A DNA stretch of 60,053 nt from a phage: NCBI GenBank assembly GCA_012409925.1, contig GCA_012409925.1_4804.1. The stretch is one strand, 5' to 3'. Each line of letters opens with the position of its first letter. Positions within the stretch are counted from its first letter, which is position 1. Shown piece by piece: positions 1 to 60,053 of the stretch. A program made the translations under genes and the position numbers. Under the pieces are notes generated by a model. It saw only the letters and a list, made by a program, of their open reading frames with translations. It had not been told where the DNA came from and made no database searches.

Positions 1-508
1 ACGAAGACACCGCGCCTTGAGTATTGTCGGTCACATATGCGTAGCGTGACGAAGAGTAATCCCAAGCCTCTCCACGGTTGAAAATCCACTTAAGCATGCG
101 GTTGATACTTTCGATGCGGCCATCACTTGTGAGCGTCAGATAACGAAGCTTAAGAAGTATGCGCGCTTCTTCGATATTCTTTACAACCTTCCCGCCAGCA
201 CCAAAGAAGTTGCCGCCGATGTTGTCAGCACCTTCAAAGTTGTCGCGCGTCGGGCCGAACGCCCAGTTGTGCTCATAATTGCTTAAGTCCACAAAGTCTC
301 TTGGTATGCAAAGAATGTCGCACCAAATATAAATGCCCATTGCATCACAAGTATCAATGTTGAAAATGTTGTTGTACCAGTCAGTCCAAAACTGATCTTG
401 GTATCTTTCATACCAGTCACTTTTCTTTTGCACCAAAGACGTGATGTTTGGCGCATTGTTCTGCATCCACTTAAGGTTTTGCAACAGGTTTGTGTCAAAC
501 TTTTGCAT
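1..508 (-). CDS. virion (tail/baseplate-region) protein, partial; 3' end beyond window start
   Basis: Minus-strand frame opening at ATG 506-508 with GAGGAA RBS just upstream, running off the window edge (N-term MQKFDTNLLQNLKWMQNNAPN...); absent from ORF track only because truncated; lies at distal end of baseplate gene run. Confidence 0.4.
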   Translation of the reverse strand, partial: MQKFDTNLLQNLKWMQNNAPNITSLVQKKSDWYERYQDQFWTDWYNNIFNIDTCDAMGIYIWCDILCIPRDFVDLSNYEHNWAFGPTRDNFEGADNIGGNFFGAGGKVVKNIEEARILLKLRYLTLTSDGRIESINRMLKWIFNRGEAWDYSSSRYAYVTDNTQGAVSS

Positions 509-514
509 AGTTCC

Positions 515-1786
515 TCACACAAATTTAACGTTGATGAAGCCGCGCATAGTATTCGCCTTATCCCAAGGATTGGCAATCCACTCGCTGCCGTAATCGGATG
601 GATAATTTGGCGCTGCCTGTCCGCTTTTCACTGCTGCAATTTTGCAATCTTTAATATACAAGCCTGGATACTCGCAAGACACTGCTGAAGCAATTTCAAA
701 AGAAGATTGAGATTGGCCCACTGCATATCCTTGCTCGCCGTTAAAATTGCCATTGCCGTAATTCAACACAGCGGCAATAATAGATTCCGCATCGGCGGTT
801 GCGGTGCCTCTTGAAACAGTAATATCGACATACAAGTCATATATTACTGCAGTGTTGAACTTCACGAAATAAGACAGTTGCGATTCTTCGTCGACAACTT
901 CTATTCCATCAGGAGAGTTGACTGGATTGCCCTGGTTGGCAGCACCAAAGTCCCACGGCTGGCCGCCCATTTTCGCTTTGAAAATAGTCTCAGCAAAAAC
1001 TTGCTTATCGAAAGTTCCGCTTGCGCACACCCAAACACCGTTAGGCGTTGAAAAGGTGATGCCGCGTACCGTTCCAGGCAATCCCGTGTCGTTCTCCACG
1101 ACCATCACAGATTCCACGCCGTCGACCGACATGGCGCGAGCGCGAATGGCACCAAGCGATGCAATGCCCTGCTGGTAAAGACGCTTAACGCGAGCGGCCT
1201 TTAATGCTCCGTCGCTCATGTATTGCGTTCCTGGCACAGTCGTCGTTGCTGATGTTGAATACGTTCTTGACCATCCGATGACGTCATAACCTTGCACCAC
1301 TGTAAACTCTTCATCAGGGGCAACAGTGAATGAGCCATACTCTTTTGATGCAAGAGTCATATTGCTTGTCTTGCCAGTCGAAGTGATTTGAACGTCTTCC
1401 AAAACATACCAGTATGTGCCGTTTGAATCCGTCAGCAAACTTCCAGCAGGAATTTCCAACAGCGGCGTTCCTTCTGCGGTAATTCCTTTCAACATCGTGC
1501 TGATGTTTTTCGTTCGCTCAATACCAAGCAATGCCGCGATGGCATCAAGGTATACGCCATATGAATAATTAGGGTTGATGAGACTTCCCAGCTCGGCGTT
1601 GTTCTTCATGACTGAAGTTCTTGCCAAAGTCTCTGTCGCGATTAGGGTGCCTTGCGGTGTCGAGGCATCAACGTCAAGCCCGACCCCTAATGACTCAATC
1701 CATTCGCTTTGAACGTCAGCCAGCAAATCGGCTGTGTCGATGGTTATTACACCAGTGCTTACTATGTAAGAATATTGTGCACTCAT
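515..1786 (-). CDS. baseplate/tail structural protein, 423 aa (wedge/J-like candidate)
   Basis: ORF track; start overlaps stop of upstream spike-like gene; Ser/Thr/Gly-rich composition typical of baseplate proteins; assignment by position only. Confidence 0.35.
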   Translation of the reverse strand: MSAQYSYIVSTGVITIDTADLLADVQSEWIESLGVGLDVDASTPQGTLIATETLARTSVMKNNAELGSLINPNYSYGVYLDAIAALLGIERTKNISTMLKGITAEGTPLLEIPAGSLLTDSNGTYWYVLEDVQITSTGKTSNMTLASKEYGSFTVAPDEEFTVVQGYDVIGWSRTYSTSATTTVPGTQYMSDGALKAARVKRLYQQGIASLGAIRARAMSVDGVESVMVVENDTGLPGTVRGITFSTPNGVWVCASGTFDKQVFAETIFKAKMGGQPWDFGAANQGNPVNSPDGIEVVDEESQLSYFVKFNTAVIYDLYVDITVSRGTATADAESIIAAVLNYGNGNFNGEQGYAVGQSQSSFEIASAVSCEYPGLYIKDCKIAAVKSGQAAPNYPSDYGSEWIANPWDKANTMRGFINVKFV

Positions 1787-2511
1787 TCTATCATATCCCC
1801 AGTTCTGTTTCCAGGTCCGTTACCTATGTGCCCGTGAGTGGATACATTTGTGCCGCCGATTGTGGTGCCAGTCGGAAGCGTTGCCGTCGTTCCTTCTTTC
1901 CCTTCTATACCACCATTGAATGTTGCCTTTCCATTCACTATCAGTTGTTGGTCGATAGTGGTGATTGGTGTTTTCACGTTTACCCCAGCTGATGCGGTTA
2001 TGTTTATCGAGTCATCACTTAATGCAATTCGTACAGCGCCGCTGAGTGACTGAATTACCATTGAGCCTGCATCCTCTCCGCTTATGGTGTATTTTCGGAA
2101 TATATCCGGTATGAACAGTCCATCAGCGAAAGTTTTAACGCGACCATTGGTAGGCGCGGTCGGCTTCAATTCTTCAAGGAATGTCGACAACTCGCGGTCG
2201 CCAGCGAATATCCAGCCCAAATCACCTTCTTTCAAAGGAAAGTTGATTACAAAGCCGCCGCCGCCGATTGCCAATACAGGAATTGACACCAGAGGTTGAC
2301 GCTCCACTGGTTTATCATCAAGACTTACGAAATGAATAACAGGCTTTATGACTGCTAAATTCTGTTTGCGGTCATAAGATATTACTTGTGCAGGAATCAT
2401 GCCGTCAGTGGTATACTTGCCACGGTCCAGCATTCCCTGCAGCGCGGCAAACATACTTGATTTGTCAGTTTGGTTGGGGCTTGTAAGTTGAGTTAACTTC
2501 TCTGCCATCAT
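1783..2511 (-). CDS. baseplate central spike/hub-like protein
   Basis: ORF track frame; start moved to ATG at 2511 (AAGGAG RBS 3 nt upstream; track used TTG at 2535); Gly-rich central part and C-terminal beta-rich tail ending in a THGH His motif reminiscent of spike-tip domains. Confidence 0.4.
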   Translation of the reverse strand: MMAEKLTQLTSPNQTDKSSMFAALQGMLDRGKYTTDGMIPAQVISYDRKQNLAVIKPVIHFVSLDDKPVERQPLVSIPVLAIGGGGFVINFPLKEGDLGWIFAGDRELSTFLEELKPTAPTNGRVKTFADGLFIPDIFRKYTISGEDAGSMVIQSLSGAVRIALSDDSINITASAGVNVKTPITTIDQQLIVNGKATFNGGIEGKEGTTATLPTGTTIGGTNVSTHGHIGNGPGNRTGDMIE

Positions 2512-2568
2512 AGACTCCTTATATCTGATCAACAAATTATAATCTATAAGGAGTCTATAAGCAATATT

Positions 2569-3090
2569 TTAGCGATTTGACTTTGATTCTTTAATGGCAG
2601 CTTCGTTTGAGTAGGCTTCATTAAGTGATTTTGCTATTAGTCCATCAAACATAGCGAATGCATCACGCAATGAATAATATTCTTCCAATTCTTTTAACGA
2701 AGCAAGACCATTGTTTATTAGGCTTGCAACCATCGGCTCAAGATAATTAGGCTCTACGGTCGGGACGTCAGCCAAGAATCTATTTGGAATCTTAGTGCCT
2801 TTCCAATCACTGAGGAATCCAAAATTGTGCTTCTTTACCGCTTCCATTAGAACTTTCAATACAAGGTTGGGCGGCAAGTGATTTGGCACACTTTTCACTT
2901 CTTCACTGATGGCCTTCTCAGAGTTTAATCTGACTTTAGTTCCGTCATATTTAATAACATGACATTCACTTAATAATTCAAGTGGAGTTAATATGCTTAT
3001 CGCATCAACCATTTCAAACGCGTCTATTGCGCTGAATTGATGTATTTCATAAGTAACTCCAAACAGCTCAATTACTTTATTCTTTCTCAT
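2569..3090 (-). CDS. hypothetical tail/baseplate protein, 173 aa
   Basis: ORF track; tightly packed between tail genes. Confidence 0.45.
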   Translation of the reverse strand: MRKNKVIELFGVTYEIHQFSAIDAFEMVDAISILTPLELLSECHVIKYDGTKVRLNSEKAISEEVKSVPNHLPPNLVLKVLMEAVKKHNFGFLSDWKGTKIPNRFLADVPTVEPNYLEPMVASLINNGLASLKELEEYYSLRDAFAMFDGLIAKSLNEAYSNEAAIKESKSNR

Positions 3091-3092
3091 AT

Positions 3093-3965
3093 TTAGGCCG
3101 ATGGTGCAACGCCGCCCGTCACCGTAAATATATCATCACGACTTGCTAAATCATATTCAAGTTGCATGATGACAAATGTGGTGTCGTTCAAGCTTGGGTT
3201 TAAGACTGATTTGAATTTCACACCTTGGGCAAGCTTCAAATCCGCGTTATACATGCAAGTGAAGTCAGCACCCCACTCGTTCCACATCGGTATTCCGACA
3301 AATTCCTCAATCACCGTTATCTGTTCTGGATTCAGAATTTTGTCTTTATCCTTGACGATGAGCGTATCATCATCGATATATGCCGCAATAGAGTTCCTTT
3401 GATAGTTCTGAATCTCAAGCAACAAGGCGGCTGCAACATATGTTGTGCGGCCTGGGTTAACAAGGCGCTGATTGTTAATCGAAGTATCGCATATAACAGT
3501 ATCAATATCCATTTGCTTTGCCGACCACTCCACAAACTCTTTGAATGTTGGGTTTGACGGTGCAGCTTGAGTGATAAACTTAGTCCTGTTTATCTGGTTG
3601 GTGTAGCAAGTGATGCGTATGACGATGTTCGGCGGCGGCGCTGTTATCTCGACCGTTGTGACTTGCCCCTTGTAGACTAAGTTGCTACTAACAACGTTGC
3701 CTTCTCTATATCCAGCTTCAATTGTTACGTTGACATAATTCGCCGCCAATTGGCCTTGATCACGCAGACGTTTGTTGAATGCGGTGAAGTTGGAAAGCAG
3801 GTACTCTCTTAAGTACCCTGTCAATCCTGCGACTTCGATTGTGGCCTTATTTTGCACGGAAAGTGCTGCCTTTTTAATTCGGCATCTAAGCATCAATCCT
3901 TCATCAAGCACTTGGCTTGTGCCATCCGGCATAGATAAGGTGACTTTAAGGATTCTCTTTTTCAA
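3093..3965 (-). CDS. hypothetical tail protein, 290 aa (distal-tail/hub candidate)
   Basis: ORF track; immediately downstream of tape-measure gene, the usual place of distal tail/hub proteins. Confidence 0.4.
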   Translation of the reverse strand: MKKRILKVTLSMPDGTSQVLDEGLMLRCRIKKAALSVQNKATIEVAGLTGYLREYLLSNFTAFNKRLRDQGQLAANYVNVTIEAGYREGNVVSSNLVYKGQVTTVEITAPPPNIVIRITCYTNQINRTKFITQAAPSNPTFKEFVEWSAKQMDIDTVICDTSINNQRLVNPGRTTYVAAALLLEIQNYQRNSIAAYIDDDTLIVKDKDKILNPEQITVIEEFVGIPMWNEWGADFTCMYNADLKLAQGVKFKSVLNPSLNDTTFVIMQLEYDLASRDDIFTVTGGVAPSA

Positions 3966-3969
3966 ATTA

Positions 3970-6150
3970 TCACCACTTCAAAGGTGTAGCAGTAAGGTTG
4001 TTTATGTCGTTGATATCATCTTGTTCAAGCACTCGTTTCGTTTCGAATGCCGTGCTGCGTGGGTCTTGAGCGCCGTTGATGTTGATGACAACGTTTTTCT
4101 GACCCATAGTAATATCACGCCCACCAGGTCGACTATTCGCGGAAAGGTCGCCGCCGTATTTCTGGAATGCTTCAAGTTGGAATGCAGCAAGACGAGCGTT
4201 TTTCATAGCTTCGGCTTGAATGTTCGGTCTTACACCTGGAGTTGAAGCCAGTTGCATATTTTTAATATAATCCCTTTGCGTTCCAAGCTTAAGGTAAGTT
4301 TGAGCAAAGTCAATATCACCTTTGTTTACTTGTCCCTGCATCAACTGCTCAACTGGTACGTTCAGGTATCCTGCAATGGCTTCTTGCAATTGCCTGTATT
4401 GCACCGTTTGGCGCGATTGGCCTTGCACTGGTGCATAGCTGCCCTTTGGTGCTTCCGCTCCGCTACCGCTAAGTACTGGAGTGACTGGTGCACCTTGCGG
4501 CGCTGCCGTGGCATACTCACCATTGGATTGTCGGTCGAGAGCGGCCATGACCTTTCCAGGATAAGCGCGTGTATTCTTGCCCCAGCCGCTGCGGTCGTAG
4601 CCGCCGTGATACATCGTCAGCGCAAGATTCCAATCGCCGTTGGCAGCGTTTAAATACTCTTTCAACAGTTGAGCGCCGCCCATAATGTTTTGTCTAGGGT
4701 CGTTGCCGTCTGTGATGCCAAGACCCTTGAAGTTAGAAGGCATGATTTGCATCAAACCAGTCGCGCCTGCTCCGCTCACAGCATTTGGATTGAATCCAGA
4801 TTCGACTTCAGTTACAGCCTTCATCATTGCTACAGGTATGCCATAGCGTTTTGAAGCTTCCTCATATATTGAGTCATATGCTGTCGGATTCCCTGACCCA
4901 AGATTATTCCCTACGGTCGCGCCAGTATTCAATGCTGGTGTTCCAGGCATCGCGGATTGCCCTGCGCTGCGCCCGATTTCACCTGCCCATGCCGCCCAAG
5001 CTTGACGCTCATCAATCACGCCAGCAAAGGTTGACACAGCACTTGAAAAAAGATTTATATCACGAGTAAAAAGAGCCTGTGCAGAACGTTGTTCAGCGGC
5101 GTTCTGTTCTTGATTCCTTTGGCGTTTAACATCGCCATCAGCCATTTGGGTGATCCATCGGTCAACCGCTCTTTCGTGACGTTCGTTGACAGCGGCCTGC
5201 TTGTCGAACGGATGTTTCAAGTCAGCGATGAAGTTGTCGACAAATTCGCTCCATCCGTCAGACATTCTCTGAAACATCATCTGGAATCCTTCGACTGTAT
5301 CAGCAGTTTTGCTGACAAGAGTCGAGAATGCAGGCATGACATTTTCACCAATTACCAACTCAATACGCCGCCAATCTTCTTGAATTTGCCCCATACTATT
5401 TCGTATAGTCTCAAGAGCAGCTTGCTGTCTTTGCAGCTTCGCGGTTTCTTCGTCGCTTATGCGCGTGCTTTCTTTCACAGACTGGTTGCGCTCACGAAGG
5501 GCGCGGACTTCATCGGCGGTAAAACCTGCCAGAGCACCAATAGCACGAGCGGTTTGCTCATTCACACTTCTCAGCTTTGTTCCAATTTCATCAAGCAGCT
5601 GATTCGTGTCTTTGATGCCGCCGTTACTGTTGAAAGGACTTGTCCCCATCTTGTTCAACAACAAGTTGTCCTTGTTCATCACATCGGGGTTGGTGTATGC
5701 ATTGAATGCCAGATTAGAAGCTTTGCTGATTAAGTCTCGCGACCCCTGTGCGCCAAGGATGCCACCTGAACTTTCATTCAACTGTCGTTGTAGTTGTTCG
5801 ACACCCATTGGAGAGAGTCCGGCTTCAAAACCAAGCTTTCTTTGCGCTTCGTATTCTTTTCGAACATCAACGATGGATTTGACGACGACAGCCAATCCTG
5901 CGACAACAGGGACGAGCGCGGCAAAACGATATGTCAGCCGCGCAAGTATTCCGTCAATTGACCCTAGCTCACCAGTAAGCGGCTTTAGCTCGCCAAAAAC
6001 ATCTTTGAATGCTCCAGAGAAATCTTTGCCAGCGGATTTTGCCTTTTTGCTTGTCTGATCAACCTTATCTTGCAATTGCTCAAGACGATTGATGGACTCT
6101 TTCAAGTCCACCGTATATTGAAGCACAAATTTTTCTAATGAGTCAGACAC
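3970..6150 (-). CDS. tail tape-measure protein with internal lytic transglycosylase (SLT) domain
   Basis: 726 aa, coiled-coil-like N-terminal two thirds with a hydrophobic segment (LVPVVAGLAVVVKSIV); SLT signature ...AVTEVESGFNPNAVSGAGATGLMQIMP...TMYHGGY... at approx 4530-4875. Confidence 0.8.
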   Translation of the reverse strand: MSDSLEKFVLQYTVDLKESINRLEQLQDKVDQTSKKAKSAGKDFSGAFKDVFGELKPLTGELGSIDGILARLTYRFAALVPVVAGLAVVVKSIVDVRKEYEAQRKLGFEAGLSPMGVEQLQRQLNESSGGILGAQGSRDLISKASNLAFNAYTNPDVMNKDNLLLNKMGTSPFNSNGGIKDTNQLLDEIGTKLRSVNEQTARAIGALAGFTADEVRALRERNQSVKESTRISDEETAKLQRQQAALETIRNSMGQIQEDWRRIELVIGENVMPAFSTLVSKTADTVEGFQMMFQRMSDGWSEFVDNFIADLKHPFDKQAAVNERHERAVDRWITQMADGDVKRQRNQEQNAAEQRSAQALFTRDINLFSSAVSTFAGVIDERQAWAAWAGEIGRSAGQSAMPGTPALNTGATVGNNLGSGNPTAYDSIYEEASKRYGIPVAMMKAVTEVESGFNPNAVSGAGATGLMQIMPSNFKGLGITDGNDPRQNIMGGAQLLKEYLNAANGDWNLALTMYHGGYDRSGWGKNTRAYPGKVMAALDRQSNGEYATAAPQGAPVTPVLSGSGAEAPKGSYAPVQGQSRQTVQYRQLQEAIAGYLNVPVEQLMQGQVNKGDIDFAQTYLKLGTQRDYIKNMQLASTPGVRPNIQAEAMKNARLAAFQLEAFQKYGGDLSANSRPGGRDITMGQKNVVININGAQDPRSTAFETKRVLEQDDINDINNLTATPLKW

Positions 6151-6153
6151 AGT

Positions 6154-6570
6154 TTACCCCTTGTTTGGAGTCTTGCCGCTGAGGAATGGCGCGATTAATC
6201 GCATCGATTCGCCGATGAATGCTGCAGCCATTTCGCCGCCAGCTTGTTCCCAGTAGCCTTCACGCTCGGCGTGGGTATCTGGGTTTATACCGTTCTCCAT
6301 GAGGACTGCTTCGAAGACTTCTTTAAGGTTTTCCCAGTCACCAAGATGGTTGTCAATTAGTGCACCAGTACTTAATGGGATTTCTTGGCCCACATCAAGC
6401 TCGACTTTTGCGAAGCTCAACACTTCCATCGTATACTCTGAACGAAAAGCAGGGTCTTTCGACATTGCAAATTCGACAAAGCGACGCTGAATATTCCAGC
6501 CTTCCATCGCAGTCATTTTGCTGATTTTAATTTCTACTGTACGACCAGTTTGTTTGTTGGTGATCTTCAT
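6154..6570 (-). CDS. tail assembly chaperone candidate, 138 aa
   Basis: ORF track; directly upstream of tape-measure gene; acidic. Confidence 0.35.
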   Translation of the reverse strand: MKITNKQTGRTVEIKISKMTAMEGWNIQRRFVEFAMSKDPAFRSEYTMEVLSFAKVELDVGQEIPLSTGALIDNHLGDWENLKEVFEAVLMENGINPDTHAEREGYWEQAGGEMAAAFIGESMRLIAPFLSGKTPNKG

Positions 6571-6571
6571 T

Positions 6572-7132
6572 TTATATTCCTACTGTTGATTTTATTTTAT
6601 TATATAACGAACTCACAGTTGTAGTCAAACTGACTGGTTCTTTAATAGCAACACCATTTGATGATTCGTCTGCAGATTGTTTAGGGTCGAAGCTTCCTTG
6701 AATGCTAAATGACGTTTGCTCGAAAGTTATTACTATTGAGACTCCATTCAAGTTTTCTTCTGACTGGGTTATTTCAACGTCGGACATCGACATTTTACTG
6801 GCAATGATGCTTCGAGAAGTTATTGAAAATGTGACTTCGTCATCATCAAATGAATTTATGATATTTTCAATTGTAGACTGGTCATTGCAAATTACGTTTA
6901 ACGCCATATGGGCTGGCATTACAACCTTTGCCGCCTGTAAATTGCTTACTGATGACGTGCTTGATACTTCGACAACCTGCATGGCTGTACCAGCAAGAGG
7001 GAATTGAGTTGTTTCTGCTGGGGATGTTATTTCTGCAGAAACAGGTGAAAGCCTTGTCCAGACAGGAAGACCTGTTGACTCATTCGTTATGGTCAAAGAT
7101 TGACCAGAAAGCAGAATCGAAACGAAGTCCAT
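6572..7132 (-). CDS. hypothetical tail-module protein, 186 aa
   Basis: ORF track; 1-nt spacing to neighbours. Confidence 0.4.
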   Translation of the reverse strand: MDFVSILLSGQSLTITNESTGLPVWTRLSPVSAEITSPAETTQFPLAGTAMQVVEVSSTSSVSNLQAAKVVMPAHMALNVICNDQSTIENIINSFDDDEVTFSITSRSIIASKMSMSDVEITQSEENLNGVSIVITFEQTSFSIQGSFDPKQSADESSNGVAIKEPVSLTTTVSSLYNKIKSTVGI

Positions 7133-7665
7133 CAGAACATCCCCTTGATACCATTCATCACCTTTGTAGCGACGCCAGTGACGCTGGCAGAAGTTTCTTT
7201 TATGTATGCAATGCCGCGCTCTATTACTGTTGAGTCGCCTGACTGCGCTGTTTGAATAGACACATCCTGCTGTGTTAATATCTCATGGAAGACCAATTGT
7301 ATGGGCTGAGACGTTATATTGTCAGCGTCCTGGCTGAAGTTGTTATTTTGCAGCACCATACGTTCGAATATTAGACCACGGGAATTAATTGTGTATATAG
7401 TCGACCTGTTTTGCAACATCTTAGCTATTGCATCTGATGCGCTTTTCGTCTGAGCTATCACGGTGACAGTGAGTATTCGCGGCATCTTTACTCTGCCATC
7501 GACAATATAGCTGCCGTCTTCCCTTTGGTTTTTGAATATCTTCGCTTGGAGTCTTATTTTGACGTTGACTATGGCCCATCCAAGCGTGGATACTTCTCCA
7601 AGGTTGAAGCTCTTTATCGTGAAGCTTCTGTTTGATAGACTATATGACAGTAAATCGATAGCCAT
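7132..7665 (-). CDS. hypothetical tail-module protein, 177 aa
   Basis: ORF track; start/stop overlap with neighbours. Confidence 0.4.
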   Translation of the reverse strand: MAIDLLSYSLSNRSFTIKSFNLGEVSTLGWAIVNVKIRLQAKIFKNQREDGSYIVDGRVKMPRILTVTVIAQTKSASDAIAKMLQNRSTIYTINSRGLIFERMVLQNNNFSQDADNITSQPIQLVFHEILTQQDVSIQTAQSGDSTVIERGIAYIKETSASVTGVATKVMNGIKGMF

Positions 7666-8162
7666 TAAATGGACCCCAATATGCTCTGCACCACGCCCTT
7701 GGCAATTTGAGACGTGCTCTGTGCGCCACCGTAGCTGGCAAACACAAATGTGTATCGGTTTGTCTTGCGACGGCCTGATTGCTCTATGGAGTCACCAAGC
7801 GGACCGCTGATTATCGTTCCGTTAGAGAATGCCACCCTTCCACCGTCAGGATATGTAATGAGCATCGATGTCACATCCTGAATTGGCAACCACTTGAATC
7901 CACCTTTACGGGCAGATAATAAAAGCTTAAGATTTATGTCGTCTTCAGTGTTTGGAATGACCGCAATGGATACGCGAACGACGGCGGCTTTGTCGTATAT
8001 GCAAATGCCGCCGTCGTAAGTAAGTTGATAACCTACTGATTCAACTTCCTCAATAATTAGCGAATCCTGGTCATCAGACAAAGAACTGATATTCAGCCCA
8101 ACAGGAAAAGATTGAAGAGCGACAATTCTAATGCTTGTGCCAAATCCACTAATATTGACCAT
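7665..8162 (-). CDS. tail tube-like protein, paralogue of 9113..9580
   Basis: N-terminus MVNISGFGTSIRIVALQSFPVG... aligns with MINVSGFGASIRLVASNTFPNG... of 9113..9580; similar length (165 vs 155 aa). Confidence 0.4.
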   Translation of the reverse strand: MVNISGFGTSIRIVALQSFPVGLNISSLSDDQDSLIIEEVESVGYQLTYDGGICIYDKAAVVRVSIAVIPNTEDDINLKLLLSARKGGFKWLPIQDVTSMLITYPDGGRVAFSNGTIISGPLGDSIEQSGRRKTNRYTFVFASYGGAQSTSQIAKGVVQSILGSI

Positions 8163-8164
8163 GT

Positions 8165-8431
8165 TTACTCCGCAGATGCAGATTTAACTGCAGCAAGAAT
8201 TTCATCCTTATAAGAAAGACCCTTGATGTCAATGCCATTTTCTTTAGCATAAGACTTCAATTCTGAAACGCTCATGGAATCAAAATCTAGTTTTTGTTCA
8301 ACGGATTTTTCTTCGACCTGCTCTTTGATTTCTGCAACAGGCTCAACCTTCTTATTAAACAGCTCTGATGCGTCTTCAAATTTTTCGCCAAATTTCATGA
8401 CGCCATTTGCAAAATGAATTACTTGTGCCAT
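8165..8431 (-). CDS. hypothetical protein, 88 aa
   Basis: ORF track; acidic, Lys/Glu-rich. Confidence 0.45.
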   Translation of the reverse strand: MAQVIHFANGVMKFGEKFEDASELFNKKVEPVAEIKEQVEEKSVEQKLDFDSMSVSELKSYAKENGIDIKGLSYKDEILAAVKSASAE

Positions 8432-8787
8432 TATTGATTACTCACCTTTATACGTTCGCCATAAATAGTCACCACTTCTGCAGTGAATCCAAGGATACCG
8501 TTTTGGATGGTGACAGTCAATGAGTCGATTCCGGCAACGTCTGCTTTCTTCAGAATAGCATCTGCAATCGACTTTCGCGCACCGTCTTCGTCAACGGGCG
8601 ACTTGAAAACGGTCCCCAAATAATCGACACCGTTTTCTATATCGTACAAGTCTTCACCAAGTCGCATCTGGTGCGCGGCCTTGATTACTTGCACCATCGC
8701 TTTTTCTCCTGAAAGAATATTTAAGTTTCTTCCATCAGGCAGAAAAAGGTCATTATTTTCGTTAACTTCAATTGTTAGAGTTGTCAA
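8431..8787 (-). CDS. hypothetical protein, 118 aa
   Basis: ORF track; overlapping start/stop with neighbours. Confidence 0.45.
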   Translation of the reverse strand: MTTLTIEVNENNDLFLPDGRNLNILSGEKAMVQVIKAAHQMRLGEDLYDIENGVDYLGTVFKSPVDEDGARKSIADAILKKADVAGIDSLTVTIQNGILGFTAEVVTIYGERIKVSNQ

Positions 8788-9113
8788 ATTGCAAACTCCG
8801 CTTCAGCAGTTGCCTGGAATTCAGCCAACTCAGATTCTGACATGTAATATAGATTACAGCCGCCAGAGTTAAAACTTTCATAATCAGGTACGCTGTCGAA
8901 AATGAAATTACCGTACCCAATCATGAGATACTTATAAGGCACCATTGGGATACCACCAAAACAGCGCACCCCTTGAATCAAAAGTTCACCGTTGCGGTAT
9001 ACGTCGGCGCACATGTGCTCGATAGCGGCAAAAATGTGCAACTGCCAATATGCACCGTCAACGTTAAAGCTGATATTCTGGTTAGGTACGCTGTCAAGTG
9101 GTATTTGATACAT
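8784..9113 (-). CDS. hypothetical protein, 109 aa
   Basis: ORF track; ATGA-type overlap with upstream gene. Confidence 0.45.
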   Translation of the reverse strand: MYQIPLDSVPNQNISFNVDGAYWQLHIFAAIEHMCADVYRNGELLIQGVRCFGGIPMVPYKYLMIGYGNFIFDSVPDYESFNSGGCNLYYMSESELAEFQATAEAEFAI

Positions 9114-9580
9114 TATAAAATCTCTTGGTTGCTCACGCCAGTTTTGACTACGTTCTCAAACTTGAAGCGATATTGACGTGTTTTCACACGACCTTGAGAC
9201 TGGATGCCAGGAATTACTGAACCAGTTGTCAAGGTGCCTTTGTTTAGCGTGATAACCATTCCAGAAGGATAAGTCAGCACAAGTGTGATCACGTCTTTTG
9301 CAGAGTTCTTACGCTTGCCTACGCGGTTTGCAGCTGCAAGAACGTCCAAGTTGACATCACTTTCAGAAGTAGGGATGATGTTCACACCTACTTCAAGCGG
9401 GTTTGCACGGTTCCATACTACTAAGTCACCGTTAAGGCCCATTGCGGCCTCAGAGATTTGCAGGTCCGGCGCGTCAATCGGATCAGCATCATCTGCAAAA
9501 TCAGAAAGAGTCACACCATTCGGAAAAGTGTTTGATGCTACCAAACGAATCGAAGCGCCAAAACCGGAAACGTTAATCAT
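9113..9580 (-). CDS. tail tube-like protein, 155 aa
   Basis: Immediately downstream of the 512-aa sheath-like gene; paralogue of 7665..8162; size typical of tube proteins. Confidence 0.4.
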   Translation of the reverse strand: MINVSGFGASIRLVASNTFPNGVTLSDFADDADPIDAPDLQISEAAMGLNGDLVVWNRANPLEVGVNIIPTSESDVNLDVLAAANRVGKRKNSAKDVITLVLTYPSGMVITLNKGTLTTGSVIPGIQSQGRVKTRQYRFKFENVVKTGVSNQEIL

Positions 9581-9627
9581 TACAGATTCCTCTCAGAGAG
9601 ATGGCCGCCAATTACGGCGGCAATTAT

Positions 9628-11166
9628 TTAGATAAGAACGTCACGACCTTCAACGCGACGCACAGCATCATCTTTAGAGTAGATTAGCGTGTATGTTGCA
9701 TAGTATTCGGTGCGCCCATCGGAAGTGGTTTCAGTATCAAAATCTACAGTCAGCCAGTAACCGATAGTTTCAACCTGCCGCCAAGCAGTGTTGTCACCGG
9801 AAGTTTGCGTGATGTATTGTTTCTGAATCTCAGTCAGCGCCTTGCCAACAGAGATGGTGCCGTTCACTTTTGCGTTATCCACAGCAACCTGAATCATGGC
9901 TTGCACAGTCGCTTTCCCTTCTTCGTTAGCAGGGACGCGACCCAGATTCAAGAACATGCTGAACAGCTGAGAAGTGATAGCAGATTTAAGCCACATCTCG
10001 TTGGCATAAGTGTTCATGTCAACTGCTGCGGTAGACCCGCCCATCAGAACACCACGCTGGAAGAACGCGAGAGTTTGACCAGCTTGCTGAGTCGCACCGA
10101 TATAGTTTGCACGGTTTTGATCAGCAGTATCTGCGCGTGAATCAGTCGATACGGTTACATTTCGCGTTTCAAACTGATAATACATGTAGTTTTGAGTTGC
10201 ATTTACAGTGTTATAGTTTGTCGCCGCAAGAATTTCAGCAGGTGCCTGGTCGATGTAATCATTAGCGAGGTTAGTTGCACGGATCATCATACCAACGCCT
10301 GAGTAACCTTTCAACGCGGTATAGTATGAGCCGATGTTGGCGAATGCAGTCGAGAACAGATACATGTACATGTTGTTCTGCGAGTGAGTCCAAGCTGCAA
10401 CGGCTGTGATTTCTTCCAGCGTTCGGTCTGCTCCAGCGAAAAGGAATGAGCCAAAGTTGTTGGAAATCTCCACAGATGCCGCGATGGCTTCTACCGGACT
10501 TGCTACACCCTGGCCAGCAACCGTAACGGTGCCAGTAGTCGTCCAACCAAGCGCCTGAGATGGGTCTGTCGGTTGACCTGTGACGTTAATCGAAAGGTTT
10601 CCAGCACCAGCGGTCGACGTAGCGGCTTCCAAAGTGAACTGCTGGGTGTTGGCATTCCAATACACTTCTGCATCAGCAAGTGCAGGCACCGACGTGCCAC
10701 CTTCTGCTGCAAACTTGGTGTTGATTGCCGTTTCCAAAAGTTCCGCTACGTTGGCAAGGCTTGTTGCCGCTGAAAGGTTGATGGCGTCAGTCAGGTAGTC
10801 TGTGCCGTCATAAGTGATGCTTAAGATAGCGCCAGTGAATGCCTGGAAAGTAGCAAGCGTTTTAGGCTCAGTGTCGCCGATAACCATTGCAGGAATCGCC
10901 GTGGATACAACGCGAGAAAAGCTGATTGAATCAGGCGAGTTGATTTGCTTGCTGATGAATCCGAAATACAGTGCTGCACGCTTGTATTCTTCGGAAGAAA
11001 AACCGAAATATGATCCAACGGCATCAGCAGTTGAAAATTCTGCTACAATGCCTGGCGGCAGGACTGTATTGGAAGTCATGATGCGAAGCGACAGTTTGCG
11101 AACTGCAACAGCCGCGCCTGCTCCGACCCCTGATACAATTTTAATATAACGAGATTGACTGATCAC
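9628..11166 (-). CDS. large tail structural protein, 512 aa (sheath-like candidate)
   Basis: ORF track; size and position (between head-tail joining genes and tube-like gene) fit a contractile-tail sheath; no sequence signature confirmed by eye. Confidence 0.35.
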   Translation of the reverse strand: MISQSRYIKIVSGVGAGAAVAVRKLSLRIMTSNTVLPPGIVAEFSTADAVGSYFGFSSEEYKRAALYFGFISKQINSPDSISFSRVVSTAIPAMVIGDTEPKTLATFQAFTGAILSITYDGTDYLTDAINLSAATSLANVAELLETAINTKFAAEGGTSVPALADAEVYWNANTQQFTLEAATSTAGAGNLSINVTGQPTDPSQALGWTTTGTVTVAGQGVASPVEAIAASVEISNNFGSFLFAGADRTLEEITAVAAWTHSQNNMYMYLFSTAFANIGSYYTALKGYSGVGMMIRATNLANDYIDQAPAEILAATNYNTVNATQNYMYYQFETRNVTVSTDSRADTADQNRANYIGATQQAGQTLAFFQRGVLMGGSTAAVDMNTYANEMWLKSAITSQLFSMFLNLGRVPANEEGKATVQAMIQVAVDNAKVNGTISVGKALTEIQKQYITQTSGDNTAWRQVETIGYWLTVDFDTETTSDGRTEYYATYTLIYSKDDAVRRVEGRDVLI

Positions 11167-11178
11167 GTCGGTGTCCTC

Positions 11179-11664
11179 TTATTTAATGACTTGGCTGCTG
11201 ACAGATTGCCACATGAGGCTAGTGTGAATCAAAGGCTTGTCGAATCCCTTCACACGTACAGTATATCTGGCATTTGGTTGCCACGGTCCGTTTTTAATTG
11301 ATTCGACAATCTTTGCTTCCATCGCAAGCCCAATTTGACCCAATGCCTGTCTAGCGTCTATTTTACCGGAAAAAATCTTTTTAGCAATTTTATTCTCTAT
11401 TTCACTGCGCTCACTAACGAATAATTCATAGGCATATCTCATGAATGGTCTGGGTGGCACTTCTACCCTGACTGGGCCTTGTCCAAAGTTCAAAACGGCT
11501 ATGTGACCAAACTCGTTAAGCCGCGCGACTTCTGACACCAGTATTCCTTCTCCACCAGTTTCTGAAGGGTATCTGGTAGAATCAAACCATCCTGCCTCAA
11601 CAGTAAGACCCTTCATAGACTGAAGCGCCTTAATCTGTTTTTCTATCATTTTTGATTTTGTCAT
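11179..11664 (-). CDS. hypothetical head-tail joining/virion protein
   Basis: ORF track frame; start moved to internal ATG (MTKSKMIEKQ...) abutting the stop of the upstream gene. Confidence 0.4.
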   Translation of the reverse strand: MTKSKMIEKQIKALQSMKGLTVEAGWFDSTRYPSETGGEGILVSEVARLNEFGHIAVLNFGQGPVRVEVPPRPFMRYAYELFVSERSEIENKIAKKIFSGKIDARQALGQIGLAMEAKIVESIKNGPWQPNARYTVRVKGFDKPLIHTSLMWQSVSSQVIK

Positions 11665-11665
11665 A

Positions 11666-12247
11666 TTACACCGGAATATCACCCAAATCATTATTAACAG
11701 CTCTTGCAACAGCAGGAGTATCAATTGAAATTGCGTTTCTGTGAAGTATTACCAAATCAAAAGAAGGGAATGATTCAAATTGCGACATGTCATCATAAAA
11801 CTTTTCATTATTATTCATGTCGATTCGATATACTGATGCCTGATGCTTGTTGAACCAATCCCTCAAATTCGCTTTATGAGTTATGAATCTTGCCAAATAA
11901 GTCAATACGTCATTAGCAGTAGGCTTTTCTGGATTGCCAGGAACTTCTGGAAATAAGCCGCTGATTTGAAAACGTGTAGCGTATATTTGATCTTCAATAT
12001 CTTTGAATTTTCCGTTTACAAATTGAGACTCATCATTGACAAATTCACTTTTCCTCATGGACCATCCAAACGGAACTGAGAATAAAAGGTTAAACCAAAT
12101 TTGGTCACCAGTCGGAATACCCTGTTGAGTCGGTTGATACTTTTTCTGGACCGGAACAGCAGAAAGGTCTGCACGACTATACGCCGCCAGACCTTCTTCA
12201 ATTCGCGTTGCCAGCATGTCAATCAGGTCGACATCTGTCATATACAC
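11666..12247 (-). CDS. hypothetical head-tail joining/virion protein, 193 aa
   Basis: ORF track; packed between capsid and tail modules. Confidence 0.45.
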   Translation of the reverse strand: MYMTDVDLIDMLATRIEEGLAAYSRADLSAVPVQKKYQPTQQGIPTGDQIWFNLLFSVPFGWSMRKSEFVNDESQFVNGKFKDIEDQIYATRFQISGLFPEVPGNPEKPTANDVLTYLARFITHKANLRDWFNKHQASVYRIDMNNNEKFYDDMSQFESFPSFDLVILHRNAISIDTPAVARAVNNDLGDIPV

Positions 12248-12248
12248 C

Positions 12249-12635
12249 TCAAGTAGACACTGGAAAGCTTTGTTTTACTTCCACGGCAAGGCAAGACGTC
12301 CAACCATCTTGGTCAAACCATGTCGTTTCATCTTCCATCTTGTACGTTTTGCCACCAAACACAAAATAGTCGCCGGAAGCGTCGCGGTCAAGGTCAACAA
12401 TGTCTTTGTCCACCCAGATTTTGACATAGTTCTTTTGAAGCTCTAAACCAAGCTCAACGTATTGGTTTCGAAGTACAGCCTGCACCGAAGCAAGTAAAGT
12501 GATTGGTTCTTCATATGTAGTGACATAGTTGCGCATCTTATCAAGGGTGCGCCCCTTGTACATGTAATATTGAATCGGTTGGCGACCGATAACCTTTGTC
12601 GCAACTCGATATAAGTTTACGCCAGGAATCCTCAC
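12249..12635 (-). CDS. hypothetical head-tail joining/virion protein, 128 aa
   Basis: ORF track. Confidence 0.45.
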   Translation of the reverse strand: MRIPGVNLYRVATKVIGRQPIQYYMYKGRTLDKMRNYVTTYEEPITLLASVQAVLRNQYVELGLELQKNYVKIWVDKDIVDLDRDASGDYFVFGGKTYKMEDETTWFDQDGWTSCLAVEVKQSFPVST

Positions 12636-13096
12636 CAGAATACCCCACCAATTTTACGGAATCCTTCACGCTCTGGAAGACCGCCGAATGACAAGCCGCC
12701 AACGGCCAGTGCTTGAAGAAGCGCCCACAGCGCCATGCCATATGGAGTGCTTGATAGCCAGTATTCCCAGCCATCACTCGCAGGCGGCGCGACTTTGTTC
12801 ACTGTGATGTCACCAATTGTTGCGCCAGTCACGAAGCCGCCTTGTTCAACTCCGTCACCAGAAGACACAGACACTTGTTGGTCTGCGGCTATGCATAAAA
12901 GATGAGCCGTCATATATTCCAATGCCAGCTCCAATTTACTGCCATTTAAAACACGACAAGGACTGTCTTGTGATTCAATAAATTCACATGCCATGTCATA
13001 GAATACTTGAAGTGTTGTGTCAGGGAATTTAACCTGATCAGCAAACTGTGGAAATTTAATTCTGAACTTTTCGTAATCTAATGACATGGCATTCAC
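12632..13096 (-). CDS. hypothetical head-tail joining/virion protein, 154 aa
   Basis: ORF track; ATGA-type overlap with downstream gene. Confidence 0.45.
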   Translation of the reverse strand: MNAMSLDYEKFRIKFPQFADQVKFPDTTLQVFYDMACEFIESQDSPCRVLNGSKLELALEYMTAHLLCIAADQQVSVSSGDGVEQGGFVTGATIGDITVNKVAPPASDGWEYWLSSTPYGMALWALLQALAVGGLSFGGLPEREGFRKIGGVFW

Positions 13097-13101
13097 CTTA
13101 T

Positions 13102-13566
13102 TTAAACGCGGAACAAATCATCTTCTTGGTCGCCGCTCAATTTTACCTTGATGCGCTTGTCAGCAGTTTCGCGCGTCATAGGCGCAAACGGGTCGTCTGA
13201 CATGCTGCGAACTTCTTTAGCGACGGCTTTGTGGTTGCCAACAATGTCGTGATTTACGACTTTCACCAAACCTTTTTCAAGATGCTGCTTAAACACGTGA
13301 TGATCTTTCAGATGCTCAAAATCTGCATCGCTTACAACGGTGACGATTCCTTCAGGAGTCCACAAAGGTGCACCGTCAGCGCCTTTTGCCATTTCACCAA
13401 AGCCGGAAGTTGCTGAAGTAAGACCAGCGCCGCCCTTGATTAGAATCTGTTTGCGAATATTTGGAAGAGCGCCTGAACCAGCTTTTGCATTCGGGTTTTC
13501 TTTCACTTCCGTATAGAAAGTGTAGTTAACTGACATAGACATAGTTGAAACGATGTATTTTGACAT
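13102..13566 (-). CDS. hypothetical virion protein, 154 aa
   Basis: ORF track; first gene downstream of capsid gene. Confidence 0.45.
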   Translation of the reverse strand: MSKYIVSTMSMSVNYTFYTEVKENPNAKAGSGALPNIRKQILIKGGAGLTSATSGFGEMAKGADGAPLWTPEGIVTVVSDADFEHLKDHHVFKQHLEKGLVKVVNHDIVGNHKAVAKEVRSMSDDPFAPMTRETADKRIKVKLSGDQEDDLFRV

Positions 13567-13681
13567 TTTGTAGTCCTATTTATATAAGCCTCAGATAAGC
13601 CCCTACAGCCCTTGAGGTCTATTGATATGGGGCGAAGCCTTTCGACCACGCCCCATGTGTTTTACTGTGTAATCACAGCAA

Positions 13682-14821
13682 TTAAATACCAGTCATACGG
13701 ACGACTGCGAACGGACGCTTGAGCAGAACGCCTGCTGTTGCGTTTGCGTAGTCTTCAACGTAGCTCTTAGCACGCTTTTCAACGCCCAGAGTCATGAACT
13801 TGGTTTGAACCAGCTGACTGAATACGGAACCATCATCGCTTGAACCATCGATTGAGGAATCGATGTGATCAGCGTACAGGTATGCCACGTTCAAGAAAGT
13901 CGGGTCACTGCCAAGTGCGCCGTTGAGTTCCGGTGCAGATTTGATCTTCATCTTCGGATAAGTCTGGGTGATCCAGTCACGTACAGAAATACCGAAGTCA
14001 GTGGTGTTGGACAGCCAATCGATAGAGTTAGTCGGCAGCGCCAGAGTCATGTCAACTTTCTCTGGATCAATCTGGTCCTGAGAGTTCACACGAATTTGAC
14101 GAACCATCAAACGGATGTCTGCAGTTACCTGTTGGAAAGTCGCAGTAGCCCAGCCGGAAGTGGTGTTGGAAGTCATCGCTGCTGGCAGGTTTGGATCATT
14201 CAGGAAGCCGAATGTGCGGTTGTTCCCGTTGTACCAACCATAGAAGCCGATTGCGTTACGCATGATTTCCAGAGATACAGCAGCCTGCTGGCGCTTGGTT
14301 TCTGCGGAGTTCAGACGCATAGCGGATGCGCGGCCTTCTTCCAGCATACCAACTGCCATGCCCATTTCGCCACGAACGATAGAACGACGTTCAAAGTTTA
14401 CGTTCCAGCTTGCCAGAGGAATAGATGTGAAATCACCATATTCAACTGCGGTGCCAGCTGGTTCAACAATGCCCTGAACGATTTCTGCATCTTCCCACTG
14501 ACCAACGGTATCAATACCAACCAGCTCGTCGATTTTACGAGCAGCGGTCATGATTTTGACGAAGCCAGGCAGCCACTGCTGCAGGAATTGCAACGGGGTC
14601 GGGATTGACGGAGTAGTCTGCGGCGCAGTAAACGCGGCGTCACCTACGCGGAAAGCGCCTGCACGGTTTAAGTGCTCAATCTGATCACGCACAATCGCGG
14701 AATCAAACACAATACCGATACGAGCAAGCTGGGAAACAGCCGCGTCAGTAACGGATTGCATATCAAAAGGGCGCACCTTGCTCGCTGGGAGGCGAGAGTG
14801 TGTTTGGCTAATGCGAGTCAT
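13682..14821 (-). CDS. major capsid protein candidate, 379 aa
   Basis: Third gene of a protease/scaffold - small protein - ~380-aa protein triad as seen in many phage head modules; size fits HK97-fold capsid proteins; by position. Confidence 0.5.
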
Positions 14822-14835
14822 TATTCACCTGCCTA

Positions 14836-15453
14836 TTAACGAGTCAATTGTACAATGGTATAAGTGGAAGACTGGACGCTTGGGCCGGAAAGGGCAATAG
14901 CAGTCGGGTCAATCACGATACCGCCTGGAATGGCAACCATGCCAGTTGGCAGTGAGCCAGTATAGGCGATAATTGCACCGATAGGCAAGTTGTTCGGGTT
15001 GTTACCGCTGGAAATGCCTTTAGGTACATAAGCGAGCAGGTCGCCGTAGTTCAGCGTCTGCGGACTGGTGCTTGGGTTGAATACTTCAACTACGAGGCCC
15101 GTGCACATATCATAGAACTCGCCTTCGCTATATTGAGGCAGAACCATGCTGGCACCCAAAGGACCAGTAGAGTTGCCATACAGAGCGTAACGCTTGCTGT
15201 TGCCAAGGATGCCATAGTAATTGGTGCCGCCCAGTTCAACTTCAAAGTCCTGCGCGCCCAAGGTTTTGGTTTGGCCAGTACCCATTAATGACACGTCAGC
15301 CTTAAAACCAAACACACGGCTGATGGCGTTTACGTTTGCACCGTCGTTGGCGCTAACGATTCGGCCTGGCTTCCCACGCTGTGGGCCGTCGCGAACGATG
15401 TCGCCAGGAAAGCCAGTTGTATATTGACGGCCTACACTAGTTTGGAAAGTCAT
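14836..15453 (-). CDS. head-module protein, 205 aa (decoration/structural candidate)
   Basis: ORF track frame; start moved to internal ATG (MTFQTSVGRQY...) so it no longer overlaps the scaffold gene. Confidence 0.4.
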   Translation of the reverse strand: MTFQTSVGRQYTTGFPGDIVRDGPQRGKPGRIVSANDGANVNAISRVFGFKADVSLMGTGQTKTLGAQDFEVELGGTNYYGILGNSKRYALYGNSTGPLGASMVLPQYSEGEFYDMCTGLVVEVFNPSTSPQTLNYGDLLAYVPKGISSGNNPNNLPIGAIIAYTGSLPTGMVAIPGGIVIDPTAIALSGPSVQSSTYTIVQLTR

Positions 15454-15455
15454 GT

Positions 15456-16874
15456 TTATTCCCCTTTCAACCAAGCTTCAAATGCTTCGTCAGTTGCTGC
15501 AGAATCCGCAGCGGCCTTTTGTTTTGCGACTACACGCTGTTTTTGACCGTGCTCAACGCCGCGCAGATAATTATCCACCACGTCAAACTCAGCACCATCA
15601 ACGCACTTCAAGCCTAACTTTTTAGCGCCATATTTCGCTACGGACTTGGAGTCCATAGTTGCATGATCAAAGGCACCAACAACTTTAGACAGGCGCTGGT
15701 AGAGGCTATTCTTACGAGCAGAATCAGCGTAGAAAGCAGCAACTGCTGAATCAGATGCCATTGAGTGTTCCCCTTTTGCTGGACCTGGCGACGCTTTCGC
15801 CGCTTTTGTCGGTTTGTCATCTTTTTCGACCGAAGCCCCCTTTACGTTGCTGTTTTGCAGGCCGCTAACCACATCTTCAGCTTTGTCGCAAGGTGATACA
15901 TCTTCAGCCTTGACTTCAACTTCTTCGTCTTTGACTTCGGCTTCAACTTCTTCTTCATCACCTACCGCGCCACCTTTCAGTTTTGCAATAAGTGCTTCGA
16001 TTTGGCTGATCAGTTGCGGAAGCTCGCCGCCAGCGTGAGATTCAGTTTCAACTTCAAACTTCTCTTCACCTTCTGGAGTCTCTTCAGCTTCTGCTTTAAC
16101 TTCTGGATCAACCATCACTTCTTCACGTTCTTCGGTTGAATCCTTCTCTTCTGCTTTCACTTCAACTTCGTCCTGATGAGCCGCTTCGGTGCTCTCTTCA
16201 TTCAGAAATTGTTCGAGCGCAGGGATCAGTGATTTCAGCTGTTCAACAGCATTATCACGCGCTTTACCTTTTAACGGTTTTGGCATGTCTAAATCCTCGT
16301 TGGATGGTGTTACAGTCGTCAAACAAAGATGGTCAAAGCAACGACCATCCAGCACCCGTGCACCTGGTACTCGACCAACGTCCACGAGAGCAATGTGGTT
16401 GCCGCGAAGAGTTGTCTGTACCACTTCATACGGCTGCCCGTCAAACTCTCCAGACTGTATGATGAATTCACAGTCATAGCCCAAAGACAAGTCAACCTTT
16501 CCAGAATCGATGGCCTTCTTCAGACGACGGCTAAAAACTTTAAGGTCGCCGCGCATCCATGGCTTGTCATAATAAACATTGCCAGTTAGAACGCCATCAA
16601 CGCCATACTCTTCGGGTGCTGTGTTATCCTCATCACCTTCGAATCCAGAAAGCATTTCGTGATTGTCGATGAAAGGGATATTTTTGAATGAATCTATCGC
16701 TTCGGGGTCTTTCACCGCTGACTCTGGGCGATAAACTTTTACGATGCGATTCGGATCACCATCAAGTCCAACCTGACCTGCAGAATAATCAAAAATGCCA
16801 AATGACGAAATGGGACAACCCACAATCGTCAAGAATCCATTTTTGTCAATTTCGCGTGCCGTTTGCATTCGCAT
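15456..16874 (-). CDS. prohead protease/scaffold-like protein, 472 aa
   Basis: Globular N-terminal ~170 aa followed by a highly acidic low-complexity region (DEEEVEAEVKDEEVEVKAED...) typical of scaffolding proteins. Confidence 0.45.
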   Translation of the reverse strand: MRMQTAREIDKNGFLTIVGCPISSFGIFDYSAGQVGLDGDPNRIVKVYRPESAVKDPEAIDSFKNIPFIDNHEMLSGFEGDEDNTAPEEYGVDGVLTGNVYYDKPWMRGDLKVFSRRLKKAIDSGKVDLSLGYDCEFIIQSGEFDGQPYEVVQTTLRGNHIALVDVGRVPGARVLDGRCFDHLCLTTVTPSNEDLDMPKPLKGKARDNAVEQLKSLIPALEQFLNEESTEAAHQDEVEVKAEEKDSTEEREEVMVDPEVKAEAEETPEGEEKFEVETESHAGGELPQLISQIEALIAKLKGGAVGDEEEVEAEVKDEEVEVKAEDVSPCDKAEDVVSGLQNSNVKGASVEKDDKPTKAAKASPGPAKGEHSMASDSAVAAFYADSARKNSLYQRLSKVVGAFDHATMDSKSVAKYGAKKLGLKCVDGAEFDVVDNYLRGVEHGQKQRVVAKQKAAADSAATDEAFEAWLKGE

Positions 16875-16984
16875 CCACCCTCAAATAAGTATTGTGTATT
16901 ATATCTAATGAAAAAAACTTAGGCAAACAATAATTATGGTTTGAATATGTATAACAACCGATATAGCCGCGCCTTAATTAGTGT

Positions 16985-17260
16985 GATACGGATGATACGG
17001 ATAAAATGAGGCGTATTTTTATCCGTATCGGTGTATAAGCCGCGCTATCACTGGTGTGCTACGGATGATACGGATGATACGGATACTTTTCATATATAAG
17101 AGTTTATAAAAAAATAAAATTAAATTAGATATATAATTTTAAATTAATTTATTTGAATTCCTATATAGTACGGCGGCAACGCGTATCATCCGTATCATCC
17201 GTAAGATTCTTTTGAAAACAACAACTTACTTGATACGGATGATACGTCATTATACGTATA
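16985..17260. repeat. iteron cluster A: about 10 copies of GATACGGAT/ATCCGTATC in both orientations flanking a ~70-bp AT-rich block
   Basis: Direct reading: tandem copies at 16985-17002 and 17061-17086; inverse copies at 17021-17029 and 17182-17205; further copies 17232-17250; AT-rich block 17091-17170. Confidence 0.8.
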
Positions 17261-17437
17261 AAACTCGCGGCAATCCTTTGCCGATGAATTCAGTGAATAT
17301 TAAATAGCACTCCTGCCACTAAAACGCCAATCAACATCGAGTCATAAACAGCCCATTTCCAAGAAAGCAAAGAGTTGCAATTAATATTTCGCACTTTAAC
17401 ATAACGTGACTGAATAATCTTTTGCATAACTTCCTCT

Positions 17438-18358
17438 TTAGTTCAGCTTAATTGCGGTGATCTGTCCGTAAACGGTAGATGTCAACGCGTCGGTGCATTG
17501 ATAGTTTAAATACACATTACCAGGCGCGGCAAGAGTAATTACTTTTGTTGGGATGTTGCCGCCGAAGCGACCTGCAGTCCGAATGCCAGCTGACATGGCA
17601 AATGCATCATCCGTAATATCTGAATTGCTTGTTGACAATTTGACTGTAATTCCGGTATTCGCTTGAACGCCTGCTGTCGCGACAGTCAACTGACTTGCTG
17701 TTACAAGCCATTTCCCTGCAGGAAGGTTTAAGGTTGCCAGATTGACCAAAGTTGTTGGAGGATTGCTGACGCTATTAGTGGCATTCTGGACGGTACTTGC
17801 TGCTGCATTAAGCACACCAGACCCATCAATTGATAGAGTTGTACCGACCTTTACGCCGCCTAAAGTAGATGCTGAGGCAATCGGCAATGAGTATTGGGTG
17901 ACGCTGATTGTACCATCACCTGCTACGCTTATTCCGGTGCCTATTTTGACGCCACCAAGAACGGAAGCTGTTGCCGCTGGTAACGTGTATTGGTTGCCGC
18001 TGGTTTTCACAACTTTGACTGCGACAGCGTTTTTCGACCCTCCAGACTCCATACCTATGATCACTGCTTCACCAAAAGCAATGGTGATTGTTGATGCAGT
18101 CAAGCCAGTTTGAACGTCTGTGATGTTCATCTTAGGCACAGACAATGTCAGGTTAGGCTTGCTGGTCGAATCGCCATCATTGCCAATCATAAAGAATTGA
18201 CCTACTGAGTTATACCCTGATGCAAGCGGCGGGCTCAGTGGAACCATCAAGTTTTTATCAGAAGTGAATTCTGAGACAATTGCCAAGCCATTAGCATACA
18301 CCGCAGGCAAGACTGGAGTTTGTCCAGATAGAGGGAATGTGTTGATTGGTATCGTCAT
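17438..18358 (-). CDS. virion protein with two internal ~33-aa tandem repeats
   Basis: ORF track frame; start moved to ATG at 18358 (GAGG RBS); repeats YTLPAATASVLGGVKIGTGISVAGDGTISV / YSLPIASASTLGGVKVGTTLSIDGSGVLNA. Confidence 0.45.
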   Translation of the reverse strand: MTIPINTFPLSGQTPVLPAVYANGLAIVSEFTSDKNLMVPLSPPLASGYNSVGQFFMIGNDGDSTSKPNLTLSVPKMNITDVQTGLTASTITIAFGEAVIIGMESGGSKNAVAVKVVKTSGNQYTLPAATASVLGGVKIGTGISVAGDGTISVTQYSLPIASASTLGGVKVGTTLSIDGSGVLNAAASTVQNATNSVSNPPTTLVNLATLNLPAGKWLVTASQLTVATAGVQANTGITVKLSTSNSDITDDAFAMSAGIRTAGRFGGNIPTKVITLAAPGNVYLNYQCTDALTSTVYGQITAIKLN

Positions 18359-18365
18359 AATGACC

Positions 18366-19217
18366 TCAGATAATTGGTATTTTTCTGCACTTGCAGTGTA
18401 TTGCCCATCCAGGAGGACCGATGTCACCCTTTTTGAACTTAAGTTCTCCACCTACTTCCCATAAGCGTTTGTCATCAAGCTTGAATCTCATGCCGTCGAC
18501 GTGCTCATGTGATATTCGCGGCTCTTTGCCTGCTCCTGAATGCGCCCACTCAAATTCCTCAACGCCATTCTGTCGCATCCTTTCATCACTTAATACGCAA
18601 TAAAGTTTGCTCGTTTGGTCTTTGGCGATAAGGTCTACGCGTTTTGCAGAGAATTGTTTTACATTCCTTAGTGCCGCCTGAATGCCGGATGTGCCTTGCT
18701 GCGCTGGGTCTGGCGAAGTCAGCGAAAGCATCACCGCTTCGTACACCCTGTTGTGAATATCCTCGCCAACCTTAGTCACTAGAGTCGTGTTGAACGTCTC
18801 GCTTGTTTTAAGAGTGTTCTCAACGAATTTATTATATGTGGCTTTTGGCGCTTCTATTCCTGCAGATTTAAGACTTGCGAATGTAGCAGAAGTCGCACCC
18901 TTTTCAACTGACTTGATGAAATCTGCGGCAATCTTTGACCCAACACGGGCGAATGCTTTTGCCCATTTCAGTTGAAGGCGCTTCATCAAGGTCTGAAAAG
19001 TTGAATCAGCAGAGTCTTGCGCAAAGAACCTTTTCACCTGCTTCTTTTCAAGCCACTCAGCAATGCCTGCCTGATAGTCATCAATCATCGCATAGCAAAG
19101 ACCTTTCATCTCACGACGATAGGCCATCGCAATAGCGTTGGATGGGATTATCGGACTGCCGCGCCCGATTCTATCGGGTGAGCGGCGTTCGCGTTTTTTC
19201 GAAGCTTTAAAAGCCAT
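18366..19217 (-). CDS. head morphogenesis protein, MuF-like
   Basis: Directly downstream of portal; C-terminal ...GWAIHCKCRKIP... Cys/His motif typical of Mu F-like proteins; start at ATG 19217 abutting portal stop. Confidence 0.55.
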   Translation of the reverse strand: MAFKASKKRERRSPDRIGRGSPIIPSNAIAMAYRREMKGLCYAMIDDYQAGIAEWLEKKQVKRFFAQDSADSTFQTLMKRLQLKWAKAFARVGSKIAADFIKSVEKGATSATFASLKSAGIEAPKATYNKFVENTLKTSETFNTTLVTKVGEDIHNRVYEAVMLSLTSPDPAQQGTSGIQAALRNVKQFSAKRVDLIAKDQTSKLYCVLSDERMRQNGVEEFEWAHSGAGKEPRISHEHVDGMRFKLDDKRLWEVGGELKFKKGDIGPPGWAIHCKCRKIPII

Positions 19218-19218
19218 A

Positions 19219-21594
19219 TCAACCTTGCTTCGGTGAATTAGTAGGATTATTGAGTGCTCCATATGCTTGAGAGCAATCACTCTTCAACCACTCCTTGAAT
19301 GAGTTTACATCCAATTCGTGGATTGAGTCAAATCCATTCCAACCGTTACCAAATGATGCTTGATAAGCTTCTTTCGCTTCTTCTGCTGAATCGAATCCAA
19401 GCATACACTTGTGTTCATCAAATTCGCCAGAATAATTATCATTTTGGTTAATGATGAATACTTTAGGCGACTTCATATTTGGTCCAACAAAGCAGTCGAC
19501 TTCATCACCATCAGCACCCTTGGTGCCTTTGATAAATCCGTAATGGTGCGGCATCTTAACTGCCCATTCACCATCAAGGCTGTTACCCCTGCGAATGCTG
19601 TTTCGAGGATTCTCGATGCCAAGAATCATCCCGTGCAACTTCATCTTAGGCAGCGACGCAGCATCCATCTTCCCTACGTTGTGGCGCAAGTTGACTACAT
19701 TGCCTTTTACGCTTGGAAGGGTAGACGGCTGCACAGACCTTGCGTCTTTTTGAGGGTCAAAATCCACATCCTGACCTTCTTTAAGGTAATAGTCAGAAAT
19801 ACCCTCCAGACCTTCTTTCAGTTGCGTTAGGACATCAACCTGATGGCTTGATTCGTCATCGGTATCATCCATGTTGATCTCAACTGGTGCCCTGTCAGGG
19901 TTTTCTGCCAACTCACCGCGCGCGGCACCTTCCGGCATGATACCAGTCTCACTATAGAACTGGCCGCCCATTTTGACGACATCAGCTTTGGCCTGTTCAA
20001 TATCGGCTTTACCTTGCAGAACTTCACCAGCAGACTTGCCAAGCAATGCCATATTCTCTGGAGACATCCCTGGGGTTTCTTCTGCTGTATCTTCTGGCAA
20101 ACGGTTGTAGCCGCTGTTTTTGTCGTCCTTGATGCGGTCGCGCTCTTCATCAGGGGAGATGACGCCAGCATCAATGAGAGTCTTACCAGTATTCGCTCGT
20201 TTGTCGTTAATCTCTGCAAGCTGAGTAGCAGTAAGTGAACCAACTGGCTCCCATGCCACTTTAACGTCGACTTCAACACCTTCAGATTTCAAAAGGATTT
20301 TATAGTGACGGTCAAGAATCTTCGTCAAATCGTGCTGCTGACAAGTCTCCAATTCTTCGTGATAGCTGACCATTTCGAACTCACCAGTGGCATTAAAGCC
20401 TTTAGGTGACGTCCCTAACAGTTTTGTCGACGGAACTTTTGCGATTGCGGCCACCAGCTGGTACTGGTTCATGATGATGCTGTCGAAGTCTGACAAGTTG
20501 ATGTCAAACTGGTCCATCTCTTCTTTCTGACCAAGCACTTTAACCGCATAGTTGTCGCGGTACTTAATCCACATCATCAGACGTTCGGCAAACGACCGCT
20601 CATTGGCAATCGCCTTGTCAACGTCGGTCCGCAGAGTGGTTGTACGCTTAGACATCGCCAGCAATGGCGCTTCGTTAGCGGTACGTTCAGCGGCATAGAT
20701 ACGTTCATAAATCTGTTGAGTCAGAGGAATGCCGCCGTAGATATAAGTCGGCTTGAGAATATCAGCTGGCTCATCATTGCGCAAGATGATTAGGTGGCTG
20801 CGATGATAACGCTGTCCGCTGATCACCCAGTATTCTGGATCATAGAAGTGCTGTGATGCAGGGTCTGCAGTGTTTTCAGACGTCAAGAATGGCATCATCC
20901 AATAAGGGTCAACTTGAATGATTCCCTTATAAGACCCTTTTGTCACACCATCGATGTTAAAAGGTTTGCTATAATATTCTGGGTCATCACTGCGCACATC
21001 AAATATGATGACGCGGATACCAAAAATATTCTTGAATCGTTCGGCTTCAACTAAGTGCTCTTTGATATTAAATTCTTTATCAATTTGCTTTAGGCGTTCG
21101 CTGGCCTGTACTGACAATTCCGACTCAGAACTGGATTTGACTTCCCAGCCTTTACGGACCGCATCGCGGCCTACCATGGAACAAGCCTTGTTCACCAGCC
21201 AGTGCTGCGCGATGATGGCGCAAGCTTGATATCCGATAAATGATTGCGATAAGTACCAGTTTTGCAACTGAATAGGTACTGTGTATGGATTAACCTGCCC
21301 TTCTGAACTGATGTTCTTCAAAGCATTGTCCATAACTTTTTTGGATACGGTTGCTGAATCTACTGAGCGACCTTTGATGATTGCAACACCGTCCCCGTTG
21401 ATATCAGGCTCATATAAAGGAAAGTCATCAACGGTTTTAAAGGTCGGGCGGTTGCTTTCTGTCTTATCCCAGCGTTGACCGCTGCCGCGCCTTTCCAGGC
21501 GTTCAAACGGTGCCAATGGGTCGCCTGGCGGCATCTCCGCTTGTTCGGCTTCTGGTTGCGTCTTCTCCCAGAGTTTTATGCCAAGAATTTTCAT
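19219..21594 (-). CDS. portal protein with C-terminal inorganic-pyrophosphatase-like extension
   Basis: ~790 aa between large terminase and MuF-like gene; start at ATG 21594 with GGTGG RBS (track used GTG 21606); C-terminal ~130 aa carry ...HYGFIKGTKGADGDEVDCFVGP... resembling the DGDPxDVLV core of family-I pyrophosphatases. Confidence 0.55.
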   Translation of the reverse strand: MKILGIKLWEKTQPEAEQAEMPPGDPLAPFERLERRGSGQRWDKTESNRPTFKTVDDFPLYEPDINGDGVAIIKGRSVDSATVSKKVMDNALKNISSEGQVNPYTVPIQLQNWYLSQSFIGYQACAIIAQHWLVNKACSMVGRDAVRKGWEVKSSSESELSVQASERLKQIDKEFNIKEHLVEAERFKNIFGIRVIIFDVRSDDPEYYSKPFNIDGVTKGSYKGIIQVDPYWMMPFLTSENTADPASQHFYDPEYWVISGQRYHRSHLIILRNDEPADILKPTYIYGGIPLTQQIYERIYAAERTANEAPLLAMSKRTTTLRTDVDKAIANERSFAERLMMWIKYRDNYAVKVLGQKEEMDQFDINLSDFDSIIMNQYQLVAAIAKVPSTKLLGTSPKGFNATGEFEMVSYHEELETCQQHDLTKILDRHYKILLKSEGVEVDVKVAWEPVGSLTATQLAEINDKRANTGKTLIDAGVISPDEERDRIKDDKNSGYNRLPEDTAEETPGMSPENMALLGKSAGEVLQGKADIEQAKADVVKMGGQFYSETGIMPEGAARGELAENPDRAPVEINMDDTDDESSHQVDVLTQLKEGLEGISDYYLKEGQDVDFDPQKDARSVQPSTLPSVKGNVVNLRHNVGKMDAASLPKMKLHGMILGIENPRNSIRRGNSLDGEWAVKMPHHYGFIKGTKGADGDEVDCFVGPNMKSPKVFIINQNDNYSGEFDEHKCMLGFDSAEEAKEAYQASFGNGWNGFDSIHELDVNSFKEWLKSDCSQAYGALNNPTNSPKQG

Positions 21595-21701
21595 TGTTAA
21601 CGCCACCTGACAGTGAAAGGGGAATCAATCTATATTATAAATATTCATGTGTTTGTAAGCAAATGATATGTATAGTAATCATAAATAGTTCATAAAATAT
21701 T

Positions 21702-21729
21702 TTGCTTTTGTATCATTTTGAGTTATATT
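21702..21729 (+). promoter_or_regulatory. candidate sigma70-type promoter for plus-strand cassette
   Basis: TTGCTT (21702-21707), 16-nt spacer, TATATT (21724-21729) in the AT-rich divergent region upstream of AAGGAG RBS and ATG 21758. Confidence 0.3.
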
Positions 21730-21757
21730 TTAGTTAACCAAACGAAAGGAGATTGAA

Positions 21758-22174
21758 ATGAGCACAACAATTGTATTTGTCGTCCTTCATCAAGGCGAAG
21801 TAGTAAACGTATGCGAATATGAAGAGCTGGCAAAAGCCACTGCTGCACGATATGAAGGTGCCACAGTTGACCCTTGGATTTTGGATGCGCGAAACGTGTT
21901 GCAGGCGACAATGGATGAGTGGCTTTTAGGTCGCAAGGTGTATCCGGTTGAAAACATCGAATCCATTCAAGGTGAAACAGTATACTTTGAAGATGAATGC
22001 GTTCGCGGCATTGGTAAATTTATGGGATTGTGCCCATCTTCATCCAAAAATAAATTTTATCGTATTCAAGTTGAAGAAAACGATATGTTCGACAAAGTAA
22101 CGCGCTCTATTGTTCCTGGCGGCGGCACTCCAATCTTTATGGCAGAATCAGACATCAAGGGGATCATCAAATGA
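21758..22174 (+). CDS. hypothetical protein, 138 aa (moron cassette gene 1)
   Basis: ORF track; strong AAGGAG RBS; opposite strand to flanking packaging genes; acidic. Confidence 0.55.
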   Translation: MSTTIVFVVLHQGEVVNVCEYEELAKATAARYEGATVDPWILDARNVLQATMDEWLLGRKVYPVENIESIQGETVYFEDECVRGIGKFMGLCPSSSKNKFYRIQVEENDMFDKVTRSIVPGGGTPIFMAESDIKGIIK

Positions 22175-22410
22175 GAACGTTAACCGAACTCGATGTTTTG
22201 AAAGACGTTGCAGCCGCGCTGGGCGTAGAATTATCCGAAAAGGCGACACTAGGTGCTTTGCGTCGGGATTTACTCGAAGCCGTTGACCGCAACGATTTTG
22301 ACCGTAAGTGTATGCAAAAGAAGATTCGGCAGGCGGTGAGAGCGGGTAAGCGATTCCGTGCCAGGTCGTTTGCCGCAAGAAAGCTTGACCTTCAGCACGG
22401 AATGCTTTGA
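22171..22410 (+). CDS. hypothetical small basic protein, 79 aa (moron cassette gene 2)
   Basis: ORF track; ATGA overlap with gene 1; Arg/Lys-rich C-terminus (RQAVRAGKRFRARSFAARKL); stop 3 nt from convergent terminase stop. Confidence 0.5.
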   Translation: MRTLTELDVLKDVAAALGVELSEKATLGALRRDLLEAVDRNDFDRKCMQKKIRQAVRAGKRFRARSFAARKLDLQHGML

Positions 22411-22413
22411 TTG

Positions 22414-23874
22414 TTAAAGGTTAGAGAAGAAGCCGGATGCTGCAACGATTGGTTTCATCAATGCCATGATTGCTGCGTCCGCTTTGTTAGGTGATTTGAC
22501 TCCACGCTTTGCCATATCCTTTTTGGATTCAACTTTGAACTTGCCAAGAACAGACGTATCTTTGCGCGGCGCTGACATCTCAAAAAGAAACGTCTCAATC
22601 TCTTCAGTAGTCCAAGCTGGAATCCCAAGTTCCGGTATGCCATCGGTGTCGATTGAAATCAATTCATCAGTCGGATATACGGCTTGCCCAGTCGCATACT
22701 CGTATGTCTTTCTGAATCGTTCCGCAATCTCAGTCCACTTTTGCGCTTTTATGTTTGCAAAATGGTCTTTATTGAGTATTTCAACGTGTGGTAGTTCAAG
22801 AAAAACGTCATCAGGATCATCAACAGACCCTTGCGCATTGAACGCATTAAATTCGATTCTTGGAAATGATGGATTTTCATGTATTGCATACTCGTTCAGT
22901 TCATCAAATTTTGAACCAGCAAAAGCGCCGACACCGATGGCATCATAAGTTATAGAAGCGCCAAATGTAAGCGCATCTTTCCAAACTCCGCTTGCCGATT
23001 TCAACAATTCATCTTCCAGACCTTCCCACGTCTTGATGCCACGTAATACGTTTCCTGTAACGAATGCAGTGGCATTAAGGTCGTCGCCATCGTCCGCTAC
23101 GTCAAAGCCTATACGGTTAGACCCTGACAAACTCCAGCCCAGCGTAGGGTGTTTGTGGAGATTAAGAGCGGCCTTAACGAATGCACGGTTGATTACAGAT
23201 TTATCGCCGCCAGTCTTCGGCACGCCGCCATAAACGTGCTCTGCCTTTTTCGGGTCGCGCTCGTACATGCCTGCAATAACGTCCAGCATCGTTTGCGACA
23301 AGAATGGGTTGTCTTGCCAGTTTATCTTTTTAACTATGGCATTCTTCGGCGGTCGCATAACAAAGTTTTGGTAGACGAAATCGGCCTCTTCATCAGGGTT
23401 AAAGATGATCCATATTTCTGACCCTTCTTTACGGATTGTCGGCTCAATAATGTCCCACTGTTCTTCAGTAAGTGCGTGCGCTTCTTCCAGCCAAAGAACA
23501 TCAACACCTTCCGTTGATTTAATTTCATCAACGTTACGTGCGATACCGTAAAATAGAAATTCAGATTTAGTTCTTTTATGCTCGATAGAGTTCTTTAATA
23601 AATTGAACTCATCTTTAAAATCAGAAATCTCTATTTTATCTTTTAATAGAGTATATACAGATTCAGAAATCTTGTTCTGGAATTGTCGAACGCAAAGGAA
23701 TTTTAATTTGAAGTTTGCCGCCAAATAAATAGCAAAACCAGCGGCATCGTGCGATTTGGAAGATGCACGACCGCCGTATATTACTTTGTATCGCGCTTTT
23801 GTCTTCCAGACTTCTTTTAAAGCAGGATTCAACTGGTACATGACTTTCCAATTACGTGTTAATATTTTATTCAT
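22414..23874 (-). CDS. terminase large subunit
   Basis: 486 aa; N-terminal P-loop ...KVIYGGRASSKS...; acidic nuclease-like C-terminal half; alternative start at 23841 (Met12) has a better RBS. Confidence 0.8.
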   Translation of the reverse strand: MNKILTRNWKVMYQLNPALKEVWKTKARYKVIYGGRASSKSHDAAGFAIYLAANFKLKFLCVRQFQNKISESVYTLLKDKIEISDFKDEFNLLKNSIEHKRTKSEFLFYGIARNVDEIKSTEGVDVLWLEEAHALTEEQWDIIEPTIRKEGSEIWIIFNPDEEADFVYQNFVMRPPKNAIVKKINWQDNPFLSQTMLDVIAGMYERDPKKAEHVYGGVPKTGGDKSVINRAFVKAALNLHKHPTLGWSLSGSNRIGFDVADDGDDLNATAFVTGNVLRGIKTWEGLEDELLKSASGVWKDALTFGASITYDAIGVGAFAGSKFDELNEYAIHENPSFPRIEFNAFNAQGSVDDPDDVFLELPHVEILNKDHFANIKAQKWTEIAERFRKTYEYATGQAVYPTDELISIDTDGIPELGIPAWTTEEIETFLFEMSAPRKDTSVLGKFKVESKKDMAKRGVKSPNKADAAIMALMKPIVAASGFFSNL

Positions 23875-23950
23875 ATTATAGTTTGCTTGTACAAGCTATA
23901 TCAAGTAAAATTATGATTCCAGCTTAGTAGTGGATAAAGGGTGATCTTTC

Positions 23951-23978
23951 GGCCAGATTCTTTCTGGCCATTTTTTTA
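23951..23978 (+). terminator. rho-independent terminator-like hairpin (plus strand)
   Basis: GGCCAG-attcttt-CTGGCC followed by ATTTTTTTAT; orientation-specific (no T-run on minus strand). Confidence 0.45.
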
Positions 23979-23991
23979 TCAGGAGTAAACC

Positions 23992-24222
23992 ATGGCCCTA
24001 GTCAACATTCAACTCACTCCCTCTTATACTTCCGTTATTTCCGTTGCCGAAAACGTATCCGGCGCACTCATTCAAGTTCGCGGCGGCACTGCTGAGATTT
24101 GTTTTGAGGAAAAGGCCGATGACAAGTTGATCGGCATTGCTGTTAACGGCACAATCGAAATCCCGCCAGGCGTTGAGATTTTCGCAAAGGGAAGTGGCAC
24201 ATTAATTGTGTCTTCACACTGA
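23992..24222 (+). CDS. hypothetical protein, 76 aa
   Basis: ORF track; AGGAG RBS. Confidence 0.5.
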   Translation: MALVNIQLTPSYTSVISVAENVSGALIQVRGGTAEICFEEKADDKLIGIAVNGTIEIPPGVEIFAKGSGTLIVSSH

Positions 24223-24310
24223 TACGATGCCATGGACGGCATAATTCACAAAAAGTTTGCCTTTCTGAAAGTCTGCGTTATAATCATATTAACTCAAAAC
24301 CGGAGGTAAT

Positions 24311-24526
24311 ATGAAACTCATCGACCGTGCCATCAAAGCCATAGACAACCATTCCACAGCTATTGCGTTTGTAATGGGATTCTGTTTTACTGCTGTGTTT
24401 GGCGACGTTCACACATTCAAGTCTGTCATCTTGTGCTGGTCTATCTGGTCCCTCATTTCTCTGGTTTTGATTCTTCCGATGACTTGGCTTGTCCTTACTT
24501 GTCTGGAATCTCAAGGTGAAGACTGA
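24311..24526 (+). CDS. small membrane protein, 2 predicted TM helices (holin-like candidate)
   Basis: 71 aa with hydrophobic stretches AIAFVMGFCFTAVFG and VILCWSIWSLISLVLILPMTWLVL and charged C-terminus; GGAGG RBS. Confidence 0.4.
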   Translation: MKLIDRAIKAIDNHSTAIAFVMGFCFTAVFGDVHTFKSVILCWSIWSLISLVLILPMTWLVLTCLESQGED

Positions 24527-24747
24527 TGAGACTATCAATCAAAGAGCGGGCAAAACGGCCCAAAAGGAGTGAGCCAAAAGCGAAATATACATGCGTAGGC
24601 GGTCCATTCGACGGGCAACCTATATGGCTTTCAAAATCTAATCCATCGACGGTTGAGTTTAGCCTTCATGGAATGCGCGGCAGATACCTGCTAAACAGAG
24701 AAACAATCGGCAGCACATTTGTGGAGTGGAAAGAAAATGGTAAGTGA
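24526..24747 (+). CDS. hypothetical protein, 73 aa
   Basis: ORF track; ATGA overlap with upstream gene. Confidence 0.45.
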   Translation: MRLSIKERAKRPKRSEPKAKYTCVGGPFDGQPIWLSKSNPSTVEFSLHGMRGRYLLNRETIGSTFVEWKENGK

Positions 24748-24970
24748 ATTAACTTTAAAAGTACCAAAAGAAGTGCTAGATAAGGCATATGCGGATTCTG
24801 TAAAAGAATTGGCTGGGGTGCTTGGAATCGAAAATGAATTTAACGTTCAATTGCAATTCCTTAAGGATGCTCTTCAAATCAAAGAGAATAGAGAGGCTGG
24901 TGGTGGTGCACCTTTGGCTTTGGCAATCCTCTATGCGGGACTTGTTCTGCAATCTGGAGATGAACTGTGA
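24737..24970 (+). CDS. hypothetical protein with C-terminal hydrophobic segment
   Basis: ORF track frame from ATG 24737 (track used TTG 24719); C-terminal APLALAILYAGLVL. Confidence 0.4.
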   Translation: MVSELTLKVPKEVLDKAYADSVKELAGVLGIENEFNVQLQFLKDALQIKENREAGGGAPLALAILYAGLVLQSGDEL

Positions 24971-25166
24971 ATCGTTGGTGCAGTTGGAAGCTGAAACGAC
25001 TCGCCTGGGCCAATGCCGCCAATTCTGCTGGCCCAATCACCGCTGGCGTTGGGTCGGTATGGGATGGCGAAGGCCGTTGGGACTCGCTGTGTGGCACGCG
25101 CCTATTCTTTCGCGTAAAATAATTATCGCCCTTCCCGAAATGGGAAGGGCATTTAAAGAGGTTATC

Positions 25167-25508
25167 ATGAACAATACTTTATCACAACTGTTAATCTGGA
25201 CTATCGCCGCTATCATCGGCACCGTTATTATGATGTCAAGTGCAAAGGCTGAAACGGATATTTGCGGCAGGCTGATTTCTGAAAACGGCGAAATTTATTA
25301 TGGCAACTCAAAAGGTGATTATATATCGCCTGAAGTTTGCGCTCAGAAGAAAGCAGAAATGCAAAAGCAGTATCATGAAGATCAATCTATATCTCAAGCC
25401 GCGCTGATTGAATTAAGTATATCAGCCATCATCTTTCTAATCGTTTTTATGCTCATTATTAAACCAAATAATGACAACAACCGTCATATTCCTCTCAAAA
25501 GAAATTAA
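25167..25508 (+). CDS. small exported/membrane protein (signal peptide plus C-terminal TM)
   Basis: ATG 25167 with AAGAGG RBS inside track ORF 24822..25508; N-terminal hydrophobic stretch ending AKA, C-terminal LIELSISAIIFLIVFMLII. Confidence 0.45.
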   Translation: MNNTLSQLLIWTIAAIIGTVIMMSSAKAETDICGRLISENGEIYYGNSKGDYISPEVCAQKKAEMQKQYHEDQSISQAALIELSISAIIFLIVFMLIIKPNNDNNRHIPLKRN

Positions 25509-25546
25509 GGTTATAATACGGTTGTCGACAAAACGAGGACCGTAAA

Positions 25547-27883
25547 ATGCCAAGGCTAATATTCAAAAACAACTTTGAGGTCGCGCTTGCTCAGCCAACG
25601 ACGACTTCAGACACCACAATTACAATCCGCTCAGGGTCGGGCTTTCCGACCTTGGCCGCAAACGAGCGTGTAGTGGCGACAATCGTCGACGCTGCAACAG
25701 GCCTCCAATTCGAAATCATCACAGTAACAGCCGTCGTTGGTGATGTCCTGACCGTTCAGCGTGCACAGGAAGGGACTGCAGCGCGTGCATGGGCTGCTGG
25801 TGACATGCTTTCCATTCGAACAACTGCCGCGACTTTGACGGGTACTGTCCGAAACTTTGGCGTAATTCCTAATGGAGTAAACCTTAACGCGCTGAACGGA
25901 AGCTGGTTCGGGCAGTATTACCAACTGGCTGATTCTGGGGCATCAATATCACTCAACTATCCTGTCGCACAAGCGGGAATACTTGAAGTTTTACAAACGG
26001 GAGTTTCAACGAACGGATGTGTTCAGCGATACACACCTTACAACACTAACACTGTATACCAGAGGCTGTATAATGCCATCACATCAACTTGGCTTGATTG
26101 GGTTCAAGTTTATAATACGCAAAGCGTTATACCAGTCGCAAATGGCGGTACAGGACAAACGACCATCCAAGGGATGAAGTCTGCTTTTGGATTCGGAACG
26201 GTCGCTGATCAAAACATTGTTCCCACTTCAATGGGCGGTACGGGATCAGCAGACAATGCGCAAGCATGGTTGAATATTCGTCCACAAGGTTCAACGCCGC
26301 TCGCTGGTGATCCAGTTAACGATTATGATGCCACGACAAAGCGTTGGGTGGAAAACTTAGTTAACACAGGCACCGTTGGCCCAAGTATGAACGGCGTTAT
26401 GAACTATGGCGTTGGTGATTTCCATCTGCGTGACAGCCGTGCTTATATTCAACCATACGAAGTTGTTGCCGATGGGCAATTGTTAAACCGCGCTGACTGG
26501 CCTGAGCTTTGGGCGTATGCGCAAATGTTGACACCTATTGCCGATGCCGACTGGCTTGCGGACCCGCAAAAGCGCGGCAAGTATTCACTTGGTAACGGCA
26601 CAACAACATTCCGCGTACCGGACCGTAATGGCGTCCAGACAGGTTCTATATATGGTCTTTTCGGTCGAGGCGACGGCGGCACAAGTTCGAACGATGGGTT
26701 GGTATACCCTTCTGGCGCGCCAAATATCACAGGTACACCAGAAGTGACCATGATGTCGGGTTGGGGAACTGGGGGTGCTGTTCGAGGCAGGGGTGCTTTC
26801 ACACCGCAGACCACAACATCGACGCCTATTGGCGGTTCTATCACTGGATCTTATGTAAACATCGATTTTGACGCGTCAAAGTCAAACCCGATATATGGAA
26901 GAACAAGCACAGAGTTACGACCGAATAATTTCATCGGAGTTTGGGTGATTCGTGCATCGGGTGGATTTGTTGCTGCGAATACGACTTGGAGCGTTATTAA
27001 TGGTGACGCAGCAAAACCTGCAACCGGAACGCTTGTCAGAGGCGGTAGTGTAAAATCTGAATATAAGATTGGCACGAACATCGCGTATCAAGCATTCTTG
27101 CAGGCATACGGCAAGATTGATGGATCAACATCAGAATGTGGAGCAATAGTTTCAAATGGTGTACAAGAATGGAAGTTTGCGCAAGACGGTACATTTTATT
27201 TCCCTAACTCCATAAATCAAATTGGCACGGAAAGGTCAGACGGGGCGCTGAATGTTAATGCATATCTCAGACCAAAAGACCTTGTTGCGCAACCGTTGAA
27301 CTCAGTAGGCGTTTCAGCGTATGAAAGCAACGGCATGAGGATGATAAACTTCAACCAGTCAACACCTGGGTATGTATCATATTTTTCAGGGGATTGGTAT
27401 GCTGGCAGTTATACATTCGGAGGCGTTCGAGGCACCGGAACTGATTTGATGCACGCGCAAATATCCATAAACAATGGGCAAGGCGCTGCAGCAGACTTCA
27501 AATTTCTACCTGATGGTACTGCTACTGCAGGGAACTGGGTAAGCACGTCTGATGAAAGGGTAAAAACAAATATTCAAAGGATTTCCGACCCGTTAGGAAA
27601 GATGAGGTTGATCAAGGGTGTGACTTGGGAGCGCCTTGATAAGTCAGAGAAACCGAATGGCATCGGCTTTATAGCTCAAGATGTAGAAGGTGTATTCCCT
27701 GACGCAGTAAGAACTTTGAAATATTCAAACACGGAACTTAAGGATGGCACGGTTGTAGAGAATATCAAGTCAGTCGACACTTACGGAGTGGCAGCGGCAC
27801 TGCACCACGAGGCTATTCTCGCATTGATGGATCAAATAGATGAACTCAAGGCAGAGATAGCCGCGCTGAAAGCAGCGAAATAA
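25547..27883 (+). CDS. tail fibre protein with C-terminal intramolecular chaperone (S74-like) domain
   Basis: 778 aa, Gly/Thr/Asn-rich; C-terminus ...SDERVKTNIQRISDPLGKMRLIKGVTWERLDKSEKPNGIGFIAQDVEGVFPDAV...ALMDQIDELKAEIAALKAAK matches the autoproteolytic chaperone module of tail fibres and endosialidases. Confidence 0.8.
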   Translation: MPRLIFKNNFEVALAQPTTTSDTTITIRSGSGFPTLAANERVVATIVDAATGLQFEIITVTAVVGDVLTVQRAQEGTAARAWAAGDMLSIRTTAATLTGTVRNFGVIPNGVNLNALNGSWFGQYYQLADSGASISLNYPVAQAGILEVLQTGVSTNGCVQRYTPYNTNTVYQRLYNAITSTWLDWVQVYNTQSVIPVANGGTGQTTIQGMKSAFGFGTVADQNIVPTSMGGTGSADNAQAWLNIRPQGSTPLAGDPVNDYDATTKRWVENLVNTGTVGPSMNGVMNYGVGDFHLRDSRAYIQPYEVVADGQLLNRADWPELWAYAQMLTPIADADWLADPQKRGKYSLGNGTTTFRVPDRNGVQTGSIYGLFGRGDGGTSSNDGLVYPSGAPNITGTPEVTMMSGWGTGGAVRGRGAFTPQTTTSTPIGGSITGSYVNIDFDASKSNPIYGRTSTELRPNNFIGVWVIRASGGFVAANTTWSVINGDAAKPATGTLVRGGSVKSEYKIGTNIAYQAFLQAYGKIDGSTSECGAIVSNGVQEWKFAQDGTFYFPNSINQIGTERSDGALNVNAYLRPKDLVAQPLNSVGVSAYESNGMRMINFNQSTPGYVSYFSGDWYAGSYTFGGVRGTGTDLMHAQISINNGQGAAADFKFLPDGTATAGNWVSTSDERVKTNIQRISDPLGKMRLIKGVTWERLDKSEKPNGIGFIAQDVEGVFPDAVRTLKYSNTELKDGTVVENIKSVDTYGVAAALHHEAILALMDQIDELKAEIAALKAAK

Positions 27884-27892
27884 TTCACTCAA

Positions 27893-27918
27893 GGCGCTGA
27901 AAAGCGCCTTTACTTTAT
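27893..27918 (+). terminator. rho-independent terminator after tail fibre gene
   Basis: GGCGC-tgaaaa-GCGCC hairpin followed by TTTACTTTAT. Confidence 0.55.
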
Positions 27919-27936
27919 GAGCGATTAAGTTATACT
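27909..27936 (+). promoter_or_regulatory. candidate sigma70-type promoter
   Basis: TTTACT (27909-27914), 16-nt spacer, TATACT (27931-27936); overlaps terminator T-run; precedes GAGGTG RBS and ATG 27964. Confidence 0.35.
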
Positions 27937-27963
27937 CATTATACGTTAACAAGTGAGGTGTTT

Positions 27964-28170
27964 ATGGAAATTAAAGTGTTGTCCGATTTTGTAAAAAGTA
28001 TCGAAGCCAAAGGCATGACCATCAAGGCCAAAGGCAGTCTCGTTTGCATCGATAAACAGCAAAGCGATCAAAGCATATCACTTGATGATATCAAAACGAT
28101 GCAAAAGCTCAATAAGAAAGGTGCGTTGCACGAGTTCTTAACGGATATTGGAGCAGTGGACAATGGATAA
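27964..28170 (+). CDS. hypothetical protein, 68 aa
   Basis: ATG 27964 with GAGGTG RBS within track ORF 27958..28170. Confidence 0.45.
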   Translation: MEIKVLSDFVKSIEAKGMTIKAKGSLVCIDKQQSDQSISLDDIKTMQKLNKKGALHEFLTDIGAVDNG

Positions 28171-28264
28171 AGAGGCACGGCGCTTTGCATTTTGGGCAAC
28201 CGTTTGCATTTGCTCTATTCTTGGAATCGTTTATTCAATCATTCATGCCGCAACTGTATCATGA
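28163..28264 (+). CDS. small hydrophobic peptide, 33 aa (below ORF-track cutoff)
   Basis: ATG 28163 overlapping upstream stop; MDKEARRFAFWATVCICSILGIVYSIIHAATVS; its stop overlaps the next ATG (ATGA), suggesting translational coupling. Confidence 0.3.
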   Translation: MDKEARRFAFWATVCICSILGIVYSIIHAATVS

Positions 28265-28638
28265 TTATTGACATCGAAAAAGCGCTCAAGCGCGAACTGA
28301 CGCCAGGTGCAACTCCTGGCGAAGAAGCCTATTACCGACCCAAGTCGCAGCGCACCAATGATATTCCGGTCAAAAGGCGCGGTCCAAGGAATTTCAAAAC
28401 ATCAAATATCAAAAAGGAACGCCTTTCTTTACATAAAAGACTTTTGAATAGGCTTGATATCATGGGTTGCCAAGCTTATGTCGACCAAGCTGGCCAAGTT
28501 TGGGTAAAAATTGGCAATAGTACACGCCTACAGAAAGGATTACCCTGTGGAGAGTGCAGACCTATGGAAAAGACAGACCGATTGGCTACTGGCCGCGAGA
28601 TTGCGGAAAGCTGGCTTAAATTTTTCTTGGACCTTTGA
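28261..28638 (+). CDS. hypothetical basic protein, 125 aa
   Basis: In-frame ATG 28261 of track ORF 28192..28638 (track start is TTG); Arg/Lys-rich. Confidence 0.4.
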   Translation: MIIDIEKALKRELTPGATPGEEAYYRPKSQRTNDIPVKRRGPRNFKTSNIKKERLSLHKRLLNRLDIMGCQAYVDQAGQVWVKIGNSTRLQKGLPCGECRPMEKTDRLATGREIAESWLKFFLDL

Positions 28639-28645
28639 GGTTAAC

Positions 28646-28894
28646 ATGAATCAAAATGAATCAGTAGCATTCTTACAATGGCTGGAAGGTGTGGTGGAGT
28701 ATAACGCGGCAAGCGACCGTTTCACCTTTCAAGGTAAAAGCTACAAGCGCAAAGGTCAAGCCCAGAAAGCAGCGCGCAAGTACTGGAAAGAAGTTTATTC
28801 AGAATTTTTCTCTCAAATGGGAATCATCGGCTCAACGGTATCCGGCGACCCTGCGCAATTGGTATCGATTGATGAATCCAATCGTCACAATTAA
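28646..28894 (+). CDS. hypothetical protein, 82 aa
   Basis: ATG 28646 with GAGG RBS in track ORF 28511..28894. Confidence 0.45.
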   Translation: MNQNESVAFLQWLEGVVEYNAASDRFTFQGKSYKRKGQAQKAARKYWKEVYSEFFSQMGIIGSTVSGDPAQLVSIDESNRHN

Positions 28895-28969
28895 TAAATC
28901 GATTTGAATGGCGCGCTATGCGGCTTTATTATAGTTATTGTTAATCACCCAAATATTAAAGGTAATGAT

Positions 28970-29383
28970 ATGTCAAATAAAAATGATTCTATGAGCCATA
29001 CTTACACTAAAGGCAGCGGCACTGCTTTTGGTTCCAGCATCAAACTTGACGCTCCTGGTTTGCACATCCACAACGTTAATGAAAAATCTGATGTAAGCAG
29101 TCGTGATTTGTCTTTGGTTCTTAAAAATCAACTCGCCTTGGAATCACGGTTGGATAATATTGAGAAGTCGCTGGAAAGTTTGCGCGACCAGCTTTATGGG
29201 CCTTGTCCTGTTGCGGATGATTCAAAGACAGTTAATGTAAATTACGGATTGATCGATAATATGCTTGGAGTCACGTCGCGCTCTGCTGTTAAGGCATATA
29301 ATATTGAAAATCTGATTGGGCAGATTGCTGATGGCTTCGGCACATCTTGCCTTACAGGTATTGAAAGCGATTTCAGTGAATAG
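28970..29383 (+). CDS. hypothetical protein, 137 aa
   Basis: ATG 28970 with AAAGG RBS in track ORF 28904..29383; followed by terminator. Confidence 0.45.
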   Translation: MSNKNDSMSHTYTKGSGTAFGSSIKLDAPGLHIHNVNEKSDVSSRDLSLVLKNQLALESRLDNIEKSLESLRDQLYGPCPVADDSKTVNVNYGLIDNMLGVTSRSAVKAYNIENLIGQIADGFGTSCLTGIESDFSE

Positions 29384-29403
29384 TTGGTAGTGTTGATTTA
29401 ACC

Positions 29404-29445
29404 GTGAATCGTGGGTCGTGGGTCGTGGGTCGTGGGTCGTGGGTC
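29404..29445. repeat. perfect heptamer tandem repeat (GTGGGTC)x5 preceded by one degenerate unit GTGAATC
   Basis: Direct reading: units at 29411, 29418, 29425, 29432, 29439. Confidence 0.95.
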
Positions 29446-29467
29446 GCTTAGTGCGGCCCTTTATTTT
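29441..29467 (+). terminator. rho-independent terminator overlapping last repeat unit
   Basis: GGGTCGC-ttagt-GCGGCCC (one mismatch) followed by TTTATTTT. Confidence 0.45.
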
Positions 29468-30062
29468 GCCTGCCGCGCAGGAGTGTACTGCAAATTTCCT
29501 GTGGGTACAAAATAGTACGGTACTGTCTAGGACTTTTTCTTTGAAAGTTAGTGGACCAAATGTGTCGTATTTTGATTAGTGTACCGCAAATTCCATCAAG
29601 TACCAAAACGCACCAAAAGACCCATGCCATAAAAACCACACGAACGCAATAATCAATCGCCGTTACAGTTTCCAGCGTTACAATTCGAAAGCGAATGATT
29701 CGACGCATAATAATATGAAGCATAATGATTCGAAAGCGAACGATTGCGTGTAGGATAATATCGGTGGGGATTATTCTAGATGCATGTAATTTCGCATGCG
29801 TACTATTTTCGGACGAAGGGTCGGCATATTCCTCGTTTTAGTTCGGAACGAAGGGAAAGTTTTGCGCCTTTATAAAACAACGACTTACGCGACCCGCCCT
29901 AACGGTCCGATATAGGTGTCTATATAAAACAAGGACTTACACGATGTTCTCCATTTAACGTAATACCTGTTATGCGAACTAAGGCGCATCTCGACGAAGA
30001 TTATGCGACGACGAAGGGAAGGATAAAGGAGTTTTCGCGGAGAAGCGCATCGAGATAGGGAC

Positions 30063-30088
30063 GAAGAAAAGCCGCGACTAAGCGCGGC
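30063..30088 (-). terminator. rho-independent terminator ending the minus-strand island operon
   Basis: On minus strand GCCGCG-cttagt-CGCGGC followed by TTTTCTTC. Confidence 0.5.
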
Positions 30089-30114
30089 CTATTAGTAACG
30101 GTGGGTAATTATAA

Positions 30115-30324
30115 TTAAAGGAATAATCCGGCGCGTTTAATTTGTCCCAGGACGTTATCGCGCTTACGACGCATAACCGCGTATTTAACCTCTTCTTCGT
30201 ATCCCCAGCCGCCGATGGATAACATCGCGTTCATATTATCGCATAATTCCTTAAGTTCGCGGAACATATCGATGACGGCGGTACGATGGGCGCGCGCATT
30301 AAGAGAGTTATTCATATTATTCAT
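30115..30324 (-). CDS. small protein, 69 aa
   Basis: ORF track; GGAG RBS overlapping stop of upstream gene; TAA stop. Confidence 0.5.
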   Translation of the reverse strand: MNNMNNSLNARAHRTAVIDMFRELKELCDNMNAMLSIGGWGYEEEVKYAVMRRKRDNVLGQIKRAGLFL

Positions 30325-30335
30325 TTTTCTTCTCC

Positions 30336-30626
30336 TTAAAGGCTTACGATTTTAAAGAAAGTTACTTCGCCGCCGAGTTGCGGGACAGCGATATATTCGC
30401 CGCCGATTTCGGTAATCGTATAGACGAAGCCGTTGATGGTTACGCGGTAGGATACTACGTCCTCGTCGCGATACTTGTAAAGGTCGAGGAGGTTGATCGG
30501 CTCATAAATAGACTCGATAGTCGCGTCTACGTTAGAGAGATAAACGCTCTCTAAGGTTTCGCCAAATACGTTAGAGTTTTCGGAAGTCTCGACGCGAGCG
30601 GAACGGATAGCGGCTAAAGTAATCAT
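30336..30626 (-). CDS. small acidic protein, 96 aa, paralogue of 31262..31546
   Basis: ORF track; AGGAG RBS; net charge about -10; no His/Cys/Trp; shares VY..NVD.TIE and VN.NG(Y/F)...EIG segments with the divergently transcribed paralogue. Confidence 0.6.
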   Translation of the reverse strand: MITLAAIRSARVETSENSNVFGETLESVYLSNVDATIESIYEPINLLDLYKYRDEDVVSYRVTINGFVYTITEIGGEYIAVPQLGGEVTFFKIVSL

Positions 30627-30693
30627 AATAATCTCCTAGCTGGGAGGGCGGGTAGCGACCTATTCGCTACCTCATCCCCTCTCGATATAAAAC

Positions 30694-30722
30694 ATTATAG
30701 TCTTAGTGTACGAAGAAGTAAA
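30694..30722 (-). promoter_or_regulatory. near-consensus sigma70-type promoter (island copy 1)
   Basis: Minus strand reads GTGCTTTACT-17 nt-TATAAT; -35 at 30717-30722, -10 at 30694-30699. Confidence 0.55.
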
Positions 30723-30733
30723 GCACTTTTTCG

Positions 30734-31036
30734 TTATTCTGCGATAAAATATTTATAAGCCTTATCGCCTTCTACGTCGATATACTCGACGATAATTAAC
30801 GCTTCGCCGCGCGGCGTAACCGTCTCGATAAGGGTAACGGCTTCGTCGTCGGTCTTCGCGAATCGGATTGCGCTACGTTCGGCGTATTTAATTTCGTCGA
30901 AGGAGAGGCCGACGAAAGCGACGGCGCGGACCTTAATGGCGCTAGATTCTAGTTCCGCGTTAACGGCGGCGATAAGAGAGCGAACGGTTAAGCGGTCTTC
31001 GTCGTAAGTAAGGATAGAAGAGATTAAAGTGGTCAT
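30734..31036 (-). CDS. small acidic protein, 100 aa
   Basis: ORF track frame; start at ATG 31036 (GGGAG RBS); no His/Cys/Trp/Gln; TAA stop. Confidence 0.55.
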   Translation of the reverse strand: MTTLISSILTYDEDRLTVRSLIAAVNAELESSAIKVRAVAFVGLSFDEIKYAERSAIRFAKTDDEAVTLIETVTPRGEALIIVEYIDVEGDKAYKYFIAE

Positions 31037-31093
31037 AATAAAACTCCCGATGCTATTAGAAGGAAGGGCCATCGCCCGTCTCGATATAAACAA

Positions 31094-31121
31094 GTATACG
31101 CGAGTGTACGAAGAAGTAAAG
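31094..31121 (-). promoter_or_regulatory. near-consensus sigma70-type promoter (island copy 2)
   Basis: Minus strand reads CTTTACT-16 nt-TATACT with the same TTCTTCGTACAC spacer core as copy 1. Confidence 0.5.
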
Positions 31122-31165
31122 AAAAAAAGATAAAATAATTTATCGCATTTTTATCGAAAAAGTGC

Positions 31166-31193
31166 TTTACTTTTTTCTACACTATATTATAAT
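31166..31193 (+). promoter_or_regulatory. near-consensus sigma70-type promoter (island copy 3)
   Basis: AGTGCTTTACT-16 nt-TATAAT; -35 at 31166-31171, -10 at 31188-31193; shares GTGCTTTACT and TACACT with copies 1 and 2. Confidence 0.55.
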
Positions 31194-31261
31194 GTACTCA
31201 TATCGGGACGGGATGAGTTAACGAATAGGTCGTTAACGCCTCTCCCAACTAGGAGTTTAAA

Positions 31262-31546
31262 ATGGCTATTCTTAACGTTTCTTCTATCCGTAACGCTATC
31301 GTCGAGAACTACGGCGTAAAACAAATTTTATCCGAAGTCTACGCCGCGAACGTAGACCAAACTATCGAGGCGGGTGGGGTAACGGTCGCCGAGGCTTTTA
31401 AACTTTACGCGGCGTTACCGGAATCGGACCGCGAAGCCTTCGAAGTAAACGTTAACGGATATTTCTTCGAAGCGGTCGAAATCGGTAATATCTTACTCGT
31501 TATGGGCGAAGAAGAATTTGAGACCTTCTCCCTCGTCGAAGCGTAA
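31262..31546 (+). CDS. small acidic protein, 94 aa, paralogue of 30336..30626
   Basis: ORF track; AGGAG RBS; net charge about -15; no His/Cys/Trp. Confidence 0.6.
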   Translation: MAILNVSSIRNAIVENYGVKQILSEVYAANVDQTIEAGGVTVAEAFKLYAALPESDREAFEVNVNGYFFEAVEIGNILLVMGEEEFETFSLVEA

Positions 31547-31626
31547 GAGAGGATTTTTAGAGCGTCGTGCGCGGCGCTTTAATAAAATTCTTTCGCGCCT
31601 AGCGCCCTAACAAATAGGAGTTTATT

Positions 31627-32253
31627 ATGGTTAGCTTAAATCGTTTCTCGACTAGCGGCGACGTTATCGCAACTAAGACCGCCGACCTCGTTGCATTTTA
31701 TAATGCAAATTCCGGTTCGAAGCCGATTAAGAAATTTGCGGACCGCCGGACCGCCGAGACTCGCGTAATCGCGTTAATCGAGTCCTTAAACGCGCTCGAT
31801 GAGCCATCCAATGAATCGCCCATTCCCGACGCGAAGCCGCGCGAGGAAGTGTCCAGCGATGTAAAAACGCATAAGGCGCGTGCGGTCGTTAAAAAGGCTG
31901 AGCCGACCCAGGAAGAACTCGACGCGATGAGCGATGAAGAATATGAAGCCTTCGTTAAGAGCGGCTTAAACGATAGTGCAAATTGCGTAGTACAAAATGG
32001 AACTCCTTCCCATCGCCGTTCGAATAGCGAAGGTATTGCAAAAAGTTGGGATAATAAGGAAGTGGCGCAAAAGCGTCTTACCCGTAACGGCGTTATGGTC
32101 GAGGGTGTAGGCGAGTTCAAATCGGTCCGCGCAGCATTCGCCGCGCTGGGCTTACCGGACAGCAAGCATATTCGCTTCCGCATGAAGCTTAAAGAAGCTG
32201 GACGCTTGAACTTCGAGTTCGGCAACAAGTCCTTCACCTTCCAGATTATCTAA
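31627..32253 (+). CDS. hypothetical protein, 208 aa
   Basis: ORF track; AGGAG RBS; composition switches mid-gene from the island dialect to ordinary coding. Confidence 0.5.
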   Translation: MVSLNRFSTSGDVIATKTADLVAFYNANSGSKPIKKFADRRTAETRVIALIESLNALDEPSNESPIPDAKPREEVSSDVKTHKARAVVKKAEPTQEELDAMSDEEYEAFVKSGLNDSANCVVQNGTPSHRRSNSEGIAKSWDNKEVAQKRLTRNGVMVEGVGEFKSVRAAFAALGLPDSKHIRFRMKLKEAGRLNFEFGNKSFTFQII

Positions 32254-32260
32254 TCAAATG

Positions 32261-32285
32261 GCGGCCCTTCGAGGTCGCTTTTCAT
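32261..32285 (+). terminator. terminator-like hairpin
   Basis: GCGGCC-cttcga-GGTCGC (one G-U pair) followed by TTTTCAT. Confidence 0.35.
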
Positions 32286-32303
32286 AGTGCAAATTGGTGG
32301 CTT

Positions 32304-32567
32304 ATGAACACGCTTATTCTCATCGCTACGTTGTCCATCGGAAGTGGTCGCACCTTATCGCTGTACGACCATAGTGCAAATTGCGCTTACCCTACGCGCG
32401 TTGCGGCAATAGTTAATAGTGCAAATCGAATGCTATTCGAGACTTGTTGGCGGGTCGATAACGAGAAAGGGCGCATCATCTTAGGTTATAGTGCGAATCT
32501 GCTGGTGGAGTCGTTCGATTGGACGGTTGAAGGTCGTAAATTGTTACGTAAGGTGACTAAAAGATGA
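32304..32567 (+). CDS. hypothetical protein, 87 aa (carries three in-frame motif copies)
   Basis: ORF track; GGTGG RBS; ATAGTGCAAAT-type motif occurs three times in frame as Ser-Ala-Asn, so coding status is uncertain. Confidence 0.35.
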   Translation: MNTLILIATLSIGSGRTLSLYDHSANCAYPTRVAAIVNSANRMLFETCWRVDNEKGRIILGYSANLLVESFDWTVEGRKLLRKVTKR

Positions 32568-32681
32568 CTTATAATAATACACTTTCTAACGCGTTTATGG
32601 TTGTAACCTTCCCCGTCGTATTACCGATGGCCCTAGAAGTGGAGAAAATGTGTTCTAGGGCCGTTTTATAGTGCAAATTGG

Positions 32682-33155
32682 CTAGTGGCGGGAGAATTGC
32701 TCGCCTTCTTTGGCCGCCTCTCCGAAATCCTTGTAGAAATCGTCCATGGAACGGCCCATTTTACTATTGCCGTTTTCATCAATCATCGTGATGCCGTAGA
32801 TGATGTTCAGTTCACGAATAGCATTAAGCTTGGCTGACGCCGCGACTTCTGGATCACGCACAAGCTTGACCAAATTGTGAATTGCACCTTTTACGCTCCA
32901 CAAATCCTTGAGTGGCATCTCTTCCATACGCTTTTTGAAGCGCATCTTGTAGTATGGATTGCGTTGCGTGCAAAGGATTCGCTGGCCAGTGTAGTTATCC
33001 GTTGCAACTTCCATTCCAAATACTAGTGCAAAAGCTGCGCGCATGTCATGGCCCTGAATAACAAGGTCAATGAACTCATCGAATAAAGCCTGATTGTGCT
33101 CTGCAAATCGCGGGTCTTCAAAGTCTTCAGGCATCGCTACATAATCTTGACTCAT
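32682..33155 (-). CDS. hypothetical protein, 157 aa (small-terminase candidate, speculative)
   Basis: ORF track frame from ATG 33155 (MSQDYVAMPEDFEDPRF...); ordinary codon usage; start codon abuts three tandem motif copies. Confidence 0.4.
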   Translation of the reverse strand: MSQDYVAMPEDFEDPRFAEHNQALFDEFIDLVIQGHDMRAAFALVFGMEVATDNYTGQRILCTQRNPYYKMRFKKRMEEMPLKDLWSVKGAIHNLVKLVRDPEVAASAKLNAIRELNIIYGITMIDENGNSKMGRSMDDFYKDFGEAAKEGEQFSRH

Positions 33156-33280
33156 AGTGCAAAATCCCATAGTGCAAATTAATAGTGTGAATTATACAAT
33201 GGATGGACATTATATTCAAGTGCAGATTGATGTTCATTATGGCTATAAACATACACAAATCATAGTGCTGAATGAATAGC

Positions 33281-33874
33281 GGACCGTGGTGCGTGGTGTA
33301 CTGTTTGATACGTATAAAATAAATCCATCCCTTTTGCCGCTTGTTATGCAAATCAATGACTTAGCCGCTGCTGGCTGGTTGAAGCGTATCATGACGTATC
33401 ATCCGTATTGCCGCAAGTCTTTGTTTTTACTTATATCTTACGGATAATACGTATAAATATAAGTTTAGTATAAGTATGAGGATGTAGAAAAAAAATTAAT
33501 TTAAATGTTTTTAAAATGGAGTTAATTAATTTTTAGAATTATTCTGGTTACAATAAGAAAAAATGGCGTATCATCCGTATCATCCGTATGAGTGTACCAG
33601 TAGAATCCAGGCGCGGCGCACCTTACAGCCATGATACGTCTCAATACGGCCAAAAACCTATCCGTAAGAGTGTACGCATCAACCAAAGAATCCAGGCGCG
33701 GCGCACTCTTCCACACCACACACCACGGTTCAATCTCCAAAATCCACACACTAAAAGTCACAATCACCGTATCATTCTCCAAAAATAAATCCAAATTTCC
33801 ATTTTATTTATTATTTTCATCCACAATATCCTAAATTCCATCCGTATCAACCAAGCCTCAACCCACCACGGTCC
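33281..33874. repeat. iteron cluster B: ATCCGTATC-type repeats, 19-bp direct repeat and AT-rich block, bracketed by 11-bp inverted repeat
   Basis: GCGTATCATCCGTATCATCCGTA at 33567-33589 identical to 17181-17203; further copies at 33385-33410, 33437-33457, 33631-33649, 33659-33668, 33766-33777 and 33841-33851; GAATCCAGGCGCGGCGCAC at 33603 and 33688; GGACCGTGGTG (33281) / CACCACGGTCC (33864). Confidence 0.8.
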
Positions 33875-33982
33875 ACGCCACTCACTTCAAAATTTCCATC
33901 AAAAACGACAAAAGGCCGCATAAAGCGACCAATTGTACACGTCCCATTATTCAAAACACGTAAAACAGTGTCCGTTTATTTG

Positions 33983-34519
33983 CTACAATTTAGGCATTAA
34001 TCCTTTGTCAATCCGTCTTTTTATCTCTTCCTCTATCATTTTATTGGTGACTTTATAACCAATCCTTTCTAATTCCAGCAATACTTCCTTTTGGTGTTTC
34101 TTTATTTTTACAATGTCAACCGTATCCCTCCAATAAGATAATACCTTCTTAATGATTTCCTTTTCCATTTTATATCTGGCAGTTGTCATGTATTTCATTT
34201 TAAATATAGAGTTGATTGCGTCAGTCTTCAACCACTCGCCTCTCAACTCAGGGTGATCATCCCAAAGAGCTATGGCAAACTCTTGCGGGCTTTTACATCT
34301 TTTTCTAAGCTCAATTATATAGTCGACCGTTTTCGTTTTCTTATCCAACCTTGCGCGGCAAACTTTGCACTCTTCCTTGAGTAACCATTCAGCCTTATTA
34401 CTTTGCGACGCTGATTCATTATCCCTTCTGTAGCTGCCGCATATACTTATTCCTTCATTATCCAAGAAGTAATGCAAGTCTTTAGAGTATTTAGCTTTAC
34501 GCCAAAAGCCGCCCATCAC
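33983..34519 (-). CDS. hypothetical Lys-rich protein, 178 aa
   Basis: ORF track; AT-rich codon usage differing from neighbours. Confidence 0.45.
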   Translation of the reverse strand: MMGGFWRKAKYSKDLHYFLDNEGISICGSYRRDNESASQSNKAEWLLKEECKVCRARLDKKTKTVDYIIELRKRCKSPQEFAIALWDDHPELRGEWLKTDAINSIFKMKYMTTARYKMEKEIIKKVLSYWRDTVDIVKIKKHQKEVLLELERIGYKVTNKMIEEEIKRRIDKGLMPKL

Positions 34520-34941
34520 GCCTCCTTAACGACCCGATAAGCAACAATCTTTGCACCAGTCGGGCTTGTGACTTTATCCCATGTCAAACTATCCGAAGGA
34601 ACAGCACATTTTGATTTATAACCGTTGAGTAATTCAAACTCAACCATCTTCCCAGGCACCGGATTCGCGCCACCAAACCACACAGTCCACGCTTCCTCCT
34701 TCGGCGCATCATCATCCACGCCTATAGTAGCAACAACGTCGTGCAACTGCTTAACAAGCACCGATGCATCACGGACCTGTGAGCGTAATGCAACCAACTC
34801 GCGTTGCGCTTCACTATATTTCGCTTCCAGCGCGGCATAGTCCTCATATGCAACAAAACGTCCTTCGTGACTTTCTGGAACAGGAGTGATGTCGAAATCT
34901 TCTGTCGCCACATCGTATGTCAGATCATAACGTTGTACCAT
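34516..34941 (-). CDS. hypothetical early protein sharing C-terminal module with 36076..36585
   Basis: ORF track; C-terminus ...NPVPGKMVEFELLNGYKSKCAVPSDSLTWDKV...IVAYRVV. Confidence 0.5.
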   Translation of the reverse strand: MVQRYDLTYDVATEDFDITPVPESHEGRFVAYEDYAALEAKYSEAQRELVALRSQVRDASVLVKQLHDVVATIGVDDDAPKEEAWTVWFGGANPVPGKMVEFELLNGYKSKCAVPSDSLTWDKVTSPTGAKIVAYRVVKEA

Positions 34942-34944
34942 GAT

Positions 34945-35337
34945 TTAATCCTGTTTGGATTGAATAGTTAATTTTACGTAAGCCTTTCCGATTACTTTTG
35001 CGCGTTTAAATTCTATTGCGCGAAGGAGTTCGAAACGCATCCAAGTGGTGCGACAAGGTTGGCCGTCGACAATCTCATAGATGATGCCGTCGCTATCATC
35101 ACTTGTCGGGAATGCATAAACGCTTCCAGAAGAATTGACCATTTTGACAACAGTATATTCTTCGCCGGATGTTTTCATAAGGTCAATTTGCAAGTCACGA
35201 TAGGCCAGTTCAGCGGCGATGTCCGACTTGCTGTAAAGTCCTTCTTGAGTCATGGCATAGATGTGGCGCGTATAATAGCCGCCCTCGTCGAGTTGCTCAA
35301 TGTCACGTTGCCCGACTGCGTAGTATTTGTTGGTCAT
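34945..35337 (-). CDS. hypothetical protein, 130 aa
   Basis: ORF track. Confidence 0.45.
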   Translation of the reverse strand: MTNKYYAVGQRDIEQLDEGGYYTRHIYAMTQEGLYSKSDIAAELAYRDLQIDLMKTSGEEYTVVKMVNSSGSVYAFPTSDDSDGIIYEIVDGQPCRTTWMRFELLRAIEFKRAKVIGKAYVKLTIQSKQD

Positions 35338-35738
35338 GGTGTCACCTTTTCATAGACAGTTGCAACTGCGCCTTCGCCTTTGTTGGCGTGCAGCTTAATG
35401 ATTATGTGCATCGCGGCGCGCAACGGGTTGTCGTGATTGCCGCTGCATTTAAATGATGCAATGTCCATGCCGTCCAACGCGACGTAAGCCGAGTAGTCAC
35501 AGTTCGGTTCTTTGTTGCCGCAGTTGCGCACGACGCTTACATCATTGGCAAGCATCACGGGCCACGCAGCGGTGATGTCGTTGCAATAATCGCGCGGATA
35601 AGGGAAACGGCCTTGTGGGTCGACCAGCCCATGCACGTACTCGTTGATGATTGCATCACTAAGATTGAACAGCGAGTCGGTGCCGCCGTAAAGCTCACCT
35701 TGCACCAGTTCTTCTAAACGTTCTTTATGTTGATTCAT
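35334..35738 (-). CDS. hypothetical protein, 134 aa
   Basis: ORF track; ATGA overlap. Confidence 0.45.
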   Translation of the reverse strand: MNQHKERLEELVQGELYGGTDSLFNLSDAIINEYVHGLVDPQGRFPYPRDYCNDITAAWPVMLANDVSVVRNCGNKEPNCDYSAYVALDGMDIASFKCSGNHDNPLRAAMHIIIKLHANKGEGAVATVYEKVTP

Positions 35739-36076
35739 TTAACCTTCTCCAATTGGAATCTTGTTTCTGGAAAGCCTGCGACAAACATGTCACGACCCTC
35801 GACATCACGCTTCACGAACCAACGCATCCCGTTGACGACCGTGAAGACAATTTGCCTTCCATCAATAATAAGTCCTTTTGCCTCATAAAGCAAATAAGTC
35901 TGACCGACTTTGAAGCTTAACATATCCTTGCTTGTGCTGATGCACTTGAGCCGCCACTGGGTGAGATTGGATTCGTTCGCCTCGATGTCAACAACCTTAC
36001 CGCGCAGCGGCGATGTGCGCTGAAGCTCTTGCATCTGCTCGTCGAAAGTTAGCTCACGTCCTTCTTGCTCTTCCAT
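35735..36076 (-). CDS. hypothetical protein, 113 aa
   Basis: ORF track. Confidence 0.45.
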   Translation of the reverse strand: MEEQEGRELTFDEQMQELQRTSPLRGKVVDIEANESNLTQWRLKCISTSKDMLSFKVGQTYLLYEAKGLIIDGRQIVFTVVNGMRWFVKRDVEGRDMFVAGFPETRFQLEKVK

Positions 36077-36585
36077 TATTCCTCCACGACGCGATAAGCA
36101 ATGATGTCGTCGCCAAAAGGTCTACCGACAATTTCCCATGTCATACTATCCGAAAGTACAGGCCTTCTTGATTCATAACCGTCTCGAAGCTTATACATAA
36201 CTTTCTTACCTGGTACTGGATTCGAGTCGCTGCCGTCCCAATCAATCCAGCCGTCAGCAGTCTTTTGCTTATCCTTCAAATGCTCATGCTTCTCACCGAT
36301 GTGGGCAATTGGCTGGCTGCTTTTGTAAAAGAATCCAAGCGCAACATCGTAGCACGGGTGGCTATGGGAAAGGCAGATGTCATCGCACCAAAGCTCCATG
36401 GTGCGCGACTTAAGCGTCATCATATTAGTATACCACTCGATGGTGTAGTGGTCGTTAAGGTTGCCGACGATATAGAAGTTGCGACAAAAATGCGCGCCAT
36501 CATCCGACTTCTCACGACGCCAGCTTTTGATTGCTCCTGCTTTAACAGCCATTTCCAATACTGCTTCGAGTTGTTCGATTTTCAT
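36076..36585 (-). CDS. hypothetical early protein sharing C-terminal module with 34516..34941
   Basis: ORF track; C-terminus ...NPVPGKKVMYKLRDGYESRRPVLSDSMTWEIV...IIAYRVV. Confidence 0.5.
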   Translation of the reverse strand: MKIEQLEAVLEMAVKAGAIKSWRREKSDDGAHFCRNFYIVGNLNDHYTIEWYTNMMTLKSRTMELWCDDICLSHSHPCYDVALGFFYKSSQPIAHIGEKHEHLKDKQKTADGWIDWDGSDSNPVPGKKVMYKLRDGYESRRPVLSDSMTWEIVGRPFGDDIIAYRVVEE

Positions 36586-36818
36586 TTCTTTACTCCTAGT
36601 TCAATTTGATAGCCGATTGACAATTCATTTTCGCCGATGTTGAATGCATCAACGGGCTGCGACATCACCGCCTTTAAATATACCTTCTTGCGTCGCTTCG
36701 CCTTGTACAAACAACGGTCGCCGCTGCGGTTGTAGATGTTAAGCCAGGTGCGCTTGCTAATCTTATACGGCACATGCGGCTTGATGAATAATAAGCGTGC
36801 TTTAAGGTTGGATGTCAT
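36582..36818 (-). CDS. hypothetical basic protein
   Basis: ORF track frame; start at internal ATG 36818 forming ATGA overlap with upstream stop. Confidence 0.4.
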   Translation of the reverse strand: MTSNLKARLLFIKPHVPYKISKRTWLNIYNRSGDRCLYKAKRRKKVYLKAVMSQPVDAFNIGENELSIGYQIELGVKK

Positions 36819-37000
36819 TGTTGTCGTCTCCAAACTGCTTGTAATGTTTTCTGATCAAACTTAGACAGCGTTTCACGCTCCGAAGCCTTAAGGAATCGTG
36901 TTCCAAAGAACAGCATGCCTTGCGGCGTTTTAACGAGAGACACGCCTTTGTTACGGTAAAAGCTGACCAAGGCTGATGCGTTGTGGACTTCGGTACTCAT
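36815..37000 (-). CDS. hypothetical protein, 61 aa
   Basis: ORF track frame; start at ATG 37000 forming ATGA overlap. Confidence 0.35.
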   Translation of the reverse strand: MSTEVHNASALVSFYRNKGVSLVKTPQGMLFFGTRFLKASERETLSKFDQKTLQAVWRRQQ

Positions 37001-37302
37001 AAATTCCCTCCAAACGTTGCGACACGGATTCCGCAACGTTCAAATGTCAACATAGGGTTAAGGCCGTCGGCACAAGTGATGAATAAATCATCAACAACAA
37101 GCTCATACCCTCCGACGTAAAGTATAAACTTATCATCGGTGTTATTTAATAAAAGGTTTGCGGCGATGCCGCCTTGATTATTACTAAATCCTATTGCATT
37201 TTCTCCGCTGACTTGCGCCTCATTAAACTCTTTAATGGCACCACAGTCCACGGCTTCTTGCAAAGCGTTCAAAATCTTTTTCTTCATTGCTTCGGTACTC
37301 AT
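36997..37302 (-). CDS. hypothetical protein, 101 aa
   Basis: ORF track. Confidence 0.45.
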   Translation of the reverse strand: MSTEAMKKKILNALQEAVDCGAIKEFNEAQVSGENAIGFSNNQGGIAANLLLNNTDDKFILYVGGYELVVDDLFITCADGLNPMLTFERCGIRVATFGGNL

Positions 37303-37601
37303 AGCTCACCCTCTTTAAAAACAAATCCGCTGATAACAGATTGATAGTAGTTCACGCCGCGCACCTCTACAACCTTGCACCGATGAGCCTGACCCTTGTA
37401 TTCTATCCACCAGACTTCCATATCAGGCAAGCTGTTGCGACGCGTCAACCAGCCGTGAAACAGCTTGTATGTTTCGCCGACCTTAAAAGGTTTCAGCGTA
37501 CCGTAAGAATCAACGTTGAATACGCAGACAACATCTTGGCTGTCCTTACATACAGCATCGTGAAATAATCCACTTCTGCCAAACCTTTCGTCGTAACTCA
37601 T
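37299..37601 (-). CDS. hypothetical protein, 100 aa
   Basis: ORF track frame; start at ATG 37601 with GGAG RBS. Confidence 0.45.
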   Translation of the reverse strand: MSYDERFGRSGLFHDAVCKDSQDVVCVFNVDSYGTLKPFKVGETYKLFHGWLTRRNSLPDMEVWWIEYKGQAHRCKVVEVRGVNYYQSVISGFVFKEGEL

Positions 37602-37679
37602 AATCAAATCTCCTTTGCTTGATGAACTAAGTATAATACAGGCAAACAAAAAGGCAAGCATTTAGCTCACCTTTTTGAA

Positions 37680-37940
37680 TTAAATATTCTTCGCCTCTTC
37701 GTGGAGGCCGACTGACCTTAGTTTGCGTCGCAAGTAAGCTTTCTTTTCACTCTCCCGCCCTTTCGGAGTAACGCGCCAGCGTAATGTGTTCTCCAGATTC
37801 TTGCGTCGGTTGTGCTCGTCAAGTAGCTCTACCAGTGCCTTTGCGTCGTCGAGTGTTAACGCCACAGGCCGCGACCCATTAACGGCTTGTCGAAGCTTCC
37901 GCGCGACAACGGCTAACTTAGTCATCGGACCCTTGTTCAC
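37680..37940 (-). CDS. hypothetical basic protein, 86 aa (regulator candidate)
   Basis: ORF track; Arg/Lys-rich. Confidence 0.4.
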   Translation of the reverse strand: MNKGPMTKLAVVARKLRQAVNGSRPVALTLDDAKALVELLDEHNRRKNLENTLRWRVTPKGRESEKKAYLRRKLRSVGLHEEAKNI

Positions 37941-38320
37941 GGCAACTCCTTATTCATAGGCGTGATAGACAACACCTTCACTTCAGTGATGTCACGGTTG
38001 TATTCGCGCTTCATTTGTAGAATCTGAGATTGGATGCGCGCGATAAAGTGCGGCGTGATTCCTTCCTTAACGTTAATCCAGGCCGCAAGCTGAATTGAGT
38101 CGATGTCGCTTCTCAATGTCGTTGGACAGTAAATCGTACTTGGTGCGCCGTAAGCCCGTTGCACTTCATAAGCAGAAGCTTTGAATGACACAAGAAACAT
38201 TCTTTCTTCAAGTTGGCTTTCGCTATTAGGATTCTTATCACAGTTAGTCATGTGCTGCACAAACTCTTCGTGTGGAAGGTGCATTACATCGTGGCAGTAA
38301 GGGCAACGCTTCATTCTCAT
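37937..38320 (-). CDS. Cys/His zinc-finger-like protein
   Basis: ORF track frame; start at ATG 38320 with GGAG RBS; MRMKRCPYCHDVMHLPHEEFVQHMTNCD. Confidence 0.45.
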   Translation of the reverse strand: MRMKRCPYCHDVMHLPHEEFVQHMTNCDKNPNSESQLEERMFLVSFKASAYEVQRAYGAPSTIYCPTTLRSDIDSIQLAAWINVKEGITPHFIARIQSQILQMKREYNRDITEVKVLSITPMNKELP

Positions 38321-38535
38321 TTTGCATACTCCATAGCATATTGCTGCAACTTGAATGCAGCTTTGTTTAGTTGTTTGTGTCTTGCGTACAAGCACTCACG
38401 TTCTTCTTCAGGACAATCGGCACGAAGAATTGTCATTGCAATGCTTGACATGGCATTAAGGGTGCGCTGAAAAGCCGACACCATACGCAACTCATTGCGC
38501 TTATTAAAAGACAACTTACCCAGCGCGGCATTCAT
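38317..38535 (-). CDS. hypothetical protein, 72 aa
   Basis: ORF track frame; ATGA overlaps at both ends. Confidence 0.4.
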   Translation of the reverse strand: MNAALGKLSFNKRNELRMVSAFQRTLNAMSSIAMTILRADCPEEERECLYARHKQLNKAAFKLQQYAMEYAK

Positions 38536-38849
38536 AATCGCACCTCGACACACGATTCACTAGCCTCGAAGCTCCAGCCTTCCAGCCCGACTTCGCCGCA
38601 ACAGCGCACCTTTGCCCAACCAGTCATGAGCCATTGGTGATACTTTTCGAAGTAGGTCGGCTTTTCTGAATAACAATGTACGAGGCCGTCATTGTCAATG
38701 GCCACGTAACGCGTCCAAGGCGCGACGGGTACAACTACGTCGCCGTGGTCCTCTGGCCAAGGCTTGATGTGTACAGCTGTGTTCAAGTCTACGTTTAACA
38801 CGCTTCCTAACCGCTCGTCTTGTTCCTTGTCGATGCCTAAGTAAATCAT
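38532..38849 (-). CDS. hypothetical protein, 105 aa
   Basis: ORF track. Confidence 0.45.
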   Translation of the reverse strand: MIYLGIDKEQDERLGSVLNVDLNTAVHIKPWPEDHGDVVVPVAPWTRYVAIDNDGLVHCYSEKPTYFEKYHQWLMTGWAKVRCCGEVGLEGWSFEASESCVEVRL

Positions 38850-38934
38850 AATTCACCTCACTTGTTCGTCTTGATGAAAAGAGTATAAGCATTGATAAAA
38901 GAAAAGGCAAGCATTTAGCTCACCTTTTTGATAT

Positions 38935-39267
38935 TCATTTTACATAGTGGAGTAGGTCAATTTCTATCTGATCACGCGTCCTTGTTATCTTTGTGTCGCC
39001 CGTTCGGCAGGAGAATCGATAGATGGTTAGCTCACCGTCACTCCCTCTATCAAACTTCATGCTGGCTAGTCGACAAGCGCATATTGCATTAAGCTTTTCG
39101 CCATAAGACAGAAGATTAAAGGTCAACACGGTGTTGCCCATTCTTGCATTTTCTTTTATGCACTTCTTTAAGAAGTAATAAGAATCAGCAAAGGCATTCG
39201 CCTTCTTCCACACTTCCTTTATCAGTCCACGCTCATGCGCGGCGAGTATCTGATCACGTGTCATCAC
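38935..39267 (-). CDS. hypothetical protein, 110 aa
   Basis: ORF track. Confidence 0.45.
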   Translation of the reverse strand: MMTRDQILAAHERGLIKEVWKKANAFADSYYFLKKCIKENARMGNTVLTFNLLSYGEKLNAICACRLASMKFDRGSDGELTIYRFSCRTGDTKITRTRDQIEIDLLHYVK

Positions 39268-39500
39268 TGCACCTCTGTTATTCCGGTGATGCGCACGATG
39301 ACCGTGTCATCAAGATTGAACTGTTGCCGCGCGACGCGCTTGATGTCATCCTTAAGGTCCGCGATTAGTTCGCGCGTTAACACCGTGCGCTCTGAGACAT
39401 CGTATTGAACGTCAAAGGTATATTCCCCATAAAACACGGCACCGTCGGGAAGTTGAACGACATAAAATGCCATGTACATCGCGTTGATATAGTCTTCCAT
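39264..39500 (-). CDS. hypothetical protein, 78 aa
   Basis: ORF track; ATGA overlap. Confidence 0.45.
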   Translation of the reverse strand: MEDYINAMYMAFYVVQLPDGAVFYGEYTFDVQYDVSERTVLTRELIADLKDDIKRVARQQFNLDDTVIVRITGITEVQ

Positions 39501-39847
39501 TAAGTATTCTCCACTGGTCGACGGATGAGTTTACGCAATCCTTCAGGCCATACCTTCTTGATGACGGCCTTTGCAGGGCTGGATGAAAGCTTCTTAAGCT
39601 TCAATACAACACATTCCTGTTCTTCGTCGCGCTGCGCATGGATAACGACGCGCGCTTGTCGGTCGATGACCATGACATCGCCAATGCGAATGTCTTTTAC
39701 CAACACGCCCATCTCCTTCGTGCCGGATACGCCATTGATGTGATCAAAACCTTTTCGCAGCGGCTTCATTATTTCTTCTCCTGCCATTTCTCTGACACGT
39801 TTCTTAATCTCTGCGCCAAACAACACTTCGTCTTTAACATGAGCCAT
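39500..39847 (-). CDS. hypothetical protein, 115 aa
   Basis: ORF track frame; start moved to internal ATG 39847 to limit overlap with upstream gene. Confidence 0.4.
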   Translation of the reverse strand: MAHVKDEVLFGAEIKKRVREMAGEEIMKPLRKGFDHINGVSGTKEMGVLVKDIRIGDVMVIDRQARVVIHAQRDEEQECVVLKLKKLSSSPAKAVIKKVWPEGLRKLIRRPVENT

Positions 39848-40325
39848 GGTCGAGTACCTTATAGAATTTAGTGGTGAATCGCTCGTCGCCATAGTAGCGA
39901 TATTTGCCGCCGCCAGTGTTATCAAACCTTACCCATTGAATTAAAGTCTGATCAGCGTCGTGCGACACGTGAATCACTCGGCCATTGACAGGAATTGCAC
40001 CCTCTTCCGCGTCCTTGCTTATGATTGAGTCGCCGTTCTTTATGTCAAATATGTCAATTGGCTTAAGGCGCGGCTTTTTATCAACATAAGTTTTAATAGG
40101 AACTCTTACGCAACGTGATTGATGGCAAATGGGTCTTGTTGCACCGTTGACGTTGCGCTTCAGCAATTCATCAATGGCATAGTCAACATCATCACTTTCG
40201 AACTGCTTCATAATGAAGTCTCTTACCTTTACGCGAAGGTTAACATCTGCTTCTGCACGTCTCAATGCGTGTAAAATTTCTTTAGCTTCTTCTTTGTTTA
40301 ACATTAAAGGGCGATTGATGATCAT
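39834..40325 (-). CDS. hypothetical protein, 163 aa
   Basis: ORF track. Confidence 0.45.
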   Translation of the reverse strand: MIINRPLMLNKEEAKEILHALRRAEADVNLRVKVRDFIMKQFESDDVDYAIDELLKRNVNGATRPICHQSRCVRVPIKTYVDKKPRLKPIDIFDIKNGDSIISKDAEEGAIPVNGRVIHVSHDADQTLIQWVRFDNTGGGKYRYYGDERFTTKFYKVLDHGSC

Positions 40326-40327
40326 AA

Positions 40328-40483
40328 TTAGCCTCTGATTTGTGACACAAAACGTTTATAATGTTCTTTTGCCAGGACGCGTGCGCGCTCTTTCGTATGG
40401 CCGCTGGCTTCAAGTACGCGGCGAAGCTGCTTGATTGCGTCTGCCTTACTGATTTTATTATCGTTAAATTGATATTTATTCAT
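40328..40483 (-). CDS. small protein, 51 aa (below ORF-track cutoff)
   Basis: ATG 40483 in ATGA overlap with upstream stop; MNKYQFNDNKISKADAIKQLRRVLEASGHTKERARVLAKEHYKRFVSQIRG; stop 3 nt before next start. Confidence 0.35.
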   Translation of the reverse strand: MNKYQFNDNKISKADAIKQLRRVLEASGHTKERARVLAKEHYKRFVSQIRG

Positions 40484-40701
40484 GCTTCACAAGCCGCCTT
40501 TATTTGACGTGGAGTTACAATGACGACTTCACCAACCAGTGACTTGTCATCTTCTTTTACTGTATCGATTCTTACACGATAGTGATTGCGACCGCGCGAA
40601 TCAGTAAGGTGTTGATCCAGCTCAAGGATGGTGCCTGCGCGCATATTCTGTCCTGACATCCAACGGATGCGGTCCCCAGCCTTAAGAGTTTTCTTTCTCA
40701 T
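40480..40701 (-). CDS. hypothetical protein, 73 aa
   Basis: ORF track frame; start at internal ATG 40701 (MRKKTLKAGDRIRW...); the Arg/Cys-rich N-terminal extension of the track ORF is unlikely to be coding. Confidence 0.4.
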   Translation of the reverse strand: MRKKTLKAGDRIRWMSGQNMRAGTILELDQHLTDSRGRNHYRVRIDTVKEDDKSLVGEVVIVTPRQIKAACEA

Positions 40702-40708
40702 CTTCAAC

Positions 40709-40987
40709 TCACTTATAGTATTTAAACATTGCCGCGCAAAAGTCTTGCATGGCATTCTTGATTTGCTTCTTGAACAACGGGTCATGCATCGTCTCAACAT
40801 TCGTCTTAATCCGAACGTGACCGATAACATCAAACGCAGTCGCTGGCATCGGCTCATAGATTTCATGATCATTCAAGATTATATCTAGCCTTGACTCAGA
40901 AATCACGGGATAATTCTTGCCAGCAGTAAATTGGTCATCAATAGATGATGTGCATTTGACAAAGAATACTTTGTATGTAGTAATCAT
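40709..40987 (-). CDS. hypothetical protein, 92 aa
   Basis: ORF track; AAGGA RBS. Confidence 0.45.
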   Translation of the reverse strand: MITTYKVFFVKCTSSIDDQFTAGKNYPVISESRLDIILNDHEIYEPMPATAFDVIGHVRIKTNVETMHDPLFKKQIKNAMQDFCAAMFKYYK

Positions 40988-41158
40988 AGAGAATCCTTCG
41001 GGCCGCAGTAGCGCCCGTCCAGGTAGCGGTCATATTGGATTAAAGCGAATGTTTTCAACGAAAGGTTACGGCGCTTAAACAGGTGACCCGTTGATGGATT
41101 CTGCTCGTGCGCCGTTGGATAAAGGCGTGTCAGGTAGTGGATGAGGACTTGTAAAGCT

Positions 41159-41383
41159 CTACGTTGCTTTGTTATTCTCCCCTGTGTATTCATGGCTGAA
41201 TCTACCCTCTGTCAATATCCGGTCATGGATGACTATACCAGTGCAGCGCAGGCGGTTGGCATTGCTTCGCGCCTTTGCTGCTTGATGAGGATTGAACAAG
41301 CCAAACAAACTAGCCTTAAAAGCAAACTGGTAATATTTGATTAAGGTACTAAGTGCTAACTCAATCCTGTCTAAATTAATCAT
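41159..41383 (-). CDS. hypothetical protein, 74 aa
   Basis: ORF track; GAGGTG RBS. Confidence 0.45.
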   Translation of the reverse strand: MINLDRIELALSTLIKYYQFAFKASLFGLFNPHQAAKARSNANRLRCTGIVIHDRILTEGRFSHEYTGENNKAT

Positions 41384-41422
41384 AATATCACCTCGTCAGA
41401 AAAGCAAATATTTTGATGATAA

Positions 41423-42070
41423 TTATCCTGTGGCCTGCATATTGCGTACATACTTCTGCTCTAATGAATAGATGAAGTCGGCGACCGTCAATCCTTTGGT
41501 GTGCCATTCATACATGGTGAAGCCTGTATTCAGGAAATAGCCGCGCACCTTGTCCATCGCTTCAGCTTCCTCCATTGAAGCCATCAGCGCGGCGACGTTG
41601 TCATAAGAAGGCACAAATCCCTTCTTGCGTAGCGCATTGCGCAAATCTTTAGTTCTGAAGCCAATCTTGCAAGGGTCATCGCGACCCGTGGATGATGCAA
41701 CCTTCGGTAGCGCAAGGAACTCTTTAAGGAACATGGCAATGTTCAAGTCGCCTGCATCATCAAGCTTTTGGATTCGGTTGCGACCGCGACCCTTGAATTC
41801 ACTCGCACGAGGGTGAGCGCCAAAACAGTGCGCCCCTTCCAGCTTAGGGTCAATGATCATCACATCTTTCCCGATGCGCAGCTCTACGTAGTAAAGATAA
41901 GACTCATCGACAAGCTTTGTACGCTTGCAAGTGATTGAGTCCTTATCATAACCAAAGCCACGCAACACGGTTGAGATCATTCGGTTCATTTCTTCGCCGT
42001 GAACGTCACTTTCTTTGTTCAGTTCACCAAGATGTTGAAAGAATTTAGCGATGTTGATTGCTTTATTCAT
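41423..42070 (-). CDS. hypothetical protein, 215 aa
   Basis: ORF track; immediately downstream of helicase gene. Confidence 0.45.
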   Translation of the reverse strand: MNKAINIAKFFQHLGELNKESDVHGEEMNRMISTVLRGFGYDKDSITCKRTKLVDESYLYYVELRIGKDVMIIDPKLEGAHCFGAHPRASEFKGRGRNRIQKLDDAGDLNIAMFLKEFLALPKVASSTGRDDPCKIGFRTKDLRNALRKKGFVPSYDNVAALMASMEEAEAMDKVRGYFLNTGFTMYEWHTKGLTVADFIYSLEQKYVRNMQATG

Positions 42071-43740
42071 CAGAATTCATCCTTATCTCTTCCCAAAGAA
42101 CGTTTACGCTCAATAACCTTCTTCAAGAATTCAATATCTTCAGGGTCAGACTCATCGCGGATAAGATACGCTAAGATGGTCATCAAATCAGAAATGTATT
42201 CTCCTGCTTCATTCTTAATCAGCGGCGTAAAGTACCCGCGCTGGTTGCGATAGGTTGCAGGCTCAAAACCAAGCTTCGACATGTGCGGCGCAAGGGTACG
42301 AGAGAAAGGCGACTTGCCACACTTCGCTCTGAATCCCATAGCAATAGCACCACTGGTGATGTGCCAGCGTCCGCTGTGATGTCGGTCATAAGGCGCGGTG
42401 ATGACGACTTCAACAAGGTCGTTGTCCACCATCTCATCACGGATAACGCCGCGCGCACGTTCCATTTCGTTTTTACTGAACTCAGTAAGCATTCGAGATG
42501 TTTCACCAACAAACGCGTTATAGCCTGCTTCGCCGTTCTTCTCCATCCACGCAGCGCACTCAGCCATAAGCTGCCAAACGTCTTCTTTCAAAGTGGAAAG
42601 GTCGGCTTGGAAGTCCTTAGACCAGTTCGGTTGCCCGTCCTTGTCAGCGAGTTGGCCAACAAAGATAGGGTACACACGACGGTTGCCCGTGTCGTCACGC
42701 TGCATGCCTGCGTATTCGTTGCCGTCCATGATCGCAATCCACTGGCGTGGTTTAACCTGCGTATCTTCAAATTTGAAGTCCAGGTCATCTTCCGTCTTAG
42801 TCAGGAATGCTTTCATGTTTTCGATGTCGGCCTTTTTAAAGCCTGTCATCTCGCCGACGTTCGCGATAATTGAGCGACCCGTAATAGCTCGCAAGAACGG
42901 GTTGAAGTTTTGCGCGGCTAAGTTCAACGGAATCGGTGTTGCGTGGCGGTCGTTCATAATAGCTTCGCAAAGCAGCTTGCTAAAATAACTCTTCCCTGCG
43001 TTCTGGCCGCCGATGAGCGCGATGGAGATTGGCGCTTGACAGCCAGGGTTGGTCAGGCGGTTGTAGAGCGATAGCCAAAAATACACACCGATTTGTCGGT
43101 TTAACTCTGTATCGAACGGTCGGAATAGCTCGATAAGGTATTTCTCGATGCGCGCAGTACCGTCCCATTCAGGCAGCTTCTTGTAGAAGAAGTCCATCAG
43201 GTCGTCGCGCTGATAACGCATGGCCCATTCCTTATAGGATTGAGCGACCTGACGTGAGTTTGGGTTGGACAACCCTGCTGCGTCGACAGCAGCGACTATC
43301 TCTGTGACTTCCAAGGTACGGTCAGTGAATGTTTCGCCGCGATGGTCGACTAAGCGCCCACGAAAAGTATCTTTGTGAGGGAATGGAACAATGCCACTTC
43401 CCTTATCAAACAACGCGTCGAAAACCGCATAACGGTTCATGTCACTCGTCCGGTCTGCCTGTAGAACGAAGTCATCTTTGGTAGGCTTGTAGTGAGGGAA
43501 CTTGATTACCTGAAGTGAGGCGAGCAAGCGTGCTCTTTCAACCAAGTCTTCTTCACCGTAGCATTCCATGCGCTCTGAATCTTTTTCAACAGCTTTGTGT
43601 TGAAGGCTGATTTTAGCTCTGGTGCCTTGCTGCTCTGCTGCCTGCATTTCTTCCGAAACACCTGCATCTTGAATTTCGTCAAAGATTGCACCAAATTCAT
43701 CACCTGTATCCTCTGGAAGATTGTCATTATTAATTGACAT
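42070..43740 (-). CDS. VirE/D5-like replicative NTPase (helicase-primase-associated)
   Basis: 556 aa; P-loop ...IALIGGQNAGKSYF...; conserved LPEWDGTARIEKYL segment; AGGAGG RBS. Confidence 0.6.
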   Translation of the reverse strand: MSINNDNLPEDTGDEFGAIFDEIQDAGVSEEMQAAEQQGTRAKISLQHKAVEKDSERMECYGEEDLVERARLLASLQVIKFPHYKPTKDDFVLQADRTSDMNRYAVFDALFDKGSGIVPFPHKDTFRGRLVDHRGETFTDRTLEVTEIVAAVDAAGLSNPNSRQVAQSYKEWAMRYQRDDLMDFFYKKLPEWDGTARIEKYLIELFRPFDTELNRQIGVYFWLSLYNRLTNPGCQAPISIALIGGQNAGKSYFSKLLCEAIMNDRHATPIPLNLAAQNFNPFLRAITGRSIIANVGEMTGFKKADIENMKAFLTKTEDDLDFKFEDTQVKPRQWIAIMDGNEYAGMQRDDTGNRRVYPIFVGQLADKDGQPNWSKDFQADLSTLKEDVWQLMAECAAWMEKNGEAGYNAFVGETSRMLTEFSKNEMERARGVIRDEMVDNDLVEVVITAPYDRHHSGRWHITSGAIAMGFRAKCGKSPFSRTLAPHMSKLGFEPATYRNQRGYFTPLIKNEAGEYISDLMTILAYLIRDESDPEDIEFLKKVIERKRSLGRDKDEF

Positions 43741-43800
43741 TTAATCCTCCTGATACGGCTTTGTTATATTGTTGCATGGATATATCCTTTCAGGGTGCGG

Positions 43801-43824
43801 TAAATAAACGCCAGAAATCTGGCG
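43801..43824 (-). terminator. terminator-like hairpin
   Basis: On minus strand CGCCAG-loop-CTGGCG followed by TTTATTTA. Confidence 0.4.
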
Positions 43825-43876
43825 TTGTATATTAATATAGTAAAACTCAATTTAAAGCAATATAACTGGTGAACTA

Positions 43877-44167
43877 TCAGCAAGGAAATTGGTTGGCGTA
43901 TGCCTTTCTCAATTTGTTTACTGATTGAACAGCATGAAGGTATTGGCAATCGGTGAAGATGCGGCGCAAATGATCCATAGAAGACAGGTCATCGTTAGTA
44001 ACCACCAGAATCTCTTCCGAAGGGCAACCAGCTTCTTTGACAATCTCATTGAGATTTGCGCCACTAATTTCTTCAACACGTTTCACCTCATCGATACCGT
44101 AAACATCAACGGCAACTTCGATGTCGTCATCGCTGATATTTTCACCATAAAGAATCACAATATTCAT
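43877..44167 (-). CDS. hypothetical acidic protein, 96 aa
   Basis: ORF track. Confidence 0.45.
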   Translation of the reverse strand: MNIVILYGENISDDDIEVAVDVYGIDEVKRVEEISGANLNEIVKEAGCPSEEILVVTNDDLSSMDHLRRIFTDCQYLHAVQSVNKLRKAYANQFPC

Positions 44168-44286
44168 TTACTCACCCCTGCCAAATAATATGCCATATCC
44201 AATACATATAATAGCCCCAGGATGATAACAAGGGAAATGATTAATGTGTATTTCTTTACGGCTTTCATAAGTATCTATACCTAAAT

Positions 44287-44550
44287 TTACTGTTGAGGAT
44301 CACCAATGGAGTCTGTCGCATCCCATTCAACGCGTGCTGTGCGCTCTGCTGGTGGGCAACCTTCGCCAGCGTAAAGCTCAACAACGCCTTCATGAGAGCA
44401 GCACTGGCACTCTACAAGGTCGCCATCTTCCCAGGCACCTTCCTCCGCGTTGCGATGCTGCCGCACCTTGATAACATCGCTTGCACAGTTAGGACAAGTC
44501 GAGAGATTGCGGGTGACGTTCCAGATGAACTCGTTACGGAAAGCGCCCAT
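44287..44550 (-). CDS. zinc-ribbon protein, 87 aa
   Basis: ORF track frame; start at ATG 44550 with GAGGTG RBS; CPNC...CQCC motif. Confidence 0.45.
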   Translation of the reverse strand: MGAFRNEFIWNVTRNLSTCPNCASDVIKVRQHRNAEEGAWEDGDLVECQCCSHEGVVELYAGEGCPPAERTARVEWDATDSIGDPQQ

Positions 44551-44551
44551 G

Positions 44552-44842
44552 CTACACCTCTTGATCTCTTTGCTGTTGAATCGCGGCTGAAGCTTCGTCA
44601 AAATTGACTGGCTCAACAGTGAACGTTGCGCTGACGGTAAGGTCTTTAATAGTCAGAAGTGTGTTGAATCGCTCGGCCTGAAGATTCATAGCGACATGCG
44701 TTGATACGTTAAGGATTGCACCAACAACTTCCTCCACTGCGTAGCCTGCAAACAAGGGGAGAATCTGGTTGACAAGCTTAAGCTCGTTTTCAACACGAAG
44801 CTTTTGCGCTTCTTCAACGGTCATCATTTTTGGTTCGTTCAT
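44552..44842 (-). CDS. hypothetical protein, 96 aa
   Basis: ORF track. Confidence 0.45.
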   Translation of the reverse strand: MNEPKMMTVEEAQKLRVENELKLVNQILPLFAGYAVEEVVGAILNVSTHVAMNLQAERFNTLLTIKDLTVSATFTVEPVNFDEASAAIQQQRDQEV

Positions 44843-44844
44843 TT

Positions 44845-44991
44845 TTATTCCTTAACAAATTCAGAGTAGTGTTTGGCCGCAGCCGCTTGATGTTGAGCCA
44901 TGACTCCTTGAAGGGTCGGAAGCTCTGCTGGTTTAGGTTCTAACGACTTTAACAGACATTCAACCTCGATGTTCAATTCTTCGCTTTGCAT
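44845..44991 (-). CDS. small protein, 48 aa (below ORF-track cutoff)
   Basis: ATG 44991 with GAGGTG RBS; MQSEELNIEVECLLKSLEPKPAELPTLQGVMAQHQAAAAKHYSEFVKE. Confidence 0.35.
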   Translation of the reverse strand: MQSEELNIEVECLLKSLEPKPAELPTLQGVMAQHQAAAAKHYSEFVKE

Positions 44992-45049
44992 GAATCACCT
45001 CTGCTTCAGTTCATAAAATGATTATAGTTGCTATGAAAATAAAAGCAAA

Positions 45050-46132
45050 CTATTTTATGCCACCTGCACGACGATTTATCATGTCAAGTTGATTCTCAAT
45101 ATAAGGCATGACGATTGCTTCAACAAAAGCAGTCCAACCTTTCTTGCCTTCCCCTTTCCGGTGGCAGTCGTGGGCGCAACCGAACACAAATTCATGTTCT
45201 GCACCAGGGATAGGGCCGCGAAAGTACGCGCCATACGGGTCGCCGTTGGTGTGCTCTTCACCCCAAGGGCAGATTATGCGGCACTTGCCTGACATATTCT
45301 CGATGACGTCGCCATCAGACCCTTCACCCATCTTGTTGCGCGCTAGAATCTGCTGGGCTATTTTATACCAAACAGCATCGTACTTGTATTCATCTACGTC
45401 AATTTGAATCTCACGCTTTTGCGGCATAACGACGTGAAAGCCGAATGCCTGACAGATGTCTTCGATGGTGTAGCGCAAGGAGTAGTCTGCATGGACAAGT
45501 CGGCAGCGGAACGGGTCGCCGTTCTCATCGACATATTTATAGGGGCCGTCGTGAGTCACACGCTTGTTGTTGATGCACCCAGGAACACGGCCCACGCGCG
45601 TTACGTCTTTAATCGTGTTGTCGCCGCCCTTCTTGAGTACCATGTTAACGAAAGACCCAAGGAACGCTTTGAACTGAATAAGATGGTCAATCGGTTCTTT
45701 AAAGAAGTACCAAAGCTGGTGGTTGTTCGGTGAAGTCTCGACGATGACAGTCGGCTTCAGTCGCTCGAAAAAGAATTCCAAATCTAAATCGCCTTTGGAC
45801 CCTTTACCGTGACCGATGTCGTCGACCATCATCGCCATACCGTGACCAAAGGCCGACTCTGTACGCCAGTATCGCATCTCACCCGTCTTTGGGTTGGGAG
45901 ACTTACGCATTGAACTGATGCACGCATAGCCGTTTTGGTGCTGCATGAGCGGCTTGCCCAACTTCCAAGGCTTAGGCCAGAAGCTGCTGTTAATCTTCTT
46001 GCCGCGCTCGTCAGTCTGCACCGTTGCTTCAGGAGCAAACACCGTCATGACGCGCTCATCTTCTGGGATGCCTCTTTGGAGTTCTGTTAAAAACTCTTCA
46101 ATTATTTTTGCTTCTTCTCTTAAACTAGCCAT
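45050..46132 (-). CDS. DNA primase-polymerase (PrimPol-like) with C-terminal zinc-binding primase domain
   Basis: 360 aa; ...MAMMVDDIGHG... and ...ETSPNNHQLWYFF... motifs; C-terminal CPWGEEH...CAHDCH Cys/His cluster. Confidence 0.55.
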   Translation of the reverse strand: MASLREEAKIIEEFLTELQRGIPEDERVMTVFAPEATVQTDERGKKINSSFWPKPWKLGKPLMQHQNGYACISSMRKSPNPKTGEMRYWRTESAFGHGMAMMVDDIGHGKGSKGDLDLEFFFERLKPTVIVETSPNNHQLWYFFKEPIDHLIQFKAFLGSFVNMVLKKGGDNTIKDVTRVGRVPGCINNKRVTHDGPYKYVDENGDPFRCRLVHADYSLRYTIEDICQAFGFHVVMPQKREIQIDVDEYKYDAVWYKIAQQILARNKMGEGSDGDVIENMSGKCRIICPWGEEHTNGDPYGAYFRGPIPGAEHEFVFGCAHDCHRKGEGKKGWTAFVEAIVMPYIENQLDMINRRAGGIK

Positions 46133-46292
46133 CTTTCTTTCCTTCGGTGATCAATACCTGCAGTATAATATTGAGTGATACAAAGTCAACAATATTTACC
46201 ATTTAGTTCACAATTTCGATTTACTTTGCTTTATACTATATCTGCAATTATACTATCAAAAAATATTTCCGCACTAACAAAGGTCGCCTGAA

Positions 46293-46619
46293 ATGAACGA
46301 AAAAGAGACGAAGCAACGCGAGCGTGCAACACACGTCGGAATCGTTGAGTCCTTCCTTAATACAAGATTGAATTCAAGCCTAACAATCATGCGATTCCTG
46401 GGTCAACCAGACAGAATCAAATTTATTTTTGCCGCAAATCCGGTATCGCTGTACATCCCTGTTGAATCCATGGCATACTTGGTGCGCGACGAGAAAGGAT
46501 GGAAGATACCAAACACAACTGTTTTCTTCAGCCATGTTGATGGTGAGATGTTTGAACGAAAAGAAGATTGCCATTTTATTCCAGTATATCTGGACCTTGA
46601 CAGCGTAGTGGAGTTATAA
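46293..46619 (+). CDS. hypothetical protein, 108 aa
   Basis: ORF track; first gene of plus-strand replication block after divergent AT-rich region. Confidence 0.45.
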   Translation: MNEKETKQRERATHVGIVESFLNTRLNSSLTIMRFLGQPDRIKFIFAANPVSLYIPVESMAYLVRDEKGWKIPNTTVFFSHVDGEMFERKEDCHFIPVYLDLDSVVEL

Positions 46620-47803
46620 TGAATATTCCAGAATTTAATGATGAGCCAGTTATTCAGTTTAACGCGCAACAAATCGATGCCATCGAGAAGGCCGTTGCAT
46701 GGTACAAGCGATTGCAGGACGGTAAAACGACGAAGCGTGTGTTTTTCATTGCTGGCTATGCAGGGACTGGTAAAACCTCTATTGCTCGTGAGATTGTGCG
46801 CCGCTGTGTCGGTGAGTACGGCGCTATCTATATTGCGCCGACCGGAAAGGCTGCAAGCCGATTAAAGCAAAAAGGCTGTCGTGGCGCTAAGACCCTTCAC
46901 CAGTTCATCTATAACGTGCGCGGCGTAAATGACGACAATGAGCCAATCTTTTCGAGAAAGTCAAAGCTGGATGAAAGGCCGCACCTTGTTGTACTCGATG
47001 AAGCGTCGATGGTTGGCGAGTGGGACACAGAGCGCCTTCTTGATCACCGCATCCCTGTCCTGGCATTAGGCGACATTGGACAAGTCCCTCCGGTAAAAGC
47101 CGCCGCCTACTTTACTGAAGATGCCGTTGACGTACTGTTAACCGAAATCATGCGGCAAGGGAAAGAGTCCAACATAATCCGCGCCTCCTTCTTCGTGCGC
47201 CAAGGCAACCGCCTTCCTCCGCGTGAATACGATGACGTCAAAGTATTGGCAGAATCGCCGCGCGTTACTGCATTGAAGAAATTCATGGGCGAGGATGATC
47301 AAATTATTTGCTCCTATAATAGCACCAAAGATAAATGGAATTCATTATTACGGCAAGTGAGCGGACGTATAACGCCAATGCCAGGAATCGGCGAGAAGGT
47401 TATTTGCACCTTCAACCAGCACGGGCCAGGATTCTGTAATGGTGAGCAGGGGATTGTTATTAGCTATGAGCCAGTGCCGGACTTTGAAAGGGATGAAGAT
47501 GAGTCGAATGAAATAATGTATGTCAACTTGCGTTCATTGACTGATGGTAAAGATATAAAGGTAAAGATTAATCCTCTTTCCTTCTCTACTGATCAGGAAG
47601 TGCGCAAAGAAGCGCAACGCGCTGTTGGCGGGATGGACTATGGCTATGTCATCACGGTGCACAAATCGCAAGGCAGCGAGTGGGACAATGTGTGCGTGCT
47701 GGAAGAAATCTTGCGCGGCGTTCCGTACTCCAAGATGATGTACACCGCTATCACCCGTGCTAAGAAGAATCTGACCGTGTACCGTGATTTGAAAGCGCGT
47801 TAA
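46619..47803 (+). CDS. Dda/RecD-like SF1 DNA helicase
   Basis: Walker A GYAGTGKTS, Walker B VVLDEASMV, C-terminal ...YGYVITVHKSQGSEWDNVCVL... motif. Confidence 0.8.
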   Translation: MNIPEFNDEPVIQFNAQQIDAIEKAVAWYKRLQDGKTTKRVFFIAGYAGTGKTSIAREIVRRCVGEYGAIYIAPTGKAASRLKQKGCRGAKTLHQFIYNVRGVNDDNEPIFSRKSKLDERPHLVVLDEASMVGEWDTERLLDHRIPVLALGDIGQVPPVKAAAYFTEDAVDVLLTEIMRQGKESNIIRASFFVRQGNRLPPREYDDVKVLAESPRVTALKKFMGEDDQIICSYNSTKDKWNSLLRQVSGRITPMPGIGEKVICTFNQHGPGFCNGEQGIVISYEPVPDFERDEDESNEIMYVNLRSLTDGKDIKVKINPLSFSTDQEVRKEAQRAVGGMDYGYVITVHKSQGSEWDNVCVLEEILRGVPYSKMMYTAITRAKKNLTVYRDLKAR

Positions 47804-47961
47804 TGTTGACGTAAATTTACGAAAAATAAAACTGAAAATCAGTTTAATTAAAGTGGCATTGCCGCCATAGTTTTTAGTTGCTACTGGCGGCGACTGAAGG
47901 CATAATTAAGTTATCCCAAACGGGGAATATAAATAAACTAATTTATTTAAGGACTGTGAAT

Positions 47962-48801
47962 ATGGCCGAAGCAATCAAAGTATTATCTAAAGAAGAAAAA
48001 CAAGCAGCTGCAGCAGAACGTCGTCGCGTGGCTGAAGAAAAACGTCTGGCTAAAAAGAAAGAAGCCGAAGAGAAGCGCCAGAAGCGCGAGCAGGAAAAAC
48101 AAGCCAAGCGTGAAGAAGCTGCGCTGAAGCGCAAACAGGCTGCTGATGAGAAGGCTCAGAAGCGTGCTGAAGAAGCAGCGAAGAAAGCCAAAGAGCGTGC
48201 TGAAAAGGCTGCTGCTAAGAAGGCAGAGCGTGAAGCCGCTAAAGCAGCGAAAGAAATTGAAAAGGCTAAAGCTAAAGAAGAAGCCAAGCGTCTGAAAGCA
48301 GAGCAGGCTGCTGCCAAGAAAGCAGAGCGTGATCAAGCCCGTGCTGCAGCGAAGGCCGAAAAAGAGAAGGCCAAAGAAGAAGCTAAAGCGAAACGCAAAG
48401 CAGAGCGTGAAGCTGCTAAGATTGCGGCGAAAGAAGCTGCGGAAAAGCAGAAAGAACAGCGTAAGAAAGAAGCTGAAGAACGTCGCAAAGCCATCGCAGA
48501 GCGCAAGGCTGCTAAAAAGGCAAACGGTCAGCGTCGTGCAAAAGCCACTCACTTCATCTACACTGGCAATGGCCTGAGCCAGCCGCAAGAGCATTCCACC
48601 CGTGGACGCGTTCTGGCGGCGATCAAAGAAGGCGAAGTTGGCGTGGCGCAGTCTATCGATGAGCTGGGAGAGAAAGTTAAAGATCAACTGTTTGGCGCTT
48701 CCGTTCGCTCCTACCTGAGCAAGCTGGAAGAGATGGGCCACATCGAGTTTGTCGATGTTGAATCCAACGACGATGCCGAAGACGGTGATCAAGCGGAATA
48801 A
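47962..48801 (+). CDS. K/A/E/R-rich low-complexity protein with globular C-terminal ~90 aa
   Basis: ATG 47962 (AAGGA RBS) in track ORF 47878..48801; ~200 aa of EEKRLAKKKEAEEKRQKRE-type repeats; acidic C-terminal tail. Confidence 0.55.
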   Translation: MAEAIKVLSKEEKQAAAAERRRVAEEKRLAKKKEAEEKRQKREQEKQAKREEAALKRKQAADEKAQKRAEEAAKKAKERAEKAAAKKAEREAAKAAKEIEKAKAKEEAKRLKAEQAAAKKAERDQARAAAKAEKEKAKEEAKAKRKAEREAAKIAAKEAAEKQKEQRKKEAEERRKAIAERKAAKKANGQRRAKATHFIYTGNGLSQPQEHSTRGRVLAAIKEGEVGVAQSIDELGEKVKDQLFGASVRSYLSKLEEMGHIEFVDVESNDDAEDGDQAE

Positions 48802-48829
48802 CCTGTAGGACGGTTATATAGCGGTAATT

Positions 48830-48858
48830 GACCCACACTTGTTGTGGGTCTTTTTTCG
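48830..48858 (+). terminator. rho-independent terminator
   Basis: GACCCACA-cttgt-TGTGGGTC followed by TTTTTTCG. Confidence 0.65.
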
Positions 48859-48882
48859 TCTGTACTAAATAGAAATGACTTG

Positions 48883-48911
48883 TTGCTGTAAAATAATTTA
48901 GCTATTATACT
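48883..48911 (+). promoter_or_regulatory. candidate sigma70-type promoter
   Basis: TTGCTG, 17-nt spacer, TATACT; precedes AAGGA RBS and ATG 48936. Confidence 0.35.
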
Positions 48912-48935
48912 TCTCATATCACCCACAAAGGACAA

Positions 48936-49931
48936 ATGAACATGAAACAACCTGTAATGATTATCGGCGGCGGTTTGGCAGGACTTATCACGGCTTGTCA
49001 CTTTCCGAACTCTATTGTGTACGAAGCAGGCGAACGCGTCGCGCAGCACAAGGCGCTGCTACGATTTCGCGGCGAAGAAGTAAGCCGTATTACCGGAATC
49101 CCCTTTAAGGCCGTGACAGTCGATAAGGCTGTGTATTTTCGTGGCAACTACTATCACGACCACTGCCCGATTAACCTTGCCAACATGTACTCTATGAAAG
49201 TCACCAACCAGTTTGGCAGCCGCTCAATCATGAAGCTTCAAACTGCTACGCGCTACATAGCGCCGGATGACTTTTATGATCAACTTGTCGATAAACTGGG
49301 TGACCGTATATTCTTTAATACTCCGGTCGACACGCTTTGCGGCTATAGCGAGACGCCAATCATCAACACATCGCCGCTGCCAGTCATGATGAAGCTTGCT
49401 GGTATTGATCAAAAGCTCGACTTCTCGTTTGATAAGGCAAATATTCGCGTTTATCGTTTTAAGATTAAGCGCAAGTGTGAACTTTATCAAACAATTTACT
49501 TCCCTGACTATTCTGTAAGGACTTACCGCGCATCAATCACTGGTGACACGCTGATCATTGAAACAATTCCATTGGTAAGCGTCAGCGCGGCAGCAGTTGA
49601 AGCCGCTGGCGGCATTACCCGTTATCGCGACATGAAGCTGCGTGCAGAAGTGGATGAAGTTCTTACCGCTTTTGGTCTTTCATGGAATGACATCTCTTTG
49701 GAAGAAGTTGAAAAGGTTGACCAGAAGTATGGCAAAATTGTCGACATTCCGAAAGACTTGCGCCACGCCTTACTGCTCCAGTTGACTATGGATTTGAACG
49801 TATTTAGTGTCGGTCGATTCGCTACTTGGCGAAACATTTTGCTTGATGACGTCGCTCATGACCTTGCTGAAGTTGAAAAACTCATCAAAGCAAATAACTA
49901 TCAAAAATTTGCTTATATTGCTAATAAATAA
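48936..49931 (+). CDS. FAD/NAD(P)-binding Rossmann-fold oxidoreductase, 331 aa
   Basis: N-terminal dinucleotide-binding fingerprint MKQPVMIIGGGLAGL; family not resolved. Confidence 0.5.
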   Translation: MNMKQPVMIIGGGLAGLITACHFPNSIVYEAGERVAQHKALLRFRGEEVSRITGIPFKAVTVDKAVYFRGNYYHDHCPINLANMYSMKVTNQFGSRSIMKLQTATRYIAPDDFYDQLVDKLGDRIFFNTPVDTLCGYSETPIINTSPLPVMMKLAGIDQKLDFSFDKANIRVYRFKIKRKCELYQTIYFPDYSVRTYRASITGDTLIIETIPLVSVSAAAVEAAGGITRYRDMKLRAEVDEVLTAFGLSWNDISLEEVEKVDQKYGKIVDIPKDLRHALLLQLTMDLNVFSVGRFATWRNILLDDVAHDLAEVEKLIKANNYQKFAYIANK

Positions 49932-49996
49932 TTTGCTTTCTGCTTCAATGGGCGTATACTTTAATCATTGAAGCAGAACTCATAGAGGAAACGAAA

Positions 49997-50443
49997 ATGA
50001 AACGCATCACTGGAATCGCGCTTGCCGCGACTGCTATTCTCGGAACCATGTATATGGAAGCGACTGAAGCCGCTGTCCGTACTTCCGATTCAATCGCTGT
50101 TTACGATTGCGAAGCGATGGACGGCAAGACCGCAGCGACGACTGGCGCAACAATTACCACTTACATCGGTGTGAACGAGCAAGAAGGTCTGAATATTCAG
50201 ATTCAGGGATTCACCGGAAAAGGTGCCAACCGGACTCCGTGGATGCAGCGTTTCACTTTCGTTCAGCCTCGTTCAACTGGCGGCTTTATTAACCTGATTG
50301 GGGAAAACCGTTCTGGTGCAGAAATCTTTACATCAATGAGTTCTAATAATGAACCAAAGAAAAGTTTTCAGTTGCTTTATAACGCACAATTCGTTTATCA
50401 TTGCACCTTCTCTGGTGATCAGCAACTAGTGAATTACCGTTAA
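49997..50443 (+). CDS. secreted/periplasmic protein, 148 aa
   Basis: N-terminal signal-peptide-like MKRITGIALAATAILGTMYMEA; two Cys in mature part. Confidence 0.45.
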   Translation: MKRITGIALAATAILGTMYMEATEAAVRTSDSIAVYDCEAMDGKTAATTGATITTYIGVNEQEGLNIQIQGFTGKGANRTPWMQRFTFVQPRSTGGFINLIGENRSGAEIFTSMSSNNEPKKSFQLLYNAQFVYHCTFSGDQQLVNYR

Positions 50444-50456
50444 TAGGATAATTAAA

Positions 50457-51260
50457 ATGAAAGTTGAATTAATTCGATACACCCAAGATGCACTTGACCT
50501 TTTGCTGGAAACAAAGAACACGCGCATGATTGGTAAGCCAGTCTCTGAGATGACAGAATCAGAGAAGCAAGAGCACTGGCGCTACATGCTTGATACAATC
50601 AAGTCGCCTTTTGACTTTGTGGACTATATCTTTGACATCACTGATGTATCAAAGAATATGACTCATCAGATGGTGCGCACACGCACAGGTGCATATCAAG
50701 AACGCACAAGCCGCGCTCAGGAGTCGTCAGCATTTGATGCGATTCGTCCTGCCAAATTTACTTACCCAGAGGATGATCCAAAGGGATGGACTCGTCATGA
50801 CGAGAAGGCTGCTGAACTGGCAGAGAAATGGGATGATGCAATGGCAACCATTGACGCCCTATACCAAGAACTTCGCGCGGCTGGCGCAGAGATTCAAGAT
50901 GCACGTGCCGTGTTGCCTTCTAATATGCAAACGCATATCATGGCAAAGTTCAACTTGCGCACGCTGCAGCAGATGGCGTCAAACCGCTTGTGCACGCGCA
51001 CCCAAGGCGAGTATCAAGAAGTATTCCGCGCAATGGTTGCGGAAGTCCTCAAGGTGCACCCGTGGGCAAATCCACTATTACAGCCGCAATGCATCGGTAT
51101 GGGTAAATGCGCGTTTCCTCGTCATGGCAAAGCCCATTGCCCTTGGTATCGTGATTGGATGGATACCACGGCACAGCAAGAAGAGTTGCGCATCCAGTTT
51201 TGGAGTGCAATGCCAATCACCAACAATCCAGTTGCTAAAGATGGAGTATCAAAAGGATGA
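50457..51260 (+). CDS. thyX: divergent flavin-dependent thymidylate synthase (ThyX)-like protein
   Basis: ...MTHQMVRTRTGAYQERTSRAQES... and ...ARAVLPSNMQTHIMAKFNLRTLQQMASNRLCTRTQGEYQEV... align with ThyX signature blocks, but RHR is RTR and a Cys-rich C-terminal tail is appended. Confidence 0.55.
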   Translation: MKVELIRYTQDALDLLLETKNTRMIGKPVSEMTESEKQEHWRYMLDTIKSPFDFVDYIFDITDVSKNMTHQMVRTRTGAYQERTSRAQESSAFDAIRPAKFTYPEDDPKGWTRHDEKAAELAEKWDDAMATIDALYQELRAAGAEIQDARAVLPSNMQTHIMAKFNLRTLQQMASNRLCTRTQGEYQEVFRAMVAEVLKVHPWANPLLQPQCIGMGKCAFPRHGKAHCPWYRDWMDTTAQQEELRIQFWSAMPITNNPVAKDGVSKG

Positions 51261-52132
51261 GCATTAAAAACAGCGAAATCTTAAACGTATTCGACCTTGA
51301 CGGAACGCTGTTTGATGACCGTTGGCGCTTAGACCGCATCAAGGTGGCAGGTCCGTTGTCAGACTATGATGACTATCACAGCGGTATTGGTTATGATCAG
51401 TTCTATCCTCACATTGCATCAGCAGTAGAGTCGGCATCTCTTCGCGGTGAGGCGGTTGAATATTGGACTGCAAGGCCAGAAAAATACAGACAAGTGACTT
51501 TTGAACGTCTAGACAATGTTTTCCCTTTTGATGAATTTACAATCAAGATGAGAGACTATGGCGACAAACGTCCATCAACTATTATGAAATCTGCATGGCT
51601 ATCGCACGCTTTGCGGCACGGCGATTATCGAATCATCAATGTATTCGACGACCGACAAGACGTACTCGCGCGGATGCAAGAAGAAGCTTTGCACTATAAT
51701 TCCATGGCGCAAAATAAAATCGCCTTTACATTTAATCTTTGCAAGGCAGGTGAAGTGGTGCAACAATTAGCAGTTGATCCAAGTGCAACAGGGAAAGAAG
51801 AGACTAAACTTGTTGAAGTTGAACAACAAGCCCCAGCAACCGCTGCTGATATTCTTGATGCGATGGCCGCGACCTTCCGTGAGCGCAATGCCGTTTATGG
51901 CGATAACGCTGTGATGGTAGGTCAGGTTATGCAGGTGTTGTTCCCTAATGGCGTAACTTTGAAGACACCGGAAGACTACCACATGTGGCATCTGTTCGAG
52001 CTTAAGATTGTCAAGCTTACACGCTTCGCAATCAGCGGCCTGAAGCACGAAGACTCAATACACGACGATGGTGTTTATAGCGCCATGTGTGAACGTCTTG
52101 TTAACACCCATAATATTAATTTCAATAAATAG
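51257..52132 (+). CDS. HAD-superfamily phosphatase-like protein
   Basis: N-terminal motif I ...VFDLDGTLFD...; ATGA overlap with ThyX-like gene. Confidence 0.55.
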   Translation: MSIKNSEILNVFDLDGTLFDDRWRLDRIKVAGPLSDYDDYHSGIGYDQFYPHIASAVESASLRGEAVEYWTARPEKYRQVTFERLDNVFPFDEFTIKMRDYGDKRPSTIMKSAWLSHALRHGDYRIINVFDDRQDVLARMQEEALHYNSMAQNKIAFTFNLCKAGEVVQQLAVDPSATGKEETKLVEVEQQAPATAADILDAMAATFRERNAVYGDNAVMVGQVMQVLFPNGVTLKTPEDYHMWHLFELKIVKLTRFAISGLKHEDSIHDDGVYSAMCERLVNTHNINFNK

Positions 52133-52161
52133 TTTACTTGTGCGTTTCGATGAGTTATATT
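52133..52161 (+). promoter_or_regulatory. candidate sigma70-type promoter with conserved hairpin/leader (copy A)
   Basis: TTTACT, 17-nt spacer, TATATT; spacer and leader GATGAGTTATATTTACCTCATCGAAACGAA nearly identical to element at 58976-59006. Confidence 0.45.
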
Positions 52162-52197
52162 TACCTCATCGAAACGAAGTCCAAAAAGGATAAATAA

Positions 52198-52881
52198 ATG
52201 AAAAAAGTAATTGTTGTAACAGGTTCCAATTCCGGTCTTGGTAAATCTATTTTTGACACCCTTGGCGCTTACGGTCATAACGTGCTTGGCATCGATTCAG
52301 CATACGGACATGACGTCCGCGATGCTAAACAGATGAAAGAAATTTTAAGCCCATATGATGTTGAAGGCTTGATCAACTGTGCTGGTGTCAACTCTAACAA
52401 TTGGTTTGAAGATGTAAACTATGAAGAGTTTAACCGCGTTATGCACACCAACGCATTCTCTTTCGTTAACACGACTCAGGCTGCGCTGAAAAGTCTTATC
52501 GACAACAAAGGCTTTGTGATCAACATCGTTTCCAACGCTGCGCATATTCCTATGACGTCCAGCTTGTGTTATAATGCATCCAAGGCCGCTGCGCTTATGA
52601 TCAGCAAGCAGATGGCTCACGAACTTACGCCTAAGTACGGCATCACGGTATTCTCTATTAGTCCTAACAAGTTACGCGGCACTGGCATGTCTAAACAGAT
52701 TGAAGATGCCGTTTGTGCGACTCGCGGCTGGACTCCTGAATACGCTGCTGAATACCAGAAAAAGGCATTGATGAACGGATTGGAGACTGAGCCGCAAGTA
52801 ATTGCTGACTTCATTCGCCATATCTTAATTACGGGCGCATGGCGCTTTATGTCTGGTACTGATATTCCATTTGGTAAATAA
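52198..52881 (+). CDS. short-chain dehydrogenase/reductase (SDR)
   Basis: Cofactor motif VVTGSNSGLGKS and catalytic Y-x3-K (YNASKAA); 227 aa. Confidence 0.65.
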   Translation: MKKVIVVTGSNSGLGKSIFDTLGAYGHNVLGIDSAYGHDVRDAKQMKEILSPYDVEGLINCAGVNSNNWFEDVNYEEFNRVMHTNAFSFVNTTQAALKSLIDNKGFVINIVSNAAHIPMTSSLCYNASKAAALMISKQMAHELTPKYGITVFSISPNKLRGTGMSKQIEDAVCATRGWTPEYAAEYQKKALMNGLETEPQVIADFIRHILITGAWRFMSGTDIPFGK

Positions 52882-52971
52882 ATCAAGAACATTTGAAGTT
52901 GTCGCTGCTCCTGAAAAACAGGACGAAGACAACACAGTAATTAATCAATAATATTTAATTAAGGAAACAAA

Positions 52972-53523
52972 ATGCCACATTTTAAAATTGAACAAATCGC
53001 CCTGTCAATTCCAGGTGCTCAGCGCGCACAGAATTTCCTGGCTAAAATCGGCCTGACAGAATGGTTCCATGATCACGTTGTTGCTACTGGTCGCGTATTT
53101 GAAGCTGATGTCTTTAAGGGTCAGCGCGGCGATTGCACCAACGAAGCTGACTTGCGCTTCAACTATCAGGCTGGCAACGGCACCGATGGCGGCGCTGGTA
53201 AGCCTCTTGAGCTTGAAATTCTTGACTATACAAAAGGTTGCAACTGGATTCACGAAAACATCGAATACATCGATGCGCACGACAATCAGGTTAGCCATCT
53301 TGGTATGCACGTGACTGCCGCTGAACTTGCTGAATGGCGCAAGTTCTTTAAAGAAGAAGGCATTCAGGTTGCGCAGGAAGTTGTGACCGACTCTCACACC
53401 AACCCAAACATTGCTGGTCAGCGTCGTTACAACTATGTGATCTTTGATACGCGTGAAATCATTGGTGTCGACCTTAAGTTCATCGTGCGGTTGAATCAAG
53501 ACGGTACTCCGTACACTGTATAA
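52972..53523 (+). CDS. hypothetical protein, 183 aa (VOC/glyoxalase-like candidate)
   Basis: ORF track; weak resemblance to vicinal-oxygen-chelate fold (HxGxxV, conserved Glu); low confidence. Confidence 0.3.
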   Translation: MPHFKIEQIALSIPGAQRAQNFLAKIGLTEWFHDHVVATGRVFEADVFKGQRGDCTNEADLRFNYQAGNGTDGGAGKPLELEILDYTKGCNWIHENIEYIDAHDNQVSHLGMHVTAAELAEWRKFFKEEGIQVAQEVVTDSHTNPNIAGQRRYNYVIFDTREIIGVDLKFIVRLNQDGTPYTV

Positions 53524-53539
53524 CGAATCGTGAATCTGT

Positions 53540-53565
53540 GGCCGTCCTAATGGGCGGCCTTTTTG
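53540..53565 (+). terminator. rho-independent terminator
   Basis: GGCCGTCC-taat-GGGCGGCC followed by TTTTTG. Confidence 0.55.
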
Positions 53566-53577
53566 TAGGAGGCTAAT

Positions 53578-54120
53578 GTGTTATTTCTCCCTTATGACTT
53601 CGAAACAACCGGATTGACCGTGCACCCGAAAGCGCCGCTTGGGATGCAGCCGCGCCCTATTGAATTTGCAGGCCTGTTGACAGACGGCAAAGAGATTATT
53701 GAAACGTTTGAATTCATAATTAATCCTGAAATCGTGATTGAAGAAATTATCACAAAGATTACCGGATTAACAAATGAAGACCTTGAGTGCAATCCACCGT
53801 TCATCAATTTCGTCCCGCAGCTAAAAGAAATCTTCAAGAAGACTGATGCAACTATCGCGCACAACCATGCGTTCGATAAAAACATTCTTGATTATGCACT
53901 ACAGCGCGAAGGACTTACGCTTGATGATGTTAATTTTCCAGAAATAAACATATGTACAGTTGAGCAAACCTTGCCTATTTTTGGCCGAAGAGTTAAGCTT
54001 CAAGAGCTGTATGAATTATATTTCGGAAAATATGAACAGAAACACCGTGCATTAGACGACGTAATATTACTGCACAAAGTCTGCCAACAAATTGGCGTAT
54101 ATGACATCTGGAGTAAATAA
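53578..54120 (+). CDS. DnaQ-like 3'-5' exonuclease (DEDDh)
   Basis: GTG start with GGAGG RBS; Exo I YDFETTG, Exo II AHNHAFD, Exo III HRALDD. Confidence 0.75.
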   Translation: MLFLPYDFETTGLTVHPKAPLGMQPRPIEFAGLLTDGKEIIETFEFIINPEIVIEEIITKITGLTNEDLECNPPFINFVPQLKEIFKKTDATIAHNHAFDKNILDYALQREGLTLDDVNFPEINICTVEQTLPIFGRRVKLQELYELYFGKYEQKHRALDDVILLHKVCQQIGVYDIWSK

Positions 54121-57017
54121 TGTTTCCACAATTGAGAGTTCGCAGCGGTTACACGTTCAAAGAAGTTTATGGACGGCATCCTGAAATTATAGCACGGCTC
54201 AAAGAGTTGGGCTGCGAAGTCGCGGCATTAGTTGATAACAACACATGGGGTCACGTTCGCTGGGAAAAGGAATGCCAGAAAAATGATATTAAGCCTATGT
54301 TTGGGATGGAGATTCCAATCATCGACCCTGATGCGGACCCTAAAAAGGGATTCAAACCGAAGGCTTGGATATTGGCCCTTGACTTAAAATCTTTTTACAA
54401 TGCTACAACACTTTCAACGCAGCGCGGTGGGCTTACCCGTGCAGAGTTCGGTGCGCTCGATGGCGTCGTTAAATTCTGTGGCGGTGCCGTGGAGTTGCTG
54501 CGGCCAGAGGACTACGACTATATAGACGTCAACCCATCATCGTTCCTTTTGGCAAAGCGCCAGGCATTGGCTCATCGTAGCAGTGGAAGGCCGCTGGTTT
54601 TAACCGGATACAATCACATGCCTTCTCCTGAGCACGTTGACTTCGCTTATGCTTGGGAAGTGCGCGACACGGTCAAGCCGCACTGCATCGTTGACGCGGA
54701 AGACTTGCGCAAACAGCTTAAAGGCATCTTGACTGAAGATGAGCTCAATCAGGCAACGGCCAATGCTGTTGACATAGCAAACGGCATAGTCGGACTTGAC
54801 CTGAAATTGCGTAAGGCACCGATTATTCACCTTGCTGGTGACATGGTAAAGCTTGCGCGTGAGGGGATGGAGTACCGTCTAAAAGCAGGTCACATCAAAG
54901 AATGGACTCAGGAATATGAGGACCGCTTCAACGAAGAAATTCACCAGATTCAGCTGAAAGATTTCGACTCATACTTTCTGGTAGTAGCAGACCTTGTACG
55001 ATTCGCAAAAACAAAAATGCTCGTCGGTCCTGCTCGCGGCTCATCGGCTGGTTCACTTGTTTGCTATTGCCTCGGCATCACGGAAGTGGACCCAATCCCG
55101 TATAAGCTGCTGTTTGCCCGATTCATCGACGTAAGTCGCGCCGACCTTCCTGACATCGACATCGACTTTGAAGATACCAAACGCTATATGGTGTTTGATT
55201 ATCTTAAAGAGAAATACGGCGAAATGAACGTTGCAAAGCTTGGCAACATCAACACGCTTAAGGCCAACTCAGTAATGGCTCAAGTTGGTAAGAAGTTCAA
55301 CATTGGATACCACGAAACAGCCAACATTAAAAACGCACTGCTTGAATACTCATCCGGTGACGCCCGTTATGGTCACGGCCTGGAGGATACCTTTGCAACA
55401 ACGACCACGGGTCAAGAGTTCGTGGCTAAATATCCTGATGCCGCGCGTTGCATGGGTGACCTTGAGATTCACCCGTCCCACACAGGTGTTCACGCAGCGG
55501 GAATCATTGTGTGTAATGACCCAATCTCTGATTACTGTACTGTAACTGCAGAAGGGATTGCGCAAATCGATAAGCCTGACAGCGAATACCTAAACCTTTT
55601 GAAGCTTGATGCGCTGGGCCTTCGTACTCTCGGCATTATTTCTGATACAGGCGTTATTGATGCTGAAACGCTCTACGGAATCAAGCTTGATGATCAAAGC
55701 GTCCTTGACATTCTTAACGAAAACAAGATGTCAGGCATCTTCCAGTTTGAAGGTGATGCTGTACGCTCAGTAACAAACTTTGTTCACGTCGATAACTTTA
55801 ACAAAATCGACAACCTGACAGCTTTGGGTCGACCTGGCCCGTTGTCATCCGGTATGGCCCAGAAATACATTGAACGCGCGGCAGGGCGTGCGCCGATTGA
55901 ATACGACGTGCCGCAGCTTGAGCCGTACTTAAAAGAGACTTACGGCGTGTTTCTTTACCAAGAGCAAATCATGGCCGTGGTTAAAGAGATTGGTTCATTT
56001 GACTGGGCGAAAACGTCCGCTGTACGTAAGGCGATGTCAGGCCGTAAGGGTGAAGAATACTTTAACAAGCTTGGCGAAGACTTCGTTGCAGGAGCAATAA
56101 ATAACGGTGTACCGGAAGCGGATGCAAGAAAGCTTTGGCAAGCGATGGCCACGTTCGGGTCATGGGGCTTTAACAAGTCACACTCCGTGTCATACGCGGT
56201 CGTGACCTACTGGACATTGTGGCTTAAGCGACACTACCCGTTGGAATTTGCCGCAGCCTGCTTACGCGCTGCTAAGGACGAAGACCAGACGATTGCGATA
56301 TTACGTGAACTTGCGAAGGAAGGCGTGGATTACGTTCCAATCGACCCTGATCACTCTTCGATGAACTGGACCATCGCGAACGGAAAGCTAATCGGCGGCA
56401 TCATGAACGCGAAAGGGTACGGAATGGTGAAGGCGATGAAGTATATCGAAGCACGTGAAGCCGGAACCTTAACGCAAAAGCAAAAGGATGCATTGGCCAA
56501 TGCTGAAGTTAAATACGGCGACCTTACAGAGATGCACACCAAGTTCGGCTGGGCATATAATGACCCCTATCTGATTGGCGTTACTTCCGGTGCTTCAATA
56601 CGCCAGATGAAGGAAGTCGGCGATGACGAGCGCGCAATAGTAATCGGCAAGTTGACCAAGAAAGTGCTGGCAGACGAGAACGAAGCAACACGCATCCGTA
56701 AACGTCTTGAGCGCGGCATTTATACAAAGCACGGCAAACTTAAAAAGGGTCTTCAAGCTGATGGCCGCTACGCAGAGTTTGACCAGTATGGAAACAAGCT
56801 TGAGACTCAGTTCATCGACCTTATGTGCAAAGACGACTCGACCGACTCGCCAATGCGCTTCAGGATTCGTCCAGAGAAGTTCCAGAAGTACGGGAAGTAC
56901 ATCGCTGAAAACGTCGGGAACGGCGCATTCTTCCTGATGAAAGGTCGTAAGCTTGAAGGCATTGACATGTTCATCGTTGACGTGATCAAACAGGTGTATC
57001 CAGATGGCAACAAATAA
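54120..57017 (+). CDS. dnaE: DnaE-type (family C) DNA polymerase catalytic subunit
   Basis: 965 aa; palm motifs ...GPARGSSAGSLVCYCLGITEVDP... and ...FARFIDVSRADLPDIDIDFE...; N-terminal PHP-like LRVRSGYTF lacks canonical His residues. Confidence 0.8.
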   Translation: MFPQLRVRSGYTFKEVYGRHPEIIARLKELGCEVAALVDNNTWGHVRWEKECQKNDIKPMFGMEIPIIDPDADPKKGFKPKAWILALDLKSFYNATTLSTQRGGLTRAEFGALDGVVKFCGGAVELLRPEDYDYIDVNPSSFLLAKRQALAHRSSGRPLVLTGYNHMPSPEHVDFAYAWEVRDTVKPHCIVDAEDLRKQLKGILTEDELNQATANAVDIANGIVGLDLKLRKAPIIHLAGDMVKLAREGMEYRLKAGHIKEWTQEYEDRFNEEIHQIQLKDFDSYFLVVADLVRFAKTKMLVGPARGSSAGSLVCYCLGITEVDPIPYKLLFARFIDVSRADLPDIDIDFEDTKRYMVFDYLKEKYGEMNVAKLGNINTLKANSVMAQVGKKFNIGYHETANIKNALLEYSSGDARYGHGLEDTFATTTTGQEFVAKYPDAARCMGDLEIHPSHTGVHAAGIIVCNDPISDYCTVTAEGIAQIDKPDSEYLNLLKLDALGLRTLGIISDTGVIDAETLYGIKLDDQSVLDILNENKMSGIFQFEGDAVRSVTNFVHVDNFNKIDNLTALGRPGPLSSGMAQKYIERAAGRAPIEYDVPQLEPYLKETYGVFLYQEQIMAVVKEIGSFDWAKTSAVRKAMSGRKGEEYFNKLGEDFVAGAINNGVPEADARKLWQAMATFGSWGFNKSHSVSYAVVTYWTLWLKRHYPLEFAAACLRAAKDEDQTIAILRELAKEGVDYVPIDPDHSSMNWTIANGKLIGGIMNAKGYGMVKAMKYIEAREAGTLTQKQKDALANAEVKYGDLTEMHTKFGWAYNDPYLIGVTSGASIRQMKEVGDDERAIVIGKLTKKVLADENEATRIRKRLERGIYTKHGKLKKGLQADGRYAEFDQYGNKLETQFIDLMCKDDSTDSPMRFRIRPEKFQKYGKYIAENVGNGAFFLMKGRKLEGIDMFIVDVIKQVYPDGNK

Positions 57018-57426
57018 CCGTGAGCAGAAATACATATTCGTGCCTTTGAAGAAGCATTCAGAATCGGTATTGAAGCTTCAACGAATCGAGTCGATGACTG
57101 GTGATGGCGTGCCGGACGTAATCGGCACCAACCGGAAAGGGCGCGGCTTTTGGCTTGAAATGAAGTTCTTTGAATCGTGGCCTGCAAGGGCCACCACTGC
57201 ACCTTTCAGAAATGCATTTGAGAAAGGCCAGTGCAGCTTTCTTTCTTCGTGGAATGATTGGAAATACCCATCATTTGTTTTGCTTAAAGTCGATTCTGAG
57301 AAGATGTTTTATTTAGTCCACCCTTCTATTGAATTAAAGCGTTATAATACTGCAGACGTTCAACGTGAGATAATCGTGAAGGGAACTATTCATCACATCA
57401 TCAAGTATTTAGAGGAATTGTCATGA
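57004..57426 (+). CDS. VRR-NUC domain nuclease
   Basis: PD-(D/E)xK-type motifs ...GDGVPDVIG... and ...GFWLEMKF...; overlaps DnaE stop. Confidence 0.6.
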   Translation: MATNNREQKYIFVPLKKHSESVLKLQRIESMTGDGVPDVIGTNRKGRGFWLEMKFFESWPARATTAPFRNAFEKGQCSFLSSWNDWKYPSFVLLKVDSEKMFYLVHPSIELKRYNTADVQREIIVKGTIHHIIKYLEELS

Positions 57427-58946
57427 AAACACAAGGAATGCGCCACCAATTATTGGCGCTTGATAAAGCAGGCCGCAGAAAATACTTTGCTTATTTTATG
57501 GAACAGGGTCTTGGTAAAACCTGGACTGCTTTGGCAGAGTTTGAAAAACACTTCGCCGCTGGCGCATTTGATGCCATGGTTGTCATCGCTCCTAACGGTG
57601 TCCACTCGAACTGGATTCGTCGTGAAGCACCAGAACACCTTTCCATTAAATGGATTGGTCATTACTGGCGCGGAAATGACAAGATGAAAACTAAAAAGGG
57701 TAAAGCCATTTGGGAGAAGATGTTTGCTGATCACTATCCTGAAGGTGAAGTGCCTGCGCGCATCTTCTCATTCAACATCGATACTGTCAACACACCAGTC
57801 GGTTATCAACACATCGAGTCGGTCTTGAAGAAATACCGCTGTTTGATGATCATTGATGAATCGACGCGTATCAAAAATAACACAGCCAAACGCTCCATCA
57901 AGGTTGTAGAATTGGGGCGGCTGGCAAAGGCCCGTCGCATACTTTCCGGCACGCCGCTGCCGCGCTCGCCTGCTGATATTTACATGCAGTATCACTTCCT
58001 TGAAGCTGGCTTGCTTGGCACCAAATCGTTCCGTGCATTTAACTCTGAATTCACAGTACTGCTTGAAGCGCACGACCCAGAGATGCAGGCCATTCTCAAG
58101 AAAATCGGCGGCAGTGGCTATGGGATTCCGCAAGTGCCGCGCAAAGACCAGTTTGGCCGACCGATGTACAAGAACCTTGACAAGCTTATCCGGCTGATGG
58201 AACCGCACTATTTCCGCGCGACAAAAGCGGAATACCTGCCGGACCTTCCAGAGAAGGTGTACAAGTTTATCGACTTCGAGTTGTCGCCTAAGCAGCGCGA
58301 TGTCTATGATGAACTCAAGAATGAGTACAACTATCTTATGGAATACAAAGGCGAAGAAGAAAACGTTAAGTTTGAGATGATCGCGTCTCGCACTAAGATG
58401 AAGCAGGTGACATCAGGCTTTGTTAAGGTGTATGATGAGATGGTCTACATGGAAGACAACCCACGATTCACGGCCTTTAAGGACTATGTGGAAGGGGTGC
58501 TGGAAGACGACCCAGAGCGCAAATTCATCGTGTGGGCCATCTTTAAGGAAGAGATGAACCAGATTAAGGATTGGCTTGAGTCTGAAGGAGTGGTCACTGG
58601 TGTGTATAACGGTGAGACGTCAAAAGAGCAGCGTGAGTTCTTGATTGATGACTTCCAGAAAAACACAGTCGAGAACGGTGGAACACAAGTCTTGGTTTGC
58701 CACGCTGCAGCGGCAGGCATCGGAATCACGCTTACCGCCGCCGACTTGGCAATCTATTATTCTTGCAACTATGACAACGAGCTGCGCAAGCAATCCGAAG
58801 ACCGAAATCACCGCATCGGCACCAAATCAAGCGTGTTGTATGTTGATTTTATTGGGGTTGATACCATCGACGAAGAAATTCAGCGTTCACTGAGTATGAA
58901 GTCCATGCTTGCTGATCACATCCTCGACGGCAAAAAGATGAATTAA
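57423..58946 (+). CDS. SNF2-family helicase/ATPase
   Basis: Motif I EQGLGKTW, motif II MIIDESTRIKN (DExx); 507 aa; adjacent to VRR-NUC gene. Confidence 0.75.
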   Translation: MKTQGMRHQLLALDKAGRRKYFAYFMEQGLGKTWTALAEFEKHFAAGAFDAMVVIAPNGVHSNWIRREAPEHLSIKWIGHYWRGNDKMKTKKGKAIWEKMFADHYPEGEVPARIFSFNIDTVNTPVGYQHIESVLKKYRCLMIIDESTRIKNNTAKRSIKVVELGRLAKARRILSGTPLPRSPADIYMQYHFLEAGLLGTKSFRAFNSEFTVLLEAHDPEMQAILKKIGGSGYGIPQVPRKDQFGRPMYKNLDKLIRLMEPHYFRATKAEYLPDLPEKVYKFIDFELSPKQRDVYDELKNEYNYLMEYKGEEENVKFEMIASRTKMKQVTSGFVKVYDEMVYMEDNPRFTAFKDYVEGVLEDDPERKFIVWAIFKEEMNQIKDWLESEGVVTGVYNGETSKEQREFLIDDFQKNTVENGGTQVLVCHAAAAGIGITLTAADLAIYYSCNYDNELRKQSEDRNHRIGTKSSVLYVDFIGVDTIDEEIQRSLSMKSMLADHILDGKKMN

Positions 58947-58959
58947 TATCAAAAATAAT

Positions 58960-58988
58960 TTGACTTGTCATGGAAGATGAGTCATAAT
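58960..58988 (+). promoter_or_regulatory. candidate sigma70-type promoter with conserved hairpin/leader (copy B)
   Basis: TTGACT, 17-nt spacer, CATAAT; spacer and leader GATGAGTCATAATTACTTCATCGAAACGAA nearly identical to element at 52149-52179. Confidence 0.45.
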
Positions 58989-59020
58989 TACTTCATCGAA
59001 ACGAAACAGAGGAATACAAA

Positions 59021-59284
59021 ATGGTACGCATCCTTGAACGTTACAAAAATGAAGCTACTGGCGCAATCGCTTTCAAACGTCTTTTGGTCAAAGAAATTGA
59101 CGGGATGTTCCGCGTTGTTAAAGAGTTTGATTATGGCAACGGTGCTGGGGTGAATACCGTTATTATGCCTGGCATCAAGGCATATAAAACCTTAAAAGGC
59201 GCTGAGAAGGCTTTGGCGGCTTGGAAACCTGAACGTTATCAAATGACCCGTGTTGAAGGGCTAATGCAAGAAGGTAAAATATGA
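59021..59284 (+). CDS. hypothetical protein, 87 aa
   Basis: ORF track. Confidence 0.45.
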   Translation: MVRILERYKNEATGAIAFKRLLVKEIDGMFRVVKEFDYGNGAGVNTVIMPGIKAYKTLKGAEKALAAWKPERYQMTRVEGLMQEGKI

Positions 59285-59838
59285 GCAATATTAATTGGGA
59301 AGATGATTTGCCGCAGGTTGCTCCTGAGAGCATTCAAGAGCGCCTTGCGCGCTTAGTGTCTGAACTGGCAGAACGCCAAGAAGCTTTGACAGAGCTTGAA
59401 GATGAAGCTGATATGCAAAAGCAGCGCATCAGCGAAATCAAAACTGTTCTGCTTCCTGGCGTTATGGATGAGCTTGGCGTGTCCGAAATCAAGCTTGAGG
59501 ACAAGACCAAAATCAAGGTCGAGTCCAAGGTGAATGCTTCGATCAAGAAAGAAAACGAATTAAAAGTTTTCGATTGGCTTGTCAACAACGGTTACGGCGG
59601 CCTGATCAAGTCCAGCGTCACGGCTGAGTTCGGTCGCGAAGAAATCGAACAGGCGCAAGAGATTGTTGCCGCGCTGCGTGAAGATGGTGTTGAAGCCACA
59701 CTGAAACAAGGCGTTCATTCTGCTACACTGAAGTCCTTTGTAAAAGAACAGCTGGAAGCAGGCAATCCAGTTAGTGAAGATATTAGCGTTTTTGAATACA
59801 AAGAAGCTAAAATAACCTTGCCTAAAAGCAAAAAGTAA
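59281..59838 (+). CDS. hypothetical acidic coiled-coil protein, 185 aa
   Basis: ORF track; ATGA overlap with upstream gene. Confidence 0.45.
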   Translation: MSNINWEDDLPQVAPESIQERLARLVSELAERQEALTELEDEADMQKQRISEIKTVLLPGVMDELGVSEIKLEDKTKIKVESKVNASIKKENELKVFDWLVNNGYGGLIKSSVTAEFGREEIEQAQEIVAALREDGVEATLKQGVHSATLKSFVKEQLEAGNPVSEDISVFEYKEAKITLPKSKK

Positions 59839-59897
59839 TTTAACCTTTATCTTGAAATCAGGTTGCCACGAAACTTGATACTATAGGAAAATATCAA

Positions 59898-60053
59898 ATG
59901 TCTAAGAAAGAAACTACCGAAGTTGCAGCGAAAAACACCCAGATGTCCGCTATGGCTGATTTTGTCGACATGACCGATTTTGGCGCTGGCTTTGAAGGTG
60001 CCGATGCCGATGCATATGCCATTCCTTTTATCGTCGTACTGCAGAAGATGTCT
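59898..60053 (+). CDS. hypothetical protein, partial (3' end beyond window)
   Basis: ATG 59898 with AGGA RBS; open to window end (MSKKETTEVAAKNTQMSAMADFVDMTDFGAGFEGADADAYAIPFIVVLQKMS...). Confidence 0.4.
   Translation, partial: MSKKETTEVAAKNTQMSAMADFVDMTDFGAGFEGADADAYAIPFIVVLQKMS

What the first reader, a model, noticed from the sequence alone, without database searches (positions are those of the whole stretch)
50457..51260. ThyX-like enzyme with RHR motif changed to RTR and a Cys-rich C-terminal tail
The two ThyX signature blocks are recognisable, but the substrate-phosphate-binding RHR is RTR and the protein ends with an extra ...CIGMGKCAFPRHGKAHCPWYRDW... segment. A divergent active site could mean altered substrate or product (for example a modified pyrimidine nucleotide) rather than plain dTMP synthesis.
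Basis: partly seen in the sequence, partly recalled or inferred. Interest (0 to 1): 0.6.

Follow-up and report, generated by a model that had tools for sequence, protein, structure and literature searches.

The report
Phage ThyX variant with flavoprotein partner
This gene encodes a divergent but probably working flavin-dependent thymidylate synthase of an E. coli phage; the "odd" RTR motif is a common natural variant, while its four-cysteine tail and an always-adjacent flavoprotein gene are real, uncharacterised features of a whole phage subfamily.

Summary
ORF 50457..51260 (267 aa) has a ThyX fold, R-T-R replaces R-H-R, and a Cys-rich extension of about 60 aa follows the core.

- **RTR motif:** the His position belongs to the FAD-binding motif. 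It varies freely among orthologues (T 144, H 57, S 10, N 8 of 223 sequences; at least 27 switches on a rough tree). All of these variants share the same gene context. The four catalytic arginines are invariant.
- **Cys tail:** its three cysteines plus Cys179 of the core form an all-or-none four-Cys unit (123 all, 94 none, 6 partial), which I read as a metal site. The same unit occurs in RHR-type ThyX on bacterial chromosomal contigs, so it does not mark altered chemistry.

**New finding:** this phage subfamily almost always (110 of 111 loci) has a ~330-aa flavoprotein gene with a UDP-galactopyranose-mutase-like fold upstream. A HAD phosphatase and a small unknown domain usually lie downstream. 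In the window, two terminator-like hairpins bracket this cassette.

**Most likely function:** dUMP-to-dTMP synthesis for phage replication (confidence about 0.6). A modified-base product is not excluded. Wifcevirus resistance to restriction has no known explanation.

The parts
50457..51260 (+). ThyX-like flavin-dependent thymidylate synthase gene (267 aa)
   Evidence: Pfam Thy1 E 2e-30. AF2 pLDDT 90 with Foldseek top hit 1o26. 99% identical to Wifcevirus proteins annotated as thymidylate synthase.
50676..50714 (+). Variant ThyX motif R74-T75-R76-x7-T84-S85-R86, in place of RHR-x7-S-G-R
   Evidence: Alignment to T. maritima ThyX. RTR is invariant in 109 homologues. The middle residue is labile across the clade.
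50991..50993 (+). Cys179 in the core motif R177-L-C179 (position of T. maritima D176), the first of four co-conserved cysteines
   Evidence: Invariant. Co-occurs all-or-none with C212, C218 and C228. hhalign equivalence to the RLC of RHR-type bacterial/MAG ThyX.
51069..51257 (+). C-terminal extension (residues about 205-267) carrying C212, C218 and C228 (nt 51090-51140) and the conserved NPVAKDGxS end
   Evidence: Invariant Cys and the CAFPR motif. pLDDT 94-96 over residues 201-250. No PDB homologue.
48936..49931 (+). Partner gene: 331-aa predicted FAD-binding protein (phrog_4828, GxGxxG at residues 11-16)
49997..50443 (+). 148-aa ORF with a signal-peptide-like N-terminus, inserted between the partner gene and thyX
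   Evidence: ORF list. No Pfam, PHROG or NCBIfam hit. It was not among the recurrent gene clusters of the related loci.
51257..52132 (+). HAD phosphatase of the PNKP type (aa 1-180) fused to a conserved domain of about 110 aa and unknown function (aa 181-291, nt 51797-52129); its start overlaps the thyX stop
   Evidence: PF25109 E 6e-8 and phrog_4889. Of 106 loci with enough downstream sequence, 78 have the HAD domain and 81 the small domain. The small domain has no Pfam or PDB match.
52198..52881 (+). Short-chain dehydrogenase/reductase (227 aa)
   Evidence: adh_short E 5e-31. The same family is present in 60 of about 155 related loci.
52972..53523 (+). 183-aa protein with a weak glyoxalase/VOC-like match
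   Evidence: Glyoxalase_4 E 0.09 only. Homologues occur in 43 related loci.
48830..48856 (+). Terminator-like hairpin with a T-run just upstream of the partner gene
   Evidence: 8-bp stem followed by TTTTTT. Pbunavirus DP1 has an annotated terminator at the equivalent place.
53540..53565 (+). Terminator-like hairpin with a T-run just after the VOC-like gene, closing the cassette
   Evidence: 8-bp stem with 7 GC pairs, followed by TTTTT.

Best explanation
The gene encodes a working ThyX-family flavoenzyme of a phage-specific subfamily. It most likely still converts dUMP to dTMP, using methylene-tetrahydrofolate and reduced FAD, to feed replication of the phage. The window is 93-97% identical in DNA to Wifcevirus phages over 49900-52200, and the gene sits in the replication module. 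Thr75 replaces the His of the FAD-phosphate-binding RHR motif; this is a tolerated, recurrent substitution and not a functional switch. Cys179 in the core, together with Cys212, Cys218 and Cys228 in the extension, most likely bind one metal centre (structural Zn or an Fe-S cluster). That centre would clamp the extension onto the helix carrying the catalytic Arg177. This feature is inherited from an older ThyX lineage that also includes bacterial chromosomal enzymes. The enzyme belongs to a co-transcribed cassette: partner flavoprotein, ThyX, HAD phosphatase with a small domain, SDR, and a VOC-like protein. I infer that the UGM-like flavoprotein acts with ThyX, for instance in keeping or delivering reduced flavin. 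Shown here: fold, motif states, conservation, co-occurrence and cassette anatomy. Inferred: metal binding, the dTMP product and the role of the partner.
For: - **ThyX fold and domain:**
- **Catalytic arginines:** R74, R86, R150 and R177 are invariant across a 43-sequence alignment spanning 26-60% identity.
- **His position is labile:** T 144, H 57, S 10, N 8 of 223 sequences, with at least 27 parsimony changes. Switches occur between sequences 58-65% identical.
- **Same context for all motif states:** RHR, RTR, RSR, RNR and RVR members all have the partner upstream (110 of 111 loci).
- **Four-Cys unit:** all-or-none (123, 94 and 6). hhalign aligns C179, C212 and C218 with the RLC...C...C of RHR-type proteins (prob 99.9).
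- **Cellular relatives:** the RHR-type proteins lie on bacterial genome contigs (Gastranaerophilales/Melainabacteria, Chloroflexota, Armatimonadota). Representatives of that type score 156-178 bits on TIGR02170, like the canonical RHR-type ThyX of phage L5 (gp48), 175 bits.
- **Replication and dNTP context:** the gene lies among primase, helicase, exonuclease and polymerase genes. In Rhizobium phage TM30 the same module sits beside dUTPase and ribonucleotide reductase.
- **Cassette anatomy:** terminator-like hairpins bracket it, and the thyX stop overlaps the HAD start.
- **No obligatory DNA modification for infectivity:** a close relative, vB_Eco4M-7, is PCR-amplifiable and reboots from PCR fragments (PMC11074155).
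Against: - No member of this subfamily has been tested biochemically or genetically, as far as my literature searches reached.
- The protein scores just below the curated thyX equivalog cutoff (82.7 against 87.9).
- The equivalents of T. maritima H53 (which, from memory, stacks on folate), H59, H79 and Y91 are replaced by I, F, T and A.
- A strictly conserved extra flavoprotein and a phosphatase are not needed by known ThyX enzymes.
- Wifcevirus phages resist all tested restriction systems except EcoP1_I with no known protection mechanism (PMC11990801), and the window does carry 13 EcoRI, 5 EcoRV and 7 EcoKI sites.
Confidence: 0.6

Rival explanations
1. The ThyX-like enzyme, with its UGM-like flavoprotein partner and the downstream phosphatase, SDR and VOC-like proteins, makes a C5-modified pyrimidine nucleotide instead of, or as well as, dTMP. 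One route would be trapping the exocyclic methylene intermediate with water to give 5-hydroxymethyl-dUMP. The product would enter phage DNA and protect it from restriction.
For: [quoted passage not shown]
- The restriction sites are present in the genome.
- The subfamily lacks several histidines and the tyrosine of canonical ThyX, and sits at or below the equivalog cutoff.
- A five- to six-gene enzyme cassette is conserved around the gene and bracketed by terminator-like hairpins.
- A MazG-like pyrophosphatase is encoded elsewhere in the close relative Bas98 and near the module in L088.
- From my own knowledge, acid trapping of ThyX intermediates yields 5-hydroxymethyl-dUMP, so the chemistry is accessible.
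Against: - No nucleotide kinase, glycosyl- or aminoacyl-transferase, or other known hypermodification gene is annotated in the close relative Bas98.
- The same cassette is present in all 292 matching Pseudomonas phage records (mostly Pbunavirus), a heavily studied group for which my limited searches found no DNA modification reported. JG024 DNA is cut by SacII, but that site has no T, so the test is weak.
- vB_Eco4M-7 DNA amplifies by PCR and reboots from unmodified fragments.
- Restriction resistance can equally come from one of the many unannotated early proteins.
- In Rhizobium phage TM30 the module lies beside dUTPase and ribonucleotide reductase, an ordinary dNTP-supply context.
Confidence: 0.13
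2. The enzyme is a thymidylate synthase that has become a two-component system. The subfamily would have lost direct NAD(P)H oxidation, and the UGM/renalase-like flavoprotein would be its obligatory reductase. Where present, the four-Cys centre would be an Fe-S relay to the ThyX flavin.
For: - Partner linkage is near-universal and mostly immediately adjacent (81 of 111 loci within 1.5 kb).
- The partner has an FAD-binding fold with NAD(P)H-using relatives such as renalase and UGM-NADPH complexes among its hits.
- The His that stacks on folate/NADPH in T. maritima (H53, from memory) is Ile, Val or Leu in the clade.
- Cys179 lies two residues from the catalytic Arg177 and the flavin-contacting position 181.
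Against: - 35 partner-linked loci lack the Cys unit altogether, so an Fe-S relay cannot be general.
- RHR-type four-Cys ThyX on bacterial contigs have no partner within 3 kb.
- No partner-ThyX fusion was found; the only apparent one, P0208, looks like a truncated chimera.
- The adjacency may partly reflect inheritance of a whole shared replication module.
- The cysteine spacing (C-x32-C-x5-C-x9 or more-C) does not distinguish Zn from Fe-S.
Confidence: 0.2
3. The protein is catalytically dead or regulatory, a ThyX fold kept for binding and not for catalysis.
For: The canonical His of RHR, the motif Ser and Y91 are all changed, and the score is below the equivalog cutoff.
Against: The four arginines that bind and activate dUMP, as well as Q71, are conserved across hundreds of sequences under evident purifying selection. 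Inteins are inserted in some homologues; from my own knowledge, inteins typically sit in active, essential enzymes.
Confidence: 0.04

Closest known systems
Canonical flavin-dependent thymidylate synthase ThyX (Thermotoga maritima TM0449, M. tuberculosis ThyX, PBCV-1 A674R, mycobacteriophage L5 gp48)
   Same: Same fold and Pfam domain. The equivalents of R78, R80, R90, R147, R174, Q75 and E86 are conserved. Like L5 gp48, it is a phage gene in a replication and nucleotide-metabolism region.
   Different: H79 is Thr, S88 is Thr, and H53, H59 and Y91 are Ile, Phe and Ala. It has an extra ~60-aa C-terminal extension with a four-Cys unit. It scores below the TIGR02170 cutoff, whereas L5 gp48 scores 175 bits. 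A conserved flavoprotein gene lies upstream; this was not found next to the RHR-type bacterial ThyX or L5 gp48.
RHR-type four-Cys ThyX on genome contigs of Gastranaerophilales/Melainabacteria, Chloroflexota and Armatimonadota (uncharacterised, no solved structure)
   Same: They share the R-L-C...P-x-C-x3-G-x-C...C signature in equivalent positions.
   Different: They keep H53, H59, RHR and Y91 (HSEH...RHR...SQRY), score 156-178 bits on TIGR02170, have a shorter tail, and have no partner gene within 3 kb.
PolB, the ThyX-like UMP C5-methylase of polyoxin biosynthesis (PDB 4p5a)
   Same: A ThyX-fold enzyme diverted to a non-dTMP product within a multi-enzyme cluster, so it is a precedent for neofunctionalisation. 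Its function is from my own knowledge.
   Different: It gives no detectable specific similarity. 4p5a is not among the PDB sequence hits of the window protein at E up to 1, whereas T. maritima and M. tuberculosis ThyX are.
ThyA-family dUMP hydroxymethylases of phages with hypermodified thymidine (SPO1, M6, ViI; PMC8989533)
   Different: They have an unrelated fold (ThyA, not ThyX). Those phages also carry 5-hmdU kinases and transferases, which are not annotated in the close relative Bas98.
UDP-galactopyranose mutase / protoporphyrinogen oxidase flavoproteins (for the partner protein)
   Different: It has only 331 aa, against 365-510 for those enzymes. It has no Pfam GLF or amine-oxidase hit at E up to 0.1 and 11-17% identity. 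Its context is nucleotide metabolism, not glycan synthesis.

Membership tests
ThyX / Thy1 (flavin-dependent thymidylate synthase, PF02511) | Thy1 domain and fold | tested here: met
   Pfam 106 bits against a cutoff of 24.8. Foldseek top hits are all ThyX structures, TM 0.75 on the target.
ThyX / Thy1 (flavin-dependent thymidylate synthase, PF02511) | Literal ThyX motif RHR-x7-S | tested here: not met
   The sequence is RTR-x7-T. However, the His position is T, H, S, N, V or Q among clear orthologues, so the literal motif is too narrow for this clade.
ThyX / Thy1 (flavin-dependent thymidylate synthase, PF02511) | Arginines that bind or activate dUMP and contact the flavin (T. maritima R78, R90, R147, R174) | tested here: met
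   R74, R86, R150 and R177 are invariant in 43 diverse sequences and in 109 close ones.
ThyX / Thy1 (flavin-dependent thymidylate synthase, PF02511) | Curated equivalog score (TIGR02170 at or above 87.9 bits) | tested here: not met
   82.7 bits. Clade relatives score 86-98 bits, and canonical-type proteins (RHR four-Cys and L5 gp48) 156-178. This is a marginal failure.
ThyX / Thy1 (flavin-dependent thymidylate synthase, PF02511) | Histidine that stacks on folate/NADPH (T. maritima H53) and active-site Tyr91 | tested here: not met
   I48 and A87. The roles of these residues are from my own knowledge and from PDB entry titles (H53A and H53D; Y91F).
ThyX / Thy1 (flavin-dependent thymidylate synthase, PF02511) | FAD-bound homotetramer that converts dUMP, CH2-THF and NADPH to dTMP; complements thyA | not testable with these tools
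   This needs complementation and enzyme assays. I found no published test of any Pbunavirus or Wifcevirus ThyX.
Four-Cys ThyX subgroup (defined here) | R-L-C in the core plus C-x5-C and a fourth Cys in a C-terminal extension, co-occurring all-or-none | tested here: met
   C179, C212, C218 and C228 are invariant. Counts are CCCC 123, none 94, partial 6. hhalign shows equivalence for the first three Cys.
Four-Cys ThyX subgroup (defined here) | The cysteines bind a metal (Zn or Fe-S) | not testable with these tools
   No model coordinates are available for measuring distances and there is no solved homologue. This is inferred from co-conservation and from the high pLDDT of the extension.
Phage nucleotide hypermodification pathways (5-hmdU-derived) | A hydroxymethylase together with a 5-hmdU DNA kinase, transferases or other tailoring enzymes | tested here: not met
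   None is annotated in the close relative Bas98. The cassette neighbours are FAD-fold, HAD, SDR and VOC-like proteins only.
Phage nucleotide hypermodification pathways (5-hmdU-derived) | Non-canonical base present in virion DNA | not testable with these tools
   There are only indirect data: restriction resistance set against PCR amplification and rebooting from PCR fragments.

The most novel reading that the evidence does not exclude
The partner-linked phage ThyX subfamily is not a plain thymidylate synthase. Instead it would be the core of a new multi-enzyme pathway (UGM-like flavoprotein, ThyX-like methylene transferase, HAD phosphatase, small unknown domain, sometimes SDR and VOC-like proteins). 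This pathway would make a C5-modified pyrimidine nucleotide for phage DNA and so explain the unexplained restriction resistance of Wifcevirus phages. It would be the first ThyX-fold, flavin-N5-based route to a modified DNA base.
Probability: 0.12. Interest if true: 0.85.

Novelty: new variant of a known kind. Interest (0 to 1): 0.5.

Why it matters
ThyX is an antibacterial drug target and a model for covalent flavin-N5 catalysis, yet every solved or assayed ThyX that I could find belongs to the canonical RHR type without the Cys unit.

- **A large uncharacterised subfamily.** This gene represents hundreds of sequences, including all 292 matching Pseudomonas phage records (mostly the therapeutically used Pbunavirus). 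The subfamily dispenses with three "conserved" histidines and often carries an undescribed four-cysteine centre. It is almost always paired with a dedicated flavoprotein of unknown function.
- **If the pair works together,** ThyX chemistry has a partner-dependent form that has not been described.
- **If the product is not dTMP,** it could explain why Wifcevirus phages escape restriction.
- **A caution for annotation.** "Motif broken" here does not mean "function changed".

Tried and rejected
- **RTR as a marker of a new function: rejected.** RHR, RSR, RNR and RVR orthologues share the same context, and the position switches many times.
- **Cys tail as a phage-specific novelty: rejected.** The same unit occurs in RHR-type ThyX on bacterial genome contigs.
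- **Partner linkage specific to RTR:** this was my own interim idea. The control scan with RHR-type phage ThyX rejected it.
- **PolB-like UMP methylase:** no specific similarity.
- **Domain fusions as functional clues:** long homologues carry inteins or a GIY-YIG-like N-terminus, not partner fusions. P0208 looks like a truncated chimera.
- **Identity of the ~110-aa domain after the HAD phosphatase:** no Pfam hit, and PDB profile hits are only at chance level (POU domains, E 0.03-0.3).
- **Sequence-only searches of the partner and HAD proteins against the PDB:** nothing.
- **Literature:** searches for ThyX with Fe-S, zinc or cysteines, for phage ThyX complementation, and for Pbunavirus ThyX function found no characterisation of this subfamily. 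The De Smet 2016 metabolomics paper and the Ulmer 2008 mutagenesis paper are not held.
- **Restriction-site avoidance as the cause of RM resistance:** not supported for EcoRI, EcoRV or EcoKI, whose sites are present.
- **Cys-Cys distances in the model:** could not be measured, because coordinates are not exposed.
Full report
**1. What is there**

ORF 50457..51260 on the + strand encodes 267 aa. An AGGA lies about 9 nt before the ATG, and the TGA stop overlaps the ATG of the next gene (ATGA), which suggests translational coupling.

- The protein matches Pfam Thy1 (E 2.1e-30, residues 6-203) and PHROG 85 'thymidylate synthase'.
- By sequence it matches T. maritima, M. tuberculosis and other ThyX structures.
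- An AlphaFold2 model built on 109 homologues has mean pLDDT 90.1. Its best PDB matches are all ThyX, led by 1o26 (E 2e-10, TM 0.75 on the target).
- Over 49900-52200 the window is 93-97% identical in DNA to Wifcevirus phages of E. coli (Bas98-101, WFC, WFH, vB_Eco4M-7).
- The gene lies in the replication module, between a Dda-like helicase and the exonuclease and DNA polymerase genes.

**2. The motif**

Aligned to T. maritima ThyX, the equivalences are:

| T. maritima | Window protein |
|---|---|
| H53 | I48 |
| T55 | S50 |
| E58 | D53 |
| H59 | F54 |
| R74 | H70 |
| Q75 | Q71 |
| R78-H79-R80 | R74-T75-R76 |
| E86 | E82 |
| S88 | T84 |
| R90 | R86 |
| Y91 | A87 |
| R147 | R150 |
| R174 | R177 |
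| D176 | C179 |
| H178 | R181 |

According to a review of ThyX structures, however, the RHR motif mainly hydrogen-bonds the AMP phosphate, ribityl and FMN phosphate of FAD, with the first Arg on the isoalloxazine (PMC6514825). It is not primarily the substrate-phosphate site.

- RTR is invariant in 109 homologues of 57-99% identity.
- Among 150 representatives of the wider family, the middle residue is T, H, S, Q or N.
- In a set of 223 non-redundant sequences it is T 144, H 57, S 10, N 8. A neighbour-joining tree requires at least 27 changes.
- Switches are seen between sequences only 58-65% identical.
- R74, R86, R150 and R177 are invariant across a 43-sequence alignment spanning 26-60% identity.

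The position is therefore labile in a family that otherwise keeps the catalytic arginines.

**3. The Cys-rich tail**

Four cysteines are invariant in the close family: C179, inside the core motif R177-L-C179, and C212, C218 and C228 in the extension. Across 223 sequences they are all present in 123, all absent in 94 and partial in 6, some of which are fragments. That pattern indicates one functional unit. The extension is modelled with pLDDT 94-96.

- The same signature occurs in proteins that otherwise look fully canonical (HSEH...RHR...SQRY).
- A scan of one genome per prokaryotic species returned 80 such loci, and 79 carry RHR plus the four Cys; the 80th is cut by the contig end.
- These loci are on genome contigs, one up to 1.3 Mb, of Gastranaerophilales/Melainabacteria, Chloroflexota, Armatimonadota and others.
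- Profile-profile alignment puts C179, C212 and C218 in register with the corresponding cysteines of that type (probability 99.9%).
- Representatives of that type score 156-178 bits on the NCBIfam thyX equivalog, like the canonical RHR-type ThyX of mycobacteriophage L5 (gp48, 175 bits). The window protein scores 82.7 and its clade 86-98, against a cutoff of 87.9.
- No PDB entry contains the four-Cys unit or a homologue of the extension.
- My literature searches for ThyX with iron-sulfur, zinc or cysteines found nothing.

I infer a metal centre, either Zn or Fe-S. The spacing C-x32-C-x5-C-x9 or more-C is not diagnostic, and I could not measure distances because model coordinates are not exposed.

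**4. An unexpected conserved partner**

A distantly related metagenomic phage contig (ThyX 39% identical, RTR, no Cys) has the same local gene order as the window. A ~330-aa protein comes first, then ThyX, then a PNKP-type HAD phosphatase, with a MazG-like gene nearby. Its 328-aa protein is 31% identical over its full length to the window ORF 48936..49931 (E 3e-31). Pbunavirus DP1 has the same order.

I scanned IMG/VR with two profiles, one dominated by RTR members and one made only of RHR members, and analysed 123 unique loci.

- Of 111 loci with at least 1.5 kb upstream, 110 have the partner upstream on the same strand, 81 of them within 1.5 kb.
- This holds for T with four Cys (40 loci), T without Cys (35), H with four Cys (27), S (4), N (2) and V (1).
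- Downstream, among 106 loci with enough sequence, 78 have the HAD phosphatase. 81 have a ~110-aa domain that in the window is fused to the HAD protein (aa 181-291).
- That small domain has no Pfam or PDB match. Its invariant residues are Y, K, R, D, S, D, Y.
- Among sequenced isolates, the partner and ThyX hit counts coincide: Pseudomonas 292 and 292, Escherichia 27 and 27, Serratia 9 and 9.
- The partner is absent (no hit at E up to 10) from the 80 bacterial RHR four-Cys loci and from the phage L5 region.
- The partner has no Pfam or NCBIfam hit. It models confidently (pLDDT 89) as a two-domain FAD-binding protein.

In the window, two terminator-like hairpins with T-runs lie at 48830-48856 and 53540-53565. 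They bracket exactly the partner gene, a 148-aa ORF, thyX, the HAD/small-domain gene, an SDR and a VOC-like gene. The SDR and VOC-like families recur in 60 and 43 of about 155 related loci.

Caveats:
- The loci also share polymerase, exonuclease, helicase and primase genes, so part of the linkage may be inherited synteny of a common replication module.
- ORFs were called naively.
- Loci were selected by similarity to the queries.

**5. How it most likely works**

The simplest reading that fits all of this is a genuine thymidylate synthase of a divergent, phage-specific ThyX subfamily. Thr75 would be a tolerated replacement at an FAD-phosphate contact. The tail would complete an ancestral metal site.

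The context agrees with dNTP supply. The gene is in the replication module here. In Rhizobium phage TM30 the same module (RNR variant) lies next to dUTPase and ribonucleotide reductase.

I put this at about 0.6. A variant of it is that the UGM/renalase-like flavoprotein is an obligatory reductase, with the Cys centre as an Fe-S relay where present. I put that at about 0.2. It is weakened by the 35 partner-linked loci without cysteines and by the partner-less bacterial four-Cys enzymes.

**6. The modified-base idea**

This idea is not excluded.
- The window does contain 13 EcoRI, 5 EcoRV and 7 EcoKI sites.

Several points count against it.
- No kinase or transferase of known hypermodification pathways is annotated in the close relative Bas98.
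- The cassette is shared with the intensively studied Pbunavirus phages.
- vB_Eco4M-7 DNA is PCR-amplifiable, and the phage reboots from PCR fragments (PMC11074155).
- Many unannotated early genes could encode anti-restriction proteins.

I put this reading at about 0.12-0.13.

**7. Comparison with what is known, and novelty**

The protein meets the fold and catalytic-arginine criteria of ThyX. It fails the literal RHR-x7-S motif and, narrowly, the curated equivalog score. It also lacks H53 and Y91.

It is best filed as a new variant of a known kind. It belongs to a phage ThyX subfamily defined by I/V/L at H53, F at H59 and a free residue at H79, often with a four-Cys centre, and with a linked UGM-like flavoprotein. 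None of these subfamily features appeared in the literature I could search.

The Cys unit and the partner are the parts worth experimental follow-up.

Noticed in passing
window 1-60053: GATC is strongly depleted (93 observed against 242 ± 15 expected from first-order Markov simulations), and BamHI sites (GGATCC) are absent (0 against 7.7). EcoRI, EcoRV and EcoKI sites are present at or somewhat below expectation. CAGCAG and AAGCTT are about twofold over-represented.
   Followed up: partly
window 47878-48801 (+): ORF encoding a protein whose first two-thirds is an extreme Lys/Ala/Glu-rich low-complexity stretch (KAAAEKAKKEA-type), followed by a short globular C-terminus. It ends just before the terminator-like hairpin at 48830. 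An ORF at the equivalent position exists in Pbunavirus DP1 (gp67). It may be a histone-like or DNA-coating protein.
   Followed up: no
window 49997-50443 (+): 148-aa ORF with a signal-peptide-like N-terminus (MKRITGIALAATAILGTMYMEATEA) inserted between the partner gene and thyX. It has no family hit in Pfam, PHROGs or NCBIfam. It looks like a moron inside the cassette.
   Followed up: partly
window 51797-52129 (+), and standalone ORFs such as L088:9314-9646: A ~110-aa domain (consensus TFrERNkvYGdNy..G.vM.aLFPnG..L.T..D......KLTR.a.....H.DSihD..VYaaM) follows thyX in 81 of 106 phage loci. It is either fused to the HAD phosphatase or encoded alone. It has no Pfam or PDB match.
   Followed up: partly
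window 52198-52881 and 52972-53523 (+): An SDR oxidoreductase and a weakly VOC/glyoxalase-like protein sit between the nucleotide genes and the DNA polymerase. Homologues recur in 60 and 43 of about 155 related phage loci, so they are not Wifcevirus-specific morons. Their substrates are unknown.
   Followed up: partly
homologues P0156, P0168, P0269: Several ThyX homologues of this family are interrupted by inteins (Intein_splicing or Hint domains). P0160 has an N-terminal extension that by eye resembles a GIY-YIG homing endonuclease.
   Followed up: no
Bas98 record PQ850608 30470-31063 (beyond the window end) and L088:3051-3404: A MazG-like / dATP-dGTP pyrophosphohydrolase-like gene is present in the Wifcevirus genome, next to the DNA ligase, and near the ThyX module in an unrelated phage contig. 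Its nucleotide specificity could bear on whether a canonical dNTP is excluded.
   Followed up: no
related loci, e.g. L157:3195-3713: A pyrimidine-dimer DNA glycosylase-like ORF (Pyr_excise, E 1e-4, right at the cutoff) recurs in 45 of the related phage loci near the ThyX module.
   Followed up: no

What the first reader, a model, noticed from the sequence alone, without database searches (positions are those of the whole stretch)
52133..52179. Near-identical promoter-hairpin-leader element present twice
GATGAGTTATATTTACCTCATCGAAACGAA (52149-52179, before the SDR gene) and GATGAGTCATAATTACTTCATCGAAACGAA (58976-59006, before gene 59021..59284) are about 90 percent identical, each embedded in a TTtACT/TTGACT - 17 nt - TATATT/CATAAT promoter and containing a GATGAG/CTCATC inverted repeat. 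A third partial copy (hairpin plus GAAACGAAA) precedes gene 49997. Likely a co-regulated promoter class with an operator hairpin.
Basis: seen in the sequence. Interest (0 to 1): 0.45.

Follow-up and report, generated by a model that had tools for sequence, protein, structure and literature searches.

The report
Repeated phage promoter–stem-loop cassette
Two nearly identical 47-base stretches between genes of this E. coli phage are host-type promoters of the "promoter plus stem-loop" cassette kind already described in T4-like phages; the shared "leader" is a start-site block that many unrelated phages also carry.

Summary
The window is a Wifcevirus (E. coli myovirus, family Lindbergviridae). 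The repeat is real: 52149-52178 and 58976-59005 match at 27/30, with 0 expected by chance, and similarity runs from the -35 hexamer to about +11. Both copies lie between a stop codon and an SD-ATG and fit sigma-70 promoters. The shared part is not an operator. It is the -10 hexamer, a 5-nt discriminator and the block C-ATCGAAACGA(AAC). The same block, in the same register after a -10, occurs in RB49, where PeSL cassettes were defined. It also occurs in Slopekvirus, KVP40, about 10-19 promoters of a T1-like phage, a FelixO1-like phage, phi80 and at least 7 Pbunavirus promoters. It resembles the mapped starts of T7 A1 and A3. The hairpin is strong only in copy 1 (12 bp perfect, -10 in the loop). 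Copy 2 has 5 bp plus a G·T pair. A different 13-bp hairpin encloses the -10 before gene 49997. Best reading: PeSL-type promoter/stem-loop cassettes, in which the stem-loop can form only in RNA read through from the upstream gene. The operator idea is not supported. This is a new member of a known kind. The cross-family start-site block is the one lead worth following.

The parts
52133..52138 (+). Copy 1, -35 hexamer TTTACT, directly after the TAG stop (52130-52132) of the polynucleotide kinase/phosphatase gene
52143..52154 (+). Copy 1, left arm CGTTTCGATGAG in the promoter spacer. It is the reverse complement of the start-site block.
52156..52161 (+). Copy 1, -10 hexamer TATATT, lying in the hairpin loop
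52165..52176 (+). Copy 1, right arm CTCATCGAAACG. It overlaps the conserved block CATCGAAACGA (52167-52177). The start site is predicted at A52168 by alignment with the annotated T7 A1 start.
52186..52200 (+). Copy 1, SD AAGGA and the ATG (52198) of the FabG-like short-chain dehydrogenase gene 52198-52881
58960..58965 (+). Copy 2, -35 hexamer TTGACT, 13 nt after the stop of the SNF2-type helicase gene (57423-58946)
58976..58997 (+). Copy 2, weak inverted repeat GATGAG (58976-58981) / TTCATC (58992-58997) with the -10 CATAAT (58983-58988) between the arms
58994..59007 (+). Copy 2, conserved block CATCGAAACGAAAC, with the start site predicted at A58995. It is followed by SD GAGGA (59009-59013) and the ATG at 59021 of an 87-aa protein (phrog_27467).
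49933..49978 (+). Third element: -35 TTGCTT (49933-49938), 13-bp perfect inverted repeat 49938-49950 / 49966-49978, and -10 TATACT (49955-49960) in the 15-nt loop. The right arm starts at CAT (start site predicted at A49967). It precedes gene 49997-50443.
38866..38915 (-). Fourth promoter, with a degenerate copy of the block: TTGCCT-17-TATACT-ctttt-CATCAAGACGAAcaag. It precedes gene 38532-38849 on the minus strand.
2510..2558 (-). Same architecture in the structural module: -35 TTGCTT, 14-bp perfect inverted repeat, TATAAT in the 21-nt loop. The right arm covers the SD AAGGAG and the start of the baseplate-spike gene.

Best explanation
Copies 1 and 2 are internal sigma-70 (host RNA polymerase) promoters of the replication and nucleotide-metabolism gene block of a Wifcevirus. 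They belong to the promoter-early-stem-loop (PeSL) kind of cassette.

The cassette layout is: stop codon, A+T-rich run, -35, 17-nt spacer, -10, 5-nt discriminator, the block C(-1)A(+1)TCGAAACGA(AAC), a purine-rich leader, SD, ATG. This part stays at a fixed distance from the -10, so it works at transcription initiation or at the RNA 5' end. The most likely roles are start-site placement and efficient promoter escape, or 5'-end identity of the transcript (inferred).

In copy 1, and with an unrelated sequence in the element before gene 49997, the spacer carries the reverse complement of the start-site block, so the -10 sits in a hairpin loop. A transcript started at the cassette's own promoter contains only the 3' arm. 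The full stem-loop can form only in RNA read through from the upstream gene, and no terminator lies in between. There it most likely acts as an attenuator or insulator, or as a 3'-end or processing structure, as proposed and partly shown for PeSL stem-loops (inferred here, not shown). Copy 2 is the same promoter with a decayed stem-loop.
For: Identity of the phage: (Wifcevirus, Lindbergviridae).

Promoter geometry and placement.

Purifying selection: the three elements on the plus strand differ at 0-3 positions in 75-85 nt in the 6-9 Wifcevirus genomes that cover each. The element at 2510 is identical in 5 genomes although the flanking DNA differs by up to 9%.

Same block in the same register:
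- An IMG/VR scan gave 38 loci. After six coding-looking hits were dropped, 27 distinct contexts remained. About two dozen are promoter-like, with TAT at the -10 position although this was not part of the pattern, and 22 of the 27 are not Wifcevirus.
- RB49 and Krischvirus FL20 PeSLs read TTGACA-17-TAAGAT/TAATAT, with a GGGGGTA...TACCCCC stem around the -10, followed directly by CATCGAAACGAAAC-SD-ATG.
- Other carriers are Slopekvirus KP27 (annotated as putative promoters), KVP40, the FelixO1-like phage Zyzzx and the Drexlerviridae phage MM01, and the phi80 immunity region.
- Pbunavirus PA5 has at least 7 promoters of the form AGTGCTTTACT-17-(-10)-N5-CATCGAAACGCGAAAC.
- In a T1-like phage, an anchor independent of the block (the box AATAGCAC) finds the block at a fixed offset of 49-50 nt in 7 promoters exactly and in about 9 more in degenerate form.

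Start site: the annotated T7 A1 start is the A of CC[A]TCGAG, which aligns with C[A]TCGAAAC.

Not a translation element: its distance to the SD varies, and in a jumbo-phage contig it precedes tRNA-Arg.

Not host mimicry: it is absent from E. coli genomes apart from 67 of 5426, mostly laboratory strains of the DH5alpha/DH10B type. In DH10B the match lies in a prophage immunity region that I take to be phi80.

Stem-loops:
- Folding z-scores are -5.5 (copy 1), -3.8 (third element) and -6.0 (2510 element).
- Perfect inverted repeats are enriched, 7 against 1.2 expected.
- Among 56 distinct promoters carrying the block, the mean z is -1.6 and 43% have z < -2.
- Orthologous intergenic promoters of Serratia phage MTx carry GC hairpins in the spacer.
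- Two PA5 promoters have a 9-bp stem, CGATGAG(G/A)T...A(C/T)CTCATCG, around the -10, with one compensatory change.

Experimental support in the literature: a wild-type PeSL promoter gave about 13,000 Miller units, and one PeSL stem-loop cut reporter expression as strongly as rrnB T1 (PMC2839356). [quoted passage not shown]
Against: - No transcript data exist for any Wifcevirus, so both the start site and the read-through are inferred.
- The Wifcevirus stem-loops are A/U-rich, have loops of 10-21 nt and are not followed by a U-run. The terminator scan does not call them, whereas canonical terminators are called at 48830 and 53540. Termination is therefore doubtful.
- Copy 2 lacks a convincing stem, so the stem is not required for the promoter.
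- Within the genus the elements are invariant, which gives no covariation. The single compensatory change in Pbunavirus is weak (80 of 500 shuffles reach it).
- The PeSL hallmark of association with gene gain and loss is not seen here. The indel next to the dehydrogenase gene lies downstream of that gene, not at a cassette.
- The role of the ATCGAAACGA block is unknown.
Confidence: 0.6

Rival explanations
1. Operator hairpin: the GATGAG/CTCATC palindrome is the binding site of a dimeric phage repressor or activator that co-regulates the three genes.
For: Copy 1 is a perfect 12-bp palindrome overlapping the -10 and +1, which is a classic operator position. The elements are invariant in the genus.
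Against: Copy 2 has only one full half-site. The third element and the 2510 element have unrelated arm sequences, and half-site centres lie 22, 28 and 35 bp apart. The shared half-site is the start-site block, which is present in Krischvirus, Drexlerviridae, Ounavirinae, Pbunavirus, phi80 and others that share no regulator. In Pbunavirus the left arm sits at a different place in the spacer and co-varies with the right arm. That fits base pairing better than a fixed protein site.
Confidence: 0.07
2. DNA-level structure: the inverted repeats act in DNA. They could extrude as a cruciform that makes the promoter sensitive to supercoiling, or serve as recombination hot spots and linkers that move cassettes between phages (the PeSL mini-circle idea).
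For: All pairs in the three strong Wifcevirus stems are Watson-Crick. Near-identical cassettes occur in unrelated phage families, which suggests horizontal spread. PeSL mini-circles have been reported (PMC2839356).
Against: Loops of 10-21 nt disfavour cruciform extrusion (general knowledge). Related cassettes contain G·T pairs that work only in RNA (copy 2; G-T pairs are noted in the PeSL figure legend). No indel or rearrangement among Wifcevirus genomes lies at a cassette.
Confidence: 0.12
3. The hairpin has no function of its own. Copy 1's left arm is a chance or duplicative inverted copy of the start-site block, kept only because it lies in a constrained promoter spacer. Only the promoter matters.
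For: Copy 2 appears to be the same promoter without the stem. The whole intergenic region is conserved, so the stem cannot be singled out. Covariation is minimal.
Against: Perfect inverted repeats are six-fold enriched and three of them enclose a -10. Stem-loops are enriched across 56 promoters from several families. Complementarity between the spacer and the start-site block recurs independently in Pbunavirus PA5 and in a T1-like phage promoter, CGTTTCG...CGAAACG.
Confidence: 0.15
4. Translational discrimination of the T4 gene e / soc / 49 type: read-through RNA folds so that the downstream gene is not translated, and only promoter-initiated RNA is translated.
For: This fits the minus-strand element at 2510-2558, where the 3' arm contains the SD AAGGAG and the start codon of the baseplate-spike gene.
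Against: In copies 1 and 2 and the third element the 3' arm ends 6-13 nt before the SD, which stays unpaired in the predicted folds.
Confidence: 0.06

Closest known systems
PeSL (promoter-early stem-loop) cassettes of T4-like phages RB49/phi1, and of T4/PST and KVP40/nt-1 (Arbiol et al. 2010, PMC2839356; Comeau et al. 2014, PMC4122927)
   Same: The intergenic layout is the same: stop codon, A+T-rich run, sigma-70 -35 and -10, a stem-loop in the spacer or overlapping the -10, then SD and ATG. There are several copies per genome. RB49 cassettes carry the very same CATCGAAACGAAAC directly after a stem that encloses the -10.
   Different: The host phage is a Lindbergviridae myovirus of about 68 kb, not a T4-like phage. 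There are only 2-4 copies rather than about 50. The stems are A/T-rich with 10-21-nt loops, instead of G(n)-loop-C(n). The cassettes lie in the conserved replication module and before a baseplate gene, not in hyperplastic ORFan regions. No linked indels were seen.
Sigma-70-like promoters of Pbunavirus (PB1-like phages; start sites mapped in phage 14-1 by ONT-cappable-seq, Putzeys et al. 2024, PMC10914365)
   Same: Same virus family. PA5 promoters read AGTGCTTTACT-17-TATAGT/CATAAT-N5-CATCGAAACGCGAAAC. Two of them have GATGAG/CTCATC arms around the -10, as in copy 1. The AGTGCTTTACT box also occurs in this window at 30727 and 31161.
   Different: The published motif analysis covered -50 to +1 only, so the transcribed block and the stem were not described. 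The left arm lies next to the -35 rather than next to the -10. The downstream genes differ.
E. coli RNA polymerase early promoters A1 and A3 of phage T7
   Same: Both have TTGACT at -35 and a 17-nt spacer, then TAC...C[A]TCGA at the start (A1) or [A]TGAAACGACAG (A3), with annotated start sites.
   Different: Only partial identity of the transcribed block. No stem-loop around the -10. T7 has a tandem early promoter cluster at the genome end, whereas these are internal promoters.
Promoters buried in translational-repressor hairpins of T4 genes e, soc, 49 and I-TevI (from my own knowledge of the T4 literature; not checked here)
   Same: A promoter lies inside a hairpin, so only read-through RNA can fold. 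The element at 2510-2558 matches this, including sequestration of the SD.
   Different: In copies 1, 2 and the third element the SD is outside the stem. The T4 examples use late promoters (TATAAATA), not sigma-70 promoters.
Multi-copy promoters of T1-like phages (Drexlerviridae), e.g. AugustePiccard/Bas01
   Same: The same -10, discriminator and CATCGAAACGA block, often with a stem-loop just before or around the -10. One copy has CGTTTCG in the spacer pairing with CGAAACG, as in copy 1.
   Different: They carry an upstream box AATAGCAC-N5-TGCTAAA about 22 nt before the -10 and often lack a canonical -35. There are about 19 copies per genome. I found no published description.

Membership tests
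PeSL cassette | Sigma-70-like promoter (-35, about 17 nt, -10) in an intergenic space between the upstream stop codon and the downstream SD/ATG, with an A+T-rich run upstream | tested here: met
PeSL cassette | Stable stem-loop between -35 and -10, or overlapping the -10 | tested here: met
   Met for copy 1 (12 bp, z = -5.5), the third element (13 bp, z = -3.8) and the 2510 element (14 bp, z = -6.0). Weak for copy 2 (z = -1.9)..
PeSL cassette | Sequence kinship with the cassettes of RB49/phi1 | tested here: met
   RB49 and FL20 cassettes share the TTGAC -35, the 17-nt spacer, a stem around the -10 and CATCGAAACGAAAC before the SD.
PeSL cassette | Many copies, concentrated in hyperplastic regions next to ORFans | tested here: not met
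   Only 2 close copies and 2-3 looser ones in 60 kb. They lie in the conserved replication module and in the baseplate operon.
PeSL cassette | Association with insertions, deletions or replacements between close relatives | tested here: not met
   Gene order at the cassettes is the same in 9 genomes. The nearby indel (two ORFs in Bas98, a remnant at 52882-52971) is not at a cassette.
PeSL cassette | The stem-loop terminates or attenuates upstream transcription; the promoter is strong in vivo | not testable with these tools
   Shown for one RB49/phi1 stem-loop and one promoter only (PMC2839356). The Wifcevirus stems lack a U-run.
PeSL cassette | Formation of mini-circles by recombination between cassettes | not testable with these tools
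   Needs inverse PCR or long reads from infected cells.
Palindromic operator of a dimeric regulator | The same two-fold symmetric sequence with fixed half-site spacing at each co-regulated promoter | tested here: not met
   Full palindrome in copy 1 only. The other hairpins have unrelated sequences, and half-site centres lie 22, 28 and 35 bp apart.
Palindromic operator of a dimeric regulator | The site is restricted to phages that encode the regulator | tested here: not met
   The half-site is found in at least 6 unrelated phage groups.
Intrinsic (Rho-independent) terminator | G+C-rich stem with a short loop, followed by a U-run | tested here: not met
   Not called by the scan, which does call 48830-48850 and 53540-53559. 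The sequences after the stems are AAGTCC, CTCATA and GATGGC.
T4 gene e-type translational hairpin with internal promoter | The 3' arm of the hairpin sequesters the SD and/or start codon; the promoter lies inside the hairpin | tested here: not met
   Not met for copies 1, 2 and the third element (the SD is unpaired). Met for the separate element at 2510-2558.
Known RNA family (Rfam) | Match to a curated covariance model | tested here: not met
   Nothing relevant in 49500-59400 at E <= 1.

The most novel reading that the evidence does not exclude
The block C-ATCGAAACGA(AAC), at -1 to about +14, is a functional element in its own right. It would be a conserved initial-transcribed or 5'-end sequence that virulent and temperate phages of at least six lineages place behind a -10 hexamer. 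These lineages are Krischvirus, Slopekvirus, KVP40-like, Drexlerviridae, Ounavirinae, Wifcevirus/Pbunavirus and phi80. It is absent from the E. coli chromosome. It would either tune host RNA polymerase (start-site choice, escape, resistance to host regulation) or mark the 5' end of phage transcripts for a host factor. The promoter/stem-loop cassettes that carry it would move horizontally between unrelated phages. In that case PeSLs are not a T4-group peculiarity but a pan-phage regulatory module of Gammaproteobacteria.
Probability: 0.3. Interest if true: 0.6.

Novelty: new member of a known kind. Interest (0 to 1): 0.35.

Why it matters
For this phage the result gives a concrete and testable promoter map. 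There are at least two internal host-polymerase promoters in the replication module, plus a promoter buried in an SD-sequestering hairpin before the baseplate spike gene. No transcription data exist for this genus, which is reported to replicate unusually fast.

More generally, PeSL-type cassettes were described only in T4-like phages. Here they also occur in Lindbergviridae, and the same start-site block occurs in T1-like, FelixO1-like and lambdoid phages. If that block has a specific role, it would be a compact, portable determinant of strong phage promoters, useful for annotation and for synthetic biology. It would also be a marker for tracing exchange of regulatory cassettes between unrelated phages.

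Tried and rejected
- **Chance repeat:** rejected.
- **GAAACGAA as a general leader motif:** the 8-mer occurs 5 times in the window. Two occurrences are inside coding sequence (4037 minus strand, 7119), and the one before gene 49997 is out of register.
- **Host-promoter mimicry:** the block is absent from E. coli genomes apart from 67 of 5426, mostly laboratory strains of the DH5alpha/DH10B type; the DH10B copy lies in a prophage immunity region that I take to be phi80.
- **Known RNA family:** none.
- **Literature search for the 12-mer CATCGAAACGAA:** no paper holds it. The vB_Eco4M-7 paper mentions promoters only in its methods, and the extended BASEL paper has no occurrence of the word 'promoter'. 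No supplementary tables are held for the 14-1 start-site paper.
- **Within-genus covariation:** impossible, because the elements are invariant.
- **Covariation in Pbunavirus:** one compensatory pair only, not significant.
- **PeSL-type indels at the cassettes:** not found.
- **A divergent minus-strand promoter created by the palindrome of copy 1:** the -10 and -35 are poor and there is no gene to serve.
- **A match of the block to binding sites of E. coli regulators (Cra, PurR, OmpR) or to 16S rRNA:** considered from memory only; nothing convincing and not pursued.
- **The 22-nt gap between the T1-like upstream box and the -10:** I could not explain it.

Full report
**What the window is.** The region 51000-54000 is 93-97% identical to about 30 records of Escherichia phages of the genus Wifcevirus, such as WFC, ECML-117, vB_Eco4M-7 and Bas98-101. 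The genus belongs to the family Lindbergviridae, together with Pbunavirus. The finding lies in the plus-strand replication and nucleotide-metabolism module. The gene order there is Dda-like helicase, ThyX, polynucleotide kinase/phosphatase, FabG-like dehydrogenase, DnaQ-like exonuclease, DnaE-type polymerase, helicases.

**The observation.** The 30-mer at 52149-52178 recurs at 58976-59005 with 3 mismatches, and none is expected by chance. Read directly, the similarity also includes the -35 region: TTTACTTGT against TTGACTTGT. The consensus scan calls both promoters, TTTACT-17-TATATT and TTGACT-17-CATAAT. Each element fills the gap between the stop codon of the upstream gene and the SD-ATG of the next gene.

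- Copy 1 has a perfect 12-bp repeat, 52143-52154 with 52165-52176, and the -10 lies in the 10-nt loop. It folds at -21.7 kcal/mol, z = -5.5.
- Copy 2 has only five Watson-Crick pairs plus one G·T pair and no significant fold (z = -1.9).
- The third copy is a separate 13-bp perfect repeat, 49938-49950 with 49966-49978, around TATACT, with -35 TTGCTT. Its GAAACGAAA lies between the SD and the ATG, so it does not correspond to the GAAACGAA of copies 1 and 2.
- A better third copy of the leader block is at about 38866-38887 on the minus strand.

**What the shared sequence is.** An exact scan of IMG/VR for TTAYNTCATCGAAACGAA returned 38 loci, of which only 8 are Wifcevirus. After six coding-looking hits were dropped, 27 distinct contexts remained, 22 of them not Wifcevirus. 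In about two dozen of the 27, from contigs of 46-51 kb, 79 kb, 152 kb, 244 kb (KVP40) and 341 kb, the match has the same setting. It sits immediately after a TATAGT- or TATTAT-type hexamer and 10-25 nt before an SD-ATG. The bases at the -10 position are 78-100% T, A, T, although they were not part of the pattern.

A BLAST search with a 32-mer found 1344 phage records, mainly phages of Klebsiella, Escherichia, Pseudomonas, Salmonella and Vibrio. Inspection of individual records gave the following.
- A T1-like phage (AugustePiccard/Bas01) has about ten copies.
- When that genome is anchored on an independent upstream box (AATAGCAC), the block starts 49-50 nt from the box. It is exact in 7 promoters and of the form CATC(A/G)A(C/A)AACGA in about 9 more.
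- Slopekvirus KP27 has it at sites annotated as putative promoters.
- It is also present in a FelixO1-like Hafnia phage and in another Drexlerviridae phage.
- It follows TTGACC-17-TTTAAT in a prophage immunity region of E. coli DH10B that I take to be phi80.
- Pbunavirus PA5 has at least seven promoters of the form AGTGCTTTACT-17-(-10)-N5-CATCGAAACGCGAAAC.

The block is absent from E. coli genomes apart from 67 of 5426, mostly laboratory strains of the DH5alpha/DH10B type. The annotated start of the T7 A1 promoter is the A in CC[A]TCGAGAGG, and that of A3 is [A]TGAAACGACAG. In a joint alignment these line up with C[A]TCGAAACGAAAC. By this analogy the transcripts here should start at A52168 and A58995.

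The block keeps a fixed distance from the -10, while its distance from the SD varies. In a jumbo-phage contig it precedes a tRNA-Arg gene. It therefore belongs to transcription initiation or to the RNA 5' end, not to translation.

**Link to a known kind.** Arbiol et al. 2010 and Comeau et al. 2014 described PeSLs in T4-like phages. These are intergenic cassettes made of a strong sigma-70-like promoter and a stem-loop that lies between -35 and -10 or overlaps the -10, followed by the SD and the ATG. One wild-type promoter clone gave about 13,000 Miller units, and one stem-loop reduced reporter expression as much as rrnB T1.

I fetched RB49 and a close relative. Their cassettes read TTGACA-17-TAAGAT/TAATAT, with GGGGGTA...TACCCCC around the -10, followed directly by CATCGAAACGAAAC, SD and ATG. 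The Wifcevirus copies therefore share architecture and sequence with PeSLs.

Stem-loops are a general companion of this promoter type.
- Among 56 distinct promoters carrying the block, the mean folding z-score is -1.6 and 43% have z < -2.
- The orthologous intergenic promoters of Serratia phage MTx (Myosmarvirus) have GC hairpins in the spacer.
- Two PA5 promoters have a 9-bp stem, CGATGAG(G/A)T...A(C/T)CTCATCG, around the -10. These are the same arms as in copy 1 but placed next to the -35, with one compensatory change. That single change is not statistically strong.
- One T1-like promoter repeats the CGTTTCG...CGAAACG pairing of copy 1.

**Mechanism.** What is shown:
- sigma-70-type geometry and intergenic placement;
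- strong conservation, with 0-3 variable positions in 75-85 nt in the 6-9 genomes that cover each element;
- kinship with experimentally active promoters, namely RB49 PeSLs, T7 A1 and the sigma-70-like promoters of Pbunavirus 14-1;
- enrichment of perfect inverted repeats, 7 against 1.2 expected, of which three enclose a -10.

What is inferred: the start site lies at the 5' edge of the right arm, so a transcript made from the cassette's own promoter lacks the left arm. Only RNA that reads through from the upstream gene can form the stem-loop, and no terminator intervenes. There the stem-loop may attenuate transcription, insulate the downstream unit, or give a stable 3' end after processing.

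The Wifcevirus stems lack a U-run and have large loops, so classical intrinsic termination is unlikely. Copy 2 shows that the promoter does not need the stem.

**Why the operator reading fails.** Only copy 1 is a true palindrome. The strong hairpins in the window differ in sequence and in spacing. The half-site is a promoter block shared by phages that have no common regulator.

**Novelty.** The element is a new member of a known kind: a PeSL-type cassette in Lindbergviridae. It does not meet two of the traits stressed for PeSLs, namely many copies in hyperplastic regions and linkage to indels. I found no description of the conserved start-site block. No paper holds the 12-mer, and the Pbunavirus study analysed -50 to +1 only. 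This is the part that could repay experiments.

**Limits.** There are no RNA data for this genus. The E-values of short BLAST hits are near chance for some taxa, for example E = 0.3 for Pbunavirus; that case was then confirmed by reading PA5 directly. Counts of records are inflated by closely related genomes. The comparison with T4 gene e-type hairpins rests on my own knowledge.

Noticed in passing
window 2510-2558 (minus strand), up to about 2570: TTGCTT-17-TATAAT promoter inside a 14-bp perfect hairpin (-24.5 kcal/mol, z = -6.0). The 3' arm covers the SD AAGGAG and the start codon of the baseplate-spike gene. It is identical in 5 Wifcevirus genomes although the flanking DNA differs by up to 9%. 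It looks like the T4 gene e/soc design, in which only promoter-initiated RNA is translatable.
   Followed up: partly
window 16985-17247 and 33394-33590: Nine copies of GATACGGATGATACGG-like repeats on both strands (0.32 expected), clustered in the two largest non-coding stretches (16875-17437 and 33352-33600). A 13-bp perfect inverted repeat at 16994-17029 is built from the same unit. They could be iterons, an origin or packaging-related; function unknown.
   Followed up: no
window 30627-30760 (minus strand) and 31130-31261 (plus strand): A divergent pair of near-duplicate promoter-plus-leader elements (88% identical). Both carry AGTGCTTTACT-16/17-TATAAT, the same -35 box as Pbunavirus PA5 promoters. 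Both have a structured leader with a compensatory change (TAGCG...CGCTA vs TAACG...CGTTA).
   Followed up: partly
window, e.g. 21607-21757 (both strands), 23875-23991, 43741-43876 (minus), 44617-44660 (minus), 46133-46292 (plus), 49933: At least ten intergenic promoters of the form (T)TTGCTT(T)-16/17-TATAAT/TATACT/TATATT. This is a -35 variant that, from memory, is typical of phage T5 early promoters. It is the dominant promoter type of this phage and differs from the TTTACT/TTGACT -35 of the two copies in the finding.
   Followed up: partly
window 52882-52971: The 90-nt gap after the dehydrogenase gene is the remnant of a deletion. Bas98 has two small ORFs here (L055 9886-10271) and phage kaset has one. 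The window keeps only the last ~60 nt of the second ORF.
   Followed up: yes
L053 (Escherichia phage AugustePiccard), about 19 sites; also L060 (Klebsiella phage KP27) 1190-1265: T1-like phages carry a conserved box, AATAGCAC-N5-TG(C/T)TAAA (a small palindrome, TAGCA/TGCTA), about 22 nt upstream of the -10 of the same promoter family. That is too far for a normal -35. A T4-like Slopekvirus has the same box. I could not explain the spacing.
   Followed up: no
window 29724-30114 (minus strand): A 391-nt stretch without an ORF that contains two copies of cg(t/c)gtaagtc(c/g)ttgttttata and several ccttcgtc motifs. It may be a non-coding RNA or a set of binding sites.
   Followed up: no
window 1700-3300 versus 51000-54000: The window is mosaic. 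The baseplate region is 99.6% identical to Bas101. In the replication region Bas101 is 95.0% identical and the best match is WFC at 96.8%.
   Followed up: no
window 32629-32662: A 10-bp perfect inverted repeat, GGCCCTAGAA...TTCTAGGGCC, between two convergent genes (32304-32567 plus strand, 32682-33170 minus strand). It is a likely bidirectional terminator.
   Followed up: no
L037 (IMG/VR contig of 341 kb) about 3365-3467 (minus strand): In a jumbo-phage contig the same -10 and CATCGAAACGAA block sits 10 nt upstream of a tRNA-Arg gene within a tRNA cluster.
   Followed up: partly

What the first reader, a model, noticed from the sequence alone, without database searches (positions are those of the whole stretch)
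53578..58946. Replication module composition: DnaE-type polymerase with degenerate PHP motif and separate DnaQ-like proofreader, plus VRR-NUC/SNF2 pair
The phage encodes a family-C polymerase whose N-terminal PHP-like motif reads LRVRSGYTF (His residues of the canonical metal site replaced), preceded by a stand-alone DEDDh exonuclease and followed by a VRR-NUC nuclease and an SNF2 ATPase. Together with the PrimPol-like primase, VirE-like NTPase and Dda-like helicase elsewhere, this is a largely self-sufficient replisome.
Basis: partly seen in the sequence, partly recalled or inferred. Interest (0 to 1): 0.35.

Follow-up and report, generated by a model that had tools for sequence, protein, structure and literature searches.

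The report
Known phage DnaE replication gene module
This is the ordinary, already annotated replication gene block of a Wifcevirus coliphage (proofreading exonuclease, Pol III alpha-type polymerase, a small junction-cutting nuclease and an SNF2 motor); the only corrections are that the small nuclease looks like RecU/Hjc rather than VRR-NUC and that the replisome is not shown to be self-sufficient.

Summary
The four ORFs exist exactly as described, and three of the four family assignments hold. The window is a Wifcevirus-type E. coli myophage, 98% identical over this stretch to phage Bas101.

- **Exonuclease (53578-54120):** DEDDh type, with all five catalytic residues.
- **Polymerase (54120-57017):** C-family DnaE with an intact catalytic triad. 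Only 1 of 9 canonical PHP metal ligands remains and no histidine sits where the consensus has one (E. coli keeps 4 of 9).
- **SNF2 ATPase (57423-58946):** confirmed.

The four genes overlap end to end. Their order is conserved in Pbunavirus, Carpasinavirus and Tabernariusvirus. A 2025 Pbunavirus paper already describes the same set: alpha and epsilon homologues, resolvase, SNF2-like translocase, primase, Dda-like and self-loading helicases, ligase.

"Largely self-sufficient" is overstated. No clamp, clamp loader or SSB is recognisable, and the exonuclease lacks epsilon's polymerase-binding tail. Low interest; already known.

The parts
53540..53566 (+). Terminator-like hairpin (GGCCGTCC-TAAT-GGGCGGCC, then T5) that closes the upstream gene, just before the module
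   Evidence: Read directly; listed as 8 pairs, 7 of them G-C. Terminator-like sites as a class are not enriched in the region (8 found against 7.4 expected), so this is a single strong consensus match, not proof of function.
53567..53572 (+). Shine-Dalgarno AGGAGG, 5 nt before the GTG start of the exonuclease gene
   Evidence: Sequence. The same start is annotated in Bas101.
53578..54120 (+). DEDDh 3'-5' exonuclease, 180 aa (DnaQ/epsilon and PolC-exonuclease type), catalytic domain only
   Evidence: RNase_T 3.4e-22; PHROG 192 'DNA polymerase exonuclease subunit' 1.3e-37; PolC and epsilon NCBIfam models at 1e-16 to 1e-19; PDB 2p1j PolC exonuclease 2.2e-6. D7, E9, D100, H156 and D161 align with E. 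coli epsilon D12, E14, D103, H162 and D167. There are no residues beyond the catalytic domain.
54120..54839 (+). Polymerase residues 1-240: PHP-like domain with a degenerate metal site (includes LRVRSGYTF, nt 54132-54158)
   Evidence: Pfam PHP 8.3e-6, residues 5-95 only. MAFFT and hhalign against E. coli DnaE, read with Table 1 of PMC3666897, give the nine ligand positions as R6, R8, E15, N40, E64, no His at position 6, G122, H166, P168.
54840..56504 (+). Polymerase residues 241-795: palm, thumb and fingers of a DnaE-type C-family polymerase
   Evidence: DNA_pol3_alpha 3e-63 and finger 1e-37. PDB Taq and E. coli Pol III alpha about 1e-85, aligned over query residues 240-798. D345, D347 and D497 correspond to E. 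coli D401, D403 and D555.
56505..57017 (+). Polymerase residues 796-965 plus the stop codon: family-specific C-terminal domain of unknown fold
   Evidence: Conserved across 113 phage homologues. No Pfam or PDB match even with a family profile. hhalign to the E. coli alpha C-terminus gives probability 6.8%. An OB-fold reading is my guess only.
57004..57426 (+).
57423..58946 (+). SNF2-family ATPase/translocase, 507 aa, bare two-lobe motor
   Evidence: SNF2-rel_dom 1e-21, Helicase_C 5.9e-11; PHROG 62 at 1e-106; best PDB match is the Sulfolobus SNF2/Rad54 core 1z63 at 3.5e-21; GLGKT at residue 29 and DEST at 145.
42070..43740 (-). VapE/VirE-like NTPase (candidate replicative or self-loading helicase), outside the finding's coordinates
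   Evidence: PF05272 1.3e-28; PHROG 4630; the Pbunavirus counterpart is discussed in PMC12390725.
45050..46132 (-). RepB'-type (archaeo-eukaryotic primase superfamily) primase
   Evidence: PF16793 4.5e-36; PHROG 4861 'DNA primase'.
46619..47803 (+). Dda-like SF1B helicase
   Evidence: AAA_30 1.9e-22, UvrD_C_2 6.2e-13, PIF1 2.8e-7; annotated 'Dda-like helicase' in Bas101.

Best explanation
The stretch is the core replication and recombination operon of a Wifcevirus-type coliphage. Four translationally coupled genes encode (1) a DEDDh exonuclease, (2) a DnaE-type C-family DNA polymerase, (3) a small dimer-type PD-(D/E)xK nuclease of the RecU/Hjc/VRR-NUC resolvase group, and (4) an SNF2 dsDNA translocase.

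Shown here:
- the family assignments and catalytic residues;
- near-complete loss of the PHP metal ligands;
- absence of epsilon's tail from the exonuclease;
- the gene overlaps and the conserved gene order.

Inferred:
- The polymerase is the phage replicase, since it is the only polymerase annotated in near-identical genomes.
- Its PHP domain serves as a structural scaffold, as in E. coli alpha.
- The separate exonuclease supplies proofreading in trans or as a loosely bound subunit made in step with the polymerase.
- The SNF2 motor remodels or branch-migrates forks and junctions, and the resolvase-like nuclease cuts them. This would support recombination-dependent replication and removal of branches from concatemers before packaging. 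It resembles RuvAB-RecU or Rad54-Mus81 in logic.
- Priming and unwinding come from the AEP-type primase, the VapE-like NTPase and the Dda-like helicase encoded upstream.
- Processivity and ssDNA-binding factors are either host-derived or among the unannotated phage proteins.
For: Identity of the window: 98% nucleotide identity to Bas101 and 94-97% to more than 25 other Wifcevirus genomes. Domains. Catalytic residues are intact in the polymerase (D345, D347, D497) and the exonuclease (D7, E9, D100, H156, D161). PHP ligand map: R6, R8, E15, N40, E64, no His at position 6, G122, H166, P168, against the consensus H H D/H H E H C/H D/N H. R at positions 1 and 2 and P at position 9 are essentially invariant in 113 phage homologues. 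Loss of PHP ligands co-occurring with a separate epsilon-type exonuclease is documented for bacteria (PMC3666897). Coupling: the exonuclease TAA and the polymerase ATG share one base (TAATG), polymerase and nuclease overlap by 14 nt, and nuclease and SNF2 overlap as ATGA. The order exonuclease-polymerase-nuclease-SNF2 is conserved in Pbunavirus Ab27, Carpasina and tabernarius. Nuclease: invariant D, E-x-K and Q; confident model; the top structural neighbours are all Holliday-junction resolvases. An independent description of the orthologous Pbunavirus set, including 'Holliday junction resolvase' and an SNF2-like translocase, is in PMC12390725.
Against: No biochemical data exist for any of these proteins. 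The exonuclease lacks the epsilon C-terminal segment that tethers epsilon to the alpha PHP domain, and also lacks the clamp motif, so a physical polymerase-exonuclease complex is unproven. The polymerase C-terminal 170 aa has no detectable homologue and no clamp-binding motif was recognised, so the source of processivity is unknown. The nuclease model shows only short first and second core strands (24-27 and 39-42). A RecU-style extended stalk, which fits into the junction centre, is therefore not evident. The functional link between SNF2 and the nuclease rests on gene order alone.
Confidence: 0.8

Rival explanations
1. The 140-aa protein is a true VRR-NUC family nuclease, paired with SNF2 as in many phages and in FAN1-type proteins.
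Confidence: 0.12
2. The DEDDh exonuclease is not the polymerase's proofreader. It acts alone, for example by degrading host nucleic acids, processing RNA or oligonucleotides, or removing signalling nucleotides.
For: PF00929 also covers RNase T, oligoribonuclease and other non-replicative enzymes. The protein has no epsilon-like tail or clamp motif to tether it to a replisome.
Against: Its best matches are PolC-type and epsilon exonuclease models. Its stop codon overlaps the polymerase start codon. Exonuclease-polymerase adjacency is kept across at least four phage genera. The polymerase PHP site cannot plausibly supply proofreading itself.
Confidence: 0.12
3. The DnaE-like protein is a specialised repair or error-prone polymerase (DnaE2/ImuC-like), and the host Pol III holoenzyme replicates the phage genome.
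For: It has a degenerate PHP domain and lacks a recognisable tau-binding C-terminus, which loosely resembles DnaE2-type enzymes. There is an NCBIfam hit to 'error-prone DNA polymerase' PRK05672 at 331 bits.
Against: DnaE1-type models score much higher (PRK05673 496 bits, TIGR00594 476 bits, above its cut-off). It is paired with a proofreading-type exonuclease. It is the only polymerase annotated in the near-identical Bas101 genome. It is highly conserved (56-99% identity) in the listed homologues, many from about 65-73 kb phage contigs.
Confidence: 0.04
4. The nuclease-SNF2 pair serves counter-defence or DNA-modification functions rather than replication and recombination. For example, a translocase could help to install or read a sequence-specific thymidine hypermodification.
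For: SNF2 ATPases also occur in defence and modification systems; there is a weak hit to ZorD. Pbunavirus relatives carry hypermodified thymidine in a TG context. Wifcevirus phages resist restriction without a known mechanism. Nucleotide-metabolism genes lie immediately upstream.
Against: The pair is translationally coupled to the polymerase. Its structural neighbours are junction resolvases, not modification enzymes. The SNF2 protein is a bare motor with no reader or modification domain.
Confidence: 0.08

Closest known systems
Replication module of Pbunavirus phages (e.g. Pseudomonas phage Banzai genes 056-059; PB1, 14-1, Ab27)
   Same: The gene order ThyX - PNKP-like - exonuclease - DnaE polymerase - small nuclease - SNF2 - ... 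- MazG - ligase is the same. The published interpretation matches: alpha and epsilon homologues, a Holliday junction resolvase, an SNF2-like translocase, a primase, a Dda-like helicase and a self-loading helicase (PMC12390725).
   Different: Protein identity is only about 32% for the nuclease. Wifcevirus and Carpasinavirus have an SDR gene and a roughly 170-183-aa unknown gene inserted before the exonuclease. This phage has H166 where most of the family has D at PHP position 8.
E. coli Pol III core (alpha DnaE plus epsilon DnaQ)
   Same: Both pair a C-family polymerase having an inactive, arginine-substituted PHP site (E. coli LRVHS, phage LRVRS) with a separate DEDDh proofreader. The catalytic triads align residue for residue. 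The co-evolution of PHP decay with a separate exonuclease is documented (PMC3666897).
   Different: The phage keeps 1 of 9 canonical PHP ligands against 4 of 9 in E. coli. The exonuclease has no QTSMAF clamp motif and no alpha-binding C-terminal segment. The polymerase is 965 aa rather than 1160 aa, with no detectable OB, tau-binding or clamp-binding region. No theta, clamp or clamp loader is encoded.
RecU Holliday-junction resolvase (Bacillus; PDB 1zp7, 1rzn, 1y1o, 2fco)
   Different: The phage protein is 140 aa against about 200 aa, with 12-14% identity. It does not reach the Pfam RecU model; only 1 of 81 relatives hits it, at 0.0011. An extended RecU stalk is not evident in the model, and there is no N-terminal region. 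The hosts are Gram-negative and the genomic partner is SNF2, not RuvAB.
Stand-alone bacterial and phage VRR-NUC domains (PDB 4qbn, 4qbo) and the FAN1 nuclease domain
   Same: They share the PD-(D/E)xK core with the GxPD...ExK signature, are small proteins, and in phage genomes are often found with SNF2 or helicase genes.
Rad54-type SNF2 motors (Sulfolobus SNF2 core 1z63; Rad54 working with Mus81)
   Same: 1z63 is the best solved-structure match to the SNF2 protein (3.5e-21). Both are minimal two-lobe dsDNA translocases. The pairing of an SNF2 motor with a structure-specific nuclease is an analogy from general knowledge, not tested here.
   Different: The phage protein has no accessory domains, and no evidence here shows that it binds the nuclease or migrates junctions.

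Membership tests
C-family DNA polymerase, DnaE type (Pol III alpha) | Palm/NTPase and finger domains matching the DnaE models above curated thresholds | tested here: met
   PF07733 at 214 bits (cut-off 23.9) and PF17657 at 129.5 bits (cut-off 22); TIGR00594 at 475.8 bits (cut-off 434.35); E. coli and Taq alpha about 1e-85.
C-family DNA polymerase, DnaE type (Pol III alpha) | Three catalytic aspartates (E. coli D401, D403, D555) | tested here: met
   D345, D347 and D497 lie in conserved contexts PDIDID and KLDALGL.
C-family DNA polymerase, DnaE type (Pol III alpha) | N-terminal PHP domain present | tested here: met
   PF02811 at 26.7 bits against a cut-off of 26.4, residues 5-95. hhalign of the family N-terminus to E. 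coli residues 5-340 gives probability 98.9%.
Metal-binding (exonuclease-competent) PHP domain | Nine metal ligands H H D/H H E H C/H D/N H (PMC3666897, Table 1) | tested here: not met
   The phage has R6, R8, E15, N40, E64, no His at position 6, G122, H166 and P168. Only position 5 is canonical.
E. coli-type replicase alpha subunit (holoenzyme-integrated DnaE1) | Clamp-binding motif, OB fold and tau-binding C-terminal domain | tested here: inconclusive
   Equivalog models fall far below their cut-offs (PRK05673 496 bits against 1002). Residues 796-965 have no Pfam or PDB match. hhalign to the E. coli C-terminus gives 6.8%.
DEDDh (DnaQ/epsilon-like) 3'-5' exonuclease | Exo I (DxE), Exo II (D) and Exo III-epsilon (Hx4D) residues | tested here: met
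   D7 and E9, D100, and H156 and D161 align to epsilon D12, E14, D103, H162 and D167. PF00929 at 80.2 bits (cut-off 24).
Pol III epsilon subunit proper (DnaQ) | C-terminal segment that binds the alpha PHP domain, and the clamp-binding motif after the catalytic domain | tested here: not met
   The protein ends at residue 180, equivalent to about epsilon residue 186. There is no counterpart of QTSMAF or of epsilon residues 190-243. dnaQ_proteo TIGR01406 scores 43.9 bits against a cut-off of 222.7.
VRR-NUC (PF08774) | Match to the VRR_NUC profile | tested here: not met
   The window protein has no hit at E <= 0.01. 4 of 81 relatives hit weakly, best 0.0027.
VRR-NUC (PF08774) | Closest structural neighbours are VRR-NUC domains | tested here: not met
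PD-(D/E)xK nuclease superfamily, junction-resolvase group (RecU/Hjc/VRR-NUC) | alpha-beta-beta-beta-alpha-beta core with a D ... (D/E)xK catalytic signature | tested here: met
RecU (PF03838) | Match to the RecU profile, and the extended stalk formed by the first two strands | tested here: inconclusive
   The family profile hits RecU chains at 0.003-0.004, but only 1 of 81 members hits PF03838, at 0.0011. The model has short strands 24-27 and 39-42, so an extended stalk is not evident. No superposition output was available.
Holliday-junction resolvase (function) | Dimeric, structure-specific cleavage of four-way junctions | not testable with these tools
   This needs biochemistry. Only fold and active-site similarity are shown here.
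SNF2 family ATPase | SNF2 N-terminal lobe with Walker A and DExx motifs, plus the Helicase_C lobe | tested here: met
   PF00176 at 77.8 bits (cut-off 24.9) and PF00271 at 43 bits (cut-off 23.5); GLGKT at 29 and DEST at 145; 1z63 at 3.5e-21.
Wifcevirus (phage genus) | High nucleotide identity and collinearity with genus members | tested here: met
   Identity is 94-98% over the full 5.4 kb to WFC, WFH, Bas98-101, FEC19 and others. Gene order is identical to Bas101.

The most novel reading that the evidence does not exclude
This phage lineage may run a stripped-down C-family replicase that works differently from the bacterial holoenzyme. It has a PHP scaffold with every histidine ligand removed, an epsilon-like exonuclease with no tether, and a lineage-specific 170-aa C-terminal domain in place of the clamp- and tau-binding modules. 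That would mean a clamp-independent or differently tethered fast replicase, possibly linked to the reported 3-5 min latent period of Wifcevirus phages and to replication of thymidine-hypermodified DNA. It would be coupled to an SNF2-RecU-like 'resolvasome'.
Probability: 0.12. Interest if true: 0.55.

Novelty: already known. Interest (0 to 1): 0.15.

Why it matters
The practical value is in annotation and context.

- **Mislabelled gene.** The small gene between the polymerase and SNF2 is labelled "DNA helicase" in PHROG 2165 and across many of the 373 matching phage records, including the therapeutic Pbunavirus phages. It should be annotated as a RecU/Hjc-like junction nuclease.
- **Extreme PHP decay.** These phage DnaE enzymes show the most degraded PHP site described here, 1 of 9 ligands, always next to a separate exonuclease. 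This extends to phages a co-evolution rule established for bacteria.
- **Experimental system.** Wifcevirus phages now grow on modified E. coli K-12 (the BASEL collection) and are reported to replicate unusually fast. That makes them a tractable system for asking how a C-family polymerase works without a recognisable clamp, clamp loader or tau.

None of this is surprising to a specialist. The gene set is already annotated and has been described in print for the sister genus.

Tried and rejected
- **Nuclease, single-sequence model.** A single-sequence AlphaFold run gave pLDDT 40 and was discarded. The run with an 81-sequence alignment was used instead.
- **Nuclease, sequence searches.** phmmer against the PDB found nothing meaningful. 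The word-indexed homologue search returned only 6 close relatives. The exhaustive representative search supplied the diversity needed.
- **AlphaFold database search.** The afdb50 fold library was unavailable. BFVD was searched instead. It returned mostly unnamed phage proteins, with RecU, resolvase and VRR-NUC among the named ones.
- **Polymerase C-terminus (residues 796-965).** hhalign to the E. coli alpha C-terminus gave probability 6.8%. A family-profile search of the PDB and Pfam scans of 19 family members gave only chance-level hits.
- **QFIDLM (residues 897-902) as a clamp-binding motif.** Rejected. It does not fit QL[SD]LF or QLxLxL, and it lies inside a strongly conserved, probably structured segment.
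- **PHP position 6.** MAFFT placed E. coli H83 against a gap and hhalign placed it against F78. There is no histidine between residues 46 and 151, so the conclusion holds under either alignment.
- **Exonuclease-polymerase fusions.** I looked for fusions among the 120 listed polymerase homologues as evidence of physical association. None carries an RNase_T domain; the longer proteins appear to carry insertions, one of them an intein domain.
- **331-aa upstream protein.** A PDB sequence search gave nothing.
Full report
**1. What the window is**

The 5.4-kb stretch is 98.0% identical to Escherichia phage VerenaGrendelmeier (Bas101). It is 94-97% identical to more than 25 other Wifcevirus genomes, including WFC, WFH, FEC19, vB_Eco4M-7 and Bas98-100. 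Gene order matches Bas101 throughout the 45 kb compared. The four genes are already annotated in those records as DNA polymerase (III alpha), exonuclease/epsilon, and one or two "DNA helicases".

**2. The observation**

The ORF list shows four + strand ORFs at exactly the stated coordinates, of 180, 965, 140 and 507 aa. The polymerase begins MFPQLRVRSGYTF, so the quoted motif is real.

The genes are packed end to end:
- The exonuclease stop and the polymerase start share a base (TAATG).
- The polymerase and the 140-aa ORF overlap by 14 nt.
- The 140-aa ORF and the SNF2 gene overlap as ATGA.

A strong terminator-like hairpin with a T-run (53540-53566) and an AGGAGG ribosome-binding site precede the exonuclease GTG. 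The four genes therefore look like one translationally coupled unit.

**3. Exonuclease**

Sequence matches:
- RNase_T 3.4e-22.
- PHROG "DNA polymerase exonuclease subunit" 1.3e-37.
- PolC-exonuclease and epsilon NCBIfam models at 1e-16 to 1e-19, all far below their equivalog cut-offs.
- PDB 2p1j (PolC-type exonuclease) 2.2e-6.

Aligned with E. coli DnaQ, the five DEDDh residues are all present: D7, E9, D100, H156 and D161.

The protein stops at residue 180, where epsilon's catalytic domain ends. It has neither epsilon's QTSMAF clamp motif nor the C-terminal segment that binds the alpha PHP domain (the role of that segment is described in PMC3664792, listed). It is epsilon-like in chemistry, but it is not a DnaQ orthologue in architecture.

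**4. Polymerase**

Sequence matches:
- DNA_pol3_alpha 3e-63, finger domain 1e-37, and PHP 8.3e-6 covering residues 5-95 only.
- TIGR00594 above its cut-off.
- DnaE1-type models score well above the DnaE2 model, 496 against 331 bits.
- E. coli and Taq alpha at about 1e-85 over query residues 240-798.

The catalytic aspartates are intact: D345, D347 and D497.

For the PHP site I used the nine ligand positions tabulated by Barros et al. (PMC3666897, Table 1). I mapped them through a MAFFT alignment of 113 phage homologues plus E. coli DnaE and checked the result with hhalign (probability 98.9%).

| Position | Consensus | E. coli | This phage |
|---|---|---|---|
| 1 | H | R10 | R6 |
| 2 | H | H12 | R8 |
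| 3 | D/H | D19 | E15 |
| 4 | H | F44 | N40 |
| 5 | E | D69 | E64 |
| 6 | H | H83 | no His (F78 to W82, depending on the alignment) |
| 7 | C/H | G134 | G122 |
| 8 | D/N | D201 | H166 |
| 9 | H | R203 | P168 |

Only position 5 is canonical, and no histidine sits at any position where the consensus has one. R at positions 1 and 2 and P at position 9 are essentially invariant across the phage family. Position 8 is D in most members but H here.

The pairing with a separate exonuclease follows the co-evolution pattern already shown for bacteria.

The last 170 residues (796-965) are conserved within the family. They match nothing in Pfam or the PDB, even as a family profile. They do not align credibly with the clamp-binding, OB or tau-binding part of E. 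coli alpha.

**5. The "VRR-NUC"**

Neither Pfam nor NCBIfam recognises the 140-aa protein. PHROG 2165 calls it "DNA helicase", a label that has spread to hundreds of GenBank records.

Sequence evidence:
- An exhaustive search found 100 relatives.
- In an 81-sequence alignment, D38, E52, K54 and Q76 are invariant. This is a PD-(D/E)xK signature.
- Scanning the relatives against Pfam gave only weak hits: VRR_NUC in 4, Hjc in 1, RecU in 1.
- The family profile hits RecU chains at 0.003-0.004 and the VRR-NUC structure 4qbo at 0.006.
- The RecU alignment covers D, E-x-K and the following FPLxNFxxHQ-like segment.

Structural evidence:
- With the alignment, AlphaFold gave a confident model, pLDDT 94.9.
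- Foldseek gives a similar order, with RecU and Hjc first and VRR-NUC at rank 14.
- Among predicted viral structures, the close neighbours are mostly unnamed phage proteins. The named ones are RecU, "Holliday junction resolvase" and, lower down, VRR-NUC.

The protein belongs to the junction-resolvase corner of the PD-(D/E)xK superfamily and is nearest to RecU. It is not a VRR-NUC member by any test I could run. An extended RecU stalk is not evident in the model, so I do not file it as RecU either.

**6. SNF2**

SNF2-rel_dom 1e-21 and Helicase_C 5.9e-11. Walker A (GLGKT) and DEST motifs are present. The best solved relative is the Sulfolobus SNF2/Rad54 core, followed by chromatin remodellers. 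The protein is a bare motor with no accessory domain.

**7. Context and conservation**

The order exonuclease - polymerase - nuclease - SNF2 recurs in Pbunavirus, Carpasinavirus and Tabernariusvirus. It is preceded by ThyX and a PNKP-like gene in Pbunavirus and Carpasinavirus, and followed by a DNA ligase gene in all three, with an annotated MazG gene before it in the first two.

The nuclease has tblastn matches in 373 phage records, mostly Pseudomonas phages. The listed polymerase homologues come largely from contigs of about 65-73 kb.

The 2025 description of Pbunavirus Banzai already lists the same parts: polymerase and proofreading exonuclease homologous to alpha and epsilon, primase, ligase, a self-loading helicase, a Dda-like helicase, an SNF2-like translocase, and a Holliday junction resolvase between the polymerase and the translocase (PMC12390725).

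**8. How it most likely works**

Shown here:
- the enzyme classes and intact active sites;
- the dead PHP metal site;
- the missing epsilon tail;
- the gene coupling and conserved synteny.

Inferred:
- The DnaE protein is the phage replicase. It is the only polymerase annotated in Bas101.
- The PHP domain is kept as a structural scaffold, as in E. coli.
- Proofreading is supplied by the co-translated exonuclease.
- The SNF2 motor and the resolvase-like nuclease process forks and recombination intermediates and de-branch concatemers.
- Priming and unwinding come from the RepB'-type primase, the VapE-like NTPase and the Dda-like helicase.

No clamp, clamp loader or SSB is recognisable. The replisome is therefore either partly host-dependent or uses unannotated phage proteins, and "largely self-sufficient" is not established.

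**9. Verdict**

This is an already known, annotated module of a named phage genus.

The additions made here are:
- the residue-level PHP map;
- the missing epsilon tail;
- the unassignable polymerase C-terminus;
- the reassignment of the "VRR-NUC"/"DNA helicase" gene to a RecU/Hjc-like resolvase.

Interest is low.

Noticed in passing
window 48936-53523 (+): 48936-49931, 50457-51260, 51257-52132, 52198-52881, 52972-53523: Directly upstream of the module lies a run of metabolic genes. They are a 331-aa protein with an N-terminal GGGLAG dinucleotide-binding-like motif (PHROG 4828, function unknown), a ThyX homologue whose motif reads RTR where I recall RHR in canonical ThyX (from memory, not tested), a HAD/PNKP-like protein, an SDR (FabG-like) and a 183-aa protein with no hit at all. 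Pbunavirus relatives were recently shown to carry sugar-derived hypermodified thymidine at about a quarter of T positions, in a TG context. [quoted passage not shown] These genes are candidates for a thymidine-hypermodification pathway in this phage.
   Followed up: partly
window 57004-57426, and 373 phage records: The small nuclease is annotated 'DNA helicase' through PHROG 2165 and in many GenBank and RefSeq phage records, including therapeutic Pbunavirus phages. Sequence and structure show a 140-aa PD-(D/E)xK nuclease, so this is a propagated annotation error.
   Followed up: yes
window 54615-54617 (polymerase residue H166): At PHP ligand position 8 this phage has His, where 106 of 114 family members keep the Asp that E. 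coli (D201) and the consensus also have. This is a lineage-specific change of unknown meaning.
   Followed up: partly
proteins P0198, P0219, P0208, P0121, P0157: Some polymerase homologues are 1030-1230 aa and cover only 71-84% of the query. One carries an intein domain (PF14890), so the polymerase gene appears to be an intein or insertion target in some relatives.
   Followed up: no
window 47959-48801 (+), with a mirror ORF at 47983-48792 (-): A 280-aa protein with a long Lys/Ala/Glu-rich low-complexity stretch and a more ordinary C-terminal part (PHROG 4765, function unknown). The long antisense ORF is probably an artefact of the repetitive composition. The protein could be a DNA-binding or histone-like protein.
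   Followed up: no
window 58947-59020 and 59021-59838 (+): The 74-nt gap after the SNF2 gene holds a promoter-like site (TTGACT, 17-nt spacer, CATAAT, at 58960-58988). Two conserved genes of unknown function follow: an 87-aa protein (PHROG 27467) and a DUF7307 'Pam3 gp33-like' protein (2.6e-37). Genes are annotated in the same positions in Carpasina, and partly in Pbunavirus and tabernarius. They are untested candidates for missing replisome accessory proteins.
   Followed up: no
window 53578-54120: The exonuclease scores better against Gram-positive PolC-exonuclease and actinobacterial DEDD models (65-68 bits) than against the proteobacterial DnaQ model (43.9 bits). By contrast, the polymerase PHP motif (LRVRS) resembles the proteobacterial DnaE1 pattern (LRVHS). 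The two partners may have different evolutionary origins.
   Followed up: no
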